Source: an uncultured Candidatus Saccharibacteria bacterium (GTDB taxonomy: Bacteria; Patescibacteriota; Minisyncoccia; Phycocordibacterales; UBA9973). Taken from it: a stretch of 64,000 nt of DNA. Position 1 is the first letter of the stretch. Every line of letters begins with the position of its first letter. Made by a program: the position numbers and the translations under genes. Positions 1 to 64,000 of this stretch are shown piece after piece. Under the pieces are notes generated by a model. That model saw only the letters and a list, made by a program, of their open reading frames with translations, searched no databases and was not told the origin of the DNA. The stretch spans positions 27,379 through 91,378 of the forward strand of contig CAZNJI010000004.1 in NCBI GenBank assembly GCA_964573395.1, written 5' to 3'.

Positions 1-1
1 A

Positions 2-175
2 GCGCGCGGCATGAACCAGGTGGTTAACGCCGTAGTGCCGCTTTCGGAAATGTTTGGATACATGACCAGCTTGCGTTCGATGACCGAAGGGCGCGCCGGG
101 TTCACGATGGAATTCCTCAGATACGACATAGTACCCCAGAACGTTGCCGATACGATTATCAAATCTCGAAGCTAG
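2..175 (+). CDS. fusA: Elongation factor G, C-terminal fragment (5' end lies outside the window)
   Basis: Frame-2 translation ...[44 protein letters not shown] matches the conserved EF-G C-terminus. Stop codon at 173-175. Confidence 0.8.
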
Positions 176-183
176 ATAGAGAA

Positions 184-213
184 ATGAAAAATCCCCTTTC
201 AAGGGGATTTTTT
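184..213 (+). terminator. Rho-independent terminator hairpin AAAATCCCC-TTTC-AAGGGGATTTTTT
   Basis: Perfect GC-rich stem plus T-run directly after the fusA stop. Confidence 0.7.
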
Positions 214-215
214 GA

Positions 216-247
216 TTGACAAATAGAAAAAACCAGGTTAGTATAAA
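216..247 (+). promoter_or_regulatory. Candidate sigma70-like promoter (TTGACA, 17 bp, TAGTAT)
   Basis: TTGACA at 216-221 and TAGTAT at 239-244, upstream of the ORF starting at 265. Confidence 0.3.
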
Positions 248-264
248 GAAAAATATAGTACATT

Positions 265-783
265 ATGCAATTACAAATGAAAAACACCGTACAACTGTGG
301 CCCGAAAGGCTATTTTTTAATCTCTCTCATCTCGCTTGTGATCAAGCATATCTAGAAAGAGTTGAGGTAGTTCCGTATCTCGTGCAAATGCTTCCAGTTG
401 CAATTGGCAAAGGCGATCAAAGAGGTGAAATGTGCATTGGTCTTCATACAGACTATTACACCACCACGTTCATTCTCTTTAACTCACCTTATCCGTATCG
501 TGAAAAACAGGCAAAGTCGCCCGTTATTCTAACAATAACCGGAGGGAGCGTAATAGGACCTCTTGATAATCAAGAGTATAAAAATTTGGTTTATTTTTCC
601 ACGGAAGCCCCGAAGCTGAAATTGAAGCCAGGAAGCTACTACTCAACAATGATTGCGCGGATATACCAAGAGTATGAAGCTCTGAGTCAAAGCATGAAGT
701 TAACTGAAACCAAGATTATTCCTATTGATCAGGTTCAAAAACTTCGGCCATTAGTTGGTGCAAATACGATTGGTGCGTATTAA
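265..783 (+). CDS. Hypothetical protein (172 aa)
   Basis: Clean ORF with its own terminator; no motif recognised. Confidence 0.5.
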   Translation: MQLQMKNTVQLWPERLFFNLSHLACDQAYLERVEVVPYLVQMLPVAIGKGDQRGEMCIGLHTDYYTTTFILFNSPYPYREKQAKSPVILTITGGSVIGPLDNQEYKNLVYFSTEAPKLKLKPGSYYSTMIARIYQEYEALSQSMKLTETKIIPIDQVQKLRPLVGANTIGAY

Positions 784-793
784 AAAGCAATAA

Positions 794-820
794 AAGGAGG
801 CAGCTGCCTCCTTTTTTATT
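794..820 (+). terminator. Rho-independent terminator (GGAGGCAG/CTGCCTCC + T-run)
   Basis: Perfect 8-bp stem followed by TTTTTTATT. Confidence 0.65.
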
Positions 821-865
821 TACGGATTAGGCAATTTCGTGTACGCTCAGGTAAAATCGTTACTT

Positions 866-1543
866 ATGAATAAAAAAGCAGCTCTCGTTATTGGAGGAAC
901 CGGCGACATTGGCGGAGGATTTGCGCAACTGTTCTCAGATCTCGGTTGGAAGGTATATGCTCCGGTTCGCGACCCTGCTTCACCAAAGGCAGTTACCCTA
1001 CAAGCGCTTCCTGGGGTGTACGTTTCTGGGTGCAATGTAGAACACGCTGAAGAAACCGAGCACTATATTCGGCAGCTCCATCTAACCGAATCAAGTATTG
1101 ATGCAGTGATTCTGGCGGCCGGAACGCATAAATTCGATACTGATTTTCCTCGCTCAACGGAAGAAGAGATGGTGGCAGCCGCTACCGATGCGCTGATGAA
1201 GGCAAACTTTAATACAAAGCGAAACGTTGTTGAGGCGCTTGAAAGGGCGTATGGTCCGGAGTTAAAGAAAACAGTATGCGTTGTCATCAGCTCGCACATT
1301 GTTGATAAGGACTTTCCAAACCAGACAGGGTACCGAACTGCCATGACGCGTGTTTTCAACTACGGAGAAGAAGTAGCTCCGCTCTTTCTGAAAATGATTA
1401 CGAAGAAAACCGAAGTGGTAGATACTGAAGCGAATCGAAGGAATTTAACGAAAGAGAAGATTGGAACCGAGCCTGATTGGAGCACCGTGCCAAAGCCGCT
1501 TGAATATGCACGCACCGTTCTCTCTGAAACCGGCCTGGTATAG
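866..1543 (+). CDS. NAD(P)-binding short-chain dehydrogenase/reductase-like protein
   Basis: N-terminal KAALVIGGTGDIGGG is a Rossmann GxxGxxG motif. ATG at 866 preferred over the GTG at 839 given in the ORF track. Confidence 0.55.
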   Translation: MNKKAALVIGGTGDIGGGFAQLFSDLGWKVYAPVRDPASPKAVTLQALPGVYVSGCNVEHAEETEHYIRQLHLTESSIDAVILAAGTHKFDTDFPRSTEEEMVAAATDALMKANFNTKRNVVEALERAYGPELKKTVCVVISSHIVDKDFPNQTGYRTAMTRVFNYGEEVAPLFLKMITKKTEVVDTEANRRNLTKEKIGTEPDWSTVPKPLEYARTVLSETGLV

Positions 1544-1601
1544 GCTGGTTTTTTATGTACAAAATTTACATTTATGGTATTTTTATAAAAAAGTACCAAC
1601 C

Positions 1602-2177
1602 ATGACTATACCTCTTACACCCCAACCGCTGGTTTCCGGCTGCTTTGTATGGCAGCCAATCTCATTACTTGTTGCTGAACTGCGAAAGAACACTGCCTGC
1701 TTTCTTCAAAACTGGCTGGAAAACTATGTTACGTATCGTTATTCCAGTTTAATTTTTTTTCGGCAGAAAAGTGAGAAACTTATTCCTCAGGCTGTTTCAG
1801 CCTCAGGTGAACTGGTTGACCCGATGTTTCCGAACTATATTGAACAATCAGATATAGAGCCGGCTGACACTAAAATCAATTTCACTTTTCCGGAATGGGT
1901 TAAGAAAGCGCTCAACGAACAGCTCGAGAAAAGCCCTGCAGCTCTGCTGGTGGTTCTTGAGAAGGGAAATTTGTTAGTCGAAACGGAAGACTTCGTGTAT
2001 TCTGCGTATGCAGTAAAGGTAAAAGGTCATTCGGGTATTATCGATAGAACCAAGATGAAAAAGGTTAAACCCAGAATGACAATGCCTTCGGTGTATTGCC
2101 GGAAGAAAAACAGAATTTATTACGAACCTATCAATTTCACTAAAGGCTTCTTTGCAGAGGAATCGATTCTTTCATAA
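1602..2177 (+). CDS. Hypothetical protein (ATG 1602 chosen, in frame with ORF 1461..2177)
   Basis: The ORF-track start overlaps the upstream gene, so ATG 1602 (MTIPLTPQPL...) is more likely. Followed by a terminator. Confidence 0.4.
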   Translation: MTIPLTPQPLVSGCFVWQPISLLVAELRKNTACFLQNWLENYVTYRYSSLIFFRQKSEKLIPQAVSASGELVDPMFPNYIEQSDIEPADTKINFTFPEWVKKALNEQLEKSPAALLVVLEKGNLLVETEDFVYSAYAVKVKGHSGIIDRTKMKKVKPRMTMPSVYCRKKNRIYYEPINFTKGFFAEESILS

Positions 2178-2193
2178 GGTACCAGCCGTTTAA

Positions 2194-2217
2194 AAACCCG
2201 CCACCAGGCGGGTTTTT
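2194..2217 (+). terminator. Rho-independent terminator (AAACCCGCC-ACCA-GGCGGGTTTTT)
   Basis: Stem-loop plus T-run. Confidence 0.7.
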
Positions 2218-2334
2218 CTACTATAGTTTATTGACAAACCGGGGGTATTTGCTACGATGGGTAGCAATCGCAGTTTTTGCGTTGTTTTTATTTGCGAAAC
2301 TTTATTATTGTTTAATTAATCTTCATTAAATTTT

Positions 2335-3525
<1,191 letters not shown>

Positions 3526-3550
3526 TACATCACTTGCTCTTTAGAAAAAA

Positions 3551-3931
3551 ATGACTGCTGCAACGAAAACAACCAAAGAACCAAAAGCAAAAACTACTAA
3601 GAAAGCTGCTTCAAAATCAGATGTTCCAAGTATCCTTCGCATCCGCGTACGCGCATACGAGAATAAGATTCTTGATGCCAGCACGAAGCAGATTATCGAT
3701 ACCGCACTTCGCTACGATGCAGTGGTGCGCGGACCGATTCCGCTTCCAACTGAAATCAAAAAGTACACTGTGAATCGCTCATCATTCGTGTATAAAAATT
3801 CACGAGAGCAGTTCGAGATGCGGGTACACAAACGTTTGATCGACATTGAAAATCCATCACCGAAGGTGATTGAAGCACTCACTAATCTCTCAATGCCATC
3901 TGGTGTTGATATTGATGTGAAGATGATGTAA
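3551..3931 (+). CDS. rpsJ: 30S ribosomal protein S10 with a Lys/Thr-rich N-terminal extension
   Basis: ILRIRVRAYE...RGPIPLPT...FEMRVHKRLIDI is the S10 core. Confidence 0.9.
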   Translation: MTAATKTTKEPKAKTTKKAASKSDVPSILRIRVRAYENKILDASTKQIIDTALRYDAVVRGPIPLPTEIKKYTVNRSSFVYKNSREQFEMRVHKRLIDIENPSPKVIEALTNLSMPSGVDIDVKMM

Positions 3932-3940
3932 TCAAAACAA

Positions 3941-3970
3941 AAACTCCCCAAAAGGGGAGTTTTTGTTTTC
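3941..3970 (+). terminator. Rho-independent terminator (AAAAACTCCCC-AAAA-GGGGAGTTTTTGTTTT)
   Basis: Hairpin plus T-run after rpsJ. Confidence 0.7.
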
Positions 3971-4008
3971 CCCTTGTTTTTTGGAATAGTGCGCCATACA
4001 ATAGGGGC

Positions 4009-6744
4009 GTGAAAAACAATAGAGTGCTTATCTGGCTCATTGTTTTAGTAAGTATCGGCAGTTTTCTGCCTCCTCTCTTCACGACTCCCGCAAAGGCCGT
4101 TACCTATCTCACCGAAGGGTATCGGCTTGTCTGGTCTGCACCTCCGTTATGGGAAGAAGCGGAGATTATCATCCTTCCCGAATCAACAGCTTTTATACCG
4201 CCTGAATCTGTTACGGGGTTTTTGGATGTATTACCGAGCCACACCGGTTCGTACTCAGGAGAACTTTTCTCTGTTACAGGGGACAGTGCGCGGCAATTTC
4301 TCGGTACCACAAAAGACGATGATGGATTGACGCTTTCGGCTGGTAACTACGAATTAGATATCTATAAAAATAAGCCGGTCTTTCAGGTTCGCCGGGAAAC
4401 GGTACTAGAAAAATTTGCTGCATTACTTATGCCAAGAGCGTATGCGGGAGAAGTATTTGATGATGAATACTATATAGGCACCATCCGCTTTACTATTACC
4501 GACGAACCGGAACCTGCCTGCTGTTCTTCGGTGTTGTTTCTGCCAGGACTGATGGCGTCGCGATTGTATGAAGGAGGGGAAAAGCGGTGGGAACCAACCG
4601 GAGACACTGATATTGAAGAATTATATTTGGATGAACAGGGAAAGAGTTTAAATGAAATAACTGCTACGGAAATTTTGGAAAAATTCGATGGTCCTTTATT
4701 TTTGAACAAAGATATTTACAAATCATTTCTCATTGACCTTGATAGTTTAAAACAGAGCAACACAATCGCTGACTATCAGGCAGTTTCTTACGATTGGCGT
4801 CTTTCACTCTCAGACATTCTTGCAGATGGAAGTATTGAACAAACGCTTCGATCGCTTGCTTCGGAATCAAAATCGGGGAAGGTAACGATCGTTTCCCATT
4901 CAAATGGCGGGTTGCTCGCAAAAGCGCTTATGAACGAACTTGGCCCGGATGCGGCAGACTTGGTTGACCAGATGATTTTTGTTGGAGTCCCTCAGCTTGG
5001 AACGCCGCAGGCAGTTGGAGCATTACTGCATGGGTATGATACTGGTTTGCCAACCAACTTAATACCATTCCTGCTTTCTCCGGAGCGCGCTCGAGATTTT
5101 GCCAAGAACATGCCCGGCGTGTATCAGCTCTTGCCGCAGCCTGACTATTACGAAAATGATGGCGTTTCCATCTATTCTCCGATCATCAGTTTCGAGTCCG
5201 GTGCGGCAACCGAAGCTCTTATCAATGAATATGGAACAACGATTGATACCGGCGAAGAACTCCATAATTTTCTCGTTGGTGCCGAAGGAAGAACGGCCCC
5301 ATTATTTAATGATTTAAAAAATCCTGGCGTTGCAAACAGTACGCTCCTTGAAAATACGAAGTTGCTCGCAGAAGCCGTTGGCTCATCGTGGGAGCCGCCG
5401 GAAGGGGTTGCGGTGCACGAAATTGCCGGCATCGGAGAACCAACGCTCTCTGGCATCACTTACAAAACCGTTCAAAAATGTACTCAGGTAATTCCGATTC
5501 CGCTTTCTGTTTTTCCCGGCTGTGCACAGTATGAGCCAACACTTTCATACGTGCCGAATGAGACCATTGACGGAGATGATACCGTAGTAGTGCCAAGCGC
5601 ACTTTTGATGGAAGAGAGCGGACAGATAAATCGGTGGTGGGTTGATTTAGCTGAACATAATCAATTTTTTAACTTTAAGAAAAATCGAGACCACGCAGAT
5701 CTCCTTGAGATTGATAATCTTCGATCTTTTATACTTGAAAATCTCATTACTAATTCATCTACAATACCTCCTGAGTTTATAGCCAACGAGAAGCCAATTA
5801 TTAGTAAAGGAAAACATCTATCTTTTATACTTCATTCACCGCTTTCTCTTTCTGCGGTTGATAAAAACGGCAATCGTACAGGCGAAGAATTCGATGATAT
5901 CCCTGGTGCTTCGTACAAAAGATATGGCGAGGTACAAGTGCTCCATGTCCCTGCCGATGTCGAGCCAACAATTAATTTAAATGGTATTTCTGATGGATCA
6001 TTCACGCTTGAAATCAAAGAGCTTGATAACGAAGAAATTGTTGCTGTTACTACGTTTTCTGGCATCCCATCCGTTGCGGATACTAAAGCAACAATTTCGT
6101 TTGCCGATGGTACGATTGAAAATGCTGGTGATCTTACGATCGACTATAACGGCGACGGTTCAACCGATATTGCACTCTCACCCGAGCCGGGCGAAGTCGT
6201 TACCCTCCCTGAAGCTTCCCTTGATGCAACGGCACCGGAAGCACGCATCGAGTTTTCAACTACGCTGAACAAAATTGCCATTACCGGATTCGATGAAAGC
6301 TCGGAAACGACGGACGCAACGGCTAAAAATAAAACTACCATTACTGATGCGGCAGGGAATAGTCTTGCGCTTACCCATGCAATCAAAGGGTCAAAAGCAA
6401 CTGCAATCGCAGAAATAAAACAGCTTGCCTACAATACCGCTGATACTATTTTTGCTCCCAAAACAGTGGTACGGTACCATTTCCTTAAACTGCCGAGATT
6501 GGGGCGTTATGCAGCATTTGTTGCCCACATTCGTACGCCTCATGAAAATTTGCTGGCACTCTATCATCCGGCTAAAGACAAGACCATGCTGATAACCATT
6601 CCGAAGCAGCAGGCCGAACCTGACCTTACAAGCATCGCCCTCCTGCAAAAGCCGCCAAAAGGGTCGGCGGTAAAGCAGACGCTTAATGGTTTGGTGATTC
6701 CATTCGTGGAAACGAAACAAGGAAAAATGATTATTAAGTATTAA
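4009..6744 (+). CDS. Secreted alpha/beta-hydrolase, lipase-like (911 aa)
   Basis: GTG start and a signal peptide MKNNRVLIWLIVLVSIGSFLPPLFTTPAKA. Nucleophile elbow VTIVSHSNGGLLA is a GxSxG motif of lipase/LCAT/PGAP1 type. The long C-terminal region has no recognised motif. Confidence 0.55.
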   Translation: MKNNRVLIWLIVLVSIGSFLPPLFTTPAKAVTYLTEGYRLVWSAPPLWEEAEIIILPESTAFIPPESVTGFLDVLPSHTGSYSGELFSVTGDSARQFLGTTKDDDGLTLSAGNYELDIYKNKPVFQVRRETVLEKFAALLMPRAYAGEVFDDEYYIGTIRFTITDEPEPACCSSVLFLPGLMASRLYEGGEKRWEPTGDTDIEELYLDEQGKSLNEITATEILEKFDGPLFLNKDIYKSFLIDLDSLKQSNTIADYQAVSYDWRLSLSDILADGSIEQTLRSLASESKSGKVTIVSHSNGGLLAKALMNELGPDAADLVDQMIFVGVPQLGTPQAVGALLHGYDTGLPTNLIPFLLSPERARDFAKNMPGVYQLLPQPDYYENDGVSIYSPIISFESGAATEALINEYGTTIDTGEELHNFLVGAEGRTAPLFNDLKNPGVANSTLLENTKLLAEAVGSSWEPPEGVAVHEIAGIGEPTLSGITYKTVQKCTQVIPIPLSVFPGCAQYEPTLSYVPNETIDGDDTVVVPSALLMEESGQINRWWVDLAEHNQFFNFKKNRDHADLLEIDNLRSFILENLITNSSTIPPEFIANEKPIISKGKHLSFILHSPLSLSAVDKNGNRTGEEFDDIPGASYKRYGEVQVLHVPADVEPTINLNGISDGSFTLEIKELDNEEIVAVTTFSGIPSVADTKATISFADGTIENAGDLTIDYNGDGSTDIALSPEPGEVVTLPEASLDATAPEARIEFSTTLNKIAITGFDESSETTDATAKNKTTITDAAGNSLALTHAIKGSKATAIAEIKQLAYNTADTIFAPKTVVRYHFLKLPRLGRYAAFVAHIRTPHENLLALYHPAKDKTMLITIPKQQAEPDLTSIALLQKPPKGSAVKQTLNGLVIPFVETKQGKMIIKY

Positions 6745-6754
6745 AATAAAAGGT

Positions 6755-7186
6755 ATGGAATTTTTGAAAAGAAAAAATGTTTTTATTACTTCTTTAATTT
6801 TGGTTGCACTATTTGTGTTGCTTGGTCTTATAATGAGATCTAGTCAGTGTAAACTAGATTCGGTATGTAGTTCTTTATATTGGAGTGAATTTTGGAGCGA
6901 AAAACTTCCAACTATTCTATTTGTTTTAATAATCTCAATTTTTCCTTTCTCTACCCTTACTCTTTTTGCTCCAAATAATGCCTTTGATCGCTGGAAACGA
7001 TTTGCAGTATGGGCAGTTCCTATTCTGGCCTTGCTTACATTACCTATCATAAAAGCGCTTTCTGGTGATTGGCTTGATGTTGCAACTCCAACTCTTGTCT
7101 TTCTCTACGGCATTTATTTTATTATTTCTCTTGCCATTATCATCCGCGCATGGAGAAAGGAACGAAAGCTAAAAAATAATCCTTAG
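6755..7186 (+). CDS. Hypothetical polytopic membrane protein (143 aa)
   Basis: Three to four hydrophobic helices and a good RBS (AAAAGG). Confidence 0.5.
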   Translation: MEFLKRKNVFITSLILVALFVLLGLIMRSSQCKLDSVCSSLYWSEFWSEKLPTILFVLIISIFPFSTLTLFAPNNAFDRWKRFAVWAVPILALLTLPIIKALSGDWLDVATPTLVFLYGIYFIISLAIIIRAWRKERKLKNNP

Positions 7187-7200
7187 ATGGTAGTTGGATC

Positions 7201-7226
7201 AAAAATCCCCGAAAGGGGATTTTTTG
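7201..7226 (+). terminator. Rho-independent terminator (AAAAATCCCC-GAAA-GGGGATTTTTT), near-identical to the hairpin at 184-213
   Basis: Hairpin plus T-run, followed directly by TTGACA at 7228-7233. Confidence 0.7.
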
Positions 7227-7290
7227 CTTGACAACAATATAAAAGTCAGTAAAGTCTCTGAGAACAATTTTCTTAACCAAATTTAAACCC

Positions 7291-7467
7291 ATGGTTCGTT
7301 GGACGCTTATTTTCCTTATTATTGCCATTATTTCGGCAATATTCGGATTCGGCGGTATTGCAGCAGGAGCTGCAGGAATCGCCAAAGTTCTATTTTTCAT
7401 ATTCCTGGTTCTGTTCATACTCTCGCTCTTCGTCGGGGGCAGATCATCGCCGGATTATGAGGAATGA
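7291..7467 (+). CDS. DUF1328 (UPF0391/YtjA-like) small membrane protein, 58 aa; absent from the ORF track because it is under 60 aa
   Basis: Translation [58 protein letters not shown] matches the DUF1328 signature. Confidence 0.6.
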
Positions 7468-7522
7468 CCTCCAGATTATTGTCGCCAATTCTTGCATGAG
7501 AATTGGCTTTTTCTGTTAAAAC

Positions 7523-7550
7523 TTGCGCGCTTTTAAAACCCGTGTATAAT
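7523..7550 (+). promoter_or_regulatory. Candidate promoter for the rplC segment (TTGCGC, 16 bp, TATAAT)
   Basis: -35-like 7523-7528 and perfect TATAAT at 7545-7550. Confidence 0.4.
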
Positions 7551-7559
7551 CCTCCTACC

Positions 7560-7600
7560 AACCCGGTAGTAGATCTTATTGGCATAAGCTCACTACCGGG
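7560..7600 (+). promoter_or_regulatory. 5' leader stem-loop upstream of rplC (CCCGGTAGT ... ACTACCGGG)
   Basis: 9-bp perfect inverted repeat in the predicted 5' UTR. It shares the motif CCCGGTAGTAG with the rpsS leader. Confidence 0.4.
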
Positions 7601-7670
7601 CAGTTAAATACTCTTTAAATGGTCCAATACCCAGCCGTAATTTCAAATTTACAGCTCGGCAAGAACATTC

Positions 7671-8273
7671 ATGAAATTCATTGTAGGAACAAAATCACAT
7701 ATGACCCAGCTGTTCAACGATAACGGAACGGTTATTCCAGTTACCGTGGTAAAAGCGGGTCCAATTACCGTTACCAAGGTAAAAACGGCCGATTCAGACG
7801 GCTACAGCGCCGTGCAGGTTGGTTTCGGAGACCAGAAAGAGTCTCGATCGAACAAGCCTACCCTTGGTTCTTTGGGCGGCAAGGCATACCAATTAGTGCA
7901 AGAATTCCGGGTGGATAATCCAACCGTTGCGGCAGGAGATACCATTGATGCGTCTGTTTTCTCTGAAGGAGACACCGTAACCGTTACTGGCACCTCAAAA
8001 TCAAAAGGGTTCCAGGGGGTAGTGAAGCGCCATGGGTTTGCTGGCGGTCCGCGCACGCACGGCCAGAAACACTCAGAGCGAGAACCAGGATCCATCGGCG
8101 GCGGACTTCGAACGCGCGTGCCAAAAGGAATGCGCATGGCAGGCCGCACTGGCGGGGATACGATAACGGTAAAACACCTTTCAATTGTTGCGGTTGATGC
8201 CGAAAAAGGAGAGCTCTACATTAAGGGGGCAGTGCCTGGTCGACGAGGAACATTTGTTAGCATTGTCGGATAA
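7671..8273 (+). CDS. rplC: 50S ribosomal protein L3
   Basis: MKFIVGTKSHMTQLFNDNGTVIPVTVV... is a typical L3 N-terminus. Confidence 0.95.
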   Translation: MKFIVGTKSHMTQLFNDNGTVIPVTVVKAGPITVTKVKTADSDGYSAVQVGFGDQKESRSNKPTLGSLGGKAYQLVQEFRVDNPTVAAGDTIDASVFSEGDTVTVTGTSKSKGFQGVVKRHGFAGGPRTHGQKHSEREPGSIGGGLRTRVPKGMRMAGRTGGDTITVKHLSIVAVDAEKGELYIKGAVPGRRGTFVSIVG

Positions 8274-8278
8274 ACTAT

Positions 8279-8989
8279 ATGGCTACAGCAAAAACTACAA
8301 CTAAAAAAGAGGCAGCAAAAGAGCAGAAAAATCTTGAAGCAGTGCTCTATACCCAAGTGGGAAAAGAATCAGGCTCTATTACGCTTCCTGAATCAGTATT
8401 CGGTTTGAAATGGAATGCTGACTTGGTGCACCAAGTTGCAACCAGCATGATGGCAAATGCTCGCGCAGGAACGGCGCACACCAAAGACAGAAGCGATGTT
8501 TCTGGCGGCGGCAAAAAGCCATGGAAACAGAAGGGAACCGGCCGCGCTCGCCACGGCTCGACGCGCAGCCCAATTTGGGTTGGCGGAGGAGTAACGTTCG
8601 GCCCTCGATCCGATAAGGATTACTCGAAGAAAATCAACAAGAAGATGCGCGCAAAAGCACTCTTCACCGTACTGTCGAAGAAATTCAATAATAGCGAATT
8701 GCTGTTTGTCGACAAGCTCTCTCTTGATGCGGTAAAAACAAAAGAAGCGCAACAGGTACTTGAGAACCTTGCAAAGATCAAAGGATTTGAAAAATTGAAC
8801 ACCAAAAAGAAAACCGGATCATTCGTAGTGCTTCCGGAAAAGAATGAAGCCGTCGAGAAATCATTTAGAAACATTCCAGGCGTTACTGTGGGAACGGTGC
8901 AAGACTTAAATGTTGTTTCAGCGCTTCATTTCAAATCGCTCGTTTTTGTCGGAAACGCAGCAGGCGCGCTTGAAGCAAAGCTAAAGTAA
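8279..8989 (+). CDS. rplD: 50S ribosomal protein L4
   Basis: KPWKQKGTGRARHGSTRSPIWVGGGVTFGPR motif. Confidence 0.95.
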   Translation: MATAKTTTKKEAAKEQKNLEAVLYTQVGKESGSITLPESVFGLKWNADLVHQVATSMMANARAGTAHTKDRSDVSGGGKKPWKQKGTGRARHGSTRSPIWVGGGVTFGPRSDKDYSKKINKKMRAKALFTVLSKKFNNSELLFVDKLSLDAVKTKEAQQVLENLAKIKGFEKLNTKKKTGSFVVLPEKNEAVEKSFRNIPGVTVGTVQDLNVVSALHFKSLVFVGNAAGALEAKLK

Positions 8990-9003
8990 CCGAGTAAGAT
9001 TGT

Positions 9004-9315
9004 ATGGCACGAACGAAAACAACAGAATCAAAGCAGGTAACCGCGCAGCATGGCATTTTGAAGCACCCGCGCATTACCGAAAAAGCGGCAACCGTTACGT
9101 CGTTTAACGTTTATGTATTCGACATCCTTCCTACCGTTACCAAAAGCGAAGTGGCGAAAGCGTTTTTCGCACAGTACGACATTAAGCCGGTAAAGGTGAA
9201 TGTGGTAAATAATAAGCAGAAAGCTGTGTATCGCCGCGGAGTCCTTGGATTTAAAGCTGGCATTAAAAAAGCATATGTCTATCTGCCGAAAGGAAAGACA
9301 ATTGATATCGTATAA
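9004..9315 (+). CDS. rplW: 50S ribosomal protein L23
   Basis: PRITEKA...FDI... L23 fold; operon position. Confidence 0.9.
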   Translation: MARTKTTESKQVTAQHGILKHPRITEKAATVTSFNVYVFDILPTVTKSEVAKAFFAQYDIKPVKVNVVNNKQKAVYRRGVLGFKAGIKKAYVYLPKGKTIDIV

Positions 9316-9323
9316 AACCAAGT

Positions 9324-10175
9324 ATGAAAAAGCATAAACCAACAACTCAATCTCGCCGCGCAACCATTACGCTTGAATATCGCAAGCTGCTTTCTCGCAC
9401 CACGCCGGAGAAGAAACTCACCAAAGGGGTAAAGCGCTCAGTTGGCCGAAACAACCAGGGCCGCATTACGACGCGGCACAAGGGAGGCGGAAACAAGCGC
9501 CTGTACCGTGCGGTAGATTTTGTATACGACAAGAAAAATATTCCGGCAAAGCTTTCTTCCATTGAGTACGATCCAAATCGCAGCGCATTCATCGGCGTAG
9601 CGGTATACCAAGACGGAGAAAAGCGCTATACAATCGTGCCAAAGTCGATGAAAGTTGGAGACAAATTCCAAGTGTCTGAAACAGCGCCAATTGCCCCAGG
9701 AAACCGTTTGCCGCTAAAGAACATTCCGGTTGGTACGTTTATTTTTAACATTGAACTGAAGCCAGGAAGCGGTGCAAAAATGGTTCGCTCTGCAGGAACC
9801 TTCGCGCAACTCGTAGCGCTCTCTGACGGCTACGCGCAGCTCAAGATGCCATCAACTGAAATTCGAAAAGTGATGGATGATTGTTGGGCAACTGTAGGTG
9901 AAGTGTCAAACGATGAGCACAAGCTCGTTTCCTACGGAAAAGCAGGGCGCTCTCGATGGAAGGGAATTCGCCCAACAGTGCGCGGTACTGCCATGAACCC
10001 GGTTGATCACCCATACGGTGGAGGTGAAGGACGACAGGGGCGCGGTACGAAGCGACCAAAGACCATGTGGGGTAAGATTACCGGCGGCCGCAAGACCCGC
10101 ACGCCGAAGAAATACTCGAACGACCTTATCGTCTCTCGACGCCGAGTCGGCAAGAATCGAAAGTCTGCAAGTTAG
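9324..10175 (+). CDS. rplB: 50S ribosomal protein L2
   Basis: GRNNQGRITTRHKGGG...GTAMNPVDHPYGGGEG motifs. Confidence 0.97.
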   Translation: MKKHKPTTQSRRATITLEYRKLLSRTTPEKKLTKGVKRSVGRNNQGRITTRHKGGGNKRLYRAVDFVYDKKNIPAKLSSIEYDPNRSAFIGVAVYQDGEKRYTIVPKSMKVGDKFQVSETAPIAPGNRLPLKNIPVGTFIFNIELKPGSGAKMVRSAGTFAQLVALSDGYAQLKMPSTEIRKVMDDCWATVGEVSNDEHKLVSYGKAGRSRWKGIRPTVRGTAMNPVDHPYGGGEGRQGRGTKRPKTMWGKITGGRKTRTPKKYSNDLIVSRRRVGKNRKSAS

Positions 10176-10182
10176 TTTTCAA

Positions 10183-10210
10183 AAACTCCCGTACGGGGAG
10201 TTTTTGCTAT
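10183..10210 (+). terminator. Rho-independent terminator (AAAAACTCCC-GTAC-GGGGAGTTTTTGC)
   Basis: Hairpin plus T-run after rplB. Confidence 0.7.
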
Positions 10211-10220
10211 ACTTTCCACC

Positions 10221-10625
10221 ATGGAATCTTCGCATCAGTCTTCGAAAAAGCAGTTCTCTGTTACTGCTCGGGCAAACAGCTTAAAGCATGCCCTGCGGGG
10301 AATCAGGCTCTTTTTCAAAACCCAGCACAATGCCTGGATCCAGCTTGCGATTGCCATTGTTGCGCTTTTTGCCGGCTTTTTCTTTTCTATTACCAAAGCG
10401 GAATGGATTGCGGTCATTTTTGCCATTATCATCGTTTTCATAGCCGAAGCTTTCAATACTGCCATCGAAATAGACATTAATTTAACGAGCCCTGAGTATC
10501 ACCCCTATGCCAAAGATACTAAGGATGTGGCAGCCGGAGCGGTACTCCTTGCCGTAGCAGGGGCTGGAATCATCGGAATTGTCGTCTTTTTGCCCTATAT
10601 AAAAGATTTTTTGTTGCCCAAGTAG
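10221..10625 (+). CDS. dgkA: Diacylglycerol/undecaprenol kinase family membrane protein
   Basis: LKHALRGI...IQLAIAIVALFAGF...AEWIAVIFAIIIVFIAEAFNTAIE...AKDTKDVAAGAVLLA are DgkA hallmarks, and there are three TM helices. Confidence 0.75.
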   Translation: MESSHQSSKKQFSVTARANSLKHALRGIRLFFKTQHNAWIQLAIAIVALFAGFFFSITKAEWIAVIFAIIIVFIAEAFNTAIEIDINLTSPEYHPYAKDTKDVAAGAVLLAVAGAGIIGIVVFLPYIKDFLLPK

Positions 10626-10645
10626 TAGAGCTTATTTTCCTTATC

Positions 10646-10915
10646 ATGTTCTACATTTACAGCCTTCAAAGTAAAAATCATCCTCGCCAGTTTTATTTTG
10701 GTTTTACTCGAGATTTGAAGAAAAGGGTTGTAGAACATAATAAGGGTTTAAATATTTCAACGAAACGATACAAACCATGGGAGCTTATTTATTACGAAGC
10801 TTGCCTGTCTGAAATAGACGCAAAACGTAGGGAAAAATATTTAAAAACAACTGTGGGACGCCGAATGTTTAAAAAACGCATACGAGATTACCTGTTAATT
10901 ACCACTAAGAATTGA
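10646..10915 (+). CDS. Stand-alone GIY-YIG nuclease-domain protein (89 aa)
   Basis: YIYSLQS...YFGFTRDLKKRVVEHNKG...PWELIYYE...REKYLK is a GIY-YIG/URI-domain signature. It is paralogous to the gene at 32018-32281. Confidence 0.75.
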   Translation: MFYIYSLQSKNHPRQFYFGFTRDLKKRVVEHNKGLNISTKRYKPWELIYYEACLSEIDAKRREKYLKTTVGRRMFKKRIRDYLLITTKN

Positions 10916-10919
10916 GCTC

Positions 10920-11045
10920 ACTACTGGGCTAACCCGGTAGTAGAAACTGGCAGGCTTAGGATAGATAAAATACCTAAAAAGCCTTGCCAGTTCTTACTAT
11001 CCGGGTTGACTTCTTTGGCTAATTTGCTACTATAGCCGGTACGGC
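10920..11045 (+). repeat. Structured intergenic leader with repeated CCCGGTAGTAG / CTACTA(N)CCGG motifs and small hairpins
   Basis: Hairpin CTACTGGG-CTAA-CCCGGTAG at 10922-10941; imperfect inverted repeat AACTGGCAGGCTT/AAGCCTTGCCAGTT; direct copies of CTACTATCCGGG at 10995 and CTACTATAGCCGG at 11027. Confidence 0.5.
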
Positions 11046-11069
11046 CTAGAAGGGCTTGTTTTATTTGCA

Positions 11070-11420
11070 ATGACACGATCACTTTCAAAGGGTCCTTACG
11101 TTGACCCGAAACTCCTCAAAAAGATAGAAGGAAAGAACCCGCTTCAGAGCGGGGTGATTAAGACATGGTCGCGCGATTCTCAAATCGCGCCTGAAATGGT
11201 TGGGTTTACCTTCGGCGTGCACAACGGCCGCCAGCACATTGAAGTGCTCGTGAGCGAAGACATGGTCGGCCACCGATTGGGTGAATTTTCTCCAACCCGC
11301 AAATTTACCCGCCACGGCGGTAAGATGCAGAAGGAGCTCGATCAGAAGAAGAAAGAAGCAGAAATCGCTGCAGCAAAGACCGCTAAGGCTGCAACTACCG
11401 ATGCTGCCGCAAAGAAATAA
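11070..11420 (+). CDS. rpsS: 30S ribosomal protein S19 with a Lys/Ala-rich C-terminal tail
   Basis: [11 protein letters not shown]...[11 protein letters not shown]...[13 protein letters not shown] motifs. Confidence 0.95.
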
Positions 11421-11447
11421 TAAAACAACCCCTACGCTACTAATTTT

Positions 11448-11861
11448 ATGAAAGCATCACTCAAAAATTATCGACAGTCTCCGCGAAAGGTTCGCCTGGT
11501 TGCAGGAGCGGTAAAAGGAAAGAGCGTTACCCACGCTGATGCGGTGCTCTCATACATGCCAAAGCGTGGCGCGCTTCCGATGCAGAAACTGATTCAGTCA
11601 GCGGTTGCCAACGCCGAGCTGCAGGGCGCAAAGCGGGAAGATTTAATCGTAAAAAATATTGAAGTGAACAAAGGGCTGGTGATGAAGCGATTCATGCCAC
11701 GAGCATTCGGTCGAGGAGCGCCCATCATGAAGCGCACTAGCCACGTTGCGGTTGAGCTTGCTGAAAAGCCAGTAAAGAAGGCTAAAAAAGCTCAGAGTGA
11801 GACTAAATCAGCGCGAAACGCTGATCGTCCGGCCATCAAAGATGGTTTAGGAAATAAGTAA
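11448..11861 (+). CDS. rplV: 50S ribosomal protein L22
   Basis: SPRKVRLVAGAVKGKSV...A L22 motifs. Confidence 0.93.
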   Translation: MKASLKNYRQSPRKVRLVAGAVKGKSVTHADAVLSYMPKRGALPMQKLIQSAVANAELQGAKREDLIVKNIEVNKGLVMKRFMPRAFGRGAPIMKRTSHVAVELAEKPVKKAKKAQSETKSARNADRPAIKDGLGNK

Positions 11862-11862
11862 T

Positions 11863-12534
11863 ATGTCTAAAGTAGTACATCCATACGCACATCGTCTTGT
11901 CATCCTTCGCGACTGGAAAAGCCGCTGGTTTGCGACGAATAAAAATTACGTTGCGCAGCTGAAAGCTGACGTAACCATGCGTGAATTTTTGGAAGAACGC
12001 CTTCGCGGATTTTACGTTTCTTCAATAGAAATCGAGCGCGGCCAGAAATCGGTTCGGCTTATTATCCGTACCTCGCGCCCTGGCATGATTATCGGCCGCA
12101 GCGGCGAAGGAGCAACGAAGCTCCGTGCCGATCTCTTTAAGATGCTCGGCCGAAAGAAAATCGTGCTCGACGGCGAACTGAAGATCGAAATCGTGGAAGT
12201 GCCGCAGCCTGAAGCTGATGCAAAAATCGTCTCCTACATGATTGCCGAAGGGCTCGAGAAGCGCATGCCGTTTCGCCGAGTATTAAAACAGCTCATCGAA
12301 AAGGTGATGCAGATTCGCGGCGTGGAAGGAGCCCGCTTCGTCATCGGCGGCCGGCTCGGCGGCGCTGAAATCGCTCGAACCGAACAGATTAAGCGCGGCT
12401 CCATTCCGCTCCAAACCTTCCGTGCAGACGTCGATTTCGCTCGAGAGCGAGCGCACCTTCCGTACGGCGATATCGGCATTAAGGTGTGGATCTACAAGGG
12501 CGAGGTCTTCAATAAGGAAGAAAAGAAAAAATAA
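11863..12534 (+). CDS. rpsC: 30S ribosomal protein S3
   Basis: KH and S3-C domains (GRSGEGATKLRADL..., RAHLPYGDIGIKVWIY). Confidence 0.95.
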   Translation: MSKVVHPYAHRLVILRDWKSRWFATNKNYVAQLKADVTMREFLEERLRGFYVSSIEIERGQKSVRLIIRTSRPGMIIGRSGEGATKLRADLFKMLGRKKIVLDGELKIEIVEVPQPEADAKIVSYMIAEGLEKRMPFRRVLKQLIEKVMQIRGVEGARFVIGGRLGGAEIARTEQIKRGSIPLQTFRADVDFARERAHLPYGDIGIKVWIYKGEVFNKEEKKK

Positions 12535-12540
12535 AAAGCC

Positions 12541-12957
12541 ATGTTATTCCCGAAGAAAGTAAAATTTAGAAAGTGGCAGAAATTCCGACAGAATCCTGCA
12601 AAAGTAAAAGTCGAAACGCGCGGCACGACGCTCTCTTTCGGCTCATACGGGCTGAAAGCTGAAACTGATGCCCGCATTACCTCAAACCAGCTTGAAGCGG
12701 CTCGAAAGGCAATGTCTCGAAAACTCACGAAGGTCGGCCGCGTTTGGACCCGAGTATTTCCCGACATGCCGTTCACGACGAAAGCGGCAGAAGTGCCGAT
12801 GGGAGGCGGAAAAGGCGATCTGCAGGGATACTGCACTCAAGTTTATCCAGGGCGCATCATTTTTGAAGTTGATGGCGTTAATGAAGAGACCGCTCGAGAA
12901 GCGCTCCGAAAGGCCGGAACAAAATTGCCAATAAAAACTAGAATCATTGTCCGCTAA
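12541..12957 (+). CDS. rplP: 50S ribosomal protein L16
   Basis: MLFPKKVKFRKWQK... typical L16 start. Confidence 0.95.
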   Translation: MLFPKKVKFRKWQKFRQNPAKVKVETRGTTLSFGSYGLKAETDARITSNQLEAARKAMSRKLTKVGRVWTRVFPDMPFTTKAAEVPMGGGKGDLQGYCTQVYPGRIIFEVDGVNEETAREALRKAGTKLPIKTRIIVR

Positions 12958-12974
12958 ACGCGAAGTTTTTTACC

Positions 12975-13172
12975 ATGAAGCGAGTTGATACCAAAGGAAA
13001 AGACAAGGCAACCATTGAGAAGGAAGTGCTGGCATTGCGCACGAAACTTCGAGATTTGGCATTCAAAGCGGCCGGTGCCCGAGCTGACAACGTGAAAGAA
13101 CGCCGCCAGGCGAAAAAAGACATCGCACGGCTCTTAACTGCGCTTCGCGCATTGAGCGCTACGGCTGAGTAG
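12975..13172 (+). CDS. rpmC: 50S ribosomal protein L29
   Basis: 65 aa, LRTKLRDLAFK helix, operon position. Confidence 0.85.
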   Translation: MKRVDTKGKDKATIEKEVLALRTKLRDLAFKAAGARADNVKERRQAKKDIARLLTALRALSATAE

Positions 13173-13216
13173 ACAAGCCCCAGAAAATAAGTATTATTGG
13201 AACTTCACCTATACTC

Positions 13217-13459
13217 ATGACGAAATCAACAAGCCACAAAAGAACATTGAAAGGGACGGTAGTCTCAGACAAGATGGAAAAAACCATCGTGGTTTCCGTA
13301 ACGCGCTTCGTCAAGCATCCAAAGTATAAAAAGTACATGAAGATTACGAAGAAGTACAAAGCGCACGATGAGGGAAATGCGGCTCAGGTTGGCGAAATTG
13401 TTACCATTCGCGAGACGAAACCGCTCTCGAAAGATAAACATTTTGAACTCGTAAAATAG
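13217..13459 (+). CDS. rpsQ: 30S ribosomal protein S17
   Basis: LKGTVVSDKMEKTIVV...VGEIVTIRETKPLSK motifs. Confidence 0.93.
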   Translation: MTKSTSHKRTLKGTVVSDKMEKTIVVSVTRFVKHPKYKKYMKITKKYKAHDEGNAAQVGEIVTIRETKPLSKDKHFELVK

Positions 13460-13463
13460 GCTT

Positions 13464-13835
13464 ATGTTGCAGGACGGATCAATCGTAAAAATTACAGATA
13501 ACGCCGGAGGAAGGATTGGAAAAATCTTTAAGATCCTCGGCGGCTCAAAGAAGCGATACGCAAGCATCGGCGATGTCGTGGTGCTTTCAATCAAAACGGC
13601 AGAACCGCGCAAGCTCGTGAAGAAAAAAGACGTGTGCTATGCGGTGGTCGTTCGCCAGAAGAATGCATTCCGCCGCAAAGATGGCTCATACATTCGATTC
13701 GATGATAATGCGGTCGTGATCCTTGAGAAAGGAAAGCAGGAACCGCGCGCCGGACGCGTGTTCGGTCCGATCCCTCGAGAGCTTGCCGAGCTTGGTTACC
13801 AGAAAATTATTTCGCTCGCACCTGAAGTCTTATAA
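13464..13835 (+). CDS. rplN: 50S ribosomal protein L14
   Basis: MLQDGSIVKITDNAGGR..., 123 aa. Confidence 0.95.
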   Translation: MLQDGSIVKITDNAGGRIGKIFKILGGSKKRYASIGDVVVLSIKTAEPRKLVKKKDVCYAVVVRQKNAFRRKDGSYIRFDDNAVVILEKGKQEPRAGRVFGPIPRELAELGYQKIISLAPEVL

Positions 13836-13866
13836 ATCAAGGAGCAAGGCGACTATGATTTATTGA

Positions 13867-13967
13867 CCCCGCCCTAATTTATTGATTAGAGAACGATGGT
13901 GTGATAAGGTAGGCGAGGCAAAAATTTTTATGCAAGCAGTTAATGTAATGAATAAATTAGGGCGGGG
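13867..13967. repeat. Perfect 17-bp inverted repeat (CCCCGCCCTAATTTATT ... AATAAATTAGGGCGGGG) with a 67-bp loop between rplN and rplX
   Basis: Arms at 13867-13883 and 13951-13967 are exact reverse complements. Confidence 0.85.
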
Positions 13968-14013
13968 TAGCGATTTTTATACTCGCGTTACTCGTTAAAA
14001 ATCAGCCATACGT

Positions 14014-14316
14014 ATGAAACTTAGAAAAGGAGACAACATCATCGTGATAGCCGGCAAAGACAAAGGCACTAAGGCAAGCATTAAAAAAGTGCTTCCTTCA
14101 GGACGCTTGGTGGTTGACGGCGTTGCAAAAATAAAGCGGCACCAGAAATCTCGCCGCCGGAATGAATCAGGGCAGATTATCGAGCGGGAATCGTCAATCC
14201 ACAGCTCGAACGTGTTGCTCGTTGATGCAAAATCAGGAAAGGGAACCCGCGTCGGCAAGAAGCTGGTGGGAGAAAAATGGGTTCGCGTTGCCAAAAAGAG
14301 CGGCGAACAGGTATAG
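14014..14316 (+). CDS. rplX: 50S ribosomal protein L24
   Basis: MKLRKGDNIIVIAGKDKG is a KOW motif. Confidence 0.93.
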   Translation: MKLRKGDNIIVIAGKDKGTKASIKKVLPSGRLVVDGVAKIKRHQKSRRRNESGQIIERESSIHSSNVLLVDAKSGKGTRVGKKLVGEKWVRVAKKSGEQV

Positions 14317-14328
14317 TGAGTTACTATC

Positions 14329-14865
14329 ATGCAATTAACGAAGGAAAAAGAACAATCATCATTTCAGGCGCTCGCTGAGTTTGGATACAAAAACAAGCTT
14401 GCTTCTCCGCGCCTCACTAAAATCGTCGTATCCGTTGGTACCGGTTCAGCGATGAAAAAGGCAAATGACAAAAACGAAAAGATAGCTGAGCGCCTGGCGA
14501 AAATTACCGGCCAGAAGCCGGCATTGCGCGCCGCAAAGAAATCAGTGGCAAGCTTCAAAATTCGCCAAGGAGACCCGGTCGGGCTCATGGTAACGCTCCG
14601 CGGCGCTCGGATGTACCACTTCCTCGACAAGCTCATTCATATTGCGTTTCCGCGCACCAAAGACTTCCGCGGGCTTGATGCAAAGGCGGTTGATTCAATG
14701 GGGAACCTCACTATCGGCATCAAGGAACATACTATTTTTCCGGAGACGGCCGATGAAGACCTCCGCGACGTGTTCAGCCTTGCCATTACGCTCGTCTCTA
14801 CCGCAAAGAGCAAAGAAGCAGCGACTGCATTTTTCGCTCACCTTGGCATTCCTTTCAAGAAATAA
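14329..14865 (+). CDS. rplE: 50S ribosomal protein L5
   Basis: L5 motifs (RLTKIVVSVGTG, NLTIGIKEHTIFPE). Confidence 0.93.
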   Translation: MQLTKEKEQSSFQALAEFGYKNKLASPRLTKIVVSVGTGSAMKKANDKNEKIAERLAKITGQKPALRAAKKSVASFKIRQGDPVGLMVTLRGARMYHFLDKLIHIAFPRTKDFRGLDAKAVDSMGNLTIGIKEHTIFPETADEDLRDVFSLAITLVSTAKSKEAATAFFAHLGIPFKK

Positions 14866-14880
14866 CTGCTTTTCTTGACA

Positions 14881-14914
14881 TCAGCCACCGTCTTCATCTG
14901 AAGACGGTGGCTGA
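14881..14914 (+). other. Perfect 15-bp stem-loop (TCAGCCACCGTCTTC-ATCT-GAAGACGGTGGCTGA) with no U-tract
   Basis: Seen directly. Preceded by TTGACA at 14875-14880. Confidence 0.7.
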
Positions 14915-14958
14915 TTGACTTTTCAGGGGGAGAACATACGATGTTTTAAAAGTAACAT

Positions 14959-15594
14959 ATGAATATAGATGCCCTAACGGTTGTTTGCCTACTGTTTTTT
15001 CTGATCATACTCTGGCAAGGCATGCGCATACGGCGACAGGGAAGCCTGCTTCGATCCTTCTACAAGAGCAGTATGCATCATTCGCTTAAATGCGAAAAGG
15101 AAACGCTGACCTATCGAAAAGTTATCGATTTGTGGAGCAATTCTCCCGAGTTCCTTGCAAGCCGGCGCACGCTTCTTGGCGTGCTCAGGTCCCTCTTTCG
15201 ATACATCACTTTTGCCCTTTTTGGAAAAAAGCTAGGATCGAAAGAGAAATGGGCATTCGATACAAAGGCGGAGTTCATGAGCCTGGCGACCTTGCCGCTT
15301 ATCTTGCGCATAAATGCGATTCAGTCTTACCATCTACTCCAGCTCTTTTTCAGCGGCTATGAAAAATCTTCTCCCAAGGTAATCCATGCTATCCATTTGC
15401 GGGTGGTGCATGCTACGGCAGGGCACGTTGCTGTCCTTCTGGTAAAGGAATTAGAGGCGCAAGAAAAGCGCATGCGAGAAAAACCCGAGGGTAGATTTGT
15501 CGAACAGTTCATCAGGATGGTTCAGTATACTCCTGCATTTAAGCCTTATTTGGAGCATCCAGTAGTGATCCAAGCATTGCAACCGTTTTCGTAA
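14959..15594 (+). CDS. Hypothetical protein (211 aa) inserted between rplE and rpsN
   Basis: Clean ORF with an N-terminal hydrophobic segment and its own terminator; no motif recognised. Confidence 0.45.
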   Translation: MNIDALTVVCLLFFLIILWQGMRIRRQGSLLRSFYKSSMHHSLKCEKETLTYRKVIDLWSNSPEFLASRRTLLGVLRSLFRYITFALFGKKLGSKEKWAFDTKAEFMSLATLPLILRINAIQSYHLLQLFFSGYEKSSPKVIHAIHLRVVHATAGHVAVLLVKELEAQEKRMREKPEGRFVEQFIRMVQYTPAFKPYLEHPVVIQALQPFS

Positions 15595-15595
15595 A

Positions 15596-15632
15596 GACTC
15601 CCTGAAAACTCAGAAGGGAGTCTTTTTCTTTC
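15596..15632 (+). terminator. Rho-independent terminator (GACTCCCTGA-AAACTC-AGAAGGGAGTC + TTTTTCTTTC)
   Basis: Hairpin plus T-run. Confidence 0.65.
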
Positions 15633-15787
15633 TTGACCAAAAGGGTCTATTCTGGTAGGATTGCCTGACTCCTCTTTCGAATCCGTTTTCCTCTCTTTGA
15701 TCCCGCCTTGGTCCCACCATACAAGGAATTAAAGAAAGTTACACGCGATATTCTTAGGGGAAAAGAGGTTTTATTATTTTTTTTATT

Positions 15788-15973
15788 ATGGCTAAAACAT
15801 CAACAGTTGTCCGATCTCAAAAGAAACCGAAGTACAGCACTCGGGCGGTAAACCGCTGTTTCCGCTGCACTCGCCGCCATGGCTACATGCGCGACTTCGG
15901 CCTCTGCCGCATTTGTTTCAGAGAGCTCGCAAACGAGGGACAAATTCCAGGTGTTCGCAAGTCTTCTTGGTAA
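15788..15973 (+). CDS. rpsN: 30S ribosomal protein S14, zinc-binding type Z
   Basis: 61 aa with [23 protein letters not shown] (CxxC...CxxC). Confidence 0.92.
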
Positions 15974-15974
15974 T

Positions 15975-16364
15975 ATGGACGGAATCGCAAACATGCTCAT
16001 CAGCATAAAGAACGGCAGCCTCGTCTCAAAAGAGACAGTCGTGGTTCCGTTTTCAAACATGAAGCTTGCAATCGCTGAATGCTTGAAAATAAACGGCTTT
16101 GTCGGCAGTGTGTCGAAGAAAACCGAGAAGAACAACGTTCCGGTGCTTGCAATCGAGCTGCTCTACGGAGATGCCGGTTCGAAGATCCACGACGTAAAGC
16201 GGATCTCAAAGCCGTCTCGCCGGATGTATTCTGGCGTAAAGGATCTTCGCCCGTTTAAAAACGGACACGGCATGTACGTGCTCTCAACGCCGAAGGGAAT
16301 TTTGAGCGACAAGCAGGCGAAGAAAGAACAGGTCGGCGGAGAGTTACTTTTTTCAATTTGGTAA
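15975..16364 (+). CDS. rpsH: 30S ribosomal protein S8
   Basis: MDGIANMLISIKNG is the S8 N-terminus. ATG at 15975 is in frame with ORF 15879..16364 and avoids overlap with rpsN. Confidence 0.9.
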   Translation: MDGIANMLISIKNGSLVSKETVVVPFSNMKLAIAECLKINGFVGSVSKKTEKNNVPVLAIELLYGDAGSKIHDVKRISKPSRRMYSGVKDLRPFKNGHGMYVLSTPKGILSDKQAKKEQVGGELLFSIW

Positions 16365-16368
16365 ACAT

Positions 16369-16902
16369 ATGAGTCGTATCGGCAAACAACAACTTACAGT
16401 TCCCGCAAACACTAGCTGTTCATTCGAAAACGGCGTCTTTACCGTCAAAGGCCCGCTCGGAACGCTTGCAAAAACGTTCAAGCCGGCAGTAGAGATTACG
16501 ATTGCAGATAACATAGTAACGTTTCGCCCAACTGCCGAAGATCCGTTTACCCGCGCACTCTGGGGAACATATGCTTCTCACGTGAAGAACATGATTGCGG
16601 GAGTAAATACCCAATACGTGAAGCGTCTGATTCTCGAGGGGGTCGGATTTAAGAGCGAAGTGAAAGGAAAGGAAATCCACTTTGCACTTGGGTTCTCGCA
16701 CCCGGTTGTAGTAGCAATTCCGGAAGGGCTTACCGTTACTGCTGAAAAAAACAACATCACTATTTCCGGAATTGATAAGGAGCTCGTCGGGCAGTTTGCG
16801 GCAAAAGTTCGCGCCATGAAGAAGCCTGAGCCGTATAAGGGAAAAGGATTCCGGTACGATACTGAAGTTATTCGCCGAAAAGCTGGCAAGAAAACAGCAT
16901 AA
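16369..16902 (+). CDS. rplF: 50S ribosomal protein L6
   Basis: MSRIGKQQLTVPANT...; two L6 repeats. Confidence 0.93.
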   Translation: MSRIGKQQLTVPANTSCSFENGVFTVKGPLGTLAKTFKPAVEITIADNIVTFRPTAEDPFTRALWGTYASHVKNMIAGVNTQYVKRLILEGVGFKSEVKGKEIHFALGFSHPVVVAIPEGLTVTAEKNNITISGIDKELVGQFAAKVRAMKKPEPYKGKGFRYDTEVIRRKAGKKTA

Positions 16903-16910
16903 AAATAATT

Positions 16911-17258
16911 ATGTCTAAGCAAACCACACAAGAAAAGAAGGCAAGAATCAAGCGAAAGATCCGCAGCCGGATTTCGGGTACGGAAGCGCGCCCGCGGCTC
17001 TCCGTGTACCGATCAAACGCGTTCATTTACGCTCAGCTCGTCGACGATCAGAATGGAAAAACCATTGCTGCAGCTTCAGATCTTAAAATGAAGAAAATGA
17101 AAAAAGTTGATGCGGCAAAAGCGGTTGGAAAGGAAATTGCGGCGAAGGCATTGGCGAAAGGGATTACTGCGGTATCGTTCGATCGAAACGGATTCAAGTA
17201 TACTGGCCGGGTAAAGACGCTTGCCGATGAAGCGCGAGCTGCAGGGCTTATTTTTTAA
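16911..17258 (+). CDS. rplR: 50S ribosomal protein L18
   Basis: RPRLSVYRSNAFIYAQLVDD motif. Confidence 0.93.
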   Translation: MSKQTTQEKKARIKRKIRSRISGTEARPRLSVYRSNAFIYAQLVDDQNGKTIAAASDLKMKKMKKVDAAKAVGKEIAAKALAKGITAVSFDRNGFKYTGRVKTLADEARAAGLIF

Positions 17259-17264
17259 TTACGT

Positions 17265-17855
17265 ATGACTGAAGAAAAGAAAACAACATCATCAAAGAGA
17301 CCATCAAACCGTTCAGGCGGAAGAGATGAAGGCGGCCGCCGATCGTTTGCCGACCGGCCAAAGGAATTCGACCAGAAGATGCTCGAGGTTCGCCGCGTAA
17401 CTCGCGTGGTTGCCGGAGGACGCCGCATGAGCTTTGCTGTTTCAATGATTATTGGAGACAAAAAAGGAATGGTGGGTGTTGGAACCGGCAAGGGAAACGA
17501 CACCTCTCTGGCAATTGCAAAAGCGCTTAAGAATGCCCGAAAGAATGCGGTGAAGCTCAAACTTACCGAATCGGGCTCGATCCCGCACGAAATCGGCGCG
17601 AAGTACTGCAGCTCAACGGTAACAATCTTTCCGAATAAGGGCCGCGGGTTGGTATCAGGCGCAGCCGTTCGCGCCATCCTTGAAATTGCCGGAGTAAAAG
17701 ACGTTACGTCGAAAGTACTTTCGGGAAGCAAGAACAAGCTCAACACCGCTCGCGCCGCTATTGAAGCGCTCTCAATCATTGCAACCAAGTATCAGCCGCA
17801 GGCAAGCGCTCCAGCGCGGGCTCCTGAAGAAGCTGCCGCTCCTATTGAAAGTTAA
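17265..17855 (+). CDS. rpsE: 30S ribosomal protein S5 with a C-terminal extension
   Basis: RVTRVVAGGRRMSFAVSMIIGDKKG motif. Confidence 0.93.
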   Translation: MTEEKKTTSSKRPSNRSGGRDEGGRRSFADRPKEFDQKMLEVRRVTRVVAGGRRMSFAVSMIIGDKKGMVGVGTGKGNDTSLAIAKALKNARKNAVKLKLTESGSIPHEIGAKYCSSTVTIFPNKGRGLVSGAAVRAILEIAGVKDVTSKVLSGSKNKLNTARAAIEALSIIATKYQPQASAPARAPEEAAAPIES

Positions 17856-17866
17856 GAATTATTACC

Positions 17867-18304
17867 ATGCTACATACGCTGAAACGAACAACGAAAAATA
17901 AAAAGCCAAAGCTTGTCGGGCGAGGGGGAACGCGCGGTAAAACTTCTGGCCGCGGTACGAAAGGGCAGAAAGCGCGCGCTGGGCACAAGATTCGCCCGCA
18001 GCTTCGCGATACCATCAAAAAGCTGCCAAAGCTTCGCGGCCGAGGGAAGAACGTCAATAAGGCATTCCGCCAGCGGGCGGCAGTGGTAAACCTTGCCGCA
18101 ATCAATGCACACTTTGATGCCGGCACTATTATTCGGCCGCAAACGCTTTTTTCGGCTGGCCTAATTCGACGAACCAGCGGAGCGCTTCCGGAAGTGAAAA
18201 TACTTGCTGCCGGAGAGATTACCAAGGCGTTTTCATTCTATAACTGCACCATTTCAGCCGGAGCAAAAGAAAAAATTGAGAAAGCGGGGGGAACCGTCAA
18301 GTAA
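17867..18304 (+). CDS. rplO: 50S ribosomal protein L15; no rpmD (L30) lies between rpsE and rplO
   Basis: GRGGTRGKTSGRGTKGQKARAGHK motif. Confidence 0.92.
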   Translation: MLHTLKRTTKNKKPKLVGRGGTRGKTSGRGTKGQKARAGHKIRPQLRDTIKKLPKLRGRGKNVNKAFRQRAAVVNLAAINAHFDAGTIIRPQTLFSAGLIRRTSGALPEVKILAAGEITKAFSFYNCTISAGAKEKIEKAGGTVK

Positions 18305-18310
18305 AAAGTC

Positions 18311-19588
18311 ATGCAGGCATTTTTTTCAAAAGCAAAAATCCTCTTCACCGACAGCCAGCTTCGAAACCGACTCCTTTTCATGCTCGGCGCGCTCTTTGTG
18401 TTCCGGCTTCTTGCCGCGGTTCCGATTCCGGGCGTTGATACCATTCGGTTGAACCAGTTCCTGTTCGATAACCAAGCGTTCGGCCTTTTCAATATTTTTT
18501 CCGGCGGCGGACTTTCTAATCTTTCAATCGTCATGCTCGGCGTCGGGCCGTACATTACTGCTTCGATCATCATGCAGCTCCTTACCATGATGGTTCCGCG
18601 CATGAAGGAAATGTATCAAGAGAATGGCGAGATGGGGCGAAAAAAGTTCAGCCACATTACCCGCATGATTACGGTGCCGATCGCAATCCTTCAAGGGTTC
18701 TCGTTCCTCCTCTTGTTCAAGCGCCAAGGGATCCTTCCGCTCTTAACTCCGTTTGACATGGGAATCAACATCGCAATTATCGTTGCCGGATCGATGCTGC
18801 TGATGTGGATCGGCGAATTGGTAACCGAATTCGGTATCGGAAACGGGGTTTCGCTCATCATTTTTGCCGGCATCGTGGCTGCCATTCCAACCAGCGTTTC
18901 GCAATTCCTCTTTACCTATACTGCGGCACAGCTACCAACTACCATCCTTTTTGCTGCAGTGGGAATTCTGGTCGTTGCCGGAGTCGTACTGATCGGCGAA
19001 GCTGAGCGCCCGGTGCCCGTAACCTATGCGCGCCAAGCGCACGGCGGCGGACAGCCGGCATCGGGGAAGAGCGCAAGCTACCTGCCGCTTCGCCTGAACC
19101 AGGCAGGGGTCATTCCGATTATTTTTGCGCTCTCAATTCTCTTGTTTCCGCAGATGCTCGCTAACTTCTTCCAATCTTCCGCGAATCCAACCTTGCAAGC
19201 CATTGCGCTCAACATTACCTCATTCCTCCAGAATACCTGGGCCTATGCCGCAGTATACTTTGTGCTCGTAATCGCCTTTACCTATTTTTATACGGCCGTA
19301 ACGTTCGACCCGAAGCAGATTGCAACAAACCTCCAGCGCGGCGGCGCGTTCATTCCCGGCATCCGTCCGGGTGAATCAACCATGCAGTTCTTGGGAAGCG
19401 TGGTAACCCGCATTACGCTCGTGGGCTCCATTTTCCTCGGTTTAGTGGCTGTCCTTCCGCTCATTGTGCAGGCGGCAACCGGCATCACCGCGTTAACGCT
19501 TGGCGGCACAGCACTCCTCATCGTCGTCTCTGTCATTTTGGATATTGCCAAAAAGCTTGATGCGCAGATCTCGATGCACGAGTACTAG
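18311..19588 (+). CDS. secY: Preprotein translocase subunit SecY
   Basis: 10 TM helices; LGVGPYITASIIMQLL and GIGNGVSLIIFAGI motifs. Confidence 0.95.
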   Translation: MQAFFSKAKILFTDSQLRNRLLFMLGALFVFRLLAAVPIPGVDTIRLNQFLFDNQAFGLFNIFSGGGLSNLSIVMLGVGPYITASIIMQLLTMMVPRMKEMYQENGEMGRKKFSHITRMITVPIAILQGFSFLLLFKRQGILPLLTPFDMGINIAIIVAGSMLLMWIGELVTEFGIGNGVSLIIFAGIVAAIPTSVSQFLFTYTAAQLPTTILFAAVGILVVAGVVLIGEAERPVPVTYARQAHGGGQPASGKSASYLPLRLNQAGVIPIIFALSILLFPQMLANFFQSSANPTLQAIALNITSFLQNTWAYAAVYFVLVIAFTYFYTAVTFDPKQIATNLQRGGAFIPGIRPGESTMQFLGSVVTRITLVGSIFLGLVAVLPLIVQAATGITALTLGGTALLIVVSVILDIAKKLDAQISMHEY

Positions 19589-19633
19589 TTTGGTCTGCAT
19601 ACCTGCTTATTATTTGGGCTATTTTCATTTATA

Positions 19634-20242
19634 ATGAACCATATGCTACAAGAACCGCTCGTCTGCATCTTTATCGGACAATCAGGCTGCGGCAAGGGAA
19701 CTCAGGCAGACCTGCTTGAAAAACGGCTTCGTGAATTAAATCCGGAACGGTCAATGTTCCGAGTGGAAACGGGGGACACTTTTCGGGAGTTCATTACCGG
19801 TTCTTCGTATACGGCGCGCCTTACTAAGGCAATCATGGACGAGGGGAAGCTTGCGCCTCCGTTTTTGGCAATCCACGTGTGGTCGCACATTTTAATCGAG
19901 TCGTACAAGGGAAACGAGCATGTCATTTTCGACGGAACGCCGCGCGTGTTTGCCGAAGTCTCTGCACTTGATTCAGCGGTGAGTTTTTACAAGTGGCATC
20001 CGCATGTCGTGTTCTTAAACGTTTCAGACGGCTGGGCGCGGAAGCGGCTGGGCGAACGGAAGCGGGAAGACGATCTGGAAGCATCAGACGTTGAAGAGCG
20101 GCTCCATTGGTACCACACGACAGTCGTTCCGGTTGTGGAGTATCTCCAGCACACGCCGCCCTATCTGTTCCATGAAATCAACGGCGAACAGACCATTGAA
20201 GATGTTCATCGAGACGTGGTAAAGGCAATTGGCCTTCAGTAA
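19634..20242 (+). CDS. adk: Adenylate kinase-like nucleotide kinase
   Basis: P-loop IGQSGCGKGTQA; operon position between secY and map. Confidence 0.7.
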   Translation: MNHMLQEPLVCIFIGQSGCGKGTQADLLEKRLRELNPERSMFRVETGDTFREFITGSSYTARLTKAIMDEGKLAPPFLAIHVWSHILIESYKGNEHVIFDGTPRVFAEVSALDSAVSFYKWHPHVVFLNVSDGWARKRLGERKREDDLEASDVEERLHWYHTTVVPVVEYLQHTPPYLFHEINGEQTIEDVHRDVVKAIGLQ

Positions 20243-20247
20243 TTTCT

Positions 20248-21009
20248 ATGATTATCATCAAAACCAAAGAAGAAATAGAGAAGCTCAGACGGGGCGGGCC
20301 GATTCTCGCCCGCATTTTAAAGCGCGTCGGAAAAGCAGTGAAACCAGGGGTTACCACGCTTGAGCTCGATGCGCTTGCCGAAAACCTGATCCGCGAGGCG
20401 GGCGGAGAGCCGTCGTTTTTGCACTACAAGCCCTACGGCGCGCATTTTCCCTACCCGGCAAGCCTCTGCGTTTCCATTAATAGCGAAGTGGTCCATGGTA
20501 TTCCTGGCACACGAAAAATAAAAGCCGGCGACATTGTTTCGCTTGATTTAGGGCTCAAATACGAAGGAGTATTCCTTGACCATGCTATTACCGTTACGGT
20601 CGGCGCCGTTCCGGCGAAAGATAAAGAATTGGTTGCAGTATGCCAAGAAGCGCTCGATGCTGGAATCGCGCAGGCAGTTCCGGGGAACACCACTGGCGAC
20701 ATTGGACACGCAATTGAATCGGTGATTAAACCGCACAAATTCGGCATCCTTCGAACCTTTACGGGGCACGGCGTCGGACGTGCGATCCATGAAGATCCCT
20801 ACGTTCCCAATTACGGGAAGCCAGGAAAGGGCGACAAGCTGAAGGCCGGCATGGTCATTGCAATAGAGCCCATGATTACCCGCGGTAAAGAATCGGTGTT
20901 CGTGGCACGCGACGGCTATACGGTAAAAACGACCGACAATTCCCGTGCGGCGCATTTCGAGCATACGGTACTGATTACTGAGAAAGGGCCGGAAATACTA
21001 ACCAAATAA
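20248..21009 (+). CDS. map: Methionine aminopeptidase type I
   Basis: Pita-bread fold motifs (VHGIPG, DIVSLDLG, FTGHGVGR, HFEHTVLIT). Confidence 0.95.
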   Translation: MIIIKTKEEIEKLRRGGPILARILKRVGKAVKPGVTTLELDALAENLIREAGGEPSFLHYKPYGAHFPYPASLCVSINSEVVHGIPGTRKIKAGDIVSLDLGLKYEGVFLDHAITVTVGAVPAKDKELVAVCQEALDAGIAQAVPGNTTGDIGHAIESVIKPHKFGILRTFTGHGVGRAIHEDPYVPNYGKPGKGDKLKAGMVIAIEPMITRGKESVFVARDGYTVKTTDNSRAAHFEHTVLITEKGPEILTK

Positions 21010-21040
21010 AAAACCATCCCTATAGGGATGGTTTTTTATT
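21009..21040. terminator. Bidirectional terminator (AAAAACCATCCCTATAGGGATGGTTTTTTATTTT) between convergent map and rplT
   Basis: Palindromic hairpin flanked by A-run and T-run. Confidence 0.75.
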
Positions 21041-21048
21041 TTACAAAA

Positions 21049-21396
21049 TTATTTCGTCGCTTTTTCGTAAATTCGCTTGAAGGATTCAGGGTTGTTCTGT
21101 GCAAGAGTAGCAAGCACTTTTCGGTCTACTTCAATCTTTGCTTTCTTCAGCGATCCGGCGAATTTGCTGTACGATCCGCCGAGTTCTCGAACGGCAGCGT
21201 TAATCTGTACTTGCCAGAGCGCTCGCGCGTCGGCTTTCTTGTCGCGTCGGTGCGCGAACGAATATGATCCGGCGTGTACAATCGCTTCATGTGCCTGGCG
21301 CTGCTTAGTGCTTCGTCCGAAGCGGTATCCTTTCGTTTGGCTTAATACGTTCTTTCGGCGCTTATTGGCAATAGTTCCTCGTTTTACTCGTGTCAT
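21049..21396 (-). CDS. rplT: 50S ribosomal protein L20
   Basis: MTRVKRGTIANKRRKNVL...GYRFGRS is the L20 signature. Confidence 0.95.
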   Translation of the reverse strand: MTRVKRGTIANKRRKNVLSQTKGYRFGRSTKQRQAHEAIVHAGSYSFAHRRDKKADARALWQVQINAAVRELGGSYSKFAGSLKKAKIEVDRKVLATLAQNNPESFKRIYEKATK

Positions 21397-21420
21397 GGTA
21401 GATAATTAAATTTATTTAAA

Positions 21421-21606
21421 TTAGCTGTGTGGGATGAATCGGGAAGCATTCTTATTCGTCATCGTAAAAGCCACCCCTTTTTTGCCGGCAAGCTGCTTGG
21501 TGCGAGACTGCTTCGCGTTGAAGTGGTTGAATCCTGGTTTTCGGCCGATAACTTTTCCGGTCTTGGTCAGTTTCAGGCGTTTCGTGTATGACTTATTTGT
21601 TTTCAT
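21421..21606 (-). CDS. rpmI: 50S ribosomal protein L35
   Basis: MKTNKSYTKRLKLTKTGKVIGRKPG... Confidence 0.9.
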   Translation of the reverse strand: MKTNKSYTKRLKLTKTGKVIGRKPGFNHFNAKQSRTKQLAGKKGVAFTMTNKNASRFIPHS

Positions 21607-22123
21607 GGTTTTTTGCTGACTTATCTCGCTCGATGACGATAGAGAGCCCTTTCGGGCCTCGTTTATGTGGCTCCGAAATCTTATAGTGTTCGGTTATAAA
21701 ATGCAAGACTCGATCGAGGCGCTCTTTTAAGAACGCGTCGCCCATGCCTTTTGCCCGGCCGGCCAAATACAGTTCCACCTTAATGCGATGTCCTTCCTTG
21801 AGCCATTTTGAGGCGGTTTTTGCCTTGAGCTCTAAGTCGTGGTCGCCGGTTTGAATCTTGATTTGGATTGCTTTCGTCTCTGTTGGTTTTGCCCCCTGCT
21901 TTGCTTTTTTCGCTTTCTTCGCCTGTTCATACTGGAATTTTCCAAAATCCATCAGTCGGGCAATCGGCGGCACTGCGTTTGGGCCAATTTCAATCAGGTC
22001 GACTCCTTGCTCTTCTGCCATTCGAAGCGCTTCAGCAATAGAAAACACACCTAAGTTCTTTCCTTCGTGATCGGTGACCCGAAGTTCCTGAGCGCGTATT
22101 TGCTTGTTGATTCGTTCCTTCAA
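21593..22123 (-). CDS. infC: Translation initiation factor IF-3
   Basis: INKQIRAQELRVTDHEGKNLGV plus IF3 C-terminal domain motifs; standard infC-rpmI-rplT order. Confidence 0.93.
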   Translation of the reverse strand: MKERINKQIRAQELRVTDHEGKNLGVFSIAEALRMAEEQGVDLIEIGPNAVPPIARLMDFGKFQYEQAKKAKKAKQGAKPTETKAIQIKIQTGDHDLELKAKTASKWLKEGHRIKVELYLAGRAKGMGDAFLKERLDRVLHFITEHYKISEPHKRGPKGLSIVIERDKSAKNHENK

Positions 22124-22148
22124 AATCGGTAGAGTGAGTACGATCTAA

Positions 22149-22934
22149 ATGAGCCATTATTCTAGCCTAAAACAAGAGCCTGGTCAAGGTATGCCTGGCG
22201 TTTTTCCGTTCTGGAAAAAAGCCGGCGAAACGCTTGCGGCCGCTTCCGTCCGGTTTCGGAACGAGCGGGGCATGGGGAGCGATGAAAAAATAACTTATGC
22301 GGGCAGGCTTGATCCGGCAGCAGAGGGGCTTGTGCTGTTTTTGGCGGGTGAAGCTCGCTACCAAAAAAACGAGTATCTGGGGCTTGATAAAACATATCGA
22401 CTGACGGTGCTCTTCGGCATACAGACCGACACGGGAGATTTGCTGGGCATTCCGGTGAGCGTATTGCCGAGTGAGTGCGTTCCCGCAGTGAGCGATTTCC
22501 CGAAAATATTTTCAGGTGAACAAACGCTGCCGTACCCGCTTTATTCGTCTCGTCCGGTAAAAGGAAAGCCGCTGTTCATGTATGCGCGAAGCAATGAACC
22601 GGTAGAGATACCCGAAAAAACAATAACGATACGAAAGATTGCGCTCTTGAGCGAAGAAACTCTTGATGCGAATGCGCTTCTCAACCGAGTTCGGTTCTTC
22701 ACGGAAACGGTTGTGGGCGATTTTCGCCAGGCGGCAATTAAAGAAAGTTGGGAAGAGAAACTAAAAAATGGTGGCGCGCAATTCAAACTTGCAACTTTCC
22801 GCATCACCTCTTCTTCAGGAGCGTACATGCGGAGCGTGGCAGAGAAAATGGGGGAGCAGATGCAAATTCCGGCCTGCGCCTATGCAATCATTCGGGAGAA
22901 AATAGGAGATTTTGAGGTGAGTGAATTTAATTAA
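22149..22934 (+). CDS. truB: tRNA pseudouridine(55) synthase TruB-like; the true start may be ATG 22191
   Basis: GRLDPAAEGLVLFLAGEARYQKNEYLGLDKTYRLTVLFGIQTDTGDLLG matches the TruB catalytic-Asp and KxY...G..TDT.D motifs. Confidence 0.7.
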   Translation: MSHYSSLKQEPGQGMPGVFPFWKKAGETLAAASVRFRNERGMGSDEKITYAGRLDPAAEGLVLFLAGEARYQKNEYLGLDKTYRLTVLFGIQTDTGDLLGIPVSVLPSECVPAVSDFPKIFSGEQTLPYPLYSSRPVKGKPLFMYARSNEPVEIPEKTITIRKIALLSEETLDANALLNRVRFFTETVVGDFRQAAIKESWEEKLKNGGAQFKLATFRITSSSGAYMRSVAEKMGEQMQIPACAYAIIREKIGDFEVSEFN

Positions 22935-23264
22935 AGTTTTTTAAAAGCGTGCAATTAAGCGCTCGCTTGAAATGCCGTTTCGGGAACACGCATAAAATTC
23001 TCGTGAATTTTTGATCCGCTCGCCTTACGCCGACTGCGCGAGTTTCCCAAAACGGTATTTCTGCACTCGCTTCCGAGTTCTTGCCTTGAGGAATTTTGAT
23101 CATACGAACCGGTGAATCGAAGCATTCCGAAGGAAAAAATAATCTGTCTGAGGCTTTGCGAGTTTTTATTTTTAGCGAAGGTGAGCCTCGTGAGTATTCA
23201 AAATTTCGAGGACAAGCCGGCTTTTTGCTTACTTTTTTCCGGCGAAAAAGTAAGGTATATATTA

Positions 23265-23293
23265 TTGACTAAATAGGCAAACTATGCTATAAT
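23265..23293 (+). promoter_or_regulatory. Consensus sigma70 promoter TTGACT, 17 bp, TATAAT
   Basis: TTGACT at 23265-23270 and TATAAT at 23288-23293, upstream of the ORF starting at 23328. Confidence 0.6.
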
Positions 23294-23327
23294 AGCAAAA
23301 ATTTCAAAACGTTAAATATAGAAATAA

Positions 23328-23951
23328 ATGAGAAAAATATGCATGCTGATGTTCGCGAGTATTATGCTTGCCGAATCAGCCGCTCAGTCTTCTTTCTTCA
23401 TTGAAGGCCAAGCAGTATACCCGACCTTCGGAGCAAAAGTGGACGGCCCCGACTACTATTTCATAAATCCTTTCTTTTCTGCAACGAACAAGAAAGGGAA
23501 CGGGTTTTTCATCGAAGGATCGTTTGAGCCGGAAGTGTTCTCTATTTCTCCAGGGTTGCTGATCTCACGCACCGGAAAGGGAAAAGCCAAAGTCTACAAA
23601 GAGTTCGGCGTCGGGATGGGGTTTGAGTTTCCGCGATTGAAAGGCGGGCAGAAGGAGTTGTTCTTAAACGACTACTTCTACCTTGAATCCCATTCGGAGG
23701 ACAGCGTTGACGTGAGGAAGAGAAATAAAATTATTCTGAATTTCAACCACGCCTACGCAGAATCATGGAAACACTGGTACATGCTCTCTGCTCTTTATTT
23801 TCCTTTGAAGTGGCTTGGTATTGGCGCTCATGCCCAAAGCTATGCCGCAACCGGCGCGCGCGTACAGCTTGCGCTTCCAAGCGGAATTAATATCTGGGCG
23901 GCAGGCTGGCCGAAGGAGAAAATGCAGTTTGCAGTGAATGTGTACTTTTGA
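23328..23951 (+). CDS. Hypothetical secreted protein (signal peptide MRKICMLMFASIMLAESAAQS)
   Basis: Signal peptide; aromatic-rich, beta-barrel-like composition; own promoter and terminator. Confidence 0.5.
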   Translation: MRKICMLMFASIMLAESAAQSSFFIEGQAVYPTFGAKVDGPDYYFINPFFSATNKKGNGFFIEGSFEPEVFSISPGLLISRTGKGKAKVYKEFGVGMGFEFPRLKGGQKELFLNDYFYLESHSEDSVDVRKRNKIILNFNHAYAESWKHWYMLSALYFPLKWLGIGAHAQSYAATGARVQLALPSGINIWAAGWPKEKMQFAVNVYF

Positions 23952-23961
23952 ATGAAGAGTC

Positions 23962-23999
23962 TTAAAAAAAGAAACCGCCCTCTTAGGGGCGGCTTTTTG
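23962..23999 (+). terminator. Rho-independent terminator (AAACCGCCCTCTTAGGGGCGGCTTTTTGTT)
   Basis: Hairpin plus T-run. Confidence 0.7.
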
Positions 24000-24031
24000 T
24001 TGGTTTGTAACTTTTTTTGAAGGACGATTCT

Positions 24032-24436
24032 TCATGCACTGACAGCGTTTTGCATTGCTTTTTTGATTTCTGAAACGGCTTCGTTCTTTAAAACGACGAT
24101 TCCGTCTTTGCTGTAATGAACAGCAGGATGCATGTCGGTTACCTTGGGTCGGCCGACTGAGTCTTCTCCGAATACGTCGGGGTTAATGGTTTTCATTTGG
24201 TTTAAATCAACCAAATACCTGGTGTTTCCCGGCATTTTCAGTTGGCATGCCGCTAAATTTTTCGATCGCATTTCCTGTCCAACTTCGGCAACTGCCATAT
24301 TTAAGGCAGGCTTGGAGGTAGAAACGGTTTCTGTGAACTGGCAGTTCAGAAATGGGTTTGCAGAGGCTTTAACGCTTGTCATGGGATGATTTGTTTTAAA
24401 GTGCATAAAATAAAAAGTGTTTTCAACACTATACAC
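24032..24436 (-). CDS. Hypothetical protein (134 aa or shorter; start uncertain)
   Basis: Only an ORF; no motif recognised. Confidence 0.35.
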   Translation of the reverse strand: MYSVENTFYFMHFKTNHPMTSVKASANPFLNCQFTETVSTSKPALNMAVAEVGQEMRSKNLAACQLKMPGNTRYLVDLNQMKTINPDVFGEDSVGRPKVTDMHPAVHYSKDGIVVLKNEAVSEIKKAMQNAVSA

Positions 24437-24506
24437 TCTTTTCCATAAAAATCAACTATTATTTGACAGTACCTTTTGAAAAGCGTACAGTCTAAAAAAA
24501 CAAATT

Positions 24507-24815
24507 ATGCACCTCCTAAACGCTTTTTCCCCGATTGAACACCCCATTGTACGGGGCATTCTCGCCCTCAGTGGGCTTATCATCCTCTACTTTATTTGCC
24601 GGGCTATCATTGGGCCGGAATTATACGTCGAAGTGGAAATCACTTTCGACAAAGAACAGAAGCTCGTACGGCGGTACAAAAAGGATGGCAAGTATTTCAT
24701 CGTTGAGCCTGCCGGAAACGGAGATGAGGAAAAGCTTATTGAACCGAACGAAAGCGAGGCGAAGATTATTGCAGAAGAATTTATCATCAAGCTTCAGTCT
24801 TTAAAAGTTGCCTAA
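24507..24815 (+). CDS. Hypothetical small membrane-anchored protein (102 aa)
   Basis: N-terminal TM helix followed by a charged region; terminator downstream. Confidence 0.4.
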   Translation: MHLLNAFSPIEHPIVRGILALSGLIILYFICRAIIGPELYVEVEITFDKEQKLVRRYKKDGKYFIVEPAGNGDEEKLIEPNESEAKIIAEEFIIKLQSLKVA

Positions 24816-24827
24816 TGGTACAGTAGT

Positions 24828-24862
24828 GAACCCGCGCAGTCTTAGTTGCGCGGGTTTTTGAC
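24828..24862 (+). terminator. Rho-independent terminator (GAACCCGCGCAGTCTTAGTTGCGCGGGTTTTTG)
   Basis: Hairpin plus T-run. Confidence 0.7.
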
Positions 24863-25065
24863 TCTGCGGCAGATATAGGTAAAAGAGGGAAAAGGCCACG
24901 AAAAATGAAAAAATAAAGTCTTGCTTGCCCGCTACTTTTTCAGTGTACTGCGCATAAACGGGGTTATCCACCTGGCTTCCGCCCACGCTTCTTGCTACAG
25001 TTGGTTTAGTAGTTTCGAAATATTGAAATTACTGCTTTTTTGCAATCACGAAAACGTTCTTTTAT

Positions 25066-25692
25066 ATGACACACATAACGAATTCAATGGAATGGGTTGA
25101 ATATGACCGCGGGCACAGCGTGGAATTGGTGCGGCGGCGGGAAAAGGATTGCTGGGAATGGCTCTTTCGGGGCAAAACCCTTGATTTCATCGTAAGAAAA
25201 CTCAGTAATCTACTTCCGCTTAACCAGAAAGCAGTGCTTCTTCCGTCGAAGGCAGACTGCGTTCTATTTGCCAACCCGCACCGCCCCGAAGAAATGGCTC
25301 TTGCTCTGCAGCAGCTATTTGAGCGCGAGCGTGCTCTGTGGGATGTGGTGCTCACGGCGCATGCATGGCGCGCGCCGCTCGAGCTTCCCGTACGCACCGA
25401 CCAAACAAAACGGATTATGCTCACGAAAAAAGACGAGGCGTGTTTCGACGTTTTGTTTCAGAAGAAGAATCTGGATTTCATTGCTGCCAAGCTGAATGCC
25501 GTCTGGCTTCCGGATGACGTGCGGATATTTTTTCCGGCGGCATGGAAAGAGGCGATTGTCGTGCACCGAAAAGATCTTGCCGGCGCGATATCTCAGGCAA
25601 AAGATCTGTTGTCCCGCATTGGCTCGCGGTACGACATTGGCCTTGCATGCAAGGAAGAGACGGCGCGGTTTCCATTCATGAAAGCGGTATGA
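25066..25692 (+). CDS. Hypothetical protein with an internal tandem duplication (208 aa)
   Basis: Two homologous ~60-aa segments: WEWLFRGKTLDFIVRKLSNLLP... and FDVLFQKKNLDFIAAKLNAVWLP... Locally GC-rich. Confidence 0.45.
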   Translation: MTHITNSMEWVEYDRGHSVELVRRREKDCWEWLFRGKTLDFIVRKLSNLLPLNQKAVLLPSKADCVLFANPHRPEEMALALQQLFERERALWDVVLTAHAWRAPLELPVRTDQTKRIMLTKKDEACFDVLFQKKNLDFIAAKLNAVWLPDDVRIFFPAAWKEAIVVHRKDLAGAISQAKDLLSRIGSRYDIGLACKEETARFPFMKAV

Positions 25693-25734
25693 ACCCATTC
25701 AATAACGGCTCCAGTTGACTGGAGCCGTTTCTAT

Positions 25735-26058
25735 TTGCATACTTTAGAAACTATGAAAATAAAAAAACCGCTTCCTCGTGCCGCTTATGAGCGCAACGCG
25801 GAAACCTATAAGATTCTCGCCAACCCGAAACGGCTTGAAATACTGAATCTGCTTCGAGAACAGGAAATGTCCGTTGAAGATCTGGTGAAAACGCTCGGCG
25901 TTCCGAAAGCGAACGTTTCCCAGCATCTTGCACTCCTTCGTTATGCAAAGCTAGTAACTGTGCGCCCGGATGGGTTGAACCGCCACTATGCAATCGTTGA
26001 CCCTCGGATCGTTGAGCCATGCCGTATTTTGCATCAGCTGTACTTGAAAAGGGGCTAA
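25735..26058 (+). CDS. ArsR/SmtB-family HTH transcriptional regulator
   Basis: ANPKRLEILNLLREQEMSVEDLVKTLGVPKANVSQHLALLRYAKLV is a winged helix-turn-helix of ArsR type. Confidence 0.75.
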   Translation: MHTLETMKIKKPLPRAAYERNAETYKILANPKRLEILNLLREQEMSVEDLVKTLGVPKANVSQHLALLRYAKLVTVRPDGLNRHYAIVDPRIVEPCRILHQLYLKRG

Positions 26059-26123
26059 CGGCAAAAACATCCTCATTTCAGCGTAATTAACGCGGGGGAG
26101 AGGGAAAATGGTATCATGGCGAC

Positions 26124-26969
26124 ATGCAAAAGCGTTTTATTCCAGCACTTTTTCTCGTGGTTTATGGCGCGCTCCTGATCAAGGTAATGGTATTCAAAGA
26201 CGTGCCGCTTATGAGGGTGGGCGGAATTATGCTTAATTTTGGAGGAACGGCCGAAGGCCAAGCCAACCTCGTGCCGTTCAAGACCATCGTGCCGTATTTC
26301 TTTGGCGAGCAGGGGTTGATTATCGCGGGCATTAATCTTGCCGGAAACATTGCTTTACTGGTGCCAATCGGATTTCTTATTCCATTCGTTTATCGGAACA
26401 TGCAATGGAAAAAATCTTTGGCTCTTGGTGTCGCCGCCGGCCTTACCATCGAAGGAGCGCAGGTTTTGTTTCGCGTGGGCATATTCGACATTGATGACGT
26501 GATACTGAACGCGCTGGGGGTCATGATCGGCCACTTCACATGTACGATTCTTGGAAAGTGGGTACGTGAAAAAAGATATATAAACATACTTATTGCAGTA
26601 ATTATTGTTATTGCCGCCACTGCGGGTGCGTTTTATGCACTTTATCCGAAAGATCAACCGGTGAACCCAAGAGGTGTTGTTGGCAACAGTCAGGCTGGTG
26701 CAATTCTCCAAAATGGCGATCTCTGCGGTGGCACGGGCGGCAACGGGGAAATTGCCAGCGTAGGAATAAGTAATTTTATCATCAAACGAAATGATAACGA
26801 CAGTGGTCAGATCATCCATCTTACAGGCCGGGCCAGAATCGAAACTTCAACAGGTTCGGCAACTCTATCCGATTTGAAAATAGGAGATCATGTAACGCTG
26901 GTTGGAGGACCAAACCCCGATGGTAGTTTTACCGCGGAGGCTGTTTTCCTCTGTAATCCAACATACTAA
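26124..26969 (+). CDS. VanZ-like membrane protein with a C-terminal soluble beta-rich domain
   Basis: VanZ-like TM core (NLVPFKT..., DIDDVILNALGVMIGH). C-terminal GDHVTLVGGPNPDGSFTAEAVFL looks like a DUF5666-type beta domain. Confidence 0.55.
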   Translation: MQKRFIPALFLVVYGALLIKVMVFKDVPLMRVGGIMLNFGGTAEGQANLVPFKTIVPYFFGEQGLIIAGINLAGNIALLVPIGFLIPFVYRNMQWKKSLALGVAAGLTIEGAQVLFRVGIFDIDDVILNALGVMIGHFTCTILGKWVREKRYINILIAVIIVIAATAGAFYALYPKDQPVNPRGVVGNSQAGAILQNGDLCGGTGGNGEIASVGISNFIIKRNDNDSGQIIHLTGRARIETSTGSATLSDLKIGDHVTLVGGPNPDGSFTAEAVFLCNPTY

Positions 26970-27006
26970 AAAACATGAGCGCCCGAGAGGGCGCTCATGT
27001 TTTAAC
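26970..27006 (+). terminator. Rho-independent terminator (AAAAACATGAGCGCCC-TCGAGA-GGGCGCTCATGTTTT)
   Basis: Long perfect stem plus T-run. Confidence 0.75.
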
Positions 27007-27099
27007 AGGTGTGTTTATTGTACCAAGTTAGAACCTATTTCCAAAATCGCTGACAATGTGCCACGCGCGAAGCGCGAGGTGACTCTAAACTAAATCATA

Positions 27100-27330
27100 C
27101 GCTCCACGAAAGCCCCGCCACCGCCTCGCTTCACTCGACAACCCCGAAAGAAAACACTCCTTGCTTTTTGTTTTTGCGCGGGGGTGAATTTTTTCTGAAA
27201 AAGGAAAGGGTGTTTTCTTTCGGGGTTCTGCCCTCAATGCTTCGGGCAGGTGGCGGGGCTTCAATGCGGACTCGGTTTTGCGAAAACTATTTTTCTGGGG
27301 ATTTGGATTTTCGCAAAACCGAGACTAATT
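27100..27330. repeat. Nest of perfect palindromes in a GC-rich non-coding stretch
   Basis: Three inverted-repeat pairs. 13 bp: AAGCCCCGCCACC 27111-27123 / GGTGGCGGGGCTT 27250-27262. 18 bp: AACCCCGAAAGAAAACAC 27140-27157 / GTGTTTTCTTTCGGGGTT 27210-27227. 16 bp: CTCGGTTTTGCGAAAA 27272-27287 / TTTTCGCAAAACCGAG 27308-27323. Confidence 0.85.
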
Positions 27331-27370
27331 TGTTTTTGGATTTTGTCCGCGCGGAGGAGGGGTCTGGGGA

Positions 27371-27412
27371 GGAATCCGCGCGGGCTTTCTGATTTTTTGG
27401 CGAGTTTGACAA
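27371..27412. repeat. Left copy of a perfect 42-bp inverted repeat (GGAATCCGCGCGGGCTTTCTGATTTTTTGGCGAGTTTGACAA) bounding the copper cassette
   Basis: Exact reverse complement of 31425-31466. Contains the 3' arm of a terminator-like hairpin (TCCGCGCGGA 27344-27353 / TCCGCGCGGG 27375-27384), a T-run, and a TTGACA -35 box. Confidence 0.9.
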
Positions 27413-27443
27413 ATATACCCCCTAGGGGGTATATTTGTTTTAT
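27405..27443 (+). promoter_or_regulatory. csoR promoter with an overlapping CsoR-type operator palindrome (ACAAATATACCCC-CTAG-GGGGTATATTTGT)
   Basis: TTGACA 27405-27410; perfect 13-bp-arm palindrome 27409-27438 with an ATACCCC/GGGGTAT core like known CsoR operators. Confidence 0.6.
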
Positions 27444-27452
27444 ATGAAATAC

Positions 27453-27719
27453 ATGAATGAAAATAGTAAGGCAAAAGTCGTGCGCCGCCTAAAACTTTTA
27501 GAAGGCCAGGTTCGCGGACTTCAAAGGATGGTGGAAAACGACACCTACTGCATTGACGTGATCACGCAAACATCAGCGGTAAAACAAGGCTTGTCTAATG
27601 TCGAAGACTTGCTTCTTGAAAATCACCTTGGTCATTGCGTTTTCCATCAGGTGCAATCTGGTCAAACCAAAAAGGCCAAGGAAGAAATTATCAAAGTATA
27701 CAAGCTAAAGAGAAAATAA
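27453..27719 (+). CDS. csoR: Copper-sensing transcriptional repressor, CsoR/RcnR (DUF156) family
   Basis: [36 protein letters not shown]...HLGHC motif. ATG 27453 is in frame with the ORF-track start at 27435. Confidence 0.8.
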
Positions 27720-27720
27720 T

Positions 27721-30015
27721 ATGCATACACAAACTTACAAAGTAAAAGGCATGCATTGCGCTTCCTGTTCCTCGGTCATCGAGAAAACGTTTAAGAAAGT
27801 TGAGGGAGTGCAATCTGCAGAGGTGAATTACGGCACAGAGAAAGCCAAAGTTTCTTTTGATCCGTCAAAAACGAATCCCCACGATCTTTCCAAGCACATC
27901 GAGCCACTTGGTTATTCTTTGGAGGTTCCTTCCACCGCCGAGGAGATGGGCATGTCGGAGAGTGAGCATGCGGCGCATTTGGGGTTGAATCAATCGAAAA
28001 AAGAAAAGCTTGCAGAGGTTGCGGATATGCGGATAAAAGTGCTTTCGGCTATTCCTATCGCTATTTTTGCGGCCCTCGTTATGGGTTGGGAGATTCTGGC
28101 GAAGTATGGCCTTGTCTCCGAGATGAGTACCGTGCTCGAGGAATTTTTCCACCATCTCCTCCCCGTGTTGGCGACATACATTCTTTTCGTTGTTGGTAAG
28201 CCATACCTGCTTGGTTTTTACAGATTCCTTCGATACGGCAAGGCAAACATGGACACCCTGATCGGCATTGGAACCGTTGCCGCATTTTTATATAGCTTTG
28301 CAGTTACCGCCTTTGAGGAAACGCTCAAGCCTTTTATAAACGTTGAGTATCAGTATTACGACGTGACAATCGTTGTCATTACGTTCATTGCACTTGGTAA
28401 ATATTTGGAGGCAAGATCAAAAATAAAAACAGGAGATGCAATTGAAAAACTTCTTAACCTCCAAGCTAAGACTGCGCTTGTCATTCGTGACGGCAAAGAG
28501 ATAGAAATTTCAGTAAACGACGTTAAGCATGGAGATTTGATTATTGTAAAACCCGGAGCAAAGATTCCGGTGGATGGCATCATAACCGAAGGCAGTTCTT
28601 TCGTTGATGAGTCTATGGTCACCGGAGAGCCGATGCCAGCACAGAAAAAAGTCGGAGATGGTGTAGTGTCAGGAACTATTAACACGAGCGGTTCATTTAC
28701 GTTTAAAGCCACGAAAGTTGGCTCGGAGACTTTGCTTGCCCAGATAATCAAGATGGTTGAAGAGGCTCAAGGGAGTAAAGCACCGATTCAAGCACTGGCA
28801 GACAAAATCTCATCTGTCTTTGTGCCTATCGTGCTTGTAATCGCATTCCTTACTCTTGGTGCGTGGCTCATTGTCGGCTCACAGTATATAGGATTCTCCC
28901 AATCTCTATCGTTTGGCCTAGTGTCGTTTGTCGGCATCCTAGTGATTGCGTGTCCATGCGCTTTGGGACTTGCTACCCCTACCGCCATCATTGTTGGTGT
29001 TGGCAAAGGGGCTAAGGAAGGCATTCTCATCAAAGATGCCGCTACCCTTGAAAAATTGCACAAGGTGGACACGGTCATTGTCGACAAAACCGGAACGATC
29101 ACTATTGGAAAACCAACGCTTGTCGATATTCAAAACCTCTCAAATCTAAAAGATGATGAACTAGTCTCAATTATTGCTTCGTTAGAGAAAAAATCAGAAC
29201 ATCCGATCGCCCATGCAATCGTAAGCTACGCTCAAGAAAAGAATATCCCATTATCAGAGACTTCAGCGTTCGAAGGGATACAAGGCAAAGGTCTCAAGGG
29301 TAGAGTTAAAGAAACTGAATACTTTGTCGGTAATGCAAAACTCATAAGTGATCTAGAACTTTCTTTTGATGCTACAAAATTTCATGAGTTTACATCCCAA
29401 GGCAAGACACCCGTTATTCTCTCTACCAAAGAAAAGGTGCTCGGTTTTGTGATGGTAGCTGATGAAATAAAACAGGAGTCAAAACAGGCTATCTCTGATC
29501 TCCATAAGCTGGGCATCAAGGTCGTCATGCTCACTGGCGATGATGAAAAAGCGGCAAAATATATTGCTTCGCTTGTCGGCATTGATGATGTTGTCGCCCA
29601 TGTGCTACCACAAAACAAACTTGAGAAGATACAGTCACTTCAATCACAAGGACGGATAGTGGCCATGGCTGGTGATGGTGTAAACGATGCTCCAGCACTC
29701 GCTCAGGCAGATGTGGGCATCGCTATGGGAACTGGAACTGATGTGGCGATTGAGTCAGCCGGTATCACGCTTCTTGGTGGCGATATCTCAAAACTTGTGA
29801 AGGCCATCAGACTCTCCAAGATCACCATGAGAGGAATCAAGCAAAATTTATTCTGGGCATTTATATACAACGTAGTGGGCATTCCACTTGCGGCAGGAGT
29901 TTTCTATCCGATTTTCGGATGGTTATTAAACCCTATTTTTGCCGGATTCGCCATGGCGATGTCATCGGTGTCAGTGGTGTCGAACTCACTCCGAATTAAA
30001 ACTAAGAAATTATAA
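27721..30015 (+). CDS. copA: Cu(I)-translocating P1B-type ATPase
   Basis: N-terminal HMA domain (GMHCASCSS), TM CPC motif ([11 protein letters not shown]), [15 protein letters not shown]. Confidence 0.95.
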
Positions 30016-30018
30016 ATT

Positions 30019-31026
30019 ATGAAATCATACACATTCCACGTTTCCGGTACTCATTGTGCATCATGCAAAATATTCATTGAAGACACTCTTAATGAACAGA
30101 TTGGTATTGAGCGTACTCATGTTGATTTGAAAAGTGAAACTGTCTCGATTGACACTACCCTTGAAGAGAGCCAGCACAAACTCGCAGAAATATTGACTGA
30201 AAAAATAAAGCACAACGGCTATTCTCTGTCCGTCGAGAAGAAGGTTAAAGAAAAACAGAACGGTGATGTGATTTGGAAAGCATTGCCAATTGGAATTGGT
30301 TTTCTTGTTTTGTTTTTCTTACTACAGAAGTCAGGAATCCTTAATCTTGGAATTGGCGGACAAACTACACCAGTTACAAGTTTTATTATTGGTCTCATAG
30401 CGTCAGTGTCCAGCTGTCTTGCCATCGTGGGAGGTTTGGTTTTATCTCTCTCCGCTAAGATATCACAGGACAACGTGAGCGATACAAAGACGTTCGTGCT
30501 TTTTCACGCAGGAAGGCTTGTAAGCTTTGCGGCCCTGGGTGGTGTTCTTGGGGCGGTTGGCAGTGCAATCGGCATTAACTTTACGCTTACCTCAATACTG
30601 GGGCTTTTGGCATCGGTGGTAATGCTGTTACTCGGTCTGAACTTGGTCGGAGTGTTTGAAAAAAATAAAGTTGCGCTACCTTCAGGACTATTCAATTTTT
30701 TTAGGAGAATCGAGCATAAGACATTCACCCCTCTTGTTCTTGGTTTTGCTACATTTTTCTTGCCGTGTGGCTTTACACAGTCGATGCAGGTTTCTGCACT
30801 GGGAAGCGGATCGTTTATGTCCGGACTTTTTATCATGCTTGCATTCGCACTTGGAACACTGCCAATGCTCGTGCTTCTTTCATTCGGTTCGGCCTCGTTT
30901 GCCCACGGGAAGCACGCTCCATTGTTTTTTAAGTCAGCAGGAATAGTGGTGATCGGACTCGGACTGTTTGCGTTTCTCGCTGGACTTGCCGGGCTCGGAA
31001 TTATTAACCCACTATTTAACATTTAA
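30019..31026 (+). CDS. HMA-domain membrane protein with a DsbD/CcdA-like transmembrane thiol domain
   Basis: N-terminal GTHCASC metal-binding fold; six or more TM helices with membrane-embedded Cys (SSCLA, FLPCGF). Confidence 0.6.
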   Translation: MKSYTFHVSGTHCASCKIFIEDTLNEQIGIERTHVDLKSETVSIDTTLEESQHKLAEILTEKIKHNGYSLSVEKKVKEKQNGDVIWKALPIGIGFLVLFFLLQKSGILNLGIGGQTTPVTSFIIGLIASVSSCLAIVGGLVLSLSAKISQDNVSDTKTFVLFHAGRLVSFAALGGVLGAVGSAIGINFTLTSILGLLASVVMLLLGLNLVGVFEKNKVALPSGLFNFFRRIEHKTFTPLVLGFATFFLPCGFTQSMQVSALGSGSFMSGLFIMLAFALGTLPMLVLLSFGSASFAHGKHAPLFFKSAGIVVIGLGLFAFLAGLAGLGIINPLFNI

Positions 31027-31030
31027 TTTT

Positions 31031-31423
31031 ATGAATAAAACCGCTTCCATTATCATCACGCTCGCACTTGTTATAGGTCTTGGCATTGTGTTTTTAGGGC
31101 AATCAAAAAATAACTCCGAGTCTACGACTGGATCAGCTCAAAACGTCGAAATACGAGACGGGGTTCAGTACGTCACCATTAACGCTCGAGGCGGATACTC
31201 TCCCAAGGTGACTAAAGCGCAAGCCAACATGCCGACAAAATTGATTGTTAAAACCAATGGCACATACGATTGTTCGGCATCGCTCGTTATCAGATCAATT
31301 GGTTATCAGAAAATCTTACCTCAAACAGGAGAAGAACTTATTGATCTTGGTACTCCGCAAGCTGGAACAGTCCAAGGTCTTTGCAGTATGGGAATGTACA
31401 ATTTCGCAGTCAATTTTAAGTAG
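31031..31423 (+). CDS. Membrane-anchored putative copper-binding protein (cupredoxin-like?), 130 aa
   Basis: N-terminal TM anchor; conserved Cys/Met pattern (TYDCS...GLCSMGMY); sits in the cop cluster. ATG 31031 is in frame with ORF 30968. Confidence 0.45.
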   Translation: MNKTASIIITLALVIGLGIVFLGQSKNNSESTTGSAQNVEIRDGVQYVTINARGGYSPKVTKAQANMPTKLIVKTNGTYDCSASLVIRSIGYQKILPQTGEELIDLGTPQAGTVQGLCSMGMYNFAVNFK

Positions 31424-31424
31424 C

Positions 31425-31466
31425 TGTCAAACTCGCCAAAAAATCAGAAAGCCCGCGCGGATTCCC
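31425..31466. repeat. Right copy of the perfect 42-bp inverted repeat bounding the copper cassette
   Basis: Exact reverse complement of 27371-27412; lies 93 bp from the tmRNA 3' end. Confidence 0.9.
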
Positions 31467-31500
31467 CTGCGGATTCTGAGCGAAATTCAGGCGAAACACA

Positions 31501-31525
31501 GTGGGCGTGCCTTCGGCACGCCCAC
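31501..31525 (-). terminator. Hairpin GTGGGCGTGCC-TTCG-GCACGCCCAC downstream of the ssrA 3' end
   Basis: Perfect 10-bp stem; read on the minus strand it follows the tmRNA and precedes a U-rich run. Confidence 0.5.
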
Positions 31526-31559
31526 GCATTGGCTCGTTCAGAGCCTCTTAGTTCTGTTT

Positions 31560-31944
31560 TGGTGGAGATGGGGGGAATTGAACCCCCGTGCAATAGGGAA
31601 TGACATACAAATCTCCGTGCGCAGCACAACTTGGGCGTTTAAGCGATGCACGAACAAGTCGTGCAAACTGTGCATTGCCGATCCTTTACGTTGTCGTTTT
31701 GCTCTTAAGGAAAAGAGCAGAATCTATTCTGATGTTCTTACACCTCTACCTTTCTATCAGAAATTGAAAGGAGAGACGCCAGCTTGGCTTACGCGAAAGC
31801 TGGAGCGAAGGCCTTACCGAAGTAAGGAGACTTCACCTTAGCGACACTGTTGCCAGATATCGTGTGAACGAAGGTTGCGGGATTACGTCCGTACCCGGCA
31901 CGCATGCATGTCTAATTCTTCTATTGTCGATGCCGATCATCCCC
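31560..31944 (-). ncRNA. ssrA: tmRNA (SsrA), about 385 nt, with encoded CCA
   Basis: Minus-strand 5' end GGGGAUGAUCGGCAUCGAC resembles the tmRNA consensus GGGGCUGAUUCUGGAUUCGAC. The 3' end is GGGGGUUCAAUUCCCCC-CAUCUCC-ACCA, a T-arm plus acceptor pairing with the 5' GGGGAUG, with a G3:U wobble. The internal ORF GCU AAG GUG ... GCG UAA predicts the tag AKVKSPYFGKAFAPAFA. smpB lies just upstream. Confidence 0.85.
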
Positions 31945-32017
31945 CTAAATCATTTTGCTCTGCAAAATGATCGGGCGAACATCCTAGCCCGAAACGGGCG
32001 GATGTTTTAGCCATAAA

Positions 32018-32281
32018 TCACTTATTCTGCGATTTTAAATAATCAACTTTTAGTTTCCTTTTAAACCGACCTGCCCACAGGCTTTTGAGAAATCTTTCTC
32101 GGCTAAATGCCTGTACCTTACTCTCAAATTTTTCTGAGTGAATAAGCTCAACAGGTAAGCGGTTTTGTGTGGCAGGAACATGTCCATCTTGATGACGTTT
32201 AAGTCGATTATTTAAATTGCTTGTACAACCGACGTATAACTTTTTATCTTTAAGAGATATGAGTATATAGACGATATACAT
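32018..32281 (-). CDS. Stand-alone GIY-YIG nuclease-domain protein (87 aa), wedged between smpB and ssrA
   Basis: MYIVYILISLKDKKLYVGCTSNLNNRLKRHQDG...ELIHSE...RERFLK is a GIY-YIG/URI signature. Paralogue of the gene at 10646-10915. Confidence 0.75.
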   Translation of the reverse strand: MYIVYILISLKDKKLYVGCTSNLNNRLKRHQDGHVPATQNRLPVELIHSEKFESKVQAFSRERFLKSLWAGRFKRKLKVDYLKSQNK

Positions 32282-32293
32282 ACAAGTAAGGGT

Positions 32294-32731
32294 TTACGCA
32301 TATTCGCGCCGCAGTTCGCGGTCGAGGTCGCGTTTTTTGATTCTGTCGCGTTTGTCAAAGCGCTTCTTTCCGCGAACAATGGCCACTCGGGCCTTAATTC
32401 GCTTGCCTTTGGTATACAGCGAAACAACGACTGCTGTCAAACCTTTTTCTTTCATTCTTCCAGAAATATCAAGCAGTTCTTTTTTATGGAGCAACAGCTT
32501 TCGGGAACGGTACGGGTCGAAGTCTTCTTTGGTATTCCCAGGCTGATGCGGGGGTATGTGGGCGCCAAGTAAAAACAGTTCGCCCGAAAGGAGGGCAACA
32601 TAGGAACCGTCGAGGCTGCCTTTGTGCGTTCGAATCGATTTCGTTTCGGTGCCCAAAAGCTCAATCCCTGCTTCGTAGGTCTCAAGGATTTCATACTCAA
32701 ACGAAACTTTTTTGTTCGACAAAAGCGTCAT
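32294..32731 (-). CDS. smpB: SsrA-binding protein SmpB
   Basis: YEILETYEAGIELLGTEVKSIR...GSYV...LLGAHIPPH...RKLLLHKKEL motifs. Confidence 0.92.
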   Translation of the reverse strand: MTLLSNKKVSFEYEILETYEAGIELLGTETKSIRTHKGSLDGSYVALLSGELFLLGAHIPPHQPGNTKEDFDPYRSRKLLLHKKELLDISGRMKEKGLTAVVVSLYTKGKRIKARVAIVRGKKRFDKRDRIKKRDLDRELRREYA

Positions 32732-32766
32732 ATCGTTATCCTAGCACAATATGTTATATTGGCCGG

Positions 32767-34539
32767 ATGGAAAAATATAAGACTGAATGGGATTTAGCTC
32801 TCCTCTATAAAAGCGATAATGATCCGCAAATCGAAAAAGACATGCAGACAATTGAAAAAGCATGTGCCGATTTTGAGAAAAAATATCGGAACAAAGACTT
32901 TACCTCAACTCCAGAAAAACTTCGAAAGGCTTTAGAGGATTCAGAAGCGCTCAGTAAAAAAATAATGGGACATAAGCCATGGTGGTATTTCATGCTTCGA
33001 TCTCATATGGACTCAGAAAATAGCGTAGCAAAGGCCATGGTAACACAATTTGAACAGCGTCTTACAAAATCATCCAACAAAATAACTTTTTTTTCACTAA
33101 AAGTTGCTGCGATTCCTAAAAAAGACCAAAAGAAATTTCTCACCAATTCTTTACTTAAGCCATTTAAATATAATCTTGAGCATTCATTTGAAAATGCAAA
33201 ATATAACTTGACTGAGGCGGAAGAAAATATGGCTAGCCTGTTTTCACAAACCAGTTATTCAATGTGGGTAAGCGCACAAGAGAAAAGTTTATTCCAGCAG
33301 TTAATTGATTTTAAAGGAGAAAAGATTCCCGTCTCTAAAGCAAGAGAATTACTCGCCGATCTTCCCAAAAAGGACCGTCATGAGTTATATAAAAAAATCA
33401 CTGACACACTTAAATTTGTTAGTCAATTTGCCGAAGCCGAAATAAACGCAATATGCAATTATAAAAAAGTACTCGATGAAAAGCGTGGATATAAAGAACC
33501 CTACAGTGCTTCGGTTATTGGTAATGAAAATACAGAAAAAGAAATTGAATTGCTCGCATCTGTCGTTACTAAATATTTTTCAATTAGTCATCGGTTTTAT
33601 AAATTACACGCAAAACTTCTTAAAGAAAAAACGATAACCAGAGCAGATGCAAGTGCAAAAATCGGAGAGATAAAAAAGAAATTTAATTTCCCTGAAATGG
33701 TTAAGGTTATTAATAATGCTTTTGAAAAAGTTGGGCCATGGTATGTCGACATGTTCAAAAAATATTTAACCCAAGGACAAATTGATGTATATCCACGGAA
33801 AGGAAAATACTCAGGAGGGTATCACTGGAAAACCGGCAGTAATCCTTCTTTTATTTTACTTAACCATGTTGACAGTATTAGATCAGTAGAAACACTGGGA
33901 CATGAGATGGGACATGCTTTTCATGGCGAGCTGAGTCAATTGCAGCCTCCGCGCTATCAAGATCATCCATCTTCAACGGCAGAAGTGGCGAGTACGTTTT
34001 TTGAACAGATTGTTACCGACGAAATTGAAAATATTCTTTCCGATAAAGAGAAAATTATTATGACTCATAGTAAATTGGCGCGCGATATCCATACTATTTT
34101 TACTCAAATTGCTTGCTTTAATTTTGAAACAGACCTGCATAAAAAAATTAGAGGAAAAGGACAGCTCTCAAAAGATGAAATAGCAGAATTAATGGGAAAA
34201 CACTTAAAGGCATACACTGGCCCAGCTATGAAAATTAATTCTGATGATGGATATATTTTTGTTTCTTGGATGCATCTGAGAATGTTTTTCTATACGTATA
34301 CCTATGCATATGGACATATCATAAGTAAGGCAATGTATGAGTGCTGGAAAAAAGATCGTTCTTTTGAATCAAAAGTAAGAGAATTTCTCAGTGCTGGAAG
34401 TTCAATGAGTCCTCGAGATATCTTTAAAAAAATTGGAATTGACATTAACGATCCAAAGTTTTTTGAGTCAGGACTTAAAGCCATTGATGCTGATATCACT
34501 AAGCTTGAAAAACTAGCAAAGAAAAACGGGCTGATTTAA
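32767..34539 (+). CDS. pepF: Oligoendopeptidase F, M3B family
   Basis: Zinc motif HEMGHAFH plus a downstream Glu; 590 aa. Confidence 0.85.
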   Translation: MEKYKTEWDLALLYKSDNDPQIEKDMQTIEKACADFEKKYRNKDFTSTPEKLRKALEDSEALSKKIMGHKPWWYFMLRSHMDSENSVAKAMVTQFEQRLTKSSNKITFFSLKVAAIPKKDQKKFLTNSLLKPFKYNLEHSFENAKYNLTEAEENMASLFSQTSYSMWVSAQEKSLFQQLIDFKGEKIPVSKARELLADLPKKDRHELYKKITDTLKFVSQFAEAEINAICNYKKVLDEKRGYKEPYSASVIGNENTEKEIELLASVVTKYFSISHRFYKLHAKLLKEKTITRADASAKIGEIKKKFNFPEMVKVINNAFEKVGPWYVDMFKKYLTQGQIDVYPRKGKYSGGYHWKTGSNPSFILLNHVDSIRSVETLGHEMGHAFHGELSQLQPPRYQDHPSSTAEVASTFFEQIVTDEIENILSDKEKIIMTHSKLARDIHTIFTQIACFNFETDLHKKIRGKGQLSKDEIAELMGKHLKAYTGPAMKINSDDGYIFVSWMHLRMFFYTYTYAYGHIISKAMYECWKKDRSFESKVREFLSAGSSMSPRDIFKKIGIDINDPKFFESGLKAIDADITKLEKLAKKNGLI

Positions 34540-34582
34540 GAAAAACCCTGGGCAGTCAAGGTTTTTCGTGTATAATCGCCTT

Positions 34583-36499
34583 ATGCCGGAATTAAAAAAA
34601 CCGAACAAGCAGCCGCTCCCGCCGCGACCAAAGCTCACGTCGTATATTTTCAGCGCGCTTCTTATTTTTGTACTCATCAGCGTGCTCTACTCGAGCATCT
34701 CGAAGCTCGTTCCGAAGAAGCTTGAAACGATCCCGCTCTCCGACGTAGCGGCACTCGTTAACCAAGGTGCAGTAACTGCCATTACTGTTGACGGACAGGA
34801 GCTTGAAATAACGAAAACCGATGGAACGATGGTGAAGTCGAAAAAGGAAGCCGACGCATCGCTGATTGAGACGTTCTCAGCGTATAACGTCGATCAGGCA
34901 AAACTTTCTGCAACCAAAATTACGATTGCCGAAGAAAGCGCTGGATTCTTTTTCCTGGTTACGCTTCTGCCAATTATTCTGCCGGTTGGCTTGATTATTT
35001 TCTTCTTCTGGATGCTCACCCGCCAGGCGAAAGGGGCAGGAATGCAAGCATTCTCATTTGGGCAGTCGAAGGCGCGCGTTACCGACCCCTCTGACAAGCG
35101 CAATCGCGTTACTTTCAAAGACGTTGCCGGAGCAAAAGAAGCAAAAGAGGAATTGAAAGAAATCGTTGATTTCCTGCGGAACCCGAAAAAGTTTCTTGAT
35201 ATCGGTGCGCGCATTCCGAAAGGCGTGCTCTTAACCGGTGCACCAGGAACGGGAAAGACCTTGCTTGCTCGCGCAGTTGCAGGGGAAGCAGGCGTGCCAT
35301 TCTTCCATCTTTCTGGGTCCGAATTTGTTGAAATGTTTGTGGGCGTTGGCGCATCGCGCGTTCGTGATTTGTTCAAAATGGCAAAGCGGGCGGCACCGGC
35401 AATTATTTTCGTAGACGAAATTGATGCAGTTGGCCGCGTGCGCGGTACCGGCTACGGCGGGGGAAACGACGAGCGCGAACAAACGCTCAACCAAATTCTG
35501 GTTGAAATGGATGGCTTCGAGCCCAATGACAAGGTAATCGTGATGGCGGCAACAAACCGCTCAGACGTGCTTGATCCGGCACTGCTTCGCCCGGGCCGAT
35601 TCGACCGGCGTGTCATGCTTGATTTGCCTGACCGAAAAGACCGAGAAGAAATTTTGAGCGTGCACTCAACCAAGAAGCCGCTTGCTGAAGATGTAAATTT
35701 GAAAGTCGTTGCAGAGCGAACTCCGGGATTTTCCGGCGCCGATCTTTTCTCGCTCATGAACGAGGGGGCAATTTTGGCAGCGCGCGAAAACCGAAAGAAG
35801 ATTTCGCAGTACGATTTGATTCGTTCGATCGAAAAAGTCATGCTTGGCCCTGAGCGAAAGAGCCACCTGCTTTCAAAAAAAGAAAAAGAAATCACCGCGT
35901 ACCATGAAGCGGGGCATGCGCTTGTTGCATCAGTTCTTCCACATGCCGATCCGGTGCACAAAGTTTCGATTGTTGCCCGCGGGCGCGCTGGGGGCTACAC
36001 ACTCTCGCTGCCGCTTGAAGAGCGCAAGCTGCAATCTCGAAAAGAATTCTTAGACGATCTGGCAATGAGCTTGGGCGGCTATGCAGCCGAGCAGTTGGTA
36101 TTCGGCGACATTACCACCGGTCCGTCGAATGACCTGCAGGTTGCAACAAACCTGGCGCGGGCGATGGTAACCCGCTGGGGAATGAGCGAAACCATTGGGC
36201 CAATTGCGCTTGAAAATGACGGCGGAAAAGTACTCTTCGGTTCGGGCGTTGACGGAAAAGACTACTCTGAAAAAGTGAGCGCGCTTATTGATGCGGAAGT
36301 AGAGCAAATTATGAAAACCGCACTTGAACGCGCGCAGACGGTATTAACCGAATACCGTAAGGCACTTGATGCTATCTCGTCTAAATTAATGGAGGTTGAA
36401 ACGCTGGAGCAAGATTCGTATGAACAGCTGATTTCCTCATTTGGCATTACACTCAAAAAAGATAAACCGGCAACGGCAGAATTCGGGCCGGAGCAATAA
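34583..36499 (+). CDS. ftsH: ATP-dependent zinc metalloprotease FtsH
   Basis: TM helices; AAA Walker [24 protein letters not shown]; SRH; protease motif HEAGHAL. A TATAAT at 34571-34576 suggests ATG 34583 is the start, possibly on a leaderless mRNA. Confidence 0.95.
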
Positions 36500-36505
36500 T
36501 ATTCT

Positions 36506-38095
36506 ATGGTTAAGAAACTTTTTATCACACTGCTATTCTTGAGCGGGATACTTCTCCTCGTTCTCTGGAATGATTCTTTATCCGGCTCAAAAATCCAGTC
36601 GGAACTTTCTGCCATTAAATCCATCTTGGCGGTCGAGGAAAAATCGGAACCGATTACCGTGGCCTTCGTTGGCGACATCATGCTCGATCGCGGCGTGAAG
36701 AGTTCAGTAGTCAAAAATTTCGGCGGCGATTACGGAGCGTTGTTTGCGAATGTTCCCGAGCTGCGGTCGGCAGACATTGCTTTTGCGAATCTTGAAGGAC
36801 CGGTTTCCGATACCGGTAAAAACGTGGGAAGCAAGTATTCGTTCCGGATGGATCCGAACGTATTGCCCATGCTTCGCGAGGCGGGCTTCGACGTGTTCTC
36901 GTTTGCGAACAATCACGTCGGCGATTGGTCGAAAAGTGCGTTCGACCAGACGCTTGAACTTTTACGAGCACAGGGAATACTTTTTGCCGGAGCGGGAAAA
37001 AACTACCAGGAAGCAATTACTCCGCAGATTATAACCGTGCACGATACAAAAATAGGATTCTTAGCATTTTCGGATGTGGGTCCGAATTGGATGGCCGCAA
37101 CCAGCGAGCAGTCGGGGATTCTGCTTGCTACCGACAAACAGTTGCCTGAAATAATTTCTGCTGCAAAGGCCCAAACCGATTATCTGTTCGTTTCCTTCCA
37201 CTGGGGCGTTGAATACGATCCGGCAACTACTAGGCAAAAAACGCTGGCGCGCCAAACGATTGATGCCGGCGCAGACGGCGTTATCGGGCACCATCCGCAC
37301 GTTATTCAGGCAAACGAAACCTATAACGGCAAGCCGATTTTCTACAGCCTCGGCAATTTTATTTTTGATCAGTATTTTTCTCCTGAAACGATGCGCGGCA
37401 TGCTGGCGCTTGTTACCATTTCGCCAGAAGGAGAAATTTCGTCTGAACTATTTACTACCACATTGAGCAAGCAGTATCAGCCAGGGCCGTTTGCGCCATA
37501 TAAAACATCTGATGCGGTGCTGACGAAAAAGGCGGTACCGTTTAGTTGCCCGAAGCCAAAAACAACTTCTCCTAACTATTGGATGATTTCGCTTCCCAAC
37601 AAGGAAATTACACTGAAGGATCACACTCCGAATAATTTGGTGAAAGTTTCAAATAGCGTCACGGGAGAAAACAACATTTGCATTACGAAGGAAACCTATG
37701 CCGCGTATGAGGAGATGCGCAAAGACATGGAAGAAGACGGGGTGTCGGCACATGTGCTTTCGGGGTATCGCGATGCAAAAACACAGGCTGAAAATGTGGC
37801 TGAACGAAAAGAGCTTGCTGCGCCGGTGGGGCAATCAGAACACCACTTAGGAACGGCAATCGATTTCACCTCCGGGACGAAGCCGGTGAAATTTGAAGAA
37901 AGCCCTGAATATCCGTGGATGGTGGAAAATGCCTGGAAGTACGGATTCGTGCAGAGCTATCAGGCAGATAAGGAAGGGAAGACCGGCTTTAAGGGGGAAG
38001 CATGGCACTGGCGCTATGTGGGAGAAGACATTGCCCGAAAATTGCGGCGAAGCACCAAGCCGCTCAATGATTACCTTGAAGATCTAGCCGACTAA
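36506..38095 (+). CDS. Fusion protein: CapA/PGA-type metallophosphatase domain plus LAS/M15B (VanY-like) D-Ala-D-Ala carboxypeptidase domain
   Basis: N-terminal signal/TM. CapA-like motifs (VAFVGDIM, NLEGPV, FANNH, GHHPH). C-terminal M15 motifs (SGYRDAKTQ, EHHLGTAIDF, WHWRYVG). Confidence 0.7.
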   Translation: MVKKLFITLLFLSGILLLVLWNDSLSGSKIQSELSAIKSILAVEEKSEPITVAFVGDIMLDRGVKSSVVKNFGGDYGALFANVPELRSADIAFANLEGPVSDTGKNVGSKYSFRMDPNVLPMLREAGFDVFSFANNHVGDWSKSAFDQTLELLRAQGILFAGAGKNYQEAITPQIITVHDTKIGFLAFSDVGPNWMAATSEQSGILLATDKQLPEIISAAKAQTDYLFVSFHWGVEYDPATTRQKTLARQTIDAGADGVIGHHPHVIQANETYNGKPIFYSLGNFIFDQYFSPETMRGMLALVTISPEGEISSELFTTTLSKQYQPGPFAPYKTSDAVLTKKAVPFSCPKPKTTSPNYWMISLPNKEITLKDHTPNNLVKVSNSVTGENNICITKETYAAYEEMRKDMEEDGVSAHVLSGYRDAKTQAENVAERKELAAPVGQSEHHLGTAIDFTSGTKPVKFEESPEYPWMVENAWKYGFVQSYQADKEGKTGFKGEAWHWRYVGEDIARKLRRSTKPLNDYLEDLAD

Positions 38096-38099
38096 TTTT

Positions 38100-38576
38100 T
38101 TACGAAGCGGTTGTTTTGTCTTCTCCTCGCTCGGAAAGCTCGCCTTCAGCAAGTTCGAGCAGTTCATAATGCCAGTTGATTCCTTCGTGGGCAAAAGTAA
38201 GGAGCGTTTCATTATTCAGCCCCTCGGCAACTCCCCGGATGACTGCCCAGTGCACGATTGCCGCTCCTTCGAAAAATCCGCTCCACTCGAAGAGTTCGGT
38301 GGTGTTGTCCCACTCTTCTCCAATATAGAGATCGCGCATTTTTCCAAGCTTCTCTTTGGTTTTTTCTGCTTTCGCCAGTACTATTTCTTGCACTCCGGCA
38401 TCGGCTGCAATTTTTAAGATGCCGTCGCCATGTAGGCGGAACTTCTCTTCCATGTCGGCAAGCGGGGCTTCTCCCAGGGCAGAGGCGAGGGCATTCCTTC
38501 CTTTCTCGATCGTTTCAAGGCCTACTTTATTAAAGGCGAGGATTTCGCCAAGTTTTTTCGCAGCAAATTCATTCAT
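38100..38576 (-). CDS. Hypothetical protein, possibly a ferritin-like helical bundle (158 aa)
   Basis: Helical acidic protein; no confident motif. Confidence 0.35.
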   Translation of the reverse strand: MNEFAAKKLGEILAFNKVGLETIEKGRNALASALGEAPLADMEEKFRLHGDGILKIAADAGVQEIVLAKAEKTKEKLGKMRDLYIGEEWDNTTELFEWSGFFEGAAIVHWAVIRGVAEGLNNETLLTFAHEGINWHYELLELAEGELSERGEDKTTAS

Positions 38577-38644
38577 ATATAAAGTAAAACATGAAGTTGT
38601 GAATTATTCCAACCTTGGCTAGAATCAGTGTCAGTTCTTTCGAT

Positions 38645-38718
38645 GGGAGTATAGCTCAGTTGGTTAGAGCATCGAGCTTATACCTCGAGGGTCGATGGTT
38701 CGAGTCCATCTACTCCCA
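38645..38718 (+). tRNA. tRNA-Ile with anticodon UAU (reads AUA); CCA not encoded
   Basis: Cloverleaf folded by hand. Acceptor GGGAGTA/TACTCCC; D-stem GCTC/GAGC. Anticodon stem TCGAG/CTCGA with loop CTTATAC, so anticodon TAT. T-arm GATGG-TTCGAGT-CCATC. Discriminator A. Confidence 0.8.
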
Positions 38719-38829
38719 CCCGTTTGGATGCATTATCTGAAGGCTTACCTGACCTTTATCCACAAGCAGGATTCTGGCATCTGGTTTCTCTGTGGACTTT
38801 CGTATCTCTACTGCGATACAATAAAGGGC

Positions 38830-41800
38830 ATGAACAAATATATAGGGGCACTATTATCAGCAGGTTTTTTCTTGTTAATCATTGGTTTCGGCGTCGTTCC
38901 AGCTCACGCGCAAACAACTACGCCTTTTACTACTAATCTCTCGATCGGCTCAACCGGCCCCGAAGTACTCAAGCTGCAGCAGTGGCTCAATGCAAACGGC
39001 TTCGTTGTTGCCCAATCCGGGCCTGGTTCTCCTGGGAACGAAACAAGCAGCTACGGACGGGCAACTGCGAATGCGGTGCTGAAATTCCAAGAAGCGCACT
39101 TCTCGCAGATTCTTGCCCCGCTTGGCATCTCAAAAGGAACTGGCAGATTTGCCGCCGCAACCAGAAACTACCTGAATTCTCTTTTGGGAGGAATGGTGTT
39201 AGGGGAAACAACTGAATCGTTCCTGGCATCTGCCGGCACTCCTGCAGGAATTGAAGACAATACCTCTTCGTTGGAGATCGGCATGAAGTTCACTCCGAAT
39301 GTTTCTGGAAAGATTACCGGCGTTCGCTTCTATAAAGCGTCAAACAACTACGGCACGCACACCGGAACGCTCTGGGGTTCGAACGGCTCGCGCCTTGCTA
39401 CTGGTACCTTTACCAACGAAACGAGCTCTGGCTGGCAAACCCTTACCTTCGATGCTCCTGTTTCTGTTACTGCCGGCACAACGTACACTGCCTCGTACTT
39501 TGCGCCACAGGGAAGATACTCGTTTACCTGTAACTACTTCACTTCTCCTCGAACCGTGGGTAATATTTCTACTCCAACATCTGCCGGCGTTTACCGATAC
39601 GGATCATCCTCTGCATTTCCAAGCCAGACCTTTAATTACTGCAACTACTGGGTAGACGTGGTTTTTGTAACCGGATCAACTGATCCGGCTCCTACGCCAA
39701 CACCTACCCCGACACCAACACCTACTCCAACTCCGACACCTTCAGGAACGGTATCTCTGTGGTCAAATAGCACCACGCCAACGCTCGTTACCGACATTCA
39801 GGCATACCCGGTTGAACTCGGAATAAAATTCAGCACTACCGTTCCGGGAACGATTACCGGCATTAAATACTATAAAGGTCCGCAGAATACCGGCACTCAC
39901 ACCGGAACGCTCTGGAGCAGTAATGGATCAAAACTTGCAAGCGTCACGTTCACGAACGAAACCAGCTCGGGCTGGCAGACGGCGCTCTTCTCGAATCCGG
40001 TATCAATTCAGGCAAACACGACATATGTCGCTTCCTACTTTACCCCGGTCGGATTCTTCTCAGTTGACATGAATTATTTCACCGCTTCCCGATCGTTTAA
40101 TACCTACTTCAATACTTCGGTTGGAGCTGGCGTATTTAAATACGGATCCGCAGGTTTCCCAACCACGACCCTCTATTCTAATTACTGGGTAGACGTGCTC
40201 TTCGTGCCAAGCACTGGCGGAACAACTCCACCTCCACCACCTCCGCCAAGTAATGACACCAGTTCTCCAACCGTTTCATTGACTGCTCCGGGAAACCGAT
40301 CGACGGTAAGCAACACGGTTACCGTTTCAGCGAGCGCCTCTGACAATGTGGGGGTTGCCGGCGTACAGTTCCGAGTGGATGGCAACAATATTGGTGGAGA
40401 AGATACGGTTGCACCGTACGTAATAGATTGGGATACCCGAAGCATTGCGAATGGACGGCATTACCTAACCGCGGTTGCGCGCGATGCAGCAGGAAATACC
40501 CGAACCTCAAGCCAGCGCCGCGTTACGGTAAGTAACACCACCACGACTCCTCCATCTAGTGATACGACTGCACCAACCGTTTCAATTACCGCTCCGGCAA
40601 ATGGCGCAACAGTTTCTGGAACGACTACCGTTTCAGCGAGCGCCTCTGATAATATGGGCGTAGTAGGCGTACAGTTCAAGTTAAATGGTACGAACCTCGG
40701 CCTTGAAGACACCAGTTCGCCATACTCAACTTCATGGAACACGACCGGTGCGGCAAACGGAACTTATACCCTTACCGCAACTGCGCGCGATGCGGCAGGA
40801 AATACCAGAACGACAAGTGCTGTTTCGATTACCGTGAATAACGTTGTGACGCCGCCAGCTGACACAACCAATCCAAGCGTCTCATTTTCTGCTCCAGCAA
40901 GCGGTGCAACGGTAAGCCTTGCGACTACCGTCTCGGCAAACGCTTCCGACAATGTCGGTGTTGCGAGCGTCCAGTTCTTGGTTGATGGCGTTAGTATCGG
41001 AGAAGACACTACTGCGCCATATTCAGTTTCATGGATTACCACGACAACTACGAATGGCTCGCATACCCTTTCGGCAATTGCTCGCGATGCGGCAGGAAAC
41101 ACCGCAACCGCAACTCGATCGGTAACGGTTAACAATGCAACTGCTTCGAACGATACGACTCCGCCGGTCGTTACCATGCTAACGCCGATTAATAACAGCA
41201 CCGTATCGGGTACTGCTCTCGTTACCGCTTCGGCAACCGATAACATTGGCGTGGTAGGCGTACAGTTCAAACTAAACGGCCAGAATCTTGGTTCTGAAGA
41301 CACTACGCTTCCATATGAATACTCATGGAACACCAGCGACTATGCGAATGGTTCATACACGCTTACCGCAACCGCTCGCGATGCGGCAGGAAACACGAGA
41401 ACAGCGCCTGGATTCGGAATCAACGTATCGAACGGAACTGTACCGCCGCCAACCGGAGGGAGCAGTTTTACCTTTACCCAAATTCCTTACTCAGATCCTG
41501 ACATCATCGCGCCAGGACGCGGAGCGGAACAGTGGCACAATAGTACTGCGCGAATTCCGAATCCAACCGAGAGCCAATCACGAACAACCGAGAACTCGCT
41601 TGACGTGTACTACCGATTCGAATGGGCAAGAATTGAAGGGGCAACCCAAGGTTCATACAACTGGACGTACTTCGATAACTTAATACGAGGTGCAATTAAC
41701 AACGGACAGAAATTCTCGTTCGGTATCATGACTCACTACAGCGACGGCGGATATGTTTCATATGACGGTGGTACCTCTTCTTATCCACAGTATCTGCACA

Positions 41801-42924
41801 ACATGATGCAAGCTGAGAGTCCGAAAGATTGGCGCAGCTCTAACGGCGTGTGGGTGCCAAACTGGAATAGTCCAAGCTACCTCAACCGATTAAGAGCGCT
41901 GCACGAAGCACTCTATGCACACATCATGAATACCTCTTACACTCCTACGACAGGACCGCGTGCAGGACAAAGCATTCCATTCAAAGATGCTATCTATGCA
42001 ATCGATATCCGCGGATTCGGTAACTGGGGCGAATGGCACACCGGAGACATCGTTGACTGGAATGCACACCCAGCAGGAACCGCGCCAACTATCGCAACAC
42101 TCAAAACGATTATCGATCACCACACACAAGTATTTAAAGATTGGCCGCTTGTATTCATGGTTGCTGGCTATGATGGTGGTGCTACTGGCATTTCACTCTT
42201 CCCTCCATACCCAGAAGTTGCGTACTATGCGCTTACGGCAAAGAACGCCTGGGGTGACGTTGGATTCCGCCGCGACCAATGGGGTGCAACTGACAGCTAC
42301 CTCCATACGCTCATGGCAGGAAACAATAAAACATACAATGGATCAGTGCCATTTAAGACACTCATTCTCAACAAGTACAAGACGGCACCGATTACTGGCG
42401 AGCCGATGCCTGCAAGCCTCGACATGGCTGACCTTGAAAACCAGGTAAATACCTACCATGCTACCTCGTTTGGAAATGGAAACTACGGAGCATACCCAAG
42501 TTCACAAACAACACGAGACAGAATTCGAGCAGCGTTCAAACGGGCTGGATACCGACTGATCCTTGAAGGAGGAAGCGTTGGAAACATCAGTCGCGGTTCG
42601 GCATTTTCGATCAGCTTAGACTGGAAAAACGTTGGAATTGCGCCAACATACGAAAACTGGGTTCCGACGTACGAGCTGAAGAATTCAAGCGGTACCGTTG
42701 TTTGGTCAGGAACTTCAAGCTTTAATCCGAAACTCTTCCTTCCGGAAAGCGGCACGAAGAAGGTAACGGACAGCTTCGTTGTTCCAACATCAGTACCGGC
42801 AGGAACCTATACGCTTTCGTTGAAAGTGAAGGATCCAGCAAACTACCGCCAGCCGCTTCCGCTCGCTATCCAGGGAAGACAGTCTGATGGAAGCTACGTC
42901 TTGAAGAGCGTAACCGTGCAGTAG
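38830..42924 (+). CDS. Large secreted multi-domain surface protein (1364 aa): PG-binding domain, two paralogous beta domains, PT linker, five Ig-like repeats, C-terminal glycoside-hydrolase-like domain
   Basis: Signal peptide MNKYIGALLSAGFFLLIIGFGVVPAHA. PG_binding_1-like segment (GSTGPEVLKLQQWLNANGF...ATANAVLKFQ). Two homologous ~150-aa domains (GVRFYKASNNYGTHTGTLW / GIKYYKGPQNTGTHTGTLW). (PT)n linker. Five ~100-aa repeats (SASASDNVGV.GVQF..DG...G.EDT..PY...W.T....NG.H.L.A.ARDAAGNT). C-terminal region with NWGEWH. Confidence 0.7.
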   Translation: MNKYIGALLSAGFFLLIIGFGVVPAHAQTTTPFTTNLSIGSTGPEVLKLQQWLNANGFVVAQSGPGSPGNETSSYGRATANAVLKFQEAHFSQILAPLGISKGTGRFAAATRNYLNSLLGGMVLGETTESFLASAGTPAGIEDNTSSLEIGMKFTPNVSGKITGVRFYKASNNYGTHTGTLWGSNGSRLATGTFTNETSSGWQTLTFDAPVSVTAGTTYTASYFAPQGRYSFTCNYFTSPRTVGNISTPTSAGVYRYGSSSAFPSQTFNYCNYWVDVVFVTGSTDPAPTPTPTPTPTPTPTPTPSGTVSLWSNSTTPTLVTDIQAYPVELGIKFSTTVPGTITGIKYYKGPQNTGTHTGTLWSSNGSKLASVTFTNETSSGWQTALFSNPVSIQANTTYVASYFTPVGFFSVDMNYFTASRSFNTYFNTSVGAGVFKYGSAGFPTTTLYSNYWVDVLFVPSTGGTTPPPPPPPSNDTSSPTVSLTAPGNRSTVSNTVTVSASASDNVGVAGVQFRVDGNNIGGEDTVAPYVIDWDTRSIANGRHYLTAVARDAAGNTRTSSQRRVTVSNTTTTPPSSDTTAPTVSITAPANGATVSGTTTVSASASDNMGVVGVQFKLNGTNLGLEDTSSPYSTSWNTTGAANGTYTLTATARDAAGNTRTTSAVSITVNNVVTPPADTTNPSVSFSAPASGATVSLATTVSANASDNVGVASVQFLVDGVSIGEDTTAPYSVSWITTTTTNGSHTLSAIARDAAGNTATATRSVTVNNATASNDTTPPVVTMLTPINNSTVSGTALVTASATDNIGVVGVQFKLNGQNLGSEDTTLPYEYSWNTSDYANGSYTLTATARDAAGNTRTAPGFGINVSNGTVPPPTGGSSFTFTQIPYSDPDIIAPGRGAEQWHNSTARIPNPTESQSRTTENSLDVYYRFEWARIEGATQGSYNWTYFDNLIRGAINNGQKFSFGIMTHYSDGGYVSYDGGTSSYPQYLHNMMQAESPKDWRSSNGVWVPNWNSPSYLNRLRALHEALYAHIMNTSYTPTTGPRAGQSIPFKDAIYAIDIRGFGNWGEWHTGDIVDWNAHPAGTAPTIATLKTIIDHHTQVFKDWPLVFMVAGYDGGATGISLFPPYPEVAYYALTAKNAWGDVGFRRDQWGATDSYLHTLMAGNNKTYNGSVPFKTLILNKYKTAPITGEPMPASLDMADLENQVNTYHATSFGNGNYGAYPSSQTTRDRIRAAFKRAGYRLILEGGSVGNISRGSAFSISLDWKNVGIAPTYENWVPTYELKNSSGTVVWSGTSSFNPKLFLPESGTKKVTDSFVVPTSVPAGTYTLSLKVKDPANYRQPLPLAIQGRQSDGSYVLKSVTVQ
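40255..41440 (+). repeat. Five tandem ~300-bp coding repeats (Ig-like domain array) inside the 1364-aa gene
   Basis: Repeated protein motif seen five times; the DNA repeats are diverged. Confidence 0.7.
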
Positions 42925-42946
42925 AATCAATAAATTAAAATTCAGT

Positions 42947-42990
42947 TTTAAAACAATAAAACCATTCTTGCGAATGGTTTTATTGTTTTA
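42947..42990 (+). terminator. Rho-independent terminator (AAAACAATAAAACCATTC-TTGC-GAATGGTTTTATTGTTTT)
   Basis: Long perfect hairpin plus T-run. Confidence 0.75.
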
Positions 42991-43107
42991 AGTTTTCAAC
43001 ATCCGCATGGTTTTTCTCGTTCCATCGGCATCGTGCGCGTTATATACTGTAAAAGATTACCCCTGCAATGGTCATGCGCGTGGTAATCAAAGTGGATGTA
43101 GCTTACA

Positions 43108-43509
43108 TTGAAACATATGCATGTACAAAAATTAGCAAAAGTATTCGGGTGGATATTCATCCTGCTTGGCGTCCTTGGTTTCGTACCGGGAGTAACCAGT
43201 GCAGACGGTATGCTCCTCGGTATTTTTCAAGTGAGTCCGCTGCATAATGTGCTGTACCTCATTTCTGGCGTACTCGCATTATGGCTCGGTAGAAGCGGTG
43301 CAGGTGCAAAATCTTACTTTAAGATTTTCGGTATTGTCTACGCGCTCGTGACCGTACTTGGATTCCTAAGCGGAGAAGTACTTGGTCTCATCAGCGTGAA
43401 TTTGGCCGACAATGTCTTTCACCTGGTAATCGCCGTTGTTGCCCTTTGGACAGGGTTTTCAAGAAGCACTCCAAGAATGCCAAACCTGCAACAGGGGCAG
43501 CAGATGTAA
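43108..43509 (+). CDS. DUF4383-like small membrane protein
   Basis: Four TM helices; FGWIFILLGVLGFVPG and GVLALWLG motifs. Confidence 0.5.
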   Translation: MKHMHVQKLAKVFGWIFILLGVLGFVPGVTSADGMLLGIFQVSPLHNVLYLISGVLALWLGRSGAGAKSYFKIFGIVYALVTVLGFLSGEVLGLISVNLADNVFHLVIAVVALWTGFSRSTPRMPNLQQGQQM

Positions 43510-43559
43510 TTTTGGAAAGCTTATTTGAAAAACCCTCTGCTTACTAGCAGAGGGTTTTT

Positions 43560-45743
43560 CTATTCAAAATGCACCTGCGCGAGCATTCCTGCTTTTTCTT
43601 TCAAGAGGGGATAAGAATCTAAAGCAACATCTTCTGAAACTATTTTCTGTGCTTCGAGACGCGCCGCCTCAACGAGTTTGAGGTTTTTTATTGCATCCAT
43701 GCCGATATCGGTAATGCCCCACTGCTTGAGGCCGGTCAGCTCGCCGGTGCCGCGCAGTTCGAGATCATATTCGGCAAGTTCAAAGCCGTTCTTCGCTTGA
43801 GTAAATAACCGAAGCCGCTCGATGGTCTTTTCCGTTTTAATATCGGCAAAAAGGTAGCAATATGCCTGCAGGTTGCTCCGAGCGATGCGTCCGCGGAGCT
43901 GGTGCAGCTGCGCCAATCCGAACCGTTCAGCCCCTTCGATAATCATGAGCGTTGCATTCGGCACGTTCACGCCCACTTCGACGACGGAAGTTGCCACCAG
44001 AATGGCAATGGTTCCCTCATGAAACGCACGCATCACAGATTCTTTTTTCTGCTTGGTCATTTTGCTGTGCAGGATGCCAATGTCGTATTCGGGGAAGACA
44101 TGTTCCTTTAACCGCCGTGCTTCTTCAGTCACTGATTTCACCTGCAGCTTCACTGCTGTTTCAGGATCGGCTTCGGCTATGCGCGGACAGATAACGTACA
44201 ACTGCCGTCCACTCTGCAGTTCTTGCTGTATCCTTTCATAGATCTGGTTTCGGTTTTCCGGAATGACTATTTCGGTGGCAACCGGTTTCCGTCCAAGCGG
44301 CATTTCATCGAGGAGCGAAAGATCAAGATCACCATACATGGTAAGCGCGAGCGTTCGAGGAATCGGCGTTGCGGTCATCGATAACAGGTGCGGAAAATGC
44401 TCGTCTTTTTTTGCAATTGCTTTGCGTTGATTTAATCCAAAACGGTGCTGCTCGTCGATGATGGCAAGGGCAAGATGTTTGAACTTTAGCGATTTCTGAA
44501 TCAGCGCGTGCGTGCCGATGACCATCGGAATTTCTCCATTCGCTATCCATTTTGCAAGCTGTGCTCGCGAGATGGCGGTCCATGGTGTAGCTGCACTTGC
44601 TACCTTGCTCGGGAATTTGCGGCAACCACTGCCGGTGATGAGCGCAATTGAAATGCCGCTTCCTTTAAAATAGTTAATAAAGGATTCGAAATGCTGGGTC
44701 GCCAGGATTTCAGTGGGAGCCATGTAGGCAACTTGCAAATTGCCGTACGTTTGGCGTTTTCCTGCCACCGACGGCCGATTGGTAACCGTTACGTAGGCTG
44801 CCGCTGCGGCAACCGCCGTTTTTCCCGATCCAACATCGCCTTCAAGCAGCCTCGACATCGGGACGGTTTTTTCGAGGTCACTTCCAATTTGTAGAATGGC
44901 GCGCTCCTGCCCCTTGGTGAGCGGAAACGGGAAGCGATCCGTGAATTGCTTCAACGCTTTCTGATCGATTGTTATTGCATATGAAATATTTTTCTTTAAG
45001 AGTTCTCGTTCTTGTAGCCGCGCGAGCTGCAAGAAAAAAATTTCTTCGAACGAAAATCGTTTCCGGGCAACGAGGGCATCGGCGCGCATTTTCGGCTGGT
45101 GAATCCAAATGAAGGCACTCTTCAGCGTTGGCAGGCTGTACTGATTCAGTATGTTCTCCGGCAGGTATTCCGGAAATTCATTCAGCAGGCGGAGCGTTTT
45201 TTTAACGGTGTGCTCGATCCAGTTCGATGAAATCCCTTTTGTTTCTCCATAGACTGGCTGGAGCGCACCTTTTGCATCTTGGCCGAAGATGCTGTCGTGC
45301 GAATCGATCGGCAATATTTTTACCTTGTTGATGGAAGGGTTGGCAAGCGTTAAACCGCTGCGCTGCCGGCTCACTTTTCCGGAGAGCGATACGGTCGTTC
45401 CTGCGGGGTACATTTTTGCAATGTAGGGCTGATTGAACCACACGGCGCGCAGCGTGCCGCTCGGATCCTCAATGATTCCTTCGGTCATCGGGGTTTTCGT
45501 TTGGTGGGTTTTTTTCGTCTCCATCCTTTTCAGGATTCCGTATACGGTAACTTGCTCTTCGGCTGTAATGCTGCTTATTGATCTGAATTCTGCAGCGTCA
45601 GCGTACCGTGCAGGGAAGTAGCGGAGCAGATCTTCAAGGGTCTTCAGTTTCAGCCGAATGAGCCCGTCGCGGACGGGTTTTTCAAGCCGGAAGTGCTGCT
45701 CGATTGTATCGGAGAGATGTGCCATGCAAAAACACGCCGGCAA
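43560..45743 (-). CDS. recG: ATP-dependent DNA helicase RecG
   Basis: Wedge/OB N-terminal region; helicase motif I GDVGSGKTAVAAAAA; DEQH box IIDEQHRFG; motif VI QLHQLRGRIAR. Confidence 0.93.
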   Translation of the reverse strand: MPACFCMAHLSDTIEQHFRLEKPVRDGLIRLKLKTLEDLLRYFPARYADAAEFRSISSITAEEQVTVYGILKRMETKKTHQTKTPMTEGIIEDPSGTLRAVWFNQPYIAKMYPAGTTVSLSGKVSRQRSGLTLANPSINKVKILPIDSHDSIFGQDAKGALQPVYGETKGISSNWIEHTVKKTLRLLNEFPEYLPENILNQYSLPTLKSAFIWIHQPKMRADALVARKRFSFEEIFFLQLARLQERELLKKNISYAITIDQKALKQFTDRFPFPLTKGQERAILQIGSDLEKTVPMSRLLEGDVGSGKTAVAAAAAYVTVTNRPSVAGKRQTYGNLQVAYMAPTEILATQHFESFINYFKGSGISIALITGSGCRKFPSKVASAATPWTAISRAQLAKWIANGEIPMVIGTHALIQKSLKFKHLALAIIDEQHRFGLNQRKAIAKKDEHFPHLLSMTATPIPRTLALTMYGDLDLSLLDEMPLGRKPVATEIVIPENRNQIYERIQQELQSGRQLYVICPRIAEADPETAVKLQVKSVTEEARRLKEHVFPEYDIGILHSKMTKQKKESVMRAFHEGTIAILVATSVVEVGVNVPNATLMIIEGAERFGLAQLHQLRGRIARSNLQAYCYLFADIKTEKTIERLRLFTQAKNGFELAEYDLELRGTGELTGLKQWGITDIGMDAIKNLKLVEAARLEAQKIVSEDVALDSYPLLKEKAGMLAQVHFE

Positions 45744-45760
45744 TCGGCGTGTACAAACTG

Positions 45761-46126
45761 CTACCCGACGATTCCTTTTATCTTTTGCACAATCTCGTCG
45801 AGGGTGTAATTTGCTTTAATGATGAATTCAGTCGCTCCGGCAGCTTTTGCTTTTTCCATGTCTTTTTCGTCCGAAAGATTCGAAAAAATGATGACGGGAA
45901 CATTCTTCGTTTTTTCGTCCATTTTCAGTTTTTCAAGAATTTGGAATCCATCGAGGCCGGGAAGCACAAGGTCGAGCAGTACTATGTCAGGAGTAATTTC
46001 GCCTAAAATGCGATTGATGTCTTCATTGGAGGTAGCGGGGAATACTTCAAAACCTTCTCGGTTAAATTTCGAGCTCTCAAGGTTTTTGAGGAATGAGTCG
46101 TCTTCGACTATCAGGATCTTCTTCAT
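45761..46126 (-). CDS. Single-domain response regulator (REC only, CheY-like)
   Basis: ILIVEDD...DLVLPGLDGF...IIFSNLSDEKD...K motifs, with the phospho-acceptor Asp. Confidence 0.85.
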   Translation of the reverse strand: MKKILIVEDDSFLKNLESSKFNREGFEVFPATSNEDINRILGEITPDIVLLDLVLPGLDGFQILEKLKMDEKTKNVPVIIFSNLSDEKDMEKAKAAGATEFIIKANYTLDEIVQKIKGIVG

Positions 46127-46141
46127 ATCTGGCTAGTATAC

Positions 46142-46906
46142 CTAAGAAGCGGGCTTTTCGGAAGTGGCAAGCGGAATGGTAATGGTAAAGGTGGTTCCGA
46201 CCCCTTCTTTACTCTCAAACGCAATGGTTCCGCCATGCTTTTCGATGATCTGCTTGGTGGTATAGAGGCCGAGCCCCGAGCCGACCATTTCCTTCTTGAT
46301 GGCGTTCGTTGCGCGGAAGAATTTGTTGAAAATGTTCTGCTGTTCCGATTCCGGAATGCCGATGCCGCCGTCTTTAACGAGCAGTGTGGCATTTTTTTCA
46401 TCAGCCGAGAGGGCAACTGAGACGCGCTTGCCCGGCTCGCTGTACTTGATGCCGTTTTCAATTAAGTTTTGAATGACGACGCGAAGCTTCAGCTGATCGG
46501 CAAAGACAATCATCTGATTTGCCGGTTTGATGAAAACCAGTTCAACGCCGCGCTTGAATCCTTCGCTTCTGAAATCGAATATCACTTCATCAACGAGCGA
46601 AACGAGATCGAGCTCGGAAAAATCATACTTGATGGTCGCATTATCGGTATGGTTGAGCGTGAGGACGTCGTTGACGAGGCTGACCATGCGGTCGTTTGAA
46701 AGTATGGCCCGCTCAAGGAGCGAATGCTGGCCTTCGGAAAGGGTGCCGAAATCGCCGTCAACGAGCATCTTCAACAGCCACTTTACCGCGGAGAGCGAAG
46801 TGCGAAGTTCATGTGCAGAAATGGAAATGAGATCGGCTTTGTTCTGATTGGCGGTTTGGAGCCGTTTAATCTCTGCTTCGTATACTTCTTTTTCAGATTC
46901 CGTCAT
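46142..46906 (-). CDS. Soluble sensor histidine kinase (HisKA + HATPase_c, no TM segment)
   Basis: H-box ISAHELRTSLSAVKW; N, G1 and G2 boxes (IENGIKYS, DGGIGIPE, GSGLGLY). Confidence 0.85.
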   Translation of the reverse strand: MTESEKEVYEAEIKRLQTANQNKADLISISAHELRTSLSAVKWLLKMLVDGDFGTLSEGQHSLLERAILSNDRMVSLVNDVLTLNHTDNATIKYDFSELDLVSLVDEVIFDFRSEGFKRGVELVFIKPANQMIVFADQLKLRVVIQNLIENGIKYSEPGKRVSVALSADEKNATLLVKDGGIGIPESEQQNIFNKFFRATNAIKKEMVGSGLGLYTTKQIIEKHGGTIAFESKEGVGTTFTITIPLATSEKPAS

Positions 46907-46912
46907 GGTTCT

Positions 46913-47392
46913 TTAGCAGGTGCACACGCCTTTGATGCAATCACATCCTGGTTTGCAGTTGCACTTCTCGCCATGGATGGAGCAGACGCCGTTTTTGCAG
47001 TCAGCGCAGTGCGCTCCGCCGTGCCTGCAGGCGTGGCAGCTGCACCAGCTTGATCGAAGGTATGAACCAACCCATACCAGGAAGAGGGCACCGCCGGCAA
47101 TCAGGCCGCTCATGCCAAGCATTAATTCAACTGCCACTGCGCCGCCAAGGACGCTGCTTGCAGCAAGAATGGCAAAGCGGTGCGTTTTAGGAATCCAGAG
47201 GAGGACGGTAAGAAGTATTTCAACGACGCCGAGCGCTACGCGGTATTGATCGATGCCGAGTGATTGAAACAGAATTGTTTCCTGGGAAGCGCCTGAAATT
47301 TTCCCGAAGCCGTTAATGAAGAGTAGAAGCGTGGGAAGTGCCAATACTATGCTGCCAATGATTTTTTTTGCCGAATGGGTGCCTAATGTCAT
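46913..47392 (-). CDS. DoxX-family membrane protein fused to a Cys-rich metallothionein-like tail
   Basis: Four TM helices. C-terminal CSCHACRHGGAHCADCKNGVCSIHGEKCNCKPGCDCIKGVCTC carries 14 Cys in 42 aa. Confidence 0.6.
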   Translation of the reverse strand: MTLGTHSAKKIIGSIVLALPTLLLFINGFGKISGASQETILFQSLGIDQYRVALGVVEILLTVLLWIPKTHRFAILAASSVLGGAVAVELMLGMSGLIAGGALFLVWVGSYLRSSWCSCHACRHGGAHCADCKNGVCSIHGEKCNCKPGCDCIKGVCTC

Positions 47393-47491
47393 GCGAATAT
47401 ATGTAATTGATAGATAATGACTTATTGTAGCATTTTCGGCAGTCGATAGAAAAAAGCGCTTTTTTATGTTAGAGTTTGCCGGAATATATAT

Positions 47492-47581
47492 GGAGACGTG
47501 GCTGAGCTGGTCGAAAGCGCCTCACTGCTAACGAGGTAAGCCCGTTAAACGGCTTCGAGGGTTCGAATCCCTCCGTCTCCG
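47492..47581 (+). tRNA. tRNA-Ser(GCU) with a long variable arm; CCA not encoded
   Basis: Acceptor GGAGACG/CGTCTCC; D-arm GCTG-AGCTGGTCGAA-AGCG; anticodon loop CTGCTAA, so anticodon GCT; variable arm TAAGCCCGTTAAACGGCTTC; T-arm GAGGG-TTCGAAT-CCCTC; discriminator G. Confidence 0.85.
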
Positions 47582-48006
47582 CAAAGTCTTGAGCGAAGTG
47601 AAAGCTTTGCAGAGACGAGCAAAACAGGGTTTTGCGTGGGGGATTCGAACGACGGAGGCAATTGAGTATTCAAGAGAATACGAAGCCGAGTCGGTGCCCA
47701 GACTAACATTTTCGGGCGAGAAAATTTAAGTCGCGGGCGAATCCTCCGTCTCCGCCAACCCCCGACCCCCATGTTGGACACCTTCGATTTCCAACGCTAT
47801 CGCTGCCTTCCACCACAGGGGTTGGCGACAATCGCACAATGAGGCGCGATTGCGGAGACGGTGACATACTTGAGTATGTCACGGGAGGGATTCGAAAAGC
47901 GCAGCGATGTTTTGCGAGCCAGCAAAACCGCGAGCTGGGGTCGAGAAATTTTAAGAGCGACGGCGAATAAAATATTCGTGACCGAATATTCCCCCGTCTC
48001 CGCCAG
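47582..48006. repeat. Array of direct and inverted copies of the tRNA-Ser 3' end (att-scar-like repeats)
   Basis: Direct copies GGCGAATCCTCCGTCTCCGCCA at 47737-47758 and CGAATATTCCCCCGTCTCCGCCA at 47983-48006, each preceded by CGAGAAA(A)TTT(T)AAG. Minus-strand copy at 47855-47903, where GCGGAGACGG-TGACATACTTGAGTATGTCAC-GGGAGGGATTCGAA reverse-complements to the T-loop and acceptor end with a 22-bp palindrome inserted. Scrambled inverted fragment TGGGGGATTCGAACGACGGAGG at 47637-47660. Confidence 0.8.
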
Positions 48007-48084
48007 TACAGATTTCTTGACATTAGTTTTTATATATGATACAAAAATATTGAAAAAGCTTTTTCTAAAATTAAATTTTTAATT

Positions 48085-48306
48085 ATGCAAAAAAAGACGA
48101 ACACCCGTTTTAAAGACAATGATTTCAAGAAAGGAACGGGTAGTGACGGTAAGCCCTTTTGCTGTGTAATGGTCGCTCGTGATAAAGATGGAGTGGCTGT
48201 TCGTGACAGTAAGGATTCGAAAAAAAACACCCTTCACTTTAATAACAAGGAATGGGAAGTTTTTCTTCAAGCCATCAAGGATGGAGAATTTGAAGTAGTG
48301 AAATAA
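48085..48306 (+). CDS. DUF397-domain protein (73 aa)
   Basis: FKKGTGSDGKPFCCVMVARDKDGVAVRDSKDSKKNTLHFNNKEWEVFLQAIKDGEFE matches the DUF397 signature (..RDSKDP....L.F...EW.AF...VK.GEFD). This is a family mostly known from actinomycetes. Confidence 0.65.
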   Translation: MQKKTNTRFKDNDFKKGTGSDGKPFCCVMVARDKDGVAVRDSKDSKKNTLHFNNKEWEVFLQAIKDGEFEVVK

Positions 48307-48361
48307 TTTCTGATTTTAGAAAGTAGTTAATCACTACTTTCTTTTTTATTAAAAAAATATT

Positions 48362-48859
48362 ATGCATCAAAAAGATAAAAAACTTTATATTATTCCAGGA
48401 TACCGAGAATCTACTAGGAAAAAACCCTATAGACAGATAGCAGCCCTTGGGTTAAAGAAAAAATATAAAATCATTAAGATAAATCCAAAATGGAACGTAT
48501 CGTTAGTATCACAAATCGTTCCTGTGGGTAAGAATGATGTTATTTTTGGTTTTTCTCTCGGGGGTATTCTTGCTCTTTTGATTGCTCAAAAATTTGCTTG
48601 TAAAAAAGTAATACTTGCTTCTGCTACTACGCATAAATGTGCTAATGATTTAAAAACATTTCTACCTGCTGATATCATAAAAGATATTAGAAAAACAAAG
48701 AAAAATGTTGCAAGTAAGGTAATTAGGTTCTATGGAGAGTTCGAACGAGAGGATGCAATAAAATACTTACCGGAAGGTGCTTCTATACAGAAATTTATTT
48801 CAAAAACTGAGCACAATCTATCCGAGGCTTATATTGATGCTATTGATAAGGTACTTTAA
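48362..48859 (+). CDS. Small alpha/beta-fold serine hydrolase (RBBP9/YdeN-like esterase)
   Basis: Nucleophile elbow VIFGFSLGGILAL is a GxSxG motif; ~165 aa; very AT-rich gene. Confidence 0.5.
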   Translation: MHQKDKKLYIIPGYRESTRKKPYRQIAALGLKKKYKIIKINPKWNVSLVSQIVPVGKNDVIFGFSLGGILALLIAQKFACKKVILASATTHKCANDLKTFLPADIIKDIRKTKKNVASKVIRFYGEFEREDAIKYLPEGASIQKFISKTEHNLSEAYIDAIDKVL

Positions 48860-48996
48860 AAATTCTGAAAATAAATTTAACTTCGTACATATAGAGTCAA
48901 TAGTAAAAACTACCCATCTCTAATAAAAAATACTCGTTTGATTTCACACATAAAAAATCAAAAAAATCAGGGAAATATACTATACTATAAGGAACC

Positions 48997-51900
48997 ATGA
49001 GACGAATCCGCTCCGGCATATTTCGGCGTTACCGAATGACCATTCTCGGTTTGCTTGGAGCATTCCTTTTTTCGGCCATCATCTCATTTGCCGCTCCACC
49101 CAGCTCACCATACACTCCCGGAGAAACGCTTGATCCAACCTGTGCGCCGGGAGACGCGAATTGTTACGTTGAAAGTTCAAGCGGAGATTCTTTTTATACC
49201 GATGATGGCGCGCTAACTGGAAACAGAGCAATCGATTTAGATGGCAACACACTTAGTTTTACTGGCGGAACGGTTTTAATCGGCGGAACACCAACGTTTT
49301 CCGGCTTCTCAACAAATGGCGGGCTCCTTTATACAAACGGCTCCGGCGTCGTCTCACAAACAGGCGCAGGCACTGCCAACCAAGTGCTCCACGGCGGAAT
49401 CAATCCGACATACTCAGCAGTCTCGCTTTCTGCTGATGTTTCTGGTGATCTGCCGTTTGCAAACCTCGCCCAGATTACCGGCCTTTCAGTATTAGGTGTT
49501 ACCGGAACCAGCACCGCTGATGTTGCGGCAATTACCGGTACGGCAAATCAGGTGCTTCGCATTAATGCAGGCGGAACAGCGCTTGGTTTTGGCACGATAG
49601 CAAATGCAGGGCTTGCAAACTCCTCAATTAGTTTCGCGACCGGAACTTCAGGTACTAACGTGAACTGGTCTTCATCTCCCGTTTCTCTGGGCGGAACGGC
49701 AACCTTAAATATCCCCGATGCTAGTGCTTCGGCGCGAGGCTTGGTAACAACAACCGGCACGCAAACCTTTGCTGGAGACAAAATCTTTACCAGTGAAGTG
49801 GCAGTTGGCACCGATTTGGTAGACGGCCGATTCCAAGTAAGTTCTGCGGAGGGAAATTACCTGCGCATAGACAACGACAACGGAATTTACGGAATAGGAG
49901 ATCTCAGCGGCCTCTATAATGGCAGTTACTTTCAGATTGATGATGCTAATCACGAGATAGACCTTTGGGTTACCGGAGAAGTAACTGAAAATAATTTTGA
50001 AATTGGTGATGGGTATGGAGGTTTTTCTAGCTACTATCAAAATGGAACCGTAACAGCATCAAGCGAGTATTATTTGGAGGCACTTGGCGGAATTACTATT
50101 AGTTATGATTATGAAGATACGAATACAACTCAAGTTATAGATTCCGGCCTCCGTTTTGATGGAAATTTTATTGAGCTAAAAACAGAAGAAAATTATGATA
50201 ACGGAGCCGAAGTATCTTATGCTGGTCTTATGCTCAATCAAGCTTGGGCAGAGCTTGGTGCAAGTTATGAATTTAATAATTACGACTATGATGCAACGAT
50301 CCAAACCTCAAATGGTGGTACCGAGCTCTATTCTTCTCGAGAGTACAATGGAGAAACTGAAGCATTTTCAGAACTGAGCCTCAGACCTGATATTTCAGAA
50401 ATGATAACTCCTCGGTTAGGTATTGTGGGCACCTATGCCTATAACGACACGCTTCCGTTTCAAGACGCTCAGGTTGCAATTCTTGGCGGATTGGGGCCGG
50501 AAGAGATTACGAACGGCACTTTCACCGGCAATGCCAATGGATGGGTAACGGGAGGAGATGACGATACGCTTCCTTCTGATAACTGGGCGTATGGCACCAA
50601 TAATGCACAGCATACTCCCGGGGAAGATGTTGTTCTTCGCCAAGATGGTGAGCTGGTATACGGAGAAACATATAAAGCTCAATTTACTATTGGCGGCACA
50701 ACCGGTTGGGTACAGGTATGTTTGGGTGAGAACGGCGACTGTGCAGAGTTTGATGCAGGAGACGGTTCGGTAACTTTTACGGGAAGTTGGGAGGCGCTGA
50801 CCAGCAGTAAGATACTTTTTTACCCATCATCCGATTTCGACGGCACGATCGACAATGTGTCGGTAAAGCGCGTGTTCTCTAACCGGCATGCTGCGCTTGA
50901 TGTGCAAGGGAAAACCAACCTGCAGAATTTGGCGATATCAGGCACCGCCCTTGGCGATTTATATGGTGCCGAATTGATAACGAACGGAACCTTTACGGCT
51001 AATACAGATGGCTGGCAAACGGAAGATCCAGGGGGCGGTAATCCGGAAGCGCTTGATTCAAAAGGTTGGGCATATGATAACCGGGGATGGGTTGAATTTG
51101 ATTCGGGTACGCAACAATCAAATTACCTGACCCAAGTCATAGATTTGACTGAAGGCGCCCAATACCGTGTTTCGATAAAGGTACAAGATGGAGACGGAAG
51201 AGTATACGTAGCGCTTGGAGGGGATAATGATGCAAATTATATCGAGCTTAGTGGAGAGAGTGGTATTACTACTGTAACGCTTACTGCTGGCGCGGGTGAT
51301 TTTCTCTGGATTGTTCCTGACACGGACAATAACGGCGATTGGTTTAGTGGTTTTATTGATGAAGTATCCGTAAAAGAGGTTACCGGAGAAGCGGCGCTGA
51401 GTGTTACTGGCAACACCGTGCTACATAGTTTGGCCGGAAACGGGAGCGGTTTTGTTTCGGTTGATAACGATGGCGTGCTTTCGTGGAGTGCAGGCGGAGC
51501 CGGCGGGGTGGGGGGTAGCAATACGCAGCTGCAATTCAACGACGATGGCAACATGGCTGGCGCAACTGATGTTCTCTATAGTAAAGGAGCTTCCGGTAGT
51601 TCAGGCGATTCATTGGGCGACGAAGAAATAACTAATGGCTCTGTTACTGGAAATACAAATGGCTGGACGGCCATTAATGGCGACCCACTCCCAGCGAACA
51701 ACTGGTCTTATGGCAGTAACAACCTTAATTACGACCCAAACGGAGGAAACCCAGTTGCACAACTAGGAGAACTTGTGGAAGGAGCAACCTACAGAATTAC
51801 ATTTACAGTAACTGGAACTGCTGGAACAATAAGCGTAAGACTCGATGGTGACATTGATGCTGAATATGCTTATAACGCCGGCACAGTAACACTAGATAAA

Positions 51901-54735
51901 ATCTATGGATTCGATAACGGTACGAAAATTGTTTTTTCTCCATCAAATGATTTTGATGGAAATCTTGATGATATCTCAGTAAAAAGAGTTAATCTTGAAG
52001 AGGGTGCAGAGCAAATTACGAATGGCACCTTTACCGGCAATGCTGATGATTGGGAGTCGAATGGTAATCCGCTTCCTGACGGAAACTGGGCATATGGCAG
52101 TAATAATGTAGAGCACACCTCAGGTTCTATAGAACCTGTCTATCAATTCGGAAACTTGGTTGAAGGTGGAAGGTATATTGTTCGGTTTGATATTGGAGGA
52201 ACTACTGGAAGCGTTAATGCTTGTCTAGGCAACGGCGATTGTGAACAATTTGCTGCAGGCGATGGGTCAGTGGAATTTTTAGGTCACTGGCAAGATCTTT
52301 TTGGTATTTCAATCTATTTTGAACCAACTACTGATTTTGACGGCACGATTGACAATGTTTCAGTAAAACCAATTCTCTATGAGGAAGGCAGTGAAGAGTT
52401 AACGAACGGCACCTTTACTGGCAATGGGGATGATTGGGTCACAGATACTAATGATGTTCTTCCTTCAAATGATTGGGCCTATAGCAGTAACAATGTCGAG
52501 CATACTGCAGGTACTGCAGTTCGGTTTAGACAGGATGGAGAATTAACACAAGATGGTCACTATATCGCTCGGTTTAATATTGGAGGAACAACAGGAACGG
52601 TTGAGGCATGCTTGGGAGAGAACGGAGACTGCTTCGAAGTTAGTGCCGGAGACGGGGATGTAACATTTATTGGAACATGGAGAGCGATATTAAGCAGTAA
52701 AATATTATTTGATCCATCAAGTGATTTTGACGGTACCATCGATAATGTGTCAGTAAAAAGCATCACCTATTCTGCTAGTGAGACTACTACTACTAGCCAG
52801 GCAAAATTCGGCATCGGCTATACCGATATTGCAGAATTTACGAGCGCAAAAGTTTCAGTGAGCGGGCTTGGCGACGAAGAGTTGACGAATGGGAAGTTTA
52901 CCGGCAACGCAACTGGATGGGACCTCGGATCAAATTGGGATTATGACGATAACACTGTTGTGCACGACCCGGTTGGAGAGACTATTCTTTCTCAGGACGG
53001 AAGTTTAACTGATGATGTTACCTATCATGTCAGTTTTACAATGACAGGAACTGACGGGATAGTTACGGTTTATTTGGATGAAAGTGCTTCGTATACGTTC
53101 ACAGGAGATACCAATGGTACAACAAGAACGTTTTCATTTACGCATACTTATGACGATTCGAGTGCTCTCGATACAGAAATAATTGTATTTTTTCCCGATA
53201 GTGATTTTGACGGTACGATAGACAATGTCTCAATTCGGGAGGTTCTAAATTCAGATTCAATCAATGCAATCGGAAACATTGCTATTAAAGGAGAGTTAGA
53301 CGTAGAACATAGAGTTACCCAAGATGCTGATTTATACGGCGTGCGAAGCGAGGTATCTCTTAATGATACGGATAATGGAAGCTTGAATTATCAGTACGGA
53401 GGCTACTTTAGTGCCACAAGCTTGGGAGAAGTAGGTTCGTACGGCGTATACGCAGTATCGGAAACTGATGGCGAGATAAGCGTCGGCGTATACGGGCGAG
53501 GCGCACGCGGCGTTCATGCGGTATCAACGTCAGATGATGCCGGCGCGGCTCTGTACGCTGAATCAATCAATGGGCCAGTTTTATACGGAGAAACTGCAAG
53601 AGTGGCCGCAACAGGAGAAGTTTTTCCAGCATTGTATGTACAGAATACGGGAACGTTTGATACTACTGCAGAGGAACTTATTTCCTACGGTGCGGTTCTT
53701 GATACCACTACCACTCGATCTGCCGGTGCAAATGATTTAATTAATATCGGATTAGCGATTTCCGTGAGTGGAGGCCAGGAAAATTACGCGCTCATAACTA
53801 CTGGCGGTAATGTTGGTATTGGAAATAGTACTCCCAATGTGCTACTCCATGTGGGAGATGATTCAGTAACAGATTTCACTGATTTGCTTACCCTAGAAGA
53901 CGAAGACTCAATTTGTAGTTTCAATGCTGATTCTGGTTCGCCAACATGCGGATCTGATTTGACGCTGAAAAAAGACATCGAAAGCTTGAATACGGTCGAC
54001 ATCCTGATGAAAGTTTCGCTCTTGAACCCTGTGTCATATCGCTGGAAGACGGATGAAGAGGGCAAGCCAGTACAGTTCGGATTCATTGCCCAGGAAGTAG
54101 AAGAGCAGTTTCCGGAGCTGGTAACCGAACGCGAATGGATAGACGGCAGTACGAAAAAATTCCTCAACATTGGCGGGCTGATGCCATATGCGATCGGTGC
54201 CATAAAAGAGTTGAATTTGAAGGTAGCGAATATTGAAAATATTTCTGCGCCCGAAAACTCGTTCGCGGCGATATTGAAAGCGTGGTTTGCCGATGCGGCA
54301 AATGCGATTGAAGAATTCGTAGCAACGAGAATTAAAGCTCGCGAAACATTCTGCATCAATGAAACCTGTTTGACTGAAACGGAATTGAAAGCACTGCTTG
54401 AAAATGCCGGTATTGCAATTCCGCCGCCGGCAGTTACTGAATCGGAAAATAACGAAGCACCTGAAGAAGAAATGCCCGAACCTACGCCGAGCGAGACAGA
54501 AACTGAAACCGAAGACCTTGTGTCTCCAGTAGAAAATCCGCCTACCGAAGAACCAATAGAAGAAGAGTTATCTGACGGGCCAGTCGAAGAGTCTGGCACT
54601 CCTCTGGAGCAACCGGTGGAGGAATATACAGAAGATACGCCAACTCCTCCAGAGAATTCTCCTGAACCAGAACCAGGTGAACAAGAAGAAAGTAATTCTG
54701 GAGAGACGCCAGCAGTTCCTCCGGCTACTCCGTAA
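48997..54735 (+). CDS. Giant surface protein (1912 aa): N-terminal TM anchor, Gly/Thr-rich fibre-like region, six tandem ~125-aa beta-sandwich modules, C-terminal S74-type intramolecular chaperone domain, acidic Pro/Glu-rich tail
   Basis: N-terminal TM helix. Six modules with the pattern EE.TNG.FTGN..GW...........W.Y......H.........Q.G.L......Y...F...GTTG.V..CLG.NGDC..F.AGDG.V.F.G.W........I.F.PS.DFDGTIDNVSVK. C-terminal LTLKKDIESLNTVDILMKVSLLNPVSYRWKTDEEGKPVQFGFIAQEVEEQFPELV matches the peptidase-S74 chaperone domain of phage tail fibres. Confidence 0.75.
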   Translation: MRRIRSGIFRRYRMTILGLLGAFLFSAIISFAAPPSSPYTPGETLDPTCAPGDANCYVESSSGDSFYTDDGALTGNRAIDLDGNTLSFTGGTVLIGGTPTFSGFSTNGGLLYTNGSGVVSQTGAGTANQVLHGGINPTYSAVSLSADVSGDLPFANLAQITGLSVLGVTGTSTADVAAITGTANQVLRINAGGTALGFGTIANAGLANSSISFATGTSGTNVNWSSSPVSLGGTATLNIPDASASARGLVTTTGTQTFAGDKIFTSEVAVGTDLVDGRFQVSSAEGNYLRIDNDNGIYGIGDLSGLYNGSYFQIDDANHEIDLWVTGEVTENNFEIGDGYGGFSSYYQNGTVTASSEYYLEALGGITISYDYEDTNTTQVIDSGLRFDGNFIELKTEENYDNGAEVSYAGLMLNQAWAELGASYEFNNYDYDATIQTSNGGTELYSSREYNGETEAFSELSLRPDISEMITPRLGIVGTYAYNDTLPFQDAQVAILGGLGPEEITNGTFTGNANGWVTGGDDDTLPSDNWAYGTNNAQHTPGEDVVLRQDGELVYGETYKAQFTIGGTTGWVQVCLGENGDCAEFDAGDGSVTFTGSWEALTSSKILFYPSSDFDGTIDNVSVKRVFSNRHAALDVQGKTNLQNLAISGTALGDLYGAELITNGTFTANTDGWQTEDPGGGNPEALDSKGWAYDNRGWVEFDSGTQQSNYLTQVIDLTEGAQYRVSIKVQDGDGRVYVALGGDNDANYIELSGESGITTVTLTAGAGDFLWIVPDTDNNGDWFSGFIDEVSVKEVTGEAALSVTGNTVLHSLAGNGSGFVSVDNDGVLSWSAGGAGGVGGSNTQLQFNDDGNMAGATDVLYSKGASGSSGDSLGDEEITNGSVTGNTNGWTAINGDPLPANNWSYGSNNLNYDPNGGNPVAQLGELVEGATYRITFTVTGTAGTISVRLDGDIDAEYAYNAGTVTLDKIYGFDNGTKIVFSPSNDFDGNLDDISVKRVNLEEGAEQITNGTFTGNADDWESNGNPLPDGNWAYGSNNVEHTSGSIEPVYQFGNLVEGGRYIVRFDIGGTTGSVNACLGNGDCEQFAAGDGSVEFLGHWQDLFGISIYFEPTTDFDGTIDNVSVKPILYEEGSEELTNGTFTGNGDDWVTDTNDVLPSNDWAYSSNNVEHTAGTAVRFRQDGELTQDGHYIARFNIGGTTGTVEACLGENGDCFEVSAGDGDVTFIGTWRAILSSKILFDPSSDFDGTIDNVSVKSITYSASETTTTSQAKFGIGYTDIAEFTSAKVSVSGLGDEELTNGKFTGNATGWDLGSNWDYDDNTVVHDPVGETILSQDGSLTDDVTYHVSFTMTGTDGIVTVYLDESASYTFTGDTNGTTRTFSFTHTYDDSSALDTEIIVFFPDSDFDGTIDNVSIREVLNSDSINAIGNIAIKGELDVEHRVTQDADLYGVRSEVSLNDTDNGSLNYQYGGYFSATSLGEVGSYGVYAVSETDGEISVGVYGRGARGVHAVSTSDDAGAALYAESINGPVLYGETARVAATGEVFPALYVQNTGTFDTTAEELISYGAVLDTTTTRSAGANDLINIGLAISVSGGQENYALITTGGNVGIGNSTPNVLLHVGDDSVTDFTDLLTLEDEDSICSFNADSGSPTCGSDLTLKKDIESLNTVDILMKVSLLNPVSYRWKTDEEGKPVQFGFIAQEVEEQFPELVTEREWIDGSTKKFLNIGGLMPYAIGAIKELNLKVANIENISAPENSFAAILKAWFADAANAIEEFVATRIKARETFCINETCLTETELKALLENAGIAIPPPAVTESENNEAPEEEMPEPTPSETETETEDLVSPVENPPTEEPIEEELSDGPVEESGTPLEQPVEEYTEDTPTPPENSPEPEPGEQEESNSGETPAVPPATP
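50500..53245 (+). repeat. Six tandem ~375-bp coding repeats (putative carbohydrate-binding beta-sandwich modules) inside the giant gene
   Basis: The EE(I/L)TNGTFTGN...DFDGTIDNVSVK unit recurs six times. Confidence 0.75.
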
Positions 54736-54743
54736 ACTTGCGC

Positions 54744-55415
54744 TTACTTTTCAAGCGGCGCATGCGCCAATGCGAATCCGATCGATCGCTTTGCTCCCGC
54801 CATTTCAAGCGCTTTTCGGGCGGCAGAGAGCGTTGCTCCGGTAGTTACCACGTCATCAACGCATATATACATAGTGCGAGGGTTCGTTTCTGCGCCAAAC
54901 GAAAATATCTGCTCCATGTTCCGAAGCCGCGCTTCGCGATTTTGCATTTTGGTCTGCGGCAACGCCTGCTTCGTTTTTTGCAGAGCGTTTTGAATCGATA
55001 TATGTTCAAACGGCAGCGTTTTCTTGAGCGCTTTTGCGATGACGAGCGATTGGTTGAATCCGCGCGCCCGGCCGTGCTGTGTGCTGGCAGGAATCGGAAC
55101 AAGAACGATGCGCGTACCTGCATCCGTTTCCATCCGTTCATCGAGATGGCTAATGAGCACGTCGCCTGCAAGGCGGGAAAGCAGCCGTGCGCCTTGGGTG
55201 CGATGGCGGTACTTCAAATCGTGGATGCAGGTTTTTATGAGCGTGTCCCGATAGGAGAAAGCGCCCAAAACGCCAGGTATGCCGGTTTCCCGCGCCGGTG
55301 CTAATCGAGCGCTGCAGGGAGAGCAAAGATAAAAGCCATGCCTACCGCAACCGAGGCACTTTGGCGGAAAGAGAAAATCGAGGAGGCGGCCGAGCATAGA
55401 AGAAGCACGATGCAT
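54744..55415 (-). CDS. comF: ComF-family protein (competence protein F / phosphoribosyltransferase-like)
   Basis: N-terminal Cys4 motif (CLGCG...CSPC) and C-terminal PRTase motif YICVDDVVTTGATL. Start taken at the internal Met (MHRASSM) because the ORF-track start would overlap divergent pilM. Confidence 0.7.
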   Translation of the reverse strand: MHRASSMLGRLLDFLFPPKCLGCGRHGFYLCSPCSARLAPARETGIPGVLGAFSYRDTLIKTCIHDLKYRHRTQGARLLSRLAGDVLISHLDERMETDAGTRIVLVPIPASTQHGRARGFNQSLVIAKALKKTLPFEHISIQNALQKTKQALPQTKMQNREARLRNMEQIFSFGAETNPRTMYICVDDVVTTGATLSAARKALEMAGAKRSIGFALAHAPLEK

Positions 55416-55434
55416 AGCGTATACTATAACAATA

Positions 55435-56562
55435 ATGGAAAAACTGATTTCGGCAATGAAAAGAATGTTTGCCTTCGGAGGAGGCGATAATAATGTCGCC
55501 ATTGGCATTGATATTGGCACCTCTTCAATCAAAGTAGTGCAAATCAAAAAAGAGGGAGGCCGGGCAGTGCTCGATACCTATGGTGCGCTCGCGCTTGGCC
55601 CGTATGCAGACGAAAAGGGAATGATCGGCCAGGTAACGAATCTCTCTCCCGAGCAGCTTGCCCGGGCGCTGAAGGACGTACTGCGGGAAACGAACATTAC
55701 GAGCAAGAATGCGGTGCTCGGCATTCCATCCATTTCATGCATCATTTTCATCATCCAGCTGCCGGCAGTCATCAATGAATCCGAATTTGCGACCGTCATT
55801 CCAAACGAAGCGAAGAAATTCATTCCGGTTCCGCTTTCTGACGTCACGCTCGATTGGTACGTGATTCCGCGCCGCGAAGACTCGAGTACGCAGGTTGACG
55901 CGCTTGCCGCCAGCGGCGGAGAGCTGAAAGTTTCCATTCTGGTCGTCGCGACGCTCAATGATACGCTGGTGAAATACACGAGCACGCTCCAAAAAACAGG
56001 GCTGCCGGTCGATGCGCTTGAGATTGACGTTTTTTCAAGCATCCGCTCGATCCTCTCACGGGAACTTTCGCCGGTACTGCTCATGGACATTGGCGCATCG
56101 AAAACAAAGCTCGCAATCGTAGAGCATGGCATCGTTGAGACGTTCCATTTGGTAAACAAAGGAGGGCAGGACATTACCCTTGGCATTGCGCGGAGCTTGG
56201 AAATTCCGTTCGATCGGGCTGAAGTAATTAAAAAAGAGCACGGGCTGGTGCCGGGAACGGATTATCCGAAGCTTCCCGAGATCATCAAGGGCCAACTGGC
56301 AACCATTATTACGGAGACGAACACCATTTTGCTCGCGTACGAGAAGCGCTATAACAAAAATGTCTCGAAGGTCATCTTTACGGGGGGCGGCGCGCTGACT
56401 CGCGGCATCTTTGAATATGCGCGAGAGCAGTTTTCAGCAGAAGTAGAGCTGGCAAATCCGTTCTCGAAGGTTGATGCGCCGGTATTTTTGCAAGGCGTGC
56501 TCAAAGCAACTGGCCCTGAGTTTGCCATTGCCATCGGATTGGCGCTGAAGCGGCTGCAATAA
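55435..56562 (+). CDS. pilM: Type IV pilus assembly protein PilM (actin-like ATPase)
   Basis: VAIGIDIGTSSIKVVQIK start and actin/FtsA-like fold motifs; followed by pilN/O-like genes. Confidence 0.85.
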   Translation: MEKLISAMKRMFAFGGGDNNVAIGIDIGTSSIKVVQIKKEGGRAVLDTYGALALGPYADEKGMIGQVTNLSPEQLARALKDVLRETNITSKNAVLGIPSISCIIFIIQLPAVINESEFATVIPNEAKKFIPVPLSDVTLDWYVIPRREDSSTQVDALAASGGELKVSILVVATLNDTLVKYTSTLQKTGLPVDALEIDVFSSIRSILSRELSPVLLMDIGASKTKLAIVEHGIVETFHLVNKGGQDITLGIARSLEIPFDRAEVIKKEHGLVPGTDYPKLPEIIKGQLATIITETNTILLAYEKRYNKNVSKVIFTGGGALTRGIFEYAREQFSAEVELANPFSKVDAPVFLQGVLKATGPEFAIAIGLALKRLQ

Positions 56563-56617
56563 GTGCAAAACTTTGTTTGTTTGCGTTTTCTCCGTGTTAT
56601 ACTTTTATGAGCAGCGC

Positions 56618-57274
56618 ATGGATCCAATCATCCCAACATCATTTATTCCAAAACGGCCAATCGTAACCGAACCGGCTGCGAATGTTTCTCGACGCTCGTC
56701 GAGTATTTGGTCGCTCCTTATTCCGGTTATCTTAGCCGCAACGCTTTTGGCGGCAGGCGGAGTATTCCTCTTCGAGCGCCAGCTTGAATCTCAAGTACAG
56801 CAGATGGAGAAAAAAATCAGCGCGGCGCGCGAATCATTCGGCAGCGACTTCATTACCCAGATGAAAACGCTCGACAACCGCATTACGGCCATCAAGAAAC
56901 TCATCCAAAGCCACGTCATCGTAACGCCTATTTTCCAAGCACTCCAAGATGCAACACTCCGTTCGGTGCAGTACAAATCATTTACCTATACGCTCGGAAC
57001 CGATGAAGTGAGCAAGCGCCGGGTTGTTAGAGTCGAAATGAACGGTACGGCACGCAATTACGAAACCATTGCGCTTCAGTCGGATGCGTTTGCAAAAAGC
57101 AAATTCATCAAAGATGCCGTATTTGCTAATTTGGTCGTCGACGAAAGAAAGGGAACGATTAATTTCAAGCTTAATTTCAACATTGACGCCGCAGCGGTGT
57201 CGTATCAGTCATACATTGATGCCTTGGCACGGCCAACGCCTGGCCAGTCACCGGTTGACGGAGTTACCCTATGA
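56618..57274 (+). CDS. pilN: PilN-like bitopic pilus assembly protein
   Basis: Single TM helix then coiled-coil; operon position. ATG 56618 is in frame with ORF 56573. Confidence 0.6.
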   Translation: MDPIIPTSFIPKRPIVTEPAANVSRRSSSIWSLLIPVILAATLLAAGGVFLFERQLESQVQQMEKKISAARESFGSDFITQMKTLDNRITAIKKLIQSHVIVTPIFQALQDATLRSVQYKSFTYTLGTDEVSKRRVVRVEMNGTARNYETIALQSDAFAKSKFIKDAVFANLVVDERKGTINFKLNFNIDAAAVSYQSYIDALARPTPGQSPVDGVTL

Positions 57275-57825
57275 TGCGATTTTTCACTTTCATTATTATT
57301 CTTGGCGCAAGCGTTGCAACCATCGTGCTGTTTGTGAATCCGCGTTATGCCCACATTAAAGAGCTCCGCGCGCAGGTGCGTTCCTACGACACGGCGTTGC
57401 AAAATGCCGAAGAACTTAAACGTGAGCGCGAAGAACTGCAGGCAAAGTACAATGGCATTCGGGTAGAAGACATCCATGCAGTTGAAACGGTGCTTCCTGA
57501 TAACGTTGATAACATACGGCTCATTATTCAAATGAATTCAATCGCGCTCAAAACGGGCATGTCATCGCTTCGAGACGTAAACTACAGCACCGAAGCAAAA
57601 ACGAATGTGGAAAAAAGCAAGGAGAGCGAACTCTACGGAGAATTTGAAACGAGTTTTTCCACTACCGGATCCTATAAGAATTTCTTGAACTTCATTGCTT
57701 CGCTTGAGCAGAACCTTCGCTTGGTAGACATTACGAAAGTGGCGTTCGAGGTGGTTGAAGATCCGACGAAGGTCGATAACAATAAATATACCGTTACGCT
57801 CAAAACGTATTGGCTGAAAAATTAA
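57271..57825 (+). CDS. pilO: PilO-like pilus assembly protein
   Basis: TM helix plus coiled-coil (IKELRAQVRSYDTALQNAEELKREREELQ); 4-bp overlap with the previous gene. Confidence 0.6.
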   Translation: MMRFFTFIIILGASVATIVLFVNPRYAHIKELRAQVRSYDTALQNAEELKREREELQAKYNGIRVEDIHAVETVLPDNVDNIRLIIQMNSIALKTGMSSLRDVNYSTEAKTNVEKSKESELYGEFETSFSTTGSYKNFLNFIASLEQNLRLVDITKVAFEVVEDPTKVDNNKYTVTLKTYWLKN

Positions 57826-57826
57826 T

Positions 57827-58510
57827 ATGATATCAAAACAGGTCAAAAAAATACTCATCGGGCTCGCAGTGGTTGCTCTTGCCATTTTGGGAATTGCCTA
57901 TGGCGGAAGAGGCAGCACCAGTCAGGAATCAACGGGGCTTACCAGCAGCCGAGTTGACGGCCCCATTGAAGAAGGGGTGGTTGCGCAGAGTAATGATGAA
58001 TTTCTGAGCATGCTCTTAAACGTTCGAAACATTACCATCGATACGTCTCTATTTAAAAACGAAGCATTTCTTTACCTCAAAGACCACCCGATTGTATTGG
58101 GAACGGATACCATCGGCCGCCCAAACCCATTCGCTCCGGTTGGAACCGATCCGTTGTACCAGAATGTTTCAGTGAACCAGCCAACCAGCCAGCAGTTCGG
58201 CTCAACTGCGCTTCCGGCAACAGGTATCGAAACGCTTCAGCCCGGCAAGGTGCGCGCAACGAGTGCCGAACTGGGAGCAAGCGTAAACTTTCCTGCAGGA
58301 ACCGGCCCTGCGGTAGTAACGTTTGAATACGGTACCAGTGAAGCGTCGTTTGTCCCAACTGAATCGCTCATCATTAATGCGGCGGGAACGGTAACATTGC
58401 CAGTCTCAGGACTTTTGAGAAATACGAAATACTTTGTTCGCGCATCGCTCGGTTACGGAACGCAAACGCTTCGAGGGTCGATTATGAGCTTTACGACGCC
58501 TGCGCAGTAG
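57827..58510 (+). CDS. Hypothetical bitopic protein in the pilus operon (PilP/PilX-like?)
   Basis: TM anchor then extracellular beta-rich domain; operon position only. Confidence 0.4.
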   Translation: MISKQVKKILIGLAVVALAILGIAYGGRGSTSQESTGLTSSRVDGPIEEGVVAQSNDEFLSMLLNVRNITIDTSLFKNEAFLYLKDHPIVLGTDTIGRPNPFAPVGTDPLYQNVSVNQPTSQQFGSTALPATGIETLQPGKVRATSAELGASVNFPAGTGPAVVTFEYGTSEASFVPTESLIINAAGTVTLPVSGLLRNTKYFVRASLGYGTQTLRGSIMSFTTPAQ

Positions 58511-58530
58511 GCACGCTACTCTTTATTTAA

Positions 58531-60261
58531 ATGACCTTTCTCGATTTTCTGTTAGAGCAGAATATTATCACTCCTTCCCAGCACCAGGACATATTGACGA
58601 GACTTGATACGGAGTTCCATGGCAGCGTTACGAACGCTGTCGCTGCACTTGGCATTCCTACGGAAACGCTGACGCAGGCAAAAGCAACATTTTACCGCGT
58701 GCCGTATCAAAAAGTAAATTCCCAGAACGTCCCGTTTGAAATCATGCGGTTTATTGAAGAGGATGCCGCACGGCATTACCGCTTCGTGCCGATCGCGTTT
58801 TCCGATGACGTGCTTTCGGTTGGCATTACCGAACCTGAAAATATTGAAGGAATGAATGCGCTCCAGTTCATTTCTGCAAAACTGAATGTGCCATTCAAGG
58901 TATTTCTCATTTCAGAAAACGATTTTAACGACGTGCTGCAGAATTACCGGGGCGTAACCCATGAGGTAGACCGCGCGCTGGATGACTTGAATACCGAACT
59001 GACGGAAGCAAGCGCAGAAGTCTCGAAAGAAAAAACGCAAAAGCAGAAAGTAGAAGAAAAAATCAACGCTGAAAAAATCATTGAAGACGCACCGATCATC
59101 AAGATCGTGGCGGTGATCATCAACCACGCCGTTGAAGGATCCGCGTCAGACATTCATATTGAGCATACCGGGGAAAAAGTGAAAGTGCGCTACCGCGTTG
59201 ACGGAGTGCTGCACACGACGCTCATCATGCCTCTCAATACGTTCGACGGCATCATTGCCCGCATTAAAATCTTGGCGAAACTGCGCCTCGATGAAAAACG
59301 AAAACCGCAAGACGGAAGCTTTGCGACGATTGTCGAAGGAAGAAAGATTGAATTCCGTGTCTCAACCTTTCCGGCATACTACGGCGAAAAAGTGGTAATG
59401 CGTATTCTCGATTCCGAGCGGGGAGTAGTAGCACTTGAGTCATTGAATCTTTCTGAAACCAACTACAAGCTAATTAATGACGCACTCAGTAAACCGCACG
59501 GCCTCGTACTTATTACCGGCCCAACTGGATCTGGTAAATCAACAACGCTCTATTCGATGCTCAGTAAAATCGATCGGGAAGGATACAATGTTGTTTCTTT
59601 GGAAGATCCGGTTGAGTATCAGGTGGCTGGTGTTTCGCAATCGCAAGTACTGCCCGAGATTGGCTATACGTTTGCAACCGGTCTGCGCTCCATTTTGCGC
59701 CAAGACCCAGACATCATCATGGTGGGGGAAATCCGCGATAAGGAAACCGCACAGCTTGCGATCCAGGCGTCGCTTACCGGACACTTGGTATTCTCAACCC
59801 TCCACACCAATACTTCGATTGGCGCAATTCCTCGATTGATCGACATGGGAGTTGACCCGTACCTCATTGCGCCAACCTTGAAACTGGTGATTGCGCAGCG
59901 TCTGGCTCGCCGGGTCCACCCGAGTGCGCGAAAGAAGATTCCGATAGATAATGCGACAAAAGAATTCGTTAAAAAACAGTTTTCCGATCTTCCGGAAGCG
60001 TTCTTGAAGACGCTGCCGATCGGGGAGTCGATGTATGAGATTGTTCCATCTTCAGAATGCCCATCGGGGACGAGGGGCCGCATTGCCGTATTTGAAATGT
60101 TCGAAGTGGATAACGATCTGCAGGAGCTTATATTGAAAGGCCCGGGCGAGCAGGAGCTTTTTGAGATGCTTCGCAAAAAGGGCATGCTGACGATTCGCGA
60201 AGATGCCCTCTTGAAGGCGCTCCAGGGGGAGATTATGATGCAGGAAGTGTATAGCTTCTAG
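58531..60261 (+). CDS. pilB: Type IV pilus assembly ATPase PilB (GspE family)
   Basis: Walker A LITGPTGSGKSTTLYSML; Asp box; His box GHLVFSTLHTN; tetracysteine-like CPSG...; N-terminal GspE_N domain. Confidence 0.93.
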   Translation: MTFLDFLLEQNIITPSQHQDILTRLDTEFHGSVTNAVAALGIPTETLTQAKATFYRVPYQKVNSQNVPFEIMRFIEEDAARHYRFVPIAFSDDVLSVGITEPENIEGMNALQFISAKLNVPFKVFLISENDFNDVLQNYRGVTHEVDRALDDLNTELTEASAEVSKEKTQKQKVEEKINAEKIIEDAPIIKIVAVIINHAVEGSASDIHIEHTGEKVKVRYRVDGVLHTTLIMPLNTFDGIIARIKILAKLRLDEKRKPQDGSFATIVEGRKIEFRVSTFPAYYGEKVVMRILDSERGVVALESLNLSETNYKLINDALSKPHGLVLITGPTGSGKSTTLYSMLSKIDREGYNVVSLEDPVEYQVAGVSQSQVLPEIGYTFATGLRSILRQDPDIIMVGEIRDKETAQLAIQASLTGHLVFSTLHTNTSIGAIPRLIDMGVDPYLIAPTLKLVIAQRLARRVHPSARKKIPIDNATKEFVKKQFSDLPEAFLKTLPIGESMYEIVPSSECPSGTRGRIAVFEMFEVDNDLQELILKGPGEQELFEMLRKKGMLTIREDALLKALQGEIMMQEVYSF

Positions 60262-60268
60262 TCCGGGT

Positions 60269-60372
60269 CCAGCCGTAGTTTTGCGTTATATAGAGAGCGC
60301 GTGAGTAGTTCTTATTGGGGTGCGCAGTCTTCTTAAATTAACAAGCCGCAGGACTAGCAAAACTACGGCTGG
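60269..60372. promoter_or_regulatory. 16-bp perfect inverted repeat (CCAGCCGTAGTTTTGC ... GCAAAACTACGGCTGG, 72-bp spacer) abutting a TATAAT -10 box
   Basis: Arms 60269-60284 and 60357-60372 are exact reverse complements. TATAAT at 60377-60382 lies 11 bp before the REC start codon. Confidence 0.6.
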
Positions 60373-60392
60373 GCGGTATAATAAAAAGCAGT

Positions 60393-60791
60393 ATGGAAAA
60401 AGAAAAGAACAAGAAAACGATTTTTATTGTTGATGATGACAGTTTCCTCCTCGACATGTACGCGCTTCGCTTCACCCAAGCAGGGTTTCAGGTTGAAACC
60501 GCAATGAATGCCGAACAGGCGCTTGAAAAGCTCCGTGCCGGATTAGTTCCCGACGTGATGCTCCTTGACATCGTGATGCCAATCATGGACGGCTTCGAGC
60601 TTTTAGAGGCGATTAACGCCGAAAAGCTTATTTCCGGATCGGTAAGAATCATTCTCTCTAACCTCGGCCAGCAGCAGGATTTTGACCGCGGCAAAGAGCT
60701 TGGCGCGGATAGTTACATCGTGAAGGCAAACAGCACTCCGTCGGAGGTCGTTGCGCACGTAAACGACGTCTTAAAAGAGCACGGAAAATAA
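60393..60791 (+). CDS. Single-domain response regulator (REC only) embedded in the pilus operon (PilH/PilG-like)
   Basis: IFIVDDD...MLLDIVMPIMDGF...IILSNLGQQQD...K motifs. Confidence 0.85.
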   Translation: MEKEKNKKTIFIVDDDSFLLDMYALRFTQAGFQVETAMNAEQALEKLRAGLVPDVMLLDIVMPIMDGFELLEAINAEKLISGSVRIILSNLGQQQDFDRGKELGADSYIVKANSTPSEVVAHVNDVLKEHGK

Positions 60792-60793
60792 CT

Positions 60794-61852
60794 ATGCAAC
60801 ACCATAAGGAGTTAGAAGAATTGTTCGAGATTTTGGTCCGAGAAGGAGGATCTGATCTGTACATTGCATCCGGACGGTTTCCAACCATTCGCGTTAATGG
60901 CGAACTCGTTTTTTTGATGACCCGAGCGCAGTTTACCGAAGATGATGTCCGGTCGATATTGAAACTGCTTATTTCAAAAACTCATTATGAACATTTTGAA
61001 AAAGAACAGGAAGTAGATTTTTCATACGAATATAAAAAAGAGGCGCGTTTGCGCGGAAACGCCTTCATTCAGCGCGGTGTCTGTTCAATCATCATGCGCC
61101 TGATTCCGAAAGTGAAAACGCTTGAGGAGCTCAATTTGCCGCCGATTCTTGCTGATTTTGCCCGAAAGCGGCAAGGGTTCTTCCTGGTGGTCGGACCGGT
61201 CGGTTCCGGAAAATCTTCAACCATGGCTTCGATGGTCAATATCATCAACCAAGAGCGGGCCGCTCATATCTTAACGGTCGAAGATCCGGTCGAGTATGTC
61301 TACGACCAAGGGAAATCGATTATCGACCAGCGGGAAGTAGGCATTGATACGAAAGATTTTGCTTCAGCGCTCAAGTCGGCATTCCGGCAGGACATGAATG
61401 TCATCTTGATTGGAGAAATGAGAAACCCGGAAACAATCTCAAGCGCCGTAACCGCCGCTGAAACGGGGCACCTGGTGCTCTCGACGCTCCACACGAACAC
61501 TGCATCGCAAACTATCGACCGCATCATCGACTCATTCCCGCCTGCACAGCAAGACCAGATTCGCATCCAGCTTGCCGCCTCTTTGGTCGGAGTATTTTCA
61601 CAGCGTTTGGTGCCGAAGGTAACCGGAGGCCGCATTCCGGCGTACGAGCTCATGATGAACAACAACGCGGTTGCGAACCTGATCCGCGAAAAACGAACGC
61701 ATGAAATCGACATCGTGATTGAAACCGGGTATGAGCAGGGAATGGTCGACATGAACCGATCGCTGGTCGACTTAGTTCGCCGCGGAGAAATTACCATCGA
61801 AAATGCGTACGCATTTTCGACGAATCCGAAGACGCTTGAGCGACTTCTATAA
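60794..61852 (+). CDS. pilT: Twitching-motility retraction ATPase PilT
   Basis: Walker A FLVVGPVGSGKSSTMASM; GHLVLSTLHTN; AIRNLIRE-like ANLIREKRTHEI motif. Confidence 0.92.
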   Translation: MQHHKELEELFEILVREGGSDLYIASGRFPTIRVNGELVFLMTRAQFTEDDVRSILKLLISKTHYEHFEKEQEVDFSYEYKKEARLRGNAFIQRGVCSIIMRLIPKVKTLEELNLPPILADFARKRQGFFLVVGPVGSGKSSTMASMVNIINQERAAHILTVEDPVEYVYDQGKSIIDQREVGIDTKDFASALKSAFRQDMNVILIGEMRNPETISSAVTAAETGHLVLSTLHTNTASQTIDRIIDSFPPAQQDQIRIQLAASLVGVFSQRLVPKVTGGRIPAYELMMNNNAVANLIREKRTHEIDIVIETGYEQGMVDMNRSLVDLVRRGEITIENAYAFSTNPKTLERLL

Positions 61853-61854
61853 TC

Positions 61855-63063
61855 ATGATCTATCGCTACACTGCAGTAACTGAAAAAGGGGAAAAACGGG
61901 ACGGCGTCATCGAAGCGGTGAGCCGCGAACTTGCCGTTGCCGGCTTGCAGCGCCGCGGGCTGATCGTTACCTCGCTGAAGACCGAAGCGGAGTCGAAGAA
62001 ATGGTTTGAAATAACAATCTTCGAGAAAGTGCCGATGAAAGAGATTGTGATTCTTTCCCGGCAGATGGCAACGCTGTTCGAAGCCCAAGTCTCCGCGCTC
62101 AAGGCGTTTAATCTGCTTGCAGGGAACACTGAAAACAGGCTCCTGCAGCAGAAGCTCACCCAGGTAGTTGCCGACTTGCAGGCCGGCGCCTCAATTGCAA
62201 ACGCGCTCGGAAAGCACACCGATGTTTTTTCCGAATTTTACGTCAACATGGTTCGTGCCGGGGAAGAGTCGGGTAAATTAACGGATGTATTCAACTATCT
62301 TGCCGACTATCTCGATCGCCAATATGCGCTCACCTCAAAAACGAAACACGCGTTGGTGTACCCATCGTTCGTGATTGGTATTTTCATTTTGGTGATGTCG
62401 CTTATGTTTACCGTCGTCATTCCGAAGCTCTCTGTTATTATTCTTGAAAGCGGGCAGGAAATTCCTATTTACACGCGCATGGTTATTGCTACCAGTAACT
62501 TTTTTGTGAACTACGGCTTATACTTGCTTATTTTCCTTGTTGTACTCGGTTTTTACTTCTTCCAGCTTTCTCGTTCTCCAAAAGGGAAAGCGTACCTTGA
62601 TGAAGCGAAGTTGACGTTTCCAGTGTTTGGAAACCTGTACCGAAAGCTCTACCTTGCCCGAATTGCAGACAACATGGACACGATGCTTTCGGCCGGCATC
62701 CCGATCGTTCGCGCCATTGAAATTACGGCAACGGTTGTTGGCAATCGCCGCTACCAGGGAATTATGACCGAAGCAATGCAGGCAGTGAAAAGCGGTAAGG
62801 CATTCTCGCAGTCGCTCGAAGGGCATCCGAAGGAAATTCCGGCGCTTATGCCGCAGATTATTCGCGTAGGAGAAGAAACCGGAAGCCTGGGCTCAATTTT
62901 GAAGATGCTTGCGAAGTTCTACAAGCGTGAAGTTGATGAGGCGATTGATACGCTGGTTGGCCTTATTGAACCATTCATGATTATTGTGCTCGGGTTAGGG
63001 GTAGGGCTCCTTCTGGTCTCGGTATTGGTGCCAATTTATAATATTGCGGGAAGTATCAGCTAG
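61855..63063 (+). CDS. pilC: Type IV pilus platform protein PilC (GspF family)
   Basis: Two GspF repeats and three TM segments; operon position. Confidence 0.9.
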   Translation: MIYRYTAVTEKGEKRDGVIEAVSRELAVAGLQRRGLIVTSLKTEAESKKWFEITIFEKVPMKEIVILSRQMATLFEAQVSALKAFNLLAGNTENRLLQQKLTQVVADLQAGASIANALGKHTDVFSEFYVNMVRAGEESGKLTDVFNYLADYLDRQYALTSKTKHALVYPSFVIGIFILVMSLMFTVVIPKLSVIILESGQEIPIYTRMVIATSNFFVNYGLYLLIFLVVLGFYFFQLSRSPKGKAYLDEAKLTFPVFGNLYRKLYLARIADNMDTMLSAGIPIVRAIEITATVVGNRRYQGIMTEAMQAVKSGKAFSQSLEGHPKEIPALMPQIIRVGEETGSLGSILKMLAKFYKREVDEAIDTLVGLIEPFMIIVLGLGVGLLLVSVLVPIYNIAGSIS

Positions 63064-63068
63064 TTTCG

Positions 63069-63121
63069 TCATAGTTTTTCACACATGTTGTTGTGAAAAA
63101 CTATGATTGGGGGTGTATAAT
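63069..63121 (+). promoter_or_regulatory. 15-bp perfect palindrome (TCATAGTTTTTCACA-N8-TGTGAAAAACTATGA) plus TATAAT -10 upstream of the major pilin
   Basis: Arms 63069-63083 and 63092-63106; TATAAT at 63116-63121. Confidence 0.6.
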
Positions 63122-63182
63122 AAAAGGGTTACAAAGCGATTTGTAATAATCGATTATTAGCAGATACGAAAAAAAGTTTTTT

Positions 63183-63680
63183 ATGAAAAAGAATTTCAAT
63201 AGAGGTTTCACCCTGATTGAACTGTTGGTGGTTATTGCCATCATCGGTATCTTGGCCTCAGTGGTGCTTGCTTCTCTTAACTCTGCTCGAACCAAAGGAG
63301 CAGATGCAGCGATTAAGGCAAACCTGAATAACATGCGCGCACAGGCTGAGTTGTTCTATGACAGCAATAATAATTCATACCTCCCTTCAGGTGGTACGGC
63401 TATTACTACTGCAGCAACTTGCCCTACGTACAGCGCGACAGGAACAAGCATGGTTGCAAAAGATCAAAATATTGCAAATGCAATTGCTCAGGCAACAACC
63501 CAGGGTGGTGCAGGAAATGCATGTTACAATTCCGGATCCGCATGGGCAGTCGCTGTAACACTGAAGTCTGCAAACACTACTGCGTGGTGTGTTGACTCAA
63601 CTGGCCAGTCAAAACAGGCAACAATTACAGCAAGTACTCCTGCTGGTGCTATTTCAAACACCACAGGCGCTTGTAACTAA
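63183..63680 (+). CDS. pilA: Type IV pilin (prepilin with class III signal peptide)
   Basis: MKKNFNRG|FTLIELLVVIAIIGILASVVLASL is the prepilin peptidase site plus N-methylation helix. C-terminal Cys pair. Confidence 0.93.
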   Translation: MKKNFNRGFTLIELLVVIAIIGILASVVLASLNSARTKGADAAIKANLNNMRAQAELFYDSNNNSYLPSGGTAITTAATCPTYSATGTSMVAKDQNIANAIAQATTQGGAGNACYNSGSAWAVAVTLKSANTTAWCVDSTGQSKQATITASTPAGAISNTTGACN

Positions 63681-63698
63681 GCAGTATTGGTTTACATA

Positions 63699-63735
63699 AA
63701 AACACCAAACTATTATGTTTGGTGTTTTTTGTTTA
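63699..63735 (+). terminator. Rho-independent terminator (AAAAACACCAAAC-TATTATG-TTTGGTGTTTTTTGTTT)
   Basis: Hairpin plus T-run between the two pilin genes. Confidence 0.75.
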
Positions 63736-63747
63736 TAATAGAGAGGT

Positions 63748-64000
63748 ATGAATAAAAAGAAATACGACAAGGGATTTACCCTGCTTGAACTCTTAATAGT
63801 TATTGCGGTCATTGGAATTTTAACAGCAATTGTTGTTGCGTCATTAAGTAGTAGCCGGGCAAAGGGAGCTGATGCGGCGATTAAATCGAATCTAGCAAAT
63901 ATCCGCGCACAGGCTGAACTTGTTTCACCAACGCTCGGGAATACTTATGGAACTCGTGCCTCAGGTAGTTGTCCGGGTATTGCAAATACAGGAACTGGCA
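63748..64000 (+). CDS. Second type IV pilin paralogue, 3'-truncated by the window edge
   Basis: MNKKKYDKG|FTLLELLIVIAVIGILTAIVVASL prepilin leader; RBS GAGAGG. Confidence 0.88.
   Translation, partial: MNKKKYDKGFTLLELLIVIAVIGILTAIVVASLSSSRAKGADAAIKSNLANIRAQAELVSPTLGNTYGTRASGSCPGIANTGTG

Follow-up and report, generated by a model that had tools for sequence, protein, structure and literature searches.

Two tandem members of a dispersed family of structured non-coding elements downstream of a tRNA-Ser(GCU) gene in Patescibacteria

The region described here belongs to a window of 64,000 nucleotides, which is the whole stretch of DNA that was analyzed. A gene for tRNA-Ser(GCU) is located on the plus strand at positions 47492 to 47582, as identified by ARAGORN, by the Rfam tRNA model with 56.7 bits and from the sequence itself. 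The T loop occupies 47562 to 47568, the 3' strand of the T-stem 47569 to 47573 and the 3' strand of the acceptor stem, CGTCTCC, 47574 to 47580, followed by the discriminator G at 47581. The gene runs on as CAAAG past the discriminator, so that CCA is not encoded. Downstream of the gene, a first-pass annotation had indicated two direct copies of the tRNA 3' end that read CCA where the gene reads CAA. Both are indeed present, CCTCCGTCTCCGCCAA at 47743 to 47758 and CCCCCGTCTCCGCCAG at 47991 to 48006, both reading ...CCGTCTCCGCCA and ending with G-CCA compared to G-CAA in the tRNA-Ser gene. The common stretch upstream of the two copies, GGNCGAGAAAWTTTAAG..GGCGAAT, was also recovered, with a length of about 30 nt and an alignment score of 29 versus a maximum of 23 in shuffled sequences. 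With up to 2 mismatches allowed, the 13-mer TCCGTCTCCGCCA of the tRNA end occurred six times in the window compared to 1.3 expected occurrences, a number reached by 0 of 100 shuffles, and four of the six matches were positioned between 47572 and 48005.

The copy reported for the minus strand consists of two pieces: TTGCGGAGACGG at 47850 to 47861 is the exact reverse complement of CCGTCTCCGCAA, and GGAGGGATTCGAA at 47884 to 47896 that of TTCGAATCCCTCC. The palindrome described within this copy was found as well, with a length of 20 nt at 47862 to 47881. The inverted fragment at 47637 to 47660, which had been called scrambled, exists but is composed of two separate things. Its first piece, GGGGGATTCGAAC, is an inverted copy of T loop and T stem. 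The second, GACGGAGG, is the start of the conserved core of the element family described below, which reads CGRCGGAG in 40 loci, so that its likeness to the acceptor strand is coincidental. The sequence from about 47554 to 48100 was base-for-base the same in two independent Logan assemblies, which indicates that the array is not an assembly artifact.

Complementarity links each inverted piece to the next direct copy downstream, and this makes the “minus-strand” and the “direct” copies the two arms of one element. The inverted and direct copies pair and enclose a conserved three-way-junction core in two units, unit A at 47605 to 47757, which starts 23 nt past the tRNA-Ser gene, and unit B at 47850 to 48005, which comes after unit A. 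The inverted copies had been interpreted as part of an integration footprint; in the folds, they rather pair with the direct copies and close the element. The outer pairing is that of GCAGAGACG with CGUCUCCGC in unit A and of GCGGAGACGG with CCGUCUCCGC in unit B; the inner pairing is that of GGGGGAUUCG with CGAAUCCUCC in unit A and the equivalent pairing of T-stem and T-loop sequences in unit B. In both units, the 5' arm is interrupted by a hairpin, P2, between its acceptor and T-stem portions, and two more hairpins branch from the apex. The z-scores of the RNA folds were −4.9 for unit A and −6.1 for unit B. The two units share this architecture and have little sequence in common.

The first part of the 5' arm of unit A, CTTTGCAGAGACG, was assigned to 47605 to 47617 on the plus strand from sequence and fold. 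In 12 of 13 positions, this part agrees with the inverted gene-type end CGTCTCCGCAAAG, and the fold predicts that it can pair either with the 3' end of the tRNA itself or with the direct copy at 47745 to 47755. Hairpin P2, GCAAAAC AGG GTTTTGC, follows in the fold of this strand at 47619 to 47635 and separates the anti-acceptor from the anti-T-stem part of the arm; hairpins with other sequences are present at the P2 position in the 39 other loci. The second part of the 5' arm is GGGGGATTCGAAC at 47638 to 47650 on the plus strand, which is complementary to T loop and T-stem 3' strand and pairs in the fold with CGAATCCTCC at 47738 to 47747 to form helix P3. The core is composed, in this order, of CGACGGAG, the P4 hairpin, CGAGTCGGTGCCCAGAC, the P5 hairpin and AGTCGCGGGCGAA. 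The 3' arm, CGAATCCTCCGTCTCCGCCA at 47738 to 47757 on the same strand, is a direct copy from the T loop to the discriminator, then CCA. The covariance model R1, for which covariation is described below, matched this unit on the plus strand at 47635 to 47749 with 94.6 bits and an E value of 4e-25.

A spacer on the plus strand at 47758 to 47849, which is itself structured with a z-score of −3.5, separates the two units. This spacer has CCCGACCCMCATG..TTGGAC in common with one other locus, L050, the unit of which has the same tRNA-Ser arms.

In unit B, the first part of the 5' arm is TTGCGGAGACGG on the plus strand at 47850 to 47861. It is an exact inverted copy of the gene-type end CCGTCTCCGCAA and pairs in the fold with 47994 to 48003. 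The palindrome at 47862 to 47881 of the plus strand, TGACATAC TTGA GTATGTCA, is the P2 hairpin of this element according to the fold. Model R1 matched the plus strand at 47882 to 47994 with 55.3 bits and E values of 4e-12 to 9e-15. The match contains the anti-T-stem and T-loop sequence CGGGAGGGATTCGAA plus a diverged core, the helices of which are kept by compensatory changes. The 3' arm, CGAATATTCCCCCGTCTCCGCCA at 47983 to 48005 of the plus strand, repeats the 3' segment of the tRNA in direct orientation and ends with CCA.

Units A and B are not confined to this locus. A search pattern, GGATTCGAACGRCGGAG-N(20-50)-CCCAGAC, which is conserved between unit A and the unit of a syntenic relative, L026, matched 39 metagenome contigs. 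The covariance model R1 was built from 40 cores and comprises 113 positions with 19 pairs. It yielded 44 matches with at least 54 bits, among them unit A, which was a member of the seed, and unit B, which was not; both units cover model positions 1 to 113 in full. Three contigs, L048, L052 and L060, carried two units each, the second copies being found with R1. ARAGORN identified 33 tRNA genes with a unit about 0 to 100 nt downstream, always on the same strand. These tRNAs represented 13 anticodons and 11 amino acids (Ser-GCU, Ser-GGA, Ser-CGA, Ala, Gln, Lys, Val, Pro, Gly, Asn, Tyr, Trp and Ile-GAU). At L055, the order was 16S 3' end, tRNA-Ile, tRNA-Ala and unit, which places this unit inside the 16S-23S spacer of an rRNA operon. 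The consensus core of the family reads CGRCGGAG, P4, CGAGYCGGUGCCCAGAC, P5, AGUCGMGGGMGAA. The region from 47605 to 48005 thus contains, in tandem, two diverged members of this dispersed family, the non-coding elements of which are about 150 to 170 nt long and are located directly 3' of Patescibacteria tRNA genes. The assignment of units A and B to this family is made with high confidence. The first-pass annotation had considered a generic dispersed repeat family unrelated to the tRNA as an outcome that would speak against its own reading; the family is dispersed, as in this outcome, but it is tied to tRNA 3' ends.

The family is apparently new and undescribed. A search of 47350 to 48150 against Rfam 15 with E values up to 10 returned the tRNA only, and units from six other loci matched no Rfam family with E values up to 1. 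A description of the element was not found in the literature searched, in which the nearest reports were those of group I introns in anticodon loops of Patescibacteria tRNAs, which are unrelated to the element (PMC13011429). In species-representative genomes, the motif shared by units A and B, GAGAAAWTTTAAG..GGCGAAT, gave chance matches only, in unrelated taxa, and a metagenome search with a pattern joining both A/B motifs gave zero matches. Two scans of viral contigs revealed no copies; the 12 matches of a 17-mer were due to chance, and none of them matched the model.

The alignment underlying R1 contained standard base pairs in 96.4% of the cells compared to 82.4% in shuffles, and both sides of the pair had changed in 13 of the 19 pairs. 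The covariation score was 0.378 versus 0.128, with 0 of 500 shuffles reaching the observed value, and structures slid along the alignment reached 46% at most. RNAalifold on an independent MAFFT alignment yielded 12 compensated pairs. The R/Y pair of the CGRC/GYCG helix, for instance, was present as A-U, as G-C and once as C-G. The alignment was guided by the model, and its loci came from a search with an exact pattern, so that the sequence conservation of junction and core is overestimated; in unit B, much of the junction sequence had changed and the helices were retained. A selected secondary structure of the family on the tRNA strand can be assumed with good confidence. With respect to this strand, 16 G-U pairs compared to 6 A-C pairs were counted, and 42 of the 44 units folded better on the tRNA-sense strand. 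This indicates that the folded strand is the tRNA strand, either as RNA or as single-stranded DNA; G-T wobbles and the strand bias would also be compatible with single-stranded DNA in a folded form.

The arms of the units depend on the tRNA gene upstream. The segment of this tRNA between T loop and discriminator, both included, recurs in direct orientation as the 3' arm and, split by P2, as reverse complement in the 5' arm. The arms pair with each other, and the element consequently folds as a helix resembling the acceptor stem and T-stem, with the core as cap. When the last 13 nt of the tRNA were compared with the 3' flank of the unit, the score was 10.65 of 13 in case of the own tRNA and 4.93 in case of non-cognate tRNAs. 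All three informative bases of the anti-T-stem matched the own tRNA in 13 of 34 units, compared to 2.6% for non-cognate tRNAs, and two of the three bases in 14 of 34 units, compared to 17.9%. These numbers come from an anchored test, since an unanchored version based on complementarity was without discriminating power. The T loop of tRNA-Gly reads TTCGATT, and the units behind tRNA-Gly accordingly contain AATCGAAC...CGATTC in place of ATTCGAAC...CGAATC. The length of the direct repeats ranges from 5 to more than 40 nt; they begin in the T loop, and most of them extend to the 3' end of the tRNA. In L035, L038 and L056, the tRNA-Ser units possess the direct copy only and neither an anti-acceptor nor an anti-T-stem arm, and the units of L033, L037 and L043 retain just the T-stem part of the direct copy. 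Due to these incomplete arms, the tRNA-like closing helix is not universal.

The RecG homologues place the lineage in the Patescibacteria (Nomurabacteria- or Paceibacteria-like), with 60 to 68% identity to the closest relatives. Three syntenic loci, L025, L026 and L027, were obtained through RecG; in all of them, tRNA-Ser(GCU) is located beside the genes for a histidine kinase, a response regulator and RecG. At this tRNA, two units were present in the window, one in L026 and none in L027. The unit of L026 is plainly homologous to unit A, with different hairpin sequences. L025 contains a second Ser-like tRNA followed by an element the 3' end of which copies this second tRNA; this element follows the same logic, yet it was not matched by R1. 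The comparison with relatives that had been proposed for the locus revealed that the gene content past tRNA-Ser differs in every syntenic relative, and thus between all four genomes. A neighboring gene product of 159 amino acids had no homologue among 5.8 billion proteins, so that it could not be used for synteny. Across the family, cores that were nearest neighbors of each other crossed tRNA types, with 0.92 for the Gly and Pro units of L048, 0.88 for a Val and a Trp unit and 0.85 for an Asn and a Pro unit. The two L048 units are located on one contig, with a core identity of 0.92 and wholly different arms. Decayed forms also exist: in L059, truncation has occurred, and in “solo” units, the tRNA end upstream is decayed. 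Judged from core relatedness and from presence and absence in relatives, the family has probably spread between tRNA genes.

A unit between two copies of a tRNA end raises the question of which copy is the original one. At L058, the distal copy has a trailer motif, TTTAGTATCGGA..., that is also present behind the Ser tRNAs without a unit in L027 and L038. The 5' arms of units A and B both correspond to the gene-type GCAA, and the distal copies of these units both read GCCA. The L058 trailer and this GCAA/GCCA pattern suggest that the distal copy is the original tRNA end. The proximal tRNA end would then have arrived with the unit, the site of this event being the T loop in the vicinity of position 57/58. 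Following the discriminator, CA was found in 41 and CCA in 3 of 57 tRNA genes on contigs of the family. CCA followed 8 of about 24 full distal copies, both copies of the window included. This enrichment is compatible with an RNA that needs a tRNA-like 3' end but also with a copy derived from RNA.

Genes for mobility functions were searched for around the units. Pfam searches of the open reading frames revealed no integrase, transposase or reverse transcriptase at 22 to 64 kb of the window, and the neighborhoods of 41 loci had no protein family in common except for the genes syntenic with tRNA-Ser. The segment at 48001 to 49000 has a GC content of 31% compared to about 48% for the window, and no further copy of the tRNA end was found flanking this AT-rich block (48007 to 48990).

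The best reading of these data, regarded as moderately probable, combines a family of structured, tRNA-trailing elements with a working of the element as a tRNA-like RNA and with insertion through the T loop. The element would be transcribed together with the tRNA, and the unit inside the rRNA operon of L055 speaks for likely transcription. On the tRNA strand, the RNA would fold into a tRNA-like minihelix ending with discriminator and CCA, which tRNA-processing enzymes could release and finish; the fold and the enrichment of encoded CCA bear on this step. Insertion may take place within the T loop or beside it, at approximately position 57/58, a route that would keep the tRNA intact, turn the original 3' segment into the distal direct copy and have the inverted arm fitted to the new tRNA afterwards. 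Within this reading, the part concerning a co-transcribed, tRNA-mimicking RNA is tentative, and confidence in any particular mechanism of mobility is low. Many loci possess a terminator-like hairpin between tRNA and unit, which could block read-through. A more specific version assumes a self-retargeting RNA element, which gains direct and inverted copies of the segment from the T loop to the CCA and thereby mimics the acceptor/T helix of the cognate tRNA around a conserved catalytic or protein-binding junction. Such an element may either move by an RNA or cDNA intermediate, as suggested by the CCA in the copies, or, in the genome-reduced Patescibacteria, provide tRNA-like punctuation or divert tRNA-directed enzymes as a decoy. 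This version appears doubtful.

The preferred reading of a tRNA-trailing RNA element has to be weighed against other explanations. According to the first-pass annotation, islands would have repeatedly entered and left the tRNA 3' end by means of an integrase and thereby produced the array as attR-like scars, with the AT-rich block as resident island. This was partly right, because two tandem, target-duplicating insertions are present at the tRNA 3' end. They are, however, not remnants of integrase-borne islands, as the inserts of 173 and 248 bp at tRNA-Ser are complete family members of about 150 nt with a covarying core. Direct repeats spanning the T loop to the tRNA end as in classical tRNA att sites, the tandem array of units, the variable downstream gene content in relatives and the block with 31% GC would agree with island scars. 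Nevertheless, the same core is present behind 13 isoacceptors, which no single integrase lineage explains, an integrase is absent from 42 kb of the window and from the neighbors of 41 loci, and the viral contigs scanned contained no copy. Moreover, the T-loop part of the distal copies reads GCGAAT or AGAAAT compared to TTCGAAT in the tRNA, although an overlap region would need identity, and the AT-rich block is devoid of a flanking repeat, which speaks against a resident island. Island scars are largely refuted and regarded as extremely improbable. Alternatively, the unit may act as DNA only, as a miniature non-autonomous mobile element or as a folded single-strand recombination site, the RNA of which has no role. 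Its stem would rebuild the double-stranded region from the T loop to the 3' end, and it would be moved in trans by a recombinase of host or foreign origin or by an HUH enzyme. The multiple copies with presence and absence in relatives, the inverted terminal arms with flanking direct repeats, the cores crossing tRNA types and the stems that keep their structure with varying sequence, as in attC sites, are in agreement with such an element. Where replication and the transcription of tRNA genes run in the same direction, the tRNA-sense strand is the lagging-strand template, which would agree with the strand bias as well. On the other hand, no recombinase was associated with the units, attC-type R boxes were absent, one unit resides in an rRNA spacer, the junction nucleotides are highly conserved, which is typical of RNA tertiary cores, and the CCA enriched at the 3' arm would be superfluous for a DNA site. 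An element of DNA only is considered unlikely.

Mobility may also be dispensable. The units could be a vertically inherited, non-mobile functional non-coding RNA on tRNA genes, with arms kept matched by selection or gene conversion and a candidate role as tRNA-mimic processing signal, as decoy or as regulator of the cognate tRNA. The strong covariation, the maintenance in very small genomes, the tRNA-like closing helix with CCA and the occurrence of units at the same tRNA-Ser(GCU) in L026, despite a RecG identity of only 65%, and in L066 argue for vertical inheritance. The near-identical cores (0.92) with wholly different arms in the Pro and Gly units on the L048 contig argue against it, as do nearest-neighbor cores crossing tRNA types, albeit in a small sample, the absence of a unit at the syntenic tRNA of L027 compared to two in the window, and the truncated or decayed copies (L059 and the “solo” units). 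Purely vertical inheritance appears quite improbable. A SINE-like retro-element would explain the distal copy as cDNA of tRNA positions of about 58 to 76 with a post-transcriptionally added CCA, reverse transcribed from the RNA of the unit or from the 3' end of the mature tRNA as template. This would account for the CCA after 8 of about 24 distal copies versus 3 of 57 tRNA genes, and for a repeat that usually begins in the T loop near position 57/58 and stops at the mature 3' end instead of in an arbitrary trailer. Two-thirds of the distal copies are without CCA, however, and several of them carry the gene's own trailer (L053, L036 and L038); the native-type trailer behind the distal copy of L058 is compatible with an origin at the DNA level. 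A reverse transcriptase was absent at 22 to 64 kb of the window and near the loci, and group II introns have been reported to be absent from Patescibacteria (PMC13011429). All this renders a SINE-like origin very unlikely.

Several known classes of RNA and DNA elements were considered as identities of the units and rejected. There was no Rfam match that would indicate a tmRNA-like RNA, a Y-RNA-like RNA, a riboswitch or a known self-cleaving ribozyme, and a hammerhead core CUGANGA was not found by eye. The units are not a tRNA gene or pseudogene: neither ARAGORN nor RF00005 made a call on 47583 to 48006, where only the last approximately 20 nt and their complement are tRNA derived. A T-loop intron of a split tRNA at the “solo” loci would require an upstream tRNA body, which was missing. 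A guide resembling the IS110 bridge RNA or the TnpB omega RNA was rejected, too: no recombinase or TnpB was present, and both arms cover one segment and pair mutually.

Among mobile elements, those with tyrosine integrases that use tRNA genes, including attL/attR sites and tandem “cis-mobilizable” remnants, resemble the family by an insert flanked by a repeat of the tRNA 3' segment, by the intact tRNA and by tandem accretion at one tRNA. In contrast to these, the inserts described here comprise about 150 nt without integrase or cargo, one family serves 13 isoacceptors, and an inverted copy of the target as well as a covarying three-way-junction core are present. An integrase-mediated island or prophage was rejected on the same grounds: the direct repeat is there, and an integrase gene or remnant and specificity for one tRNA are not. 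MITEs and REP/BIME, Correia, ERIC and Rickettsia palindromic elements are small, non-coding, multi-copy and intergenic, and they are often co-transcribed with their neighbors. Like the units, they form a stable stem from terminal inverted sequences. The arms of these miniature repeats are fixed, whereas those of the tRNA-trailing units copy the adjacent tRNA, target a specific structural part of the tRNA gene and enclose a conserved internal junction instead of forming a simple hairpin. We know of no parent IS for the family. Classification as MITE was rejected, since the arms differ per copy following the adjacent tRNA, a transposase was present at none of the loci and the repeats of 5 to more than 40 nt are no target-site duplication of fixed length. 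The attC sites of integrons and the attP hairpin of the CTX phage are imperfect hairpins, too; their stem recreates a double-stranded site, the structure is conserved with variable stem sequence, and one strand is preferred. Unlike these sites, the units have no R''/R' boxes (RYYYAAC...GTTRRRY), no integron integrase and no Xer/dif context; their stem, including its ends, is taken from the tRNA target, and the conserved part is the apical junction, so that an integron attC site was rejected as well.

On the RNA side, the tRNA-like domain of tmRNA, the mascRNA of MALAT1, plant mitochondrial t-elements and viral 3' tRNA-like structures share a coaxial helix similar to acceptor stem and T-stem, end in a discriminator and often in CCA, and are part of a longer transcript that RNase P or RNase Z could cut. 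The units differ from these modules in that the tRNA and tmRNA models do not match them and that the identity of the helix varies with the neighboring tRNA. They contain no T loop or elbow, because duplex and core replace the T loop. In Thermoproteales archaea, introns transpose among tRNA genes, with short, related non-coding inserts. These introns, like the units, are complementary to the flanking tRNA and have spread over different tRNA genes. They are, however, located inside the tRNA and removed by the splicing endonuclease, whereas the tRNA is intact here, the element trails it, and the host is a bacterium.

The Patescibacteria represent a large share of bacterial diversity with very small genomes and few known mobile elements. 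For this group, the family would represent either selfish elements of a new kind, the ends of which are templated by the target, or a new tRNA-linked RNA with a role in the processing of tRNA or rRNA transcripts. The units account for assembly breaks and for spurious signals of “att sites” and pseudo-tRNAs beside tRNA genes of the Patescibacteria (CPR bacteria), and R1 can be used as an annotation marker for them. Arms that follow the neighboring tRNA raise the mechanistic question of how an inverted plus a direct copy of the target are made. At the tRNA-Gly of L062, which has no unit, an anti-acceptor stretch is part of the terminator stem, and the anti-acceptor part of a 5' arm can therefore be the host's own.

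Terminator-like hairpins were found 3′ of tRNA genes at positions 2838 to 2960 of L062 and in the trailers of L037, L043, L048, and L052, which are all loci of relatives or metagenome contigs, and the 3′ strand of the tRNA acceptor was often taken into the stem of the trailing hairpin at these loci. The hairpins extended by the acceptor were perfect, comprised 20 to 27 bp, and were also seen at sites that did not contain a unit, that is, one of the structured elements represented in the window by the tandem units A and B. The trailer motif TTTAGTATCGGAG...GAGTACC was conserved 3′ of different Ser tRNAs in different genomes, being positioned at 8771 to 8781 (minus strand) in L027, 2975 to 2985 (minus strand) in L038, and 966 to 976 in L058.

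Units A and B are separated by a 92-nt spacer (47758 to 47849) that folded well, with a z-score of −3.5, and shared its CCCGACCCMCATG..TTGGAC sequence solely with L050, the unit of which possessed the same tRNA-Ser arms as the window units. This spacer could represent a tRNA copy that has decayed, or else some other module. The reverse strand of L047 (approximately 469 to 870 of the reversed locus) contained an apparent pseudo-tRNA-Ile and a nested B-type partial unit. The apparent pseudo-tRNA-Ile was located 5′ of tRNA-Ile(GAU), and its D arm was separated from its anticodon arm by an inserted B-type module (GGGGTCGAGA...CTCGTGACC); in a separate case at the same locus, a tRNA terminator was followed by a nested B-type partial unit and subsequently by an A-type unit. 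These placements indicate that B-type modules may insert at other tRNA positions.

A tRNA-like gene of the Ser type, carrying the odd anticodon ACU, was a recurrent neighbor of tRNA-Ser(GCU) in relatives (L025, 8009 to 8094, minus strand; L028, 37 to 124; L038, 2995 to 3082, minus strand; L059, 312 to 399, minus strand), and no such second gene was present in the window. The element behind this tRNA in L025 (approximately 7830 to 7990, minus strand) terminated in a copy of the 3′ end of the ACU tRNA and included GGTTCGAACGG and TCGAGGGAGAG. It did not match R1, the covariance model of the element core, and probably represents a third subfamily that is more distantly related.

Among 57 tRNA genes of loci L025 to L066 and the window, the bases following the discriminator were CA in 41 and CCA in just 3, so that encoding CA, instead of CCA or nothing, looks like a lineage-wide habit. 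The CCA was gene encoded in the tmRNA of the window but not in its two tRNA genes. This tmRNA gene (31560 to 31944, minus strand), which adjoins smpB (32294 to 32731, minus strand), was matched by Rfam with 103 bits, despite which ARAGORN reported no tmRNA in the window.

The Logan contigs L001 and L002, both short-read assemblies, ended at about position 47537 inside the tRNA-Ser gene. The position of these breaks suggests that, for an assembler, the tRNA 3′ end together with its copies behaves as a repeat. A 1-kb block downstream (48007 to 48990) had a GC content of 31% versus about 48% window-wide and contained a DUF397 open reading frame (ORF) of 73 aa (48085 to 48306) and a 165-aa ORF without a Pfam match (48362 to 48859); no additional tRNA-end copy was found at its flank. 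On the opposite side of tRNA-Ser, a 159-aa ORF (46913 to 47392, minus strand) had no homologue among 5.8 billion proteins searched.

The region is flanked by two very large surface-type proteins, one of 1,912 aa (48997 to 54735, plus strand), which combines a Peptidase_S74 chaperone domain with CshA repeats, and one of 1,409 aa with DUF4082 and Ig-like repeats (38695 to 42924, plus strand). The listed start of the latter, 38695, overlaps a tRNA-Ile gene, and the true start is therefore probably farther downstream. This tRNA-Ile (38644 to 38721, plus strand) has the anticodon UAU and counterparts at the syntenic position in three relatives (L026, 12841 to 12915; L027, 15109 to 15185; L059, 5356 to 5430). 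Reading of AUA by such a tRNA is unusual because most bacteria use a CAU tRNA with a lysidine modification.

Follow-up and report, generated by a model that had tools for sequence, protein, structure and literature searches.

Islands that integrate at tRNA or tmRNA genes, and their integrase-less derivatives (cis-mobilisable elements, tandem accretion), carry direct repeats of the tRNA or tmRNA 3' end. The DUF397 family is described as exclusive to Actinobacteria (PMC7159879), and its small members with a VAVRDSK signature form the XRE/DUF397 (WhiJ/BldB-type) pairs (PMC10294661). S74 domains follow the long fibre region of phage fibres and tailspikes (K1F endosialidase, T5 L-shaped fibre, GA-1 neck appendage) and are also present in eukaryotic MYRF. 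Giant proteins of Patescibacteria named 'tail fiber domain-containing protein' (P0027, 2503 aa; P0036; P0013, Andersenbacteria) have a conserved N-terminal anchor, fibre repeats of about 65 aa and, after a middle that varies, an S74 region at the C-terminus. Small alpha/beta serine hydrolases are represented by YqiA/UPF0227, RBBP9 and Staphylococcus aureus FphH.

The locus described here resembles each of these in part. We consider it probable that three independent things stand side by side in a variable gap between tRNA-Ser and comF: structured elements, a mobile cassette and a giant fibre gene (Table 1). Homology and fold prediction underlie everything said here on the function of the three proteins.

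Table 1. Features between tRNA-Ser and comF, with positions in the window.
Feature	Coordinates	Strand	Evidence and remarks
tRNA-Ser(GCT)	47492..47582	+	ARAGORN; Rfam tRNA 56.7 bits; conserved left anchor of the variable gap
Structured element copy A	47609..47758	+	covariance model R1, 37.8 bits, E 3e-6
Structured element copy B	47852..48006	+	R1, 40.3 bits, E 7e-7
Cassette leader	48017..48084	+	TTGACA -35-like hexamer 48017-48022; AT-rich 5' UTR of DUF397 gene
DUF397-family protein, 73 aa	48085..48306	+	Pfam PF04149, E 6.8e-10, 39.4 bits (cutoff 24)
Terminator-like hairpin and T-run	48318..48342	+	terminator scan; between the two cassette genes
Minimal alpha/beta serine hydrolase, 165 aa	48362..48859	+	fold; GFSLGG motif
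AT-rich intergenic region	48860..48996	.	composition, GC ~0.27; not common to L084
Giant surface fibre protein, 1912 aa	48997..54735	+	Pfam, PHROG, AF2, Foldseek
Giant: N-terminal signal/anchor	aa 1-33, nt 48997-49095	+	
Giant: fibre repeats common to homologues	aa ~60-300, nt 49174-49896	+	
Giant: six CBM-like beta-sandwich modules	aa 498-1418, nt 50488-53250	+	repeat alignment
Giant: fibre shaft	aa 1419-1650	+	
Giant: S74 chaperone/autoprotease	aa 1653-~1790, nt 53953-54366	+	
Giant: Pro/Glu-rich tail	aa 1791-1912	+	
ComF-family gene	54744..55547	-	blastp and TIGR00201; conserved right anchor, divergent from pilM

Chromosomal setting and base composition

The window (the whole stretch of 64,000 nucleotides that was analysed) carries EF-Tu, a ribosomal protein operon, SecY, tmRNA, FtsH, RecG and a type IV pilus cluster, and is core chromosome of a Paceibacteria-like (Patescibacteria) bacterium. 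It was compared with loci of 80 relatives, each locus up to 22 kb long. The RecG-RR-HK ... PilM-N-O-B frame is kept across many of them, and in its full form (RecG-RR-HK-tRNA-Ser ... ComF-PilMNOB) in at least 28. All 28 relatives examined carry a tRNA-Ser(GCT) gene in the gap, and the ComF gene matches their pilM-adjacent gene (blastp, E 1e-19 to 1e-41) as well as the TIGR00201 comF model (6.7e-20). Its coordinates are those of the longest ORF, and the true start is probably internal. An ORF on the + strand 3' of the giant gene (54738-55304) is spurious; the real gene there is the minus-strand ComF. Between these anchors the gap measures 1.4 to 9.5 kb across relatives, with unrelated gene content, and gene order is fluid in this bacterial group.

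The sequence-only reading had proposed to check for presence or absence in related genomes. A tblastn search (E 1e-5) found neither the DUF397 gene, nor the hydrolase gene, nor the giant gene at the gap of the 28 frame-keeping relatives. The first two are absent from the fetched loci of all 80 relatives, and the sole match to the giant gene, at L032, lies elsewhere than in the gap. RecG identity to these relatives is only 54-61%, so absence at the site says little about recent acquisition and the comparison cannot date or order insertions.

With respect to base composition, the sharp drop reported for 48010-48990 is evident. The 1-kb bin 48001-49000 has a GC content of 0.307, the minimum of 64 bins (next 0.354; most 0.43-0.53). 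In 200-nt windows GC ranges from 0.255 to 0.405 between 47900 and 48999, while the immediate flanks have 0.53-0.55 (upstream) and 0.485-0.54 (downstream); this confines the drop to approximately 48010-48990 (GC 0.31). This 1-kb block is compositionally foreign. The hydrolase gene has the lowest third-position GC in the window (GC3 0.22) and ranks last of 51 genes in codon fit. The giant gene has a GC of 0.46, near the window average; only its GC3 (0.38) is below the 0.5-0.6 of flanking genes, and its codon score (0.015) falls in the low tail along with four other chromosomal genes. Since the DUF397 gene has a similar GC3 (0.39), co-arrival of these two genes is possible.

Structured elements 3' of tRNA-Ser

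Copy A folds at -59.8 kcal/mol (z -4.8). Its 3' end (47742-47757) was found by repeat search to duplicate the tRNA-Ser 3' end, followed by CCA, and its 5' arm is complementary to this tRNA-like end. Copy B (fold z -2.8) ends in a second, more decayed copy (47990-48005), and the AT-rich block starts a few bases further on. The tRNA 3' end occurs three times, where chance predicts 0.31 copies. All three lie upstream of the AT-rich block, and none was found beyond it or beyond the giant gene. In L077, the downstream half of the unit looks like copy B, by eye only.

These repeats had been read as an att-scar array. They are members of a conserved, covarying family of structured elements, not passive att scars. 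In many relatives the family lies 3' of tRNA and tmRNA genes; it has no Rfam entry and is the most novel feature here, just outside the coordinates first flagged (48007-54735). Like tRNA- and tmRNA-targeted islands, the elements show repeats of a tRNA or tmRNA 3' end in direct orientation, tandem arrays and patchy presence, with tmRNA, tRNA-Ser and tRNA-Ile as targets. Unlike such islands, the units are only 110-260 nt long and nearly always empty, and no integrase is found near them. They differ from att sites in their conserved internal three-hairpin core with base-pair covariation and in a 5' arm complementary to the repeat. The region 47609-48006 would consist of two such elements in tandem, their ends matching the tRNA 3' end.

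It is unlikely, in our judgement, that 48007-54735 is a single island integrated at tRNA-Ser, with three cargo genes and the upstream repeats as its att scars. The block does adjoin tRNA-Ser and the tRNA 3' end copies exceed the chance number, but all of them precede the cargo, none follows it, and they belong to an element family that is usually free of cargo. An exception at L027, where a 2.5-kb gene-carrying segment has a tRNA as one boundary and an element as the other, with a direct repeat, speaks for an island. The variability of the gap, the lack of all three genes there in relatives and the lowered GC3 of the giant gene are likewise consistent with one insertion; nonetheless, hydrolase and giant gene differ in GC3, the cassette is found at L084 without the giant gene, and no integrase was detected among the approximately 44 ORFs scanned across the 64 kb. 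The proposal of horizontal acquisition holds for the AT-rich block, which is foreign and whose gene pair recurs at L084, but not for one island that includes a giant gene of near-host GC.

The AT-rich cassette

Our preferred reading thus sets the two small genes apart as a self-contained cassette of about 0.85 kb. Window positions 48071-48859 align with positions 2988-3776 of L084 at 80.7% nucleotide identity (blastn), and the homology stops at the hydrolase stop codon. The L084 copy belongs to another genome and an unrelated locus, between NusA and a methyltransferase, and is also AT-rich (GC 0.31-0.39 against flanks of 0.57-0.64). TTGACA is in register in both, so that the leader may act as promoter, and the hairpin stem is kept in L084 through a double change from T-A to C-G. 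The intergenic region 48860-48996 presumably holds the promoter of the giant gene. The DUF397 gene of L084 is frameshifted, which may be genuine decay or an error of assembly, and the hydrolase there is intact. The cassette (~48017-48860) would comprise a promoter-like leader, the DUF397 protein, a terminator-like hairpin and a cytosolic hydrolase, and would move, or have been moved, between genomes as a unit, probably out of a low-GC donor. No mobility gene or target-site signature accounts for this movement.

The assignments of both proteins in the sequence-only reading proved correct. The DUF397 protein also matches PHROG 10815 (1e-10) and shows the VAVRDSK motif. As stated earlier, it is an orphan: no ORF encoding an HTH protein lies beside it in the window, in L084 or in L086 (same gene in L087 and in the 546-bp L083). 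Unlike the XRE/DUF397 pairs, then, it has no XRE partner; moreover, it is not actinobacterial, has CVM in place of the family's CxE motif, and is paired with a hydrolase here and solitary elsewhere. Its homologues (371 cluster representatives at E<=1e-3) include GC-rich genes at 64-70% amino-acid identity, and about half of the 150 nearest representatives are rich in Lys, Asn and Ile, a non-actinobacterial composition. This BldB-like protein may oligomerise and serve as a small binding or regulatory partner, conceivably of the hydrolase, if the two interact at all, and not as one half of an XRE/DUF397 pair.

The hydrolase model (AF2, pLDDT 82) matches the serine hydrolases FphH, ABHD10, RBBP9 and YqiA in Foldseek. 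With YqiA/UPF0227, RBBP9 and FphH it shares the fold (TM 0.59-0.64), the nucleophile elbow GFSLGG containing Ser65, and an invariant C-terminal histidine (His151). It is shorter than these, and its alpha/beta-hydrolase profile matches are all below threshold (UPF0227 at 3e-3). Homologues were found at 82% and 51% identity. The protein is probably an esterase or thioesterase-type enzyme.

Somewhat less likely than a single island is a native, vertically inherited cassette, its low GC reflecting relaxed or expression-linked constraints and its place in L084 a rearrangement within one lineage. Divergence of the two hydrolase genes (dN/dS 0.11, dS 0.87) shows that the copies are not recent duplicates of each other and have long been apart; the persistent AT-richness could stem from selection or from constraints on expression, and not from a recent transfer. 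PepF (GC 0.35) and the gene at 6755-7186 (GC 0.34) are AT-rich chromosomal genes as well, and the fluid gene order would permit rearrangement. Against this, the cassette is missing from the loci, up to 22 kb each, of all 80 relatives, a word search of 5.8 billion proteins gave only three clusters of homologous hydrolases and two of DUF397, the cassette is AT-rich in two hosts that differ in GC, and the homology ends exactly at its edges.

We also doubt, slightly more strongly, that the pair is a toxin-antitoxin or anti-phage defence system in which one protein neutralises the other. Such a role would suit a mobile module of two genes in which the smaller comes first and a leaky terminator separates them; DUF397 has been predicted to act as a toxin in XRE/DUF397 pairs (PMC2701414) and has links to conflict systems (PMC7159879). 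However, PADLOC gave no match, either gene is also found without the other (DUF397 in L086, a contig of 40% GC in which the gene is GC-rich; the hydrolase in L085), and in L084 the hydrolase is intact beside a possibly broken DUF397. Moreover, two studies describe the XRE/DUF397 pairs that were tested in Streptomyces as regulating antibiotic production and differentiation, not as toxin-antitoxin systems (PMC6262351, PMC10364602).

The giant surface fibre protein

The third gene had been described as encoding a phage-fibre-like giant with an S74 domain at its C-terminus. The domain is present (Pfam Peptidase_S74, aa 1653-1710, E 1.8e-15), but not at the very end: about 200 residues follow the match, the last 120 rich in Pro and Glu. 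S1653 and K1658 (S-D-x-x-x-K) align with the catalytic motif found in MYRF and in the long tail fibre of a phage, and, as in the phage fibres, the domain follows a long fibre region. Tail-fibre families of PHROG match aa 1444-1748 (1.4e-13 and 5e-7). The CBM-like fold is that of an AF2 model (pLDDT 89; Foldseek CBM16/4/22/29); the best structural matches of the repeat module are proteins of uncultured tailed phages (TM 0.74-0.82). Differences to the S74 phage proteins are a cellular gene with an N-terminal signal or anchor and no surrounding phage, the tail after the chaperone, and a central 900 aa made of six CBM-like modules, an array for which the word search gave no match. The overall plan is that of the Patescibacteria giants. 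Homologues of 1100-3300 aa have only the N-terminal anchor, the fibre repeats and the C-terminal S74 region in common, and the best local alignment of any of them covers at most 18% of the protein.

A decayed prophage, with this gene as its tail fibre and the small genes as phage morons, is very improbable: the S74 domain, the PHROG and structural matches, and the match of DUF397 to PHROG 10815 and one actinophage point to phages, but no other phage gene lies within 64 kb, many cellular homologues share the signal or anchor, their contexts are chromosomal and not prophage, and a scan of viral contigs, with DUF397 as its only query of the three proteins, found no relative.

Summarizing, a variable gap with such content is ordinary for Patescibacteria, and the giant protein is a lineage-specific cell-surface fibre of a type common in this phylum. 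The signal or anchor would export it and hold its N-terminus, while the S74 intramolecular chaperone would drive trimerisation of the shaft and then cleave itself at Ser1653 through the Ser-Lys dyad, thereby removing the Pro/Glu-rich tail. The mature fibre may display 6 x 3 CBM-like modules for binding glycans on a surface, most likely that of a partner or host cell.

Chromosomal setting of the AT-rich block

The sequence-only reading took the stretch from 48007 to 54735 for a putative island after tRNA-Ser, marked by a sharp drop in GC after 48007. The drop is real: the bin 48001-49000 has the lowest GC among the 64 one-kb bins (0.307), and 200-nt windows place the trough at approximately 47900-48999 (GC 0.255-0.405), with an abrupt end where the giant gene begins. 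Atypical composition is nevertheless confined to 48010-48990 and does not extend into the giant gene (GC 0.46, GC3 0.38), whose low codon score of 0.015 stays within the chromosomal range, four other chromosomal genes having similar scores. Among 51 window genes the hydrolase gene scores lowest in codon usage, and its GC3 is 0.22; GC3 of the DUF397 gene is 0.39. Low GC alone is not unique to the block, since a PepF-like oligoendopeptidase gene (GC 0.35, GC3 0.29) and a 143-aa ORF (GC 0.34, GC3 0.25) are markedly AT-rich as well.

The tRNA-Ser(GCT) gene does adjoin the block, ending 428 nt upstream of its AT-rich part. All copies of the tRNA-Ser 3' end are upstream of the cargo, so that no such repeats bracket it, and one further match in the window is unrelated. 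No integrase or recombinase family was found among approximately 44 ORFs scanned across the 64-kb window. With an atypical composition over 48010-48990 only, unbracketed cargo and no integrase in the window, the single island does not hold. The proposed horizontal acquisition stands for a cassette of approximately 0.85 kb (DUF397 plus hydrolase gene, approximately 48017-48860), which recurs in L084, a contig from another genome, and fails for the 6.7-kb block as a whole; only this cassette behaves as mobile DNA. A sharp GC drop next to a tRNA gene with repeated tRNA ends has the look of a textbook island, and here it resolves into independent pieces. A prophage is rejected, the neighbours being RecG, a two-component system, ComF and a type IV pilus cluster and not phage genes. 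The three proteins of the block have no match to PADLOC models at E<=0.1, and NCBIfam returned nothing meaningful for them.

The 64-kb window is core chromosome. It encodes EF-Tu, the S10/spc ribosomal protein operon, SecY, adenylate kinase, IF3, TruB, a copper ATPase, tmRNA, PepF, FtsH, RecG, a two-component system and a type IV pilus cluster (PilM, PilO, PilB, PilT-like, PilC and pilin). A RecG scan of the genome collection yields 80 loci at 54-61% identity. All are Patescibacteria MAGs (labelled Paceibacteria, Nomurabacteria or "Saccharibacteria"), and the host is therefore Paceibacteria-like, within the Candidate Phyla Radiation; its GC of approximately 47% is fairly high. The genome scan gave no relative nearer than 61% RecG identity, and exact-match look-up of the DUF397 protein retrieved only reads-level copies of the same organism. 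Samples SRR15237806 and SRR15237804 contain it.

When window proteins are compared with the 80 loci by tblastn, many relatives prove to retain the frame RecG-RR-HK ... PilM-PilN-PilO-PilB. In all 28 relatives examined the gap within this frame contains tRNA-Ser(GCT), and a ComF homologue stands beside pilM and divergent from it. Between kinase and pilM (measured from RecG where the kinase match is absent) the gap ranges from 1.4 kb (L082, L021) up to 9.5 kb, with unrelated contents, and tblastn detected none of the three genes of the block in any relative's gap. The position of the block is thus a truly variable one. The presence/absence check thus came out as the sequence-only reading expected, but the relatives are distant: at a RecG identity of just 54-61% the gap comparison says little on the time of arrival. 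A plus-strand ORF that follows the giant gene is spurious, as the minus strand there encodes the ComF-family protein. The window also encodes a second very large surface protein (DUF4082 twice, Big_7 four times, PG_binding_1 and DUF4832); its ORF begins inside tRNA-Ile(TAT), so the true start lies downstream.

Coordinates of features in the window and in loci from other genomes (L numbers)
Sequence	Position	Strand	Feature	Size
Window	6755-7186		AT-rich ORF	143 aa
Window	32767-34539		PepF-like oligoendopeptidase	
Window	38644-38721		tRNA-Ile(TAT)	
Window	38644-42924		Second very large surface protein	1409 aa as listed
Window	40233		Unrelated match to tRNA-Ser 3' end	
Window	47492-47582		tRNA-Ser(GCT)	
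Window	47569		Copy of tRNA-Ser 3' end	
Window	47609-47758		Structured unit A	
Window	47742-47757		Copy of tRNA-Ser 3' end	
Window	47852-48006		Structured unit B	
Window	47990-48005		Copy of tRNA-Ser 3' end	
Window	48085-48306	+	DUF397 gene	73 aa
Window	48362-48859	+	Hydrolase gene	165 aa
Window	48997-54735	+	Giant gene	1912 aa
Window	54738-55304	+	Spurious ORF	
Window	54744-55547	-	ComF-family protein	
L084	2995-3225		DUF397 frame, broken	
L091	6490-12173		S74-terminated homologue directly downstream of retroelement (bAvd + reverse transcriptase)	1390 aa
L027	4401-7119		Segment between tRNA-Ser(ACT) and element	2.5 kb
L038	9026-9439		Structured element	
L033	6607-6742		Structured element	
L059	8554-8935		Structured element	
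L034	8040-8289		Structured element	
L059	18577-18634		Plain tRNA-end duplicate	58-60 nt
L051	8463-8522		Plain tRNA-end duplicate	58-60 nt
L038	9440-9526		tRNA, anticodon ACT	
L033	6480-6565		tRNA, anticodon ACT	
L011	6256-6343		tRNA, anticodon ACT	

The DUF397-hydrolase cassette

The first gene encodes a DUF397 protein, as had been proposed: it matches PF04149 over profile positions 5-55 of 55 at 39.4 bits, above the gathering threshold of 24 (E 6.8e-10). The family is characterized by the motifs CxE (CVEVA) and RDS (VAVRDSK), and is treated in the literature as actinobacterial and paired with XRE regulators (PMC7159879, PMC10294661). DUF397 has been predicted as a toxin (PMC2701414); the XRE/DUF397 pairs studied in Streptomyces are described as regulators (PMC10294661, PMC6262351, PMC10364602). 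The window protein contains VAVRDSKD; its CxE position reads C-V-M, as in the homologue P0002, with loss of the Glu, and the nearest relatives show CVE, CVA, CVQ or CVM there. The absence of an HTH partner is confirmed, with tRNA-linked elements and the hydrolase as neighbours, and no HTH ORF lies beside DUF397 in the window, in L084 or in L086.

Word-based homology searches return very little, with DUF397 in two clusters and the hydrolase in three, and an exhaustive phmmer search finds 371 cluster representatives of DUF397 at E<=1e-3 (best approximately 50-58% identity). In 81 of the top 150 representatives Phe, Tyr, Ile, Asn and Lys together exceed Gly, Ala, Arg and Pro, a composition that is not actinobacterial-looking, and the window protein is therefore assigned to a branch that is environmental and for the most part uncharacterised. 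The IMG/VR scan gave no DUF397 relative, and tblastn one weak actinophage match (42% identity, E 7e-3).

For the second gene, proposed as a small GxSxG hydrolase, sequence-profile matches to alpha/beta hydrolases are sub-threshold, and the predicted structure argues for the assignment. The AF2 model (pLDDT 82) has alternating beta-alpha elements, and Foldseek relates it to the minimal serine hydrolases FphH, ABHD10, RBBP9 and YqiA with probability 1.00 and TM 0.59-0.64; the protein would accordingly adopt an alpha/beta hydrolase fold. Ser65, in the GFSLGG elbow after strand 60-64, and His151 are invariant among three homologues. Invariant acidic residues, and hence candidates for the triad acid, are D96, D104, D108 and D131.

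The recurrence of the cassette is seen on L084, a 14-kb contig (contig 608286 of SRR24140713) with an 82%-identical hydrolase (P0067) and a DUF397 gene immediately upstream, placed between NusA and a methyltransferase. Window positions 48071-48859 align to L084 2988-3776 at 80.7% nucleotide identity (blastn). Further upstream a TTGACA hexamer is in register in both sequences, the hairpin between the two genes is kept through a compensatory T-A to C-G change, and the alignment ends at the hydrolase stop codon. In L084 too the cassette is AT-rich (GC 0.31-0.39 against 0.57-0.64 for the flanks). A dN/dS of 0.11 between both hydrolases shows purifying selection; with a dS of 0.87 the two cassettes are not recent copies of each other. 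In L084 a single base missing from an A-run after codon 16 disrupts the DUF397 frame, next to an intact hydrolase; the disruption may reflect true decay or an assembly error.

Both genes also occur apart. L085 carries the hydrolase without DUF397 (51% identity), and L086 a DUF397 homologue alone (64-70% identity), with a transporter gene on one side and a pterin dehydratase gene on the other, where it forms a GC-rich spot within a 40%-GC contig; L087 and the 546-bp L083 contain the same gene as L086. The pairing is therefore not obligate, and its novelty is minor. What the cassette adds is a DUF397 gene outside Actinobacteria and outside XRE pairing, which bears on the function of BldB-like proteins.

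The giant fibre protein

The giant protein starts with a basic stretch, approximately 20 hydrophobic residues and AAPP, followed by fibre repeats at aa 60-300 (approximately). Six repeats of approximately 125 aa, delimited from motifs and MAFFT, span aa 498-1418; they start with E-E-I-T-N-G-x-F-T-G-N ... W and end with F-D-G-T-I-D-N-V-S-V-K. From the alignment of the six repeats AF2 predicts an all-beta structure (pLDDT 89). Against the PDB, Foldseek matches this model to CBM16 (E 3.6e-5, TM 0.62) and also to CBM29, CBM22, CBM4 and Vip3 domains; it is closer to domains of large proteins from uncultured tailed phages (TM 0.74-0.82, rmsd 2.0-3.1 Å). On this model the repeats are predicted CBM4/16/22/29-like beta-sandwiches. 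At the sequence level none of the CBM families in Pfam matches at E<=0.1, the repeats are 13-21% identical to CBMs of solved structure, and the whole protein has no match among PDB sequences.

PHROG tail-fibre families match aa 1444-1748. The S74 chaperone domain that had been assigned to the C-terminus is present at aa 1653-1710 in full length (positions 1-58 of 58; 57.4 bits against a threshold of 22, E 1.8e-15), but is not terminal: approximately 200 residues follow, and the last 120 residues of the protein are 27% Glu and 20% Pro. The domain opens with G-S1653-D-L-T-L-K1658, which contains the S-D-x-x-x-K catalytic Ser/Lys pattern; the stretch S1653-K1658 aligns to the cleavage-motif region of MYRF (ADLRAK, 7dc3) and of a long tail fibre from a phage (SDRRIK, 6f45).

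The giant protein belongs to a known class of patescibacterial fibre proteins. Its 61 homologues (1060-3308 aa) have in common only the N-terminal anchor with the fibre repeats (aa 8-300) and C-terminal aa 1545-1900, and where named by the sources they are tail fiber domain-containing proteins of Patescibacteria. Three homologue contexts were checked and all are chromosomal, one with tandem paralogues and one beside a diversity-generating retroelement. The homologue on L091 directly follows such a retroelement (bAvd and reverse transcriptase), which suggests that some proteins of the class are hypermutation targets. No such retroelement is present in the window.

From established knowledge of S74 proteins, the product would be a trimeric, anchored fibre from which the chaperone is shed and which displays the CBM-like modules for glycan binding. 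Six such modules together with a predicted self-cleaving chaperone make it a concrete candidate for how episymbiotic Patescibacteria may bind the surface glycans of a partner.

Structured elements linked to tRNA and tmRNA genes

The tRNA-Ser 3' end occurs in three direct copies in all, against 0.31 expected by chance, and inverted copies occur as well. Each of the copies at 47742 and 47990 closes a hairpin-rich unit of approximately 150 nt (unit A: -59.8 kcal/mol, z -4.8). Many relatives show one or two near-exact copies of a gene's own 3' end 40-400 nt downstream of that gene. Aligning nine units yields 29 predicted pairs, 19 of them with compensatory changes. The covariance model built from these nine finds approximately 40 matches at E<1e-3 in 1.4 Mb, and retrieves both window units (37.8 and 40.3 bits). 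Four examples from other loci are tabulated; approximately 30 more exist.

Most matches follow a same-strand gene at a distance of 20-50 nt: tmRNA (13 of 34), tRNA-Ser(GCT) (10 of 44), tRNA-Ser(ACT) (4 of 28) or tRNA-Ile(TAT) (2 of 62). The elements measure 110-260 nt, are patchily distributed and sometimes tandem. Their 3' ends match the last 14 nt of the upstream gene, mostly with 0-3 mismatches; both arms of the closing helix match the 3' end of the preceding gene, around a conserved, covarying core of three hairpins. In an alignment that is model-fitted and so leans towards structure, the share of pairing cells is 90%, compared with 63% for shuffles and approximately 48% with slid partners, and there are 338 double changes where shuffles give 100. 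In a strand test the paired columns hold 57 G.U and 40 A.C cells, counts compatible both with RNA of the tRNA strand and with a structure of the DNA or of either strand. Rfam 15 gives no match beyond tRNA and tmRNA, at gathering thresholds for the window and in E-value mode for 47380-49000 and L038.

The sequence-only reading called the two window units an array of att scars. A conserved, covarying structure with target-matched ends does not fit passive scars; the units belong to a patchy, tandem-forming element family. Phage attP arms find no support in IMG/VR, where exact scans with two conserved motifs, a weak test, returned zero matches and one chance match in a coding region. As to an integrase-bearing parent element, the search gave just one pair of long-range repeats, in L027 (2.6 kb), and none of the three ORFs there is an integrase. 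In L027 the segment lies between tRNA-Ser(ACT) and an element with an exact tRNA 3'-end repeat; its 220-aa ORF has an Rx4H HEPN-like motif by eye. Apart from this sole cargo-carrying exception seen, units are almost always empty, and those in the window precede the cassette without bracketing it.

Plain duplicates of the T-arm plus acceptor 3' strand, lacking the structured core, follow tRNA-Ile(TAT) in L059 and L051, so two kinds of tRNA-end repeat coexist in these genomes. At 30 relatives' loci (L003-L081) a conserved class-II tRNA with anticodon ACT (ACU, reading AGU) adjoins tRNA-Ser(GCT) in variable orientation; none is found within the 64-kb window. A34 is unusual in bacterial tRNAs except tRNA-Arg.

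We consider it rather improbable that the elements constitute an undescribed class, integrase-less and targeted to 3' ends, which would act as a structure- or RNA-guided insertion or landing module and would also load small cargo (the cassette, the L027 segment) by tRNA genes in streamlined Patescibacteria. If this tRNA- and tmRNA-linked family turned out to be a mobile or RNA element of a new kind, its importance would exceed that of the block next to which it was found.

Follow-up and report, generated by a model that had tools for sequence, protein, structure and literature searches.

To our knowledge, it is largely unknown how bacteria of the CPR (Patescibacteria) recognise and hold their hosts, and a giant reading frame in the DNA considered here raises the question whether its product could be a surface fibre that does so. 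The window, meaning the whole 64-kb stretch of DNA that was analysed, carries this reading frame at 48997..54735 on the plus strand. It starts with ATG, has an AGGA 3 nt before the start codon and 137 nt of AT-rich, non-coding DNA upstream, and encodes 1912 aa. Scans for promoters and terminators gave numbers close to the shuffled expectation (promoter-like 10 versus 13.6, terminator-like 9 versus 7.3). A sequence-only reading of the same DNA had described a giant 1912-aa protein with six homologous modules of about 125 aa, an S74 domain and an acidic P/E tail, all of which is borne out by the reading frame and the profile searches. The features of the protein and the adjoining gene are as follows.

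48997..49095, plus strand: putative signal segment, aa 1-33, with a basic N-region (6 R in 13 aa) and then a 19-aa hydrophobic stretch ending SFA|AP; the only hydrophobic segment
49096..49176, plus strand: leader motif PPSSPYTPGETLDPTCAPGDANCYV, aa 34-60, with the Cys pair C49/C56; conserved in relatives
49177..49896, plus strand: tail-fibre-type repeat region, aa 61-300 (ANQVL...; ASASARGLVTTTGTQTFAGDKIF); matches from other large proteins
49897..50499, plus strand: acidic, Y/N/G-rich region, aa 301-501; by composition
50500..50874, plus strand: module 1, aa 502-626, predicted CBM-like beta-sandwich with a Cys pair; 190 bits against the module profile
50971..51381, plus strand: module 2, aa 659-795, the most divergent, no Cys pair, ending WFSGFIDEVSVK; 138 bits
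51382..51621, plus strand: 80-aa linker, aa 796-875, with the fibre motif NTQLQFNDDGNMAG; motif also in P0063
51622..51990, plus strand: module 3, aa 876-998, no Cys pair; 172 bits
52009..52374, plus strand: module 4, aa 1005-1126, with a Cys pair; 178 bits
52393..52764, plus strand: module 5, aa 1133-1256, with a Cys pair; the copy used for the structure model
52876..53244, plus strand: module 6, aa 1294-1416, no Cys pair, ending DFDGTIDNVSIR; 143 bits
53245..53952, plus strand: pre-chaperone fibre tip, aa 1417-1652, G/S/Y-rich; PHROG tail-fibre matches
53953..54276, plus strand: Peptidase S74/intramolecular chaperone, aa 1653-1760, predicted cut G1652|S1653; Pfam, dyad and fold
54277..54396, plus strand: helical extension and Cys loop (WFADAANAIEEF...FCINETCLTETELKALL), aa 1761-1800; conserved after S74 in relatives
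54397..54735, plus strand: acidic, P/E/T-rich low-complexity tail, aa 1801-1912, and stop codon; by composition
54744-55415, minus strand: ComF-like gene, convergent, between the fibre gene and the pilus locus

The sole hydrophobic segment of the protein spans aa ~12-35. It had been taken for a TM anchor, of which the hydrophobic N-terminal segment stands but a stable anchor is not established: the conserved AxA-type end (SFA|AP) reads as that of a Sec signal peptide; sites of this type also close the same segment in relatives (IFA|AP, AYA|VP, VFA|TP). Judged by its sequence, the segment would be either a signal peptide for Sec or a signal anchor that stays uncut, and the cleavable reading fits at least as well as a TM anchor. 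The leader motif that follows, which we propose as the cell-proximal end of the mature fibre, occurs once within the window and is common to P0042, P0016, P0018, P0021, P0044, P0036, P0011, P0023, L003 and both ORFs of L002, to which the N-terminus is 55% and 41% identical. About 60 other large proteins match the repeat region at aa ~95-300, with up to 82 HSPs at 40-77% identity and often several per protein, and the corresponding stretches of the relatives bear the Pfam families BppL_N and DUF5907. For aa 301-501, Pfam, PHROG and PDB gave no match, and almost no homologue spans this region.

The modules form the centre of the protein. All six score 138-190 bits against a profile made from the six, far above chance, with pairwise identities of 35-66% in protein and 53-67% in DNA, module 2 being 35-44% identical to the other five. 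They had been called tandem; the six copies are confirmed, but a strict head-to-tail order is not, since consecutive modules are separated by linkers of 32, 80, 6, 6 and 37 aa. The motif of the long linker (HQLQFNDEG/HQLQFNDGG) stands before module blocks in P0063, too. The paired Cys and the signature attributed to the modules were found in modules 1, 4 and 5 (C575/C582, C1076/C1082 and C1205/C1212), which contain the exact DFDGTIDNVSVK, but not in modules 2, 3 and 6, where the signature reads DFDGNLDDISVK, DFDGTIDNVSIR or WFSGFIDEVSVK; in the wider family, a Cys pair is present in 9/226 modules. A change in module copy number by slippage is unlikely, because Tandem Repeats Finder gives no module-length DNA repeat, just three short arrays with periods of 9-18 nt.

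According to an AlphaFold model, the module is a beta-sandwich (beta-jelly-roll) of the carbohydrate-binding-module type, like CBM4/16/22/61. Of the two folds suggested earlier, carbohydrate-binding or laminin-G-like, the model supports the former and not the latter. The same beta-sandwich fold also occurs in domains that bind ligands other than glycans, e.g. MAM and ephrin-receptor domains. The assignment rests on the model because PDB sequence searches gave partial hints at best: the six-copy profile found nothing significant (best E 0.013, a flagellin), and a profile of 82 module sequences yielded partial hints only, including a partial match to 4mgq. The identity to solved CBMs of the type B families CBM16, CBM4, CBM22 and CBM61 is 9-22%, typically ~15%, and, in contrast to these, the modules here have no attached glycoside hydrolase. 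None of the curated CBM models in Pfam and NCBIfam match the modules of this protein or of ten family members; P0063 has a weak match to DUF642, and module 6 one to Pfam DUF7604 below the cut-off. CshA_repeat, DUF7604 and DUF7619 were rejected as the module family, their matches being partial or below cut-off. For the CshA-type repeat, PF19076 reaches 32 bits over profile positions 51-90/103 only, at the end of module 3, TIGR04225 reaches 34 bits against a cut-off of 60, and the CshA structure 6szc aligns with the module profile at just E 0.56. A match of the repeats to a well-characterised unrelated family did not turn up in these searches. Pfam has no model for the module family, which counts 3221 representative proteins; many of these are short or have an otherwise unrelated architecture. 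With a fold that predicts glycan binding, this uncurated family is a candidate new CBM family, and from the modelled fold we infer that the modules bind glycan.

At the other end of the chain, Peptidase_S74 (PF13884) scores 57.4 bits (cut-off 22) at aa 1653-1710 over profile positions 1-58/58, in agreement with the S74 domain recognised earlier. The Ser-Lys dyad that had been suggested for inspection is intact: S1653 and K1658 lie in SDLTLK, whose counterparts in the alignments are SDRRIK in phage S16 gp37 (6f45) and the mutated MyRF site (7dc3), and related domains have the Ser in 16/16 and the Lys in 14/16 cases. In an AlphaFold monomer model of aa 1540-1800, the S74 part (aa ~1650-1745) has a pLDDT of 76-93, and Foldseek, also proposed at the time, matches it to MyRF ICA (7dc3, E 6.6e-6, TM 0.62 on the target) and to the K1F chaperone (3gw6, E 0.025). 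Profile and model identify an S74 intramolecular chaperone at the C-terminus, and by analogy with such domains the fibre would trimerise and cleave itself. When the whole protein was compared with all PDB chains (phmmer, E <= 0.1), MyRF was the only match, with no similarity to solved tips of Bdellovibrio MAT fibres. Among solved proteins, MyRF is the one closest to the C-terminal domain in both structure and sequence (7dc3; phmmer E 6.6e-4, Foldseek E 6.6e-6, 29% identity). It is a membrane-bound transcription factor of eukaryotes and has only the chaperone/protease domain in common with the protein described here.

The segment ahead of the chaperone resembles tail fibres: phrog_1980, annotated as tail fiber protein, aligns with aa 1444-1748 (E 1.4e-13) and phrog_5481 with 1589-1747. 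C1640 and C1651 lie just ahead of the predicted cleavage site. The model of aa 1540-1640 has a pLDDT of 28-50 and was not interpreted; low confidence in a monomer model is expected if the tip is an intertwined trimer. Behind the S74 domain, the element W(F/L)AD..N.I ... C(V/I)....C.TE..L recurs in P0016, P0018, P0021, P0032, P0033, P0044, P0036, P0011, L003 and L008. The final 112 aa (aa 1801-1912) contain 34 D+E, 0 K+R and 24 P, and most related CPR S74 fibres end in comparable low-complexity tails. A reading as a trimeric autotransporter was dropped because a C-terminal beta-barrel anchor is absent and the C-terminus is an S74 domain.

No orthologue of the protein turned up in the searches made: the exact look-up led to a singleton cluster without a name, and a scan of JGI metagenomes with the full protein gave no relative. 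Relatives match the query only at aa ~20-300 and 1550-1900. Module and S74 domain occur within one ORF in four other Patescibacteria genomes. Further relatives retain leader and S74 end, but the module is replaced by LVIVD propellers or by collagen, RCC1 or YadA-head domains, and lactonase-like domains are also among the centres of the relatives. L004 is a family member from Saccharibacteria. In P0063, the closest module-rich relative, the ORF is apparently frameshifted, and a search of the whole 26-kb locus found no S74 domain in the ~10 kb downstream. As far as sequence comparison can tell, this is a mosaic family with conserved ends and swapped central domains across Patescibacteria.

The gene sits in the core chromosome and not in a prophage. 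Its neighbours encode RecG, a histidine kinase, tRNA-Ser, the ComF-like protein and type IV pilus components (pilM to pilin), and elsewhere in the window are genes for EF-Tu, ribosomal proteins, SecY, tmRNA and FtsH. The named RecG relatives, at ~60-63% identity, belong to Nomurabacteria, Pacebacteria and Patescibacteria; by this measure the host is a CPR bacterium, as the sequence-only reading had supposed, and is Paceibacteria- or Nomurabacteria-like.

We consider it probable, with appreciable room for doubt, that the product of the gene is secreted by the CPR bacterium and forms a homotrimeric fibre on its cell surface, built on the plan of phage tail fibres and of the S74-type MAT fibres of Bdellovibrio and used for sticking to the sugars of another cell. 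The analysis itself establishes which domains are present, that the catalytic dyad is intact, what fold the modules have, that the gene sits in a CPR chromosome and that other Patescibacteria have a mosaic family of such fibres. What we infer beyond this is that the protein is secreted, forms trimers, is cleaved and binds glycan, and what its target is. The chain would be exported by Sec via the N-terminal signal segment, which may be cut at SFA|AP or retained as an anchor, and the Cys-loop leader (aa 34-60) would remain cell-proximal. The S74 chaperone (aa 1653-~1760) would register three chains and drive the folding of the fibre from the C-terminus, after which Lys1658 would activate Ser1653 for the cut at G1652|S1653. 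This cut would free a 260-aa fragment that runs from the chaperone through the Cys loop to the acidic P/E tail, so that the tip (aa 1417-1652) becomes the distal end. The mature fibre would then be ~1620 aa x 3, with six CBM4/16/22-type modules per chain, 18 per fibre, along the shaft and a tail-fibre-like tip, and the modules could engage in multivalent binding to a polysaccharide, for which the envelope of a partner or host cell is the likeliest site.

We know of experimental evidence for a self-cleaving, tail-fibre-like design only from phages and Bdellovibrio, and for its use as a bacterial fibre only from Bdellovibrio. The MAT fibres of the latter are surface-displayed and self-cleaving, 13/21 end in an S74 domain with SDxxxK, and one binds prey glycans (PMC10769870). 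The S74 subgroup of the MAT proteins of Bdellovibrio bacteriovorus, e.g. Bd3182, is the closest characterised analogue (Caulton et al., 2024, PMC10769870). Both kinds of fibre are long, chromosomally encoded proteins with a signal peptide or signal-peptide-type segment and a conserved N-terminal element, both come from bacteria that live on other bacteria, and both belong to mosaic families in which the ends are conserved and the binding domains exchanged. Each has a C-terminal S74 domain with SDxxxK; self-cleavage is shown for Bd3182, whereas here it is predicted from the sequence. However, the conserved N-terminal element is a short Cys-loop motif here and a beta-rich N-domain of ~130 aa in MAT, six internal CBM-like modules take the place of a single MAT tip, and the CPR fibre, in a CPR host, is about twice as long and has a Cys loop and an acidic tail behind the chaperone. 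With phage fibres and tailspikes (K1F endosialidase 3GW6, the T5 L-shaped fibre, S16 gp37 6F45), the protein has in common the S74 fold, the Ser-Lys dyad and the preceding tail-fibre-like segment, as well as, in CPR relatives, BppL_N- and DUF5907-type repeats, and its CBM-like side domains recall those of phage CBA120 TSP4 and Kp7 gp52. In contrast to phage fibres, its gene lies outside a phage genome and codes for a Sec signal and no virion-attachment domain, and a six-fold module array was not found in GenBank phage records. Attachment to a host or partner cell, as proposed in the earlier reading, is suggested by analogy with phage fibres and MAT proteins (PMC10769870).

Alternatively, the gene could be a tail-fibre gene of a phage, prophage or tailocin lodged in the chromosome. 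The S74 domain and the fibre repeats are phage-typical, the module is found on 9 IMG/VR viral contigs, the tRNA-Ser gene lies 1.4 kb upstream, and the fibre gene, which has a strong GC skew, is lower in G+C (0.40-0.46, compared with ~0.50). However, genes for an integrase, a capsid, a tail, a baseplate or lysis are missing from its surroundings, where housekeeping, competence and pilus genes are found. The protein also has an export signal, for which virion proteins put together in the cytoplasm have no use, and the same leader stands on many chromosomal CPR paralogues, so this origin is very improbable. The first S74 domains to be described were those of endosialidases, and among GenBank phages the S74 part matches an annotated endo-N-acetylneuraminidase besides tail fibres. 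Both points would suit a surface-displayed, tailspike-type polysaccharide depolymerase. Its modules would direct a catalytic region not recognised as such, either aa 301-501 or aa 1417-1652, to a polymer of the capsule, EPS or cell wall, which is then degraded or harvested. Characterised CBM4/16/22 modules are nearly always attached to glycoside hydrolases, and the protein does contain two ~200-aa regions without an assigned fold. Such an enzyme is nevertheless unlikely, as Pfam, NCBIfam, PHROG and PDB gave no catalytic-domain match, the region ahead of the S74 domain matches tail-fibre and not tailspike families, its length of ~235 aa is on the short side for a beta-helix depolymerase, and an exchange of the centre for propellers or collagen, as seen in the relatives, is what binding fibres typically show.

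The protein might instead belong to the envelope or matrix and recognise no partner cell, either as structural material in the coat of its own cell or as a self- or biofilm-binding protein attaching to environmental polysaccharide or mineral-bound organic matter. This reading has a small but real share of the probability. The ligand is not identified by sequence, and the module family is very broad, many of its members being short or differently built. Since the module also occurs in one Verrucomicrobiota genome, the module family is not tied to episymbiosis, and some Parcubacteria are reported to be free-living (PMC12625730). Against this, self-cleaving fibres with swappable centres are known from the recognition of foreign surfaces, in phages and Bdellovibrio MAT, and the mosaic variation in the CPR relatives is more in line with target recognition that diversifies than with a structural role that is conserved.

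The preferred reading, a fibre for adhesion to another cell, would make this exported protein, which resembles a phage fibre and would have 18 domains of sugar-binding type in each trimer, a concrete candidate for a specificity determinant in host recognition, and it would extend the principle of the S74 bacterial fibre from Bdellovibrio to a second, very different lineage living on other cells. More speculatively, mosaic S74-capped surface fibres might be the host-recognition devices of ultra-small episymbionts across the CPR, a cellular counterpart of phage receptor-binding proteins. The Cys-loop leader would then provide the attachment on the cell side, the exchangeable centres would set the host range, and the module would represent a carbohydrate-binding family that is new, very large and also present in uncultivated phages; we regard this wider idea as possible rather than probable.

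Work on how CPR bacteria recognise and hold their hosts has so far centred on type IV pili (PMC12206443, PMC9894109), and the position of the fibre gene next to a type IV pilus locus had been pointed out. The adjacency is real, but a functional link is not supported beyond it: the ComF-like gene intervenes, and the arrangement is absent from L002, L003, L008 and L010, the four relatives with enough flanking sequence for a comparison of synteny. No pilus cluster was found beside these related fibres, and pil-type matches were limited to a weak one to part of PilM (35% over 78 aa, E 7e-7), located ~5 kb away from the fibre of L002. Just one neighbour is in common, a HisK homologue, present in L002 and L003.

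The fibre protein is encoded by an uninterrupted open reading frame of 1912 aa, with an AGGA motif 3 nt 5' of the ATG and a preceding AT-rich, non-coding stretch of 137 nt. The gene and its neighbours are arranged as follows:

47492-47582, tRNA-Ser gene, 1.4 kb upstream of the fibre gene
48997-54735, plus strand, fibre gene
54744-55415, minus strand, ComF-like gene (DZR_2 double zinc ribbon and phosphoribosyltransferase), convergent with the fibre gene
55435-63680, plus strand, type IV pilus cluster: pilM, a pilN-like gene (below threshold), pilO, an unknown 227-aa gene, pilB, pilT, pilC and a pilin bearing the N-methylation motif

The identical protein is recorded twice, on a 91.8-kb NCBI contig and in an independent Logan assembly of run SRR15237806, and forms a nameless singleton cluster. 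The source organism is uncultivated. The named relatives of the neighbouring RecG (about 60-63% identity) belong to Candidatus Nomurabacteria, Pacebacteria and the "Patescibacteria group", and therefore the assignment to the CPR holds; the nearest RecG matches overall reach 63-68%. The window represents core chromosome, with genes for EF-Tu, ribosomal proteins, SecY, methionine aminopeptidase, TruB, tmRNA, FtsH, a copper ATPase, RecG and a histidine kinase, and no phage genes were found in it. The S74 domain, the module-bearing reading frame and the leader motif occur once each. The fibre gene has a G+C content of 0.40-0.46 versus about 0.49-0.51 in its flanks and the strongest positive GC skew of the window (0.17-0.18; both at 48000-54000), which could stem from the amino acid composition or from an earlier horizontal acquisition.

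The sequence-only reading had placed the fibre gene next to the pilus locus. It does adjoin the cluster, but lies outside its transcription unit, since the convergent ComF-like gene intervenes; the stop codons of the fibre and ComF-like genes are 8 bp apart, leaving no room for an intergenic terminator. In those relatives whose sequence extends to either side of the fibre gene, it was not found to adjoin a pilus cluster; the sole pil-type match is a weak partial PilM in the related locus L002, about 5 kb from the fibre gene (35% over 78 aa, E 7e-7).

The sole hydrophobic segment of the protein lies at aa ~12-35. The first 33 residues comprise a basic stretch and a 19-residue hydrophobic segment ending in SFA/AP, where relatives have IFA/AP, AYA/VP or VFA/TP, and all of them continue with the leader Y-x-PGETLDP-x-C-x-PGD-x-NC-x-V. 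This layout is that of a predicted Sec signal peptide preceding the conserved N-terminus of the mature chain; the segment may alternatively act as an uncleaved signal anchor. Residues ~95-300 are common to about 60 other large proteins, often in multiple copies and at 40-77% identity, and in those proteins the matching stretches bear BppL_N, a phage receptor-binding-protein motif, and the DUF5907 repeat. For aa 301-501, neither a relative nor an assigned fold was found.

Motif search and alignment place the six modules, which are separated by linkers of 32, 80, 6, 6 and 37 aa, at the following residues:

Module 1, aa 502-626
Module 2, aa 659-795
Module 3, aa 876-998
Module 4, aa 1005-1126
Module 5, aa 1133-1256
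Module 6, aa 1294-1416

Identity between the modules is 35-66% at the protein level and 53-67% at the DNA level, and Tandem Repeats Finder reported no DNA repeat of module length, so that they represent old duplications. The earlier description of the reading frame proved right at its stated coordinates, with corrections. The Cys pair and the exact DFDGTIDNVSVK signature, ascribed to all six copies, are present in modules 1, 4 and 5 and missing from the other three in the motif search. In the wider family, 9 of 226 modules have the Cys pair. Neither here nor in ten further members of the family are the modules covered by a Pfam or NCBIfam model. Membership in CshA_repeat was rejected, as the match covers only 40 of 103 profile positions, and the NCBIfam score is 34 against a cut-off of 60. 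An exhaustive HMMER search of 1.84 billion representatives with a profile of the six copies retrieved 3221 proteins at E <= 1e-3 and 545 at E <= 1e-10, each carrying one to ten modules. The module is thus a large domain family lacking a curated model, with the consensus e..tNG.F.....gWt....gW.y....g...Q....g..Y.v....t.G....g..t....p...f.G.iDnvSv. Its fold is solidly that of a type B CBM-like jelly roll, as seen with module 5 as the modelled copy.

CBM-type structures listed beside the module, with PDB entry and listed value
CBM16, 2zew, 13.0
Porphyran-binding CBM, 8xmz, 12.9
CBM61, 2xom, 12.6
CBM4-2, 4bj0, 12.1
Hyaluronan-binding module, 4d0q, 12.0

From this fold, the modules would bind glycans; it is also found in some protein-binding domains (MAM, ephrin receptor).

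The S74 chaperone domain proposed from sequence was borne out by Pfam, whose complete Peptidase_S74 model aligns with aa 1653-1710 at 57.4 bits against a cut-off of 22. The domain opens with S1653-D-L-T-L-K1658, which HMMER aligns with SDRRIK of the phage S16 long-tail-fibre chaperone (6f45) and with the equivalent site of the MyRF ICA (7dc3). The Ser of this dyad is conserved in 16 of 16 related S74 domains and the Lys in 14 of 16. In the S74 family, the Ser-Lys dyad cuts the chain N-terminal to the Ser after trimer formation. Such cleavage has been summarised for K1F and T5 and demonstrated for Bd3182 at S782 (PMC10769870). When aa 1540-1800 were modelled as a monomer with AlphaFold, confidence was high only in the chaperone (pLDDT 76-93 at aa ~1650-1745), and the best PDB match of this part is the MyRF ICA (E 6.6e-6, TM 0.62 on target, 29% identity), with the K1F chaperone 3gw6 at E 0.025. 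PHROG tail-fibre families reach upstream to aa 1444; among 50,697 GenBank phage records only aa 1646-1757 was matched, by tail fibres and one annotated endo-N-acetylneuraminidase. The chaperone is followed by a helical stretch, a Cys loop (WFADAANAIEEF...FCINETCLTETELKALL) and an acidic tail; the final 112 residues of the protein contain 34 D+E, 24 P and no K/R. Many related CPR proteins end in the same helix/Cys-loop element and a low-complexity tail, which makes this a family feature.

In the full-length search, no match covered aa 450-1450, and all 61 other matches were confined to the fibre repeats, the S74 end or both. When one genome per species was scanned, the module was found in seven genomes, six from Patescibacteria or unclassified and one from Verrucomicrobiota, four of which combine module and S74 domain within one reading frame:

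L002, Paceibacterota, 1658 aa, leader 55% identical
L003, 2427 aa
L004, Saccharibacteria, 958 aa
L008, Paceibacterota, 1676 aa

L002 (DASZSN010000026.1) holds, at positions 6908-15264 of the locus, a tandem pair of S74 fibre genes of 1658 and 1109 aa with almost identical signal and leader (MRRMHTFFWRHRRTILALLVVFFYTITVAYAVPPS...) and different bodies, a local case of fibre duplication and diversification. A histidine kinase 50% identical to that of the window is encoded nearby. In other relatives that share the leader and the S74 end, the centre carries LVIVD propellers, lactonase-like propellers, YadA-head repeats, collagen or RCC1 repeats; these proteins constitute a mosaic family. The closest module array is P0063 (2021 aa, 7-8 modules; positions 10001-17211 of locus L010, from contig JBBCBH010010894.1 of GCA_037975565.1), which ends in an out-of-character Arg/Ser/Pro-rich tail that is typical of, and looks like, a frameshift. 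P0071, a separate reading frame with one module, lies 585 bp downstream. The whole 26-kb locus, which reaches about 10 kb downstream of P0063, yielded no S74 domain. A Y1 transposase gene lies just upstream of P0063 and a sortase and SpaA-like pilin locus 7-10 kb upstream. The CBM-like module also occurs on nine IMG/VR uncultivated viral contigs (28-35% identity), where the proteins bearing it are large (700-1400 aa) and have weak PHROG matches at most (phrog_30593, unknown function); on one of these contigs, L011, the module gene lies close to one that matches a tail protein.

Among characterised systems, the mosaic adhesive trimer (MAT) family of Bdellovibrio comes nearest. It comprises 21 surface fibres, and in 13 of them the chain ends with an S74 domain of the SDxxxK type. 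A signal peptide and a conserved N-domain are common to all members, which exchange tips with one another; self-cleavage was demonstrated for Bd3182, and Bd2439 binds glycan (PMC10769870). The fibre protein would work like an S74-type MAT. Membership was not assigned, as its sequence does not resemble the solved MAT tips, to which the comparison was confined. The domain identities and the intact catalytic motif, both established here, fit the assembly route of phage fibres and MATs. Following this route, the chain would be exported, the S74 domain would nucleate the trimer from the C-terminus, and self-cleavage between G1652 and S1653 would free the chaperone, Cys loop and acidic tail together as a 260-aa fragment. 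The mature fibre, about 170 kDa per chain, would then keep its N-terminal leader at the cell and present a shaft with 18 CBM-like modules and a tail-fibre-like tip. Multivalency raises the avidity of low-affinity type B CBMs, and for this reason the array would lend itself to holding on to a repetitive polysaccharide surface, for instance the envelope of another cell. We propose the fibre protein as a specific candidate, open to test, for the means by which CPR bacteria recognise their hosts. Some CPR relatives are already labelled "tail fiber domain-containing protein" by NCBI, and a literature search combining Patescibacteria/CPR with S74 or tail-fibre terms found no study of such proteins. 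What is new in the fibre protein is its occurrence in a CPR bacterium, its leader motif, the internal array of six modules from an uncurated CBM-like family and the extension that follows the chaperone.

The window also encodes a second very large predicted surface protein, unrelated to the fibre (38695-42924, plus strand, 1409 aa), with PG_binding_1, two DUF4082, four Big_7 Ig-like domains and a DUF4832-like C-terminus; a stretch homologous to it (43% identity) lies near the related fibre gene of L003. Its reading frame probably begins further downstream, because a tRNA-Ile gene (38644-38721, plus strand) with the anticodon TAT (UAU), unusual for bacteria, overlaps the listed ATG at 38695. 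The tmRNA gene (31560-31944, minus strand) scores 103 bits in Rfam and is absent from the ARAGORN output. The sole match of a 911-aa protein (4009-6744, plus strand) is to a lipase domain of LCAT-like type (lecithin:cholesterol acyltransferase family), which one would not expect in the reduced genome of a CPR bacterium.
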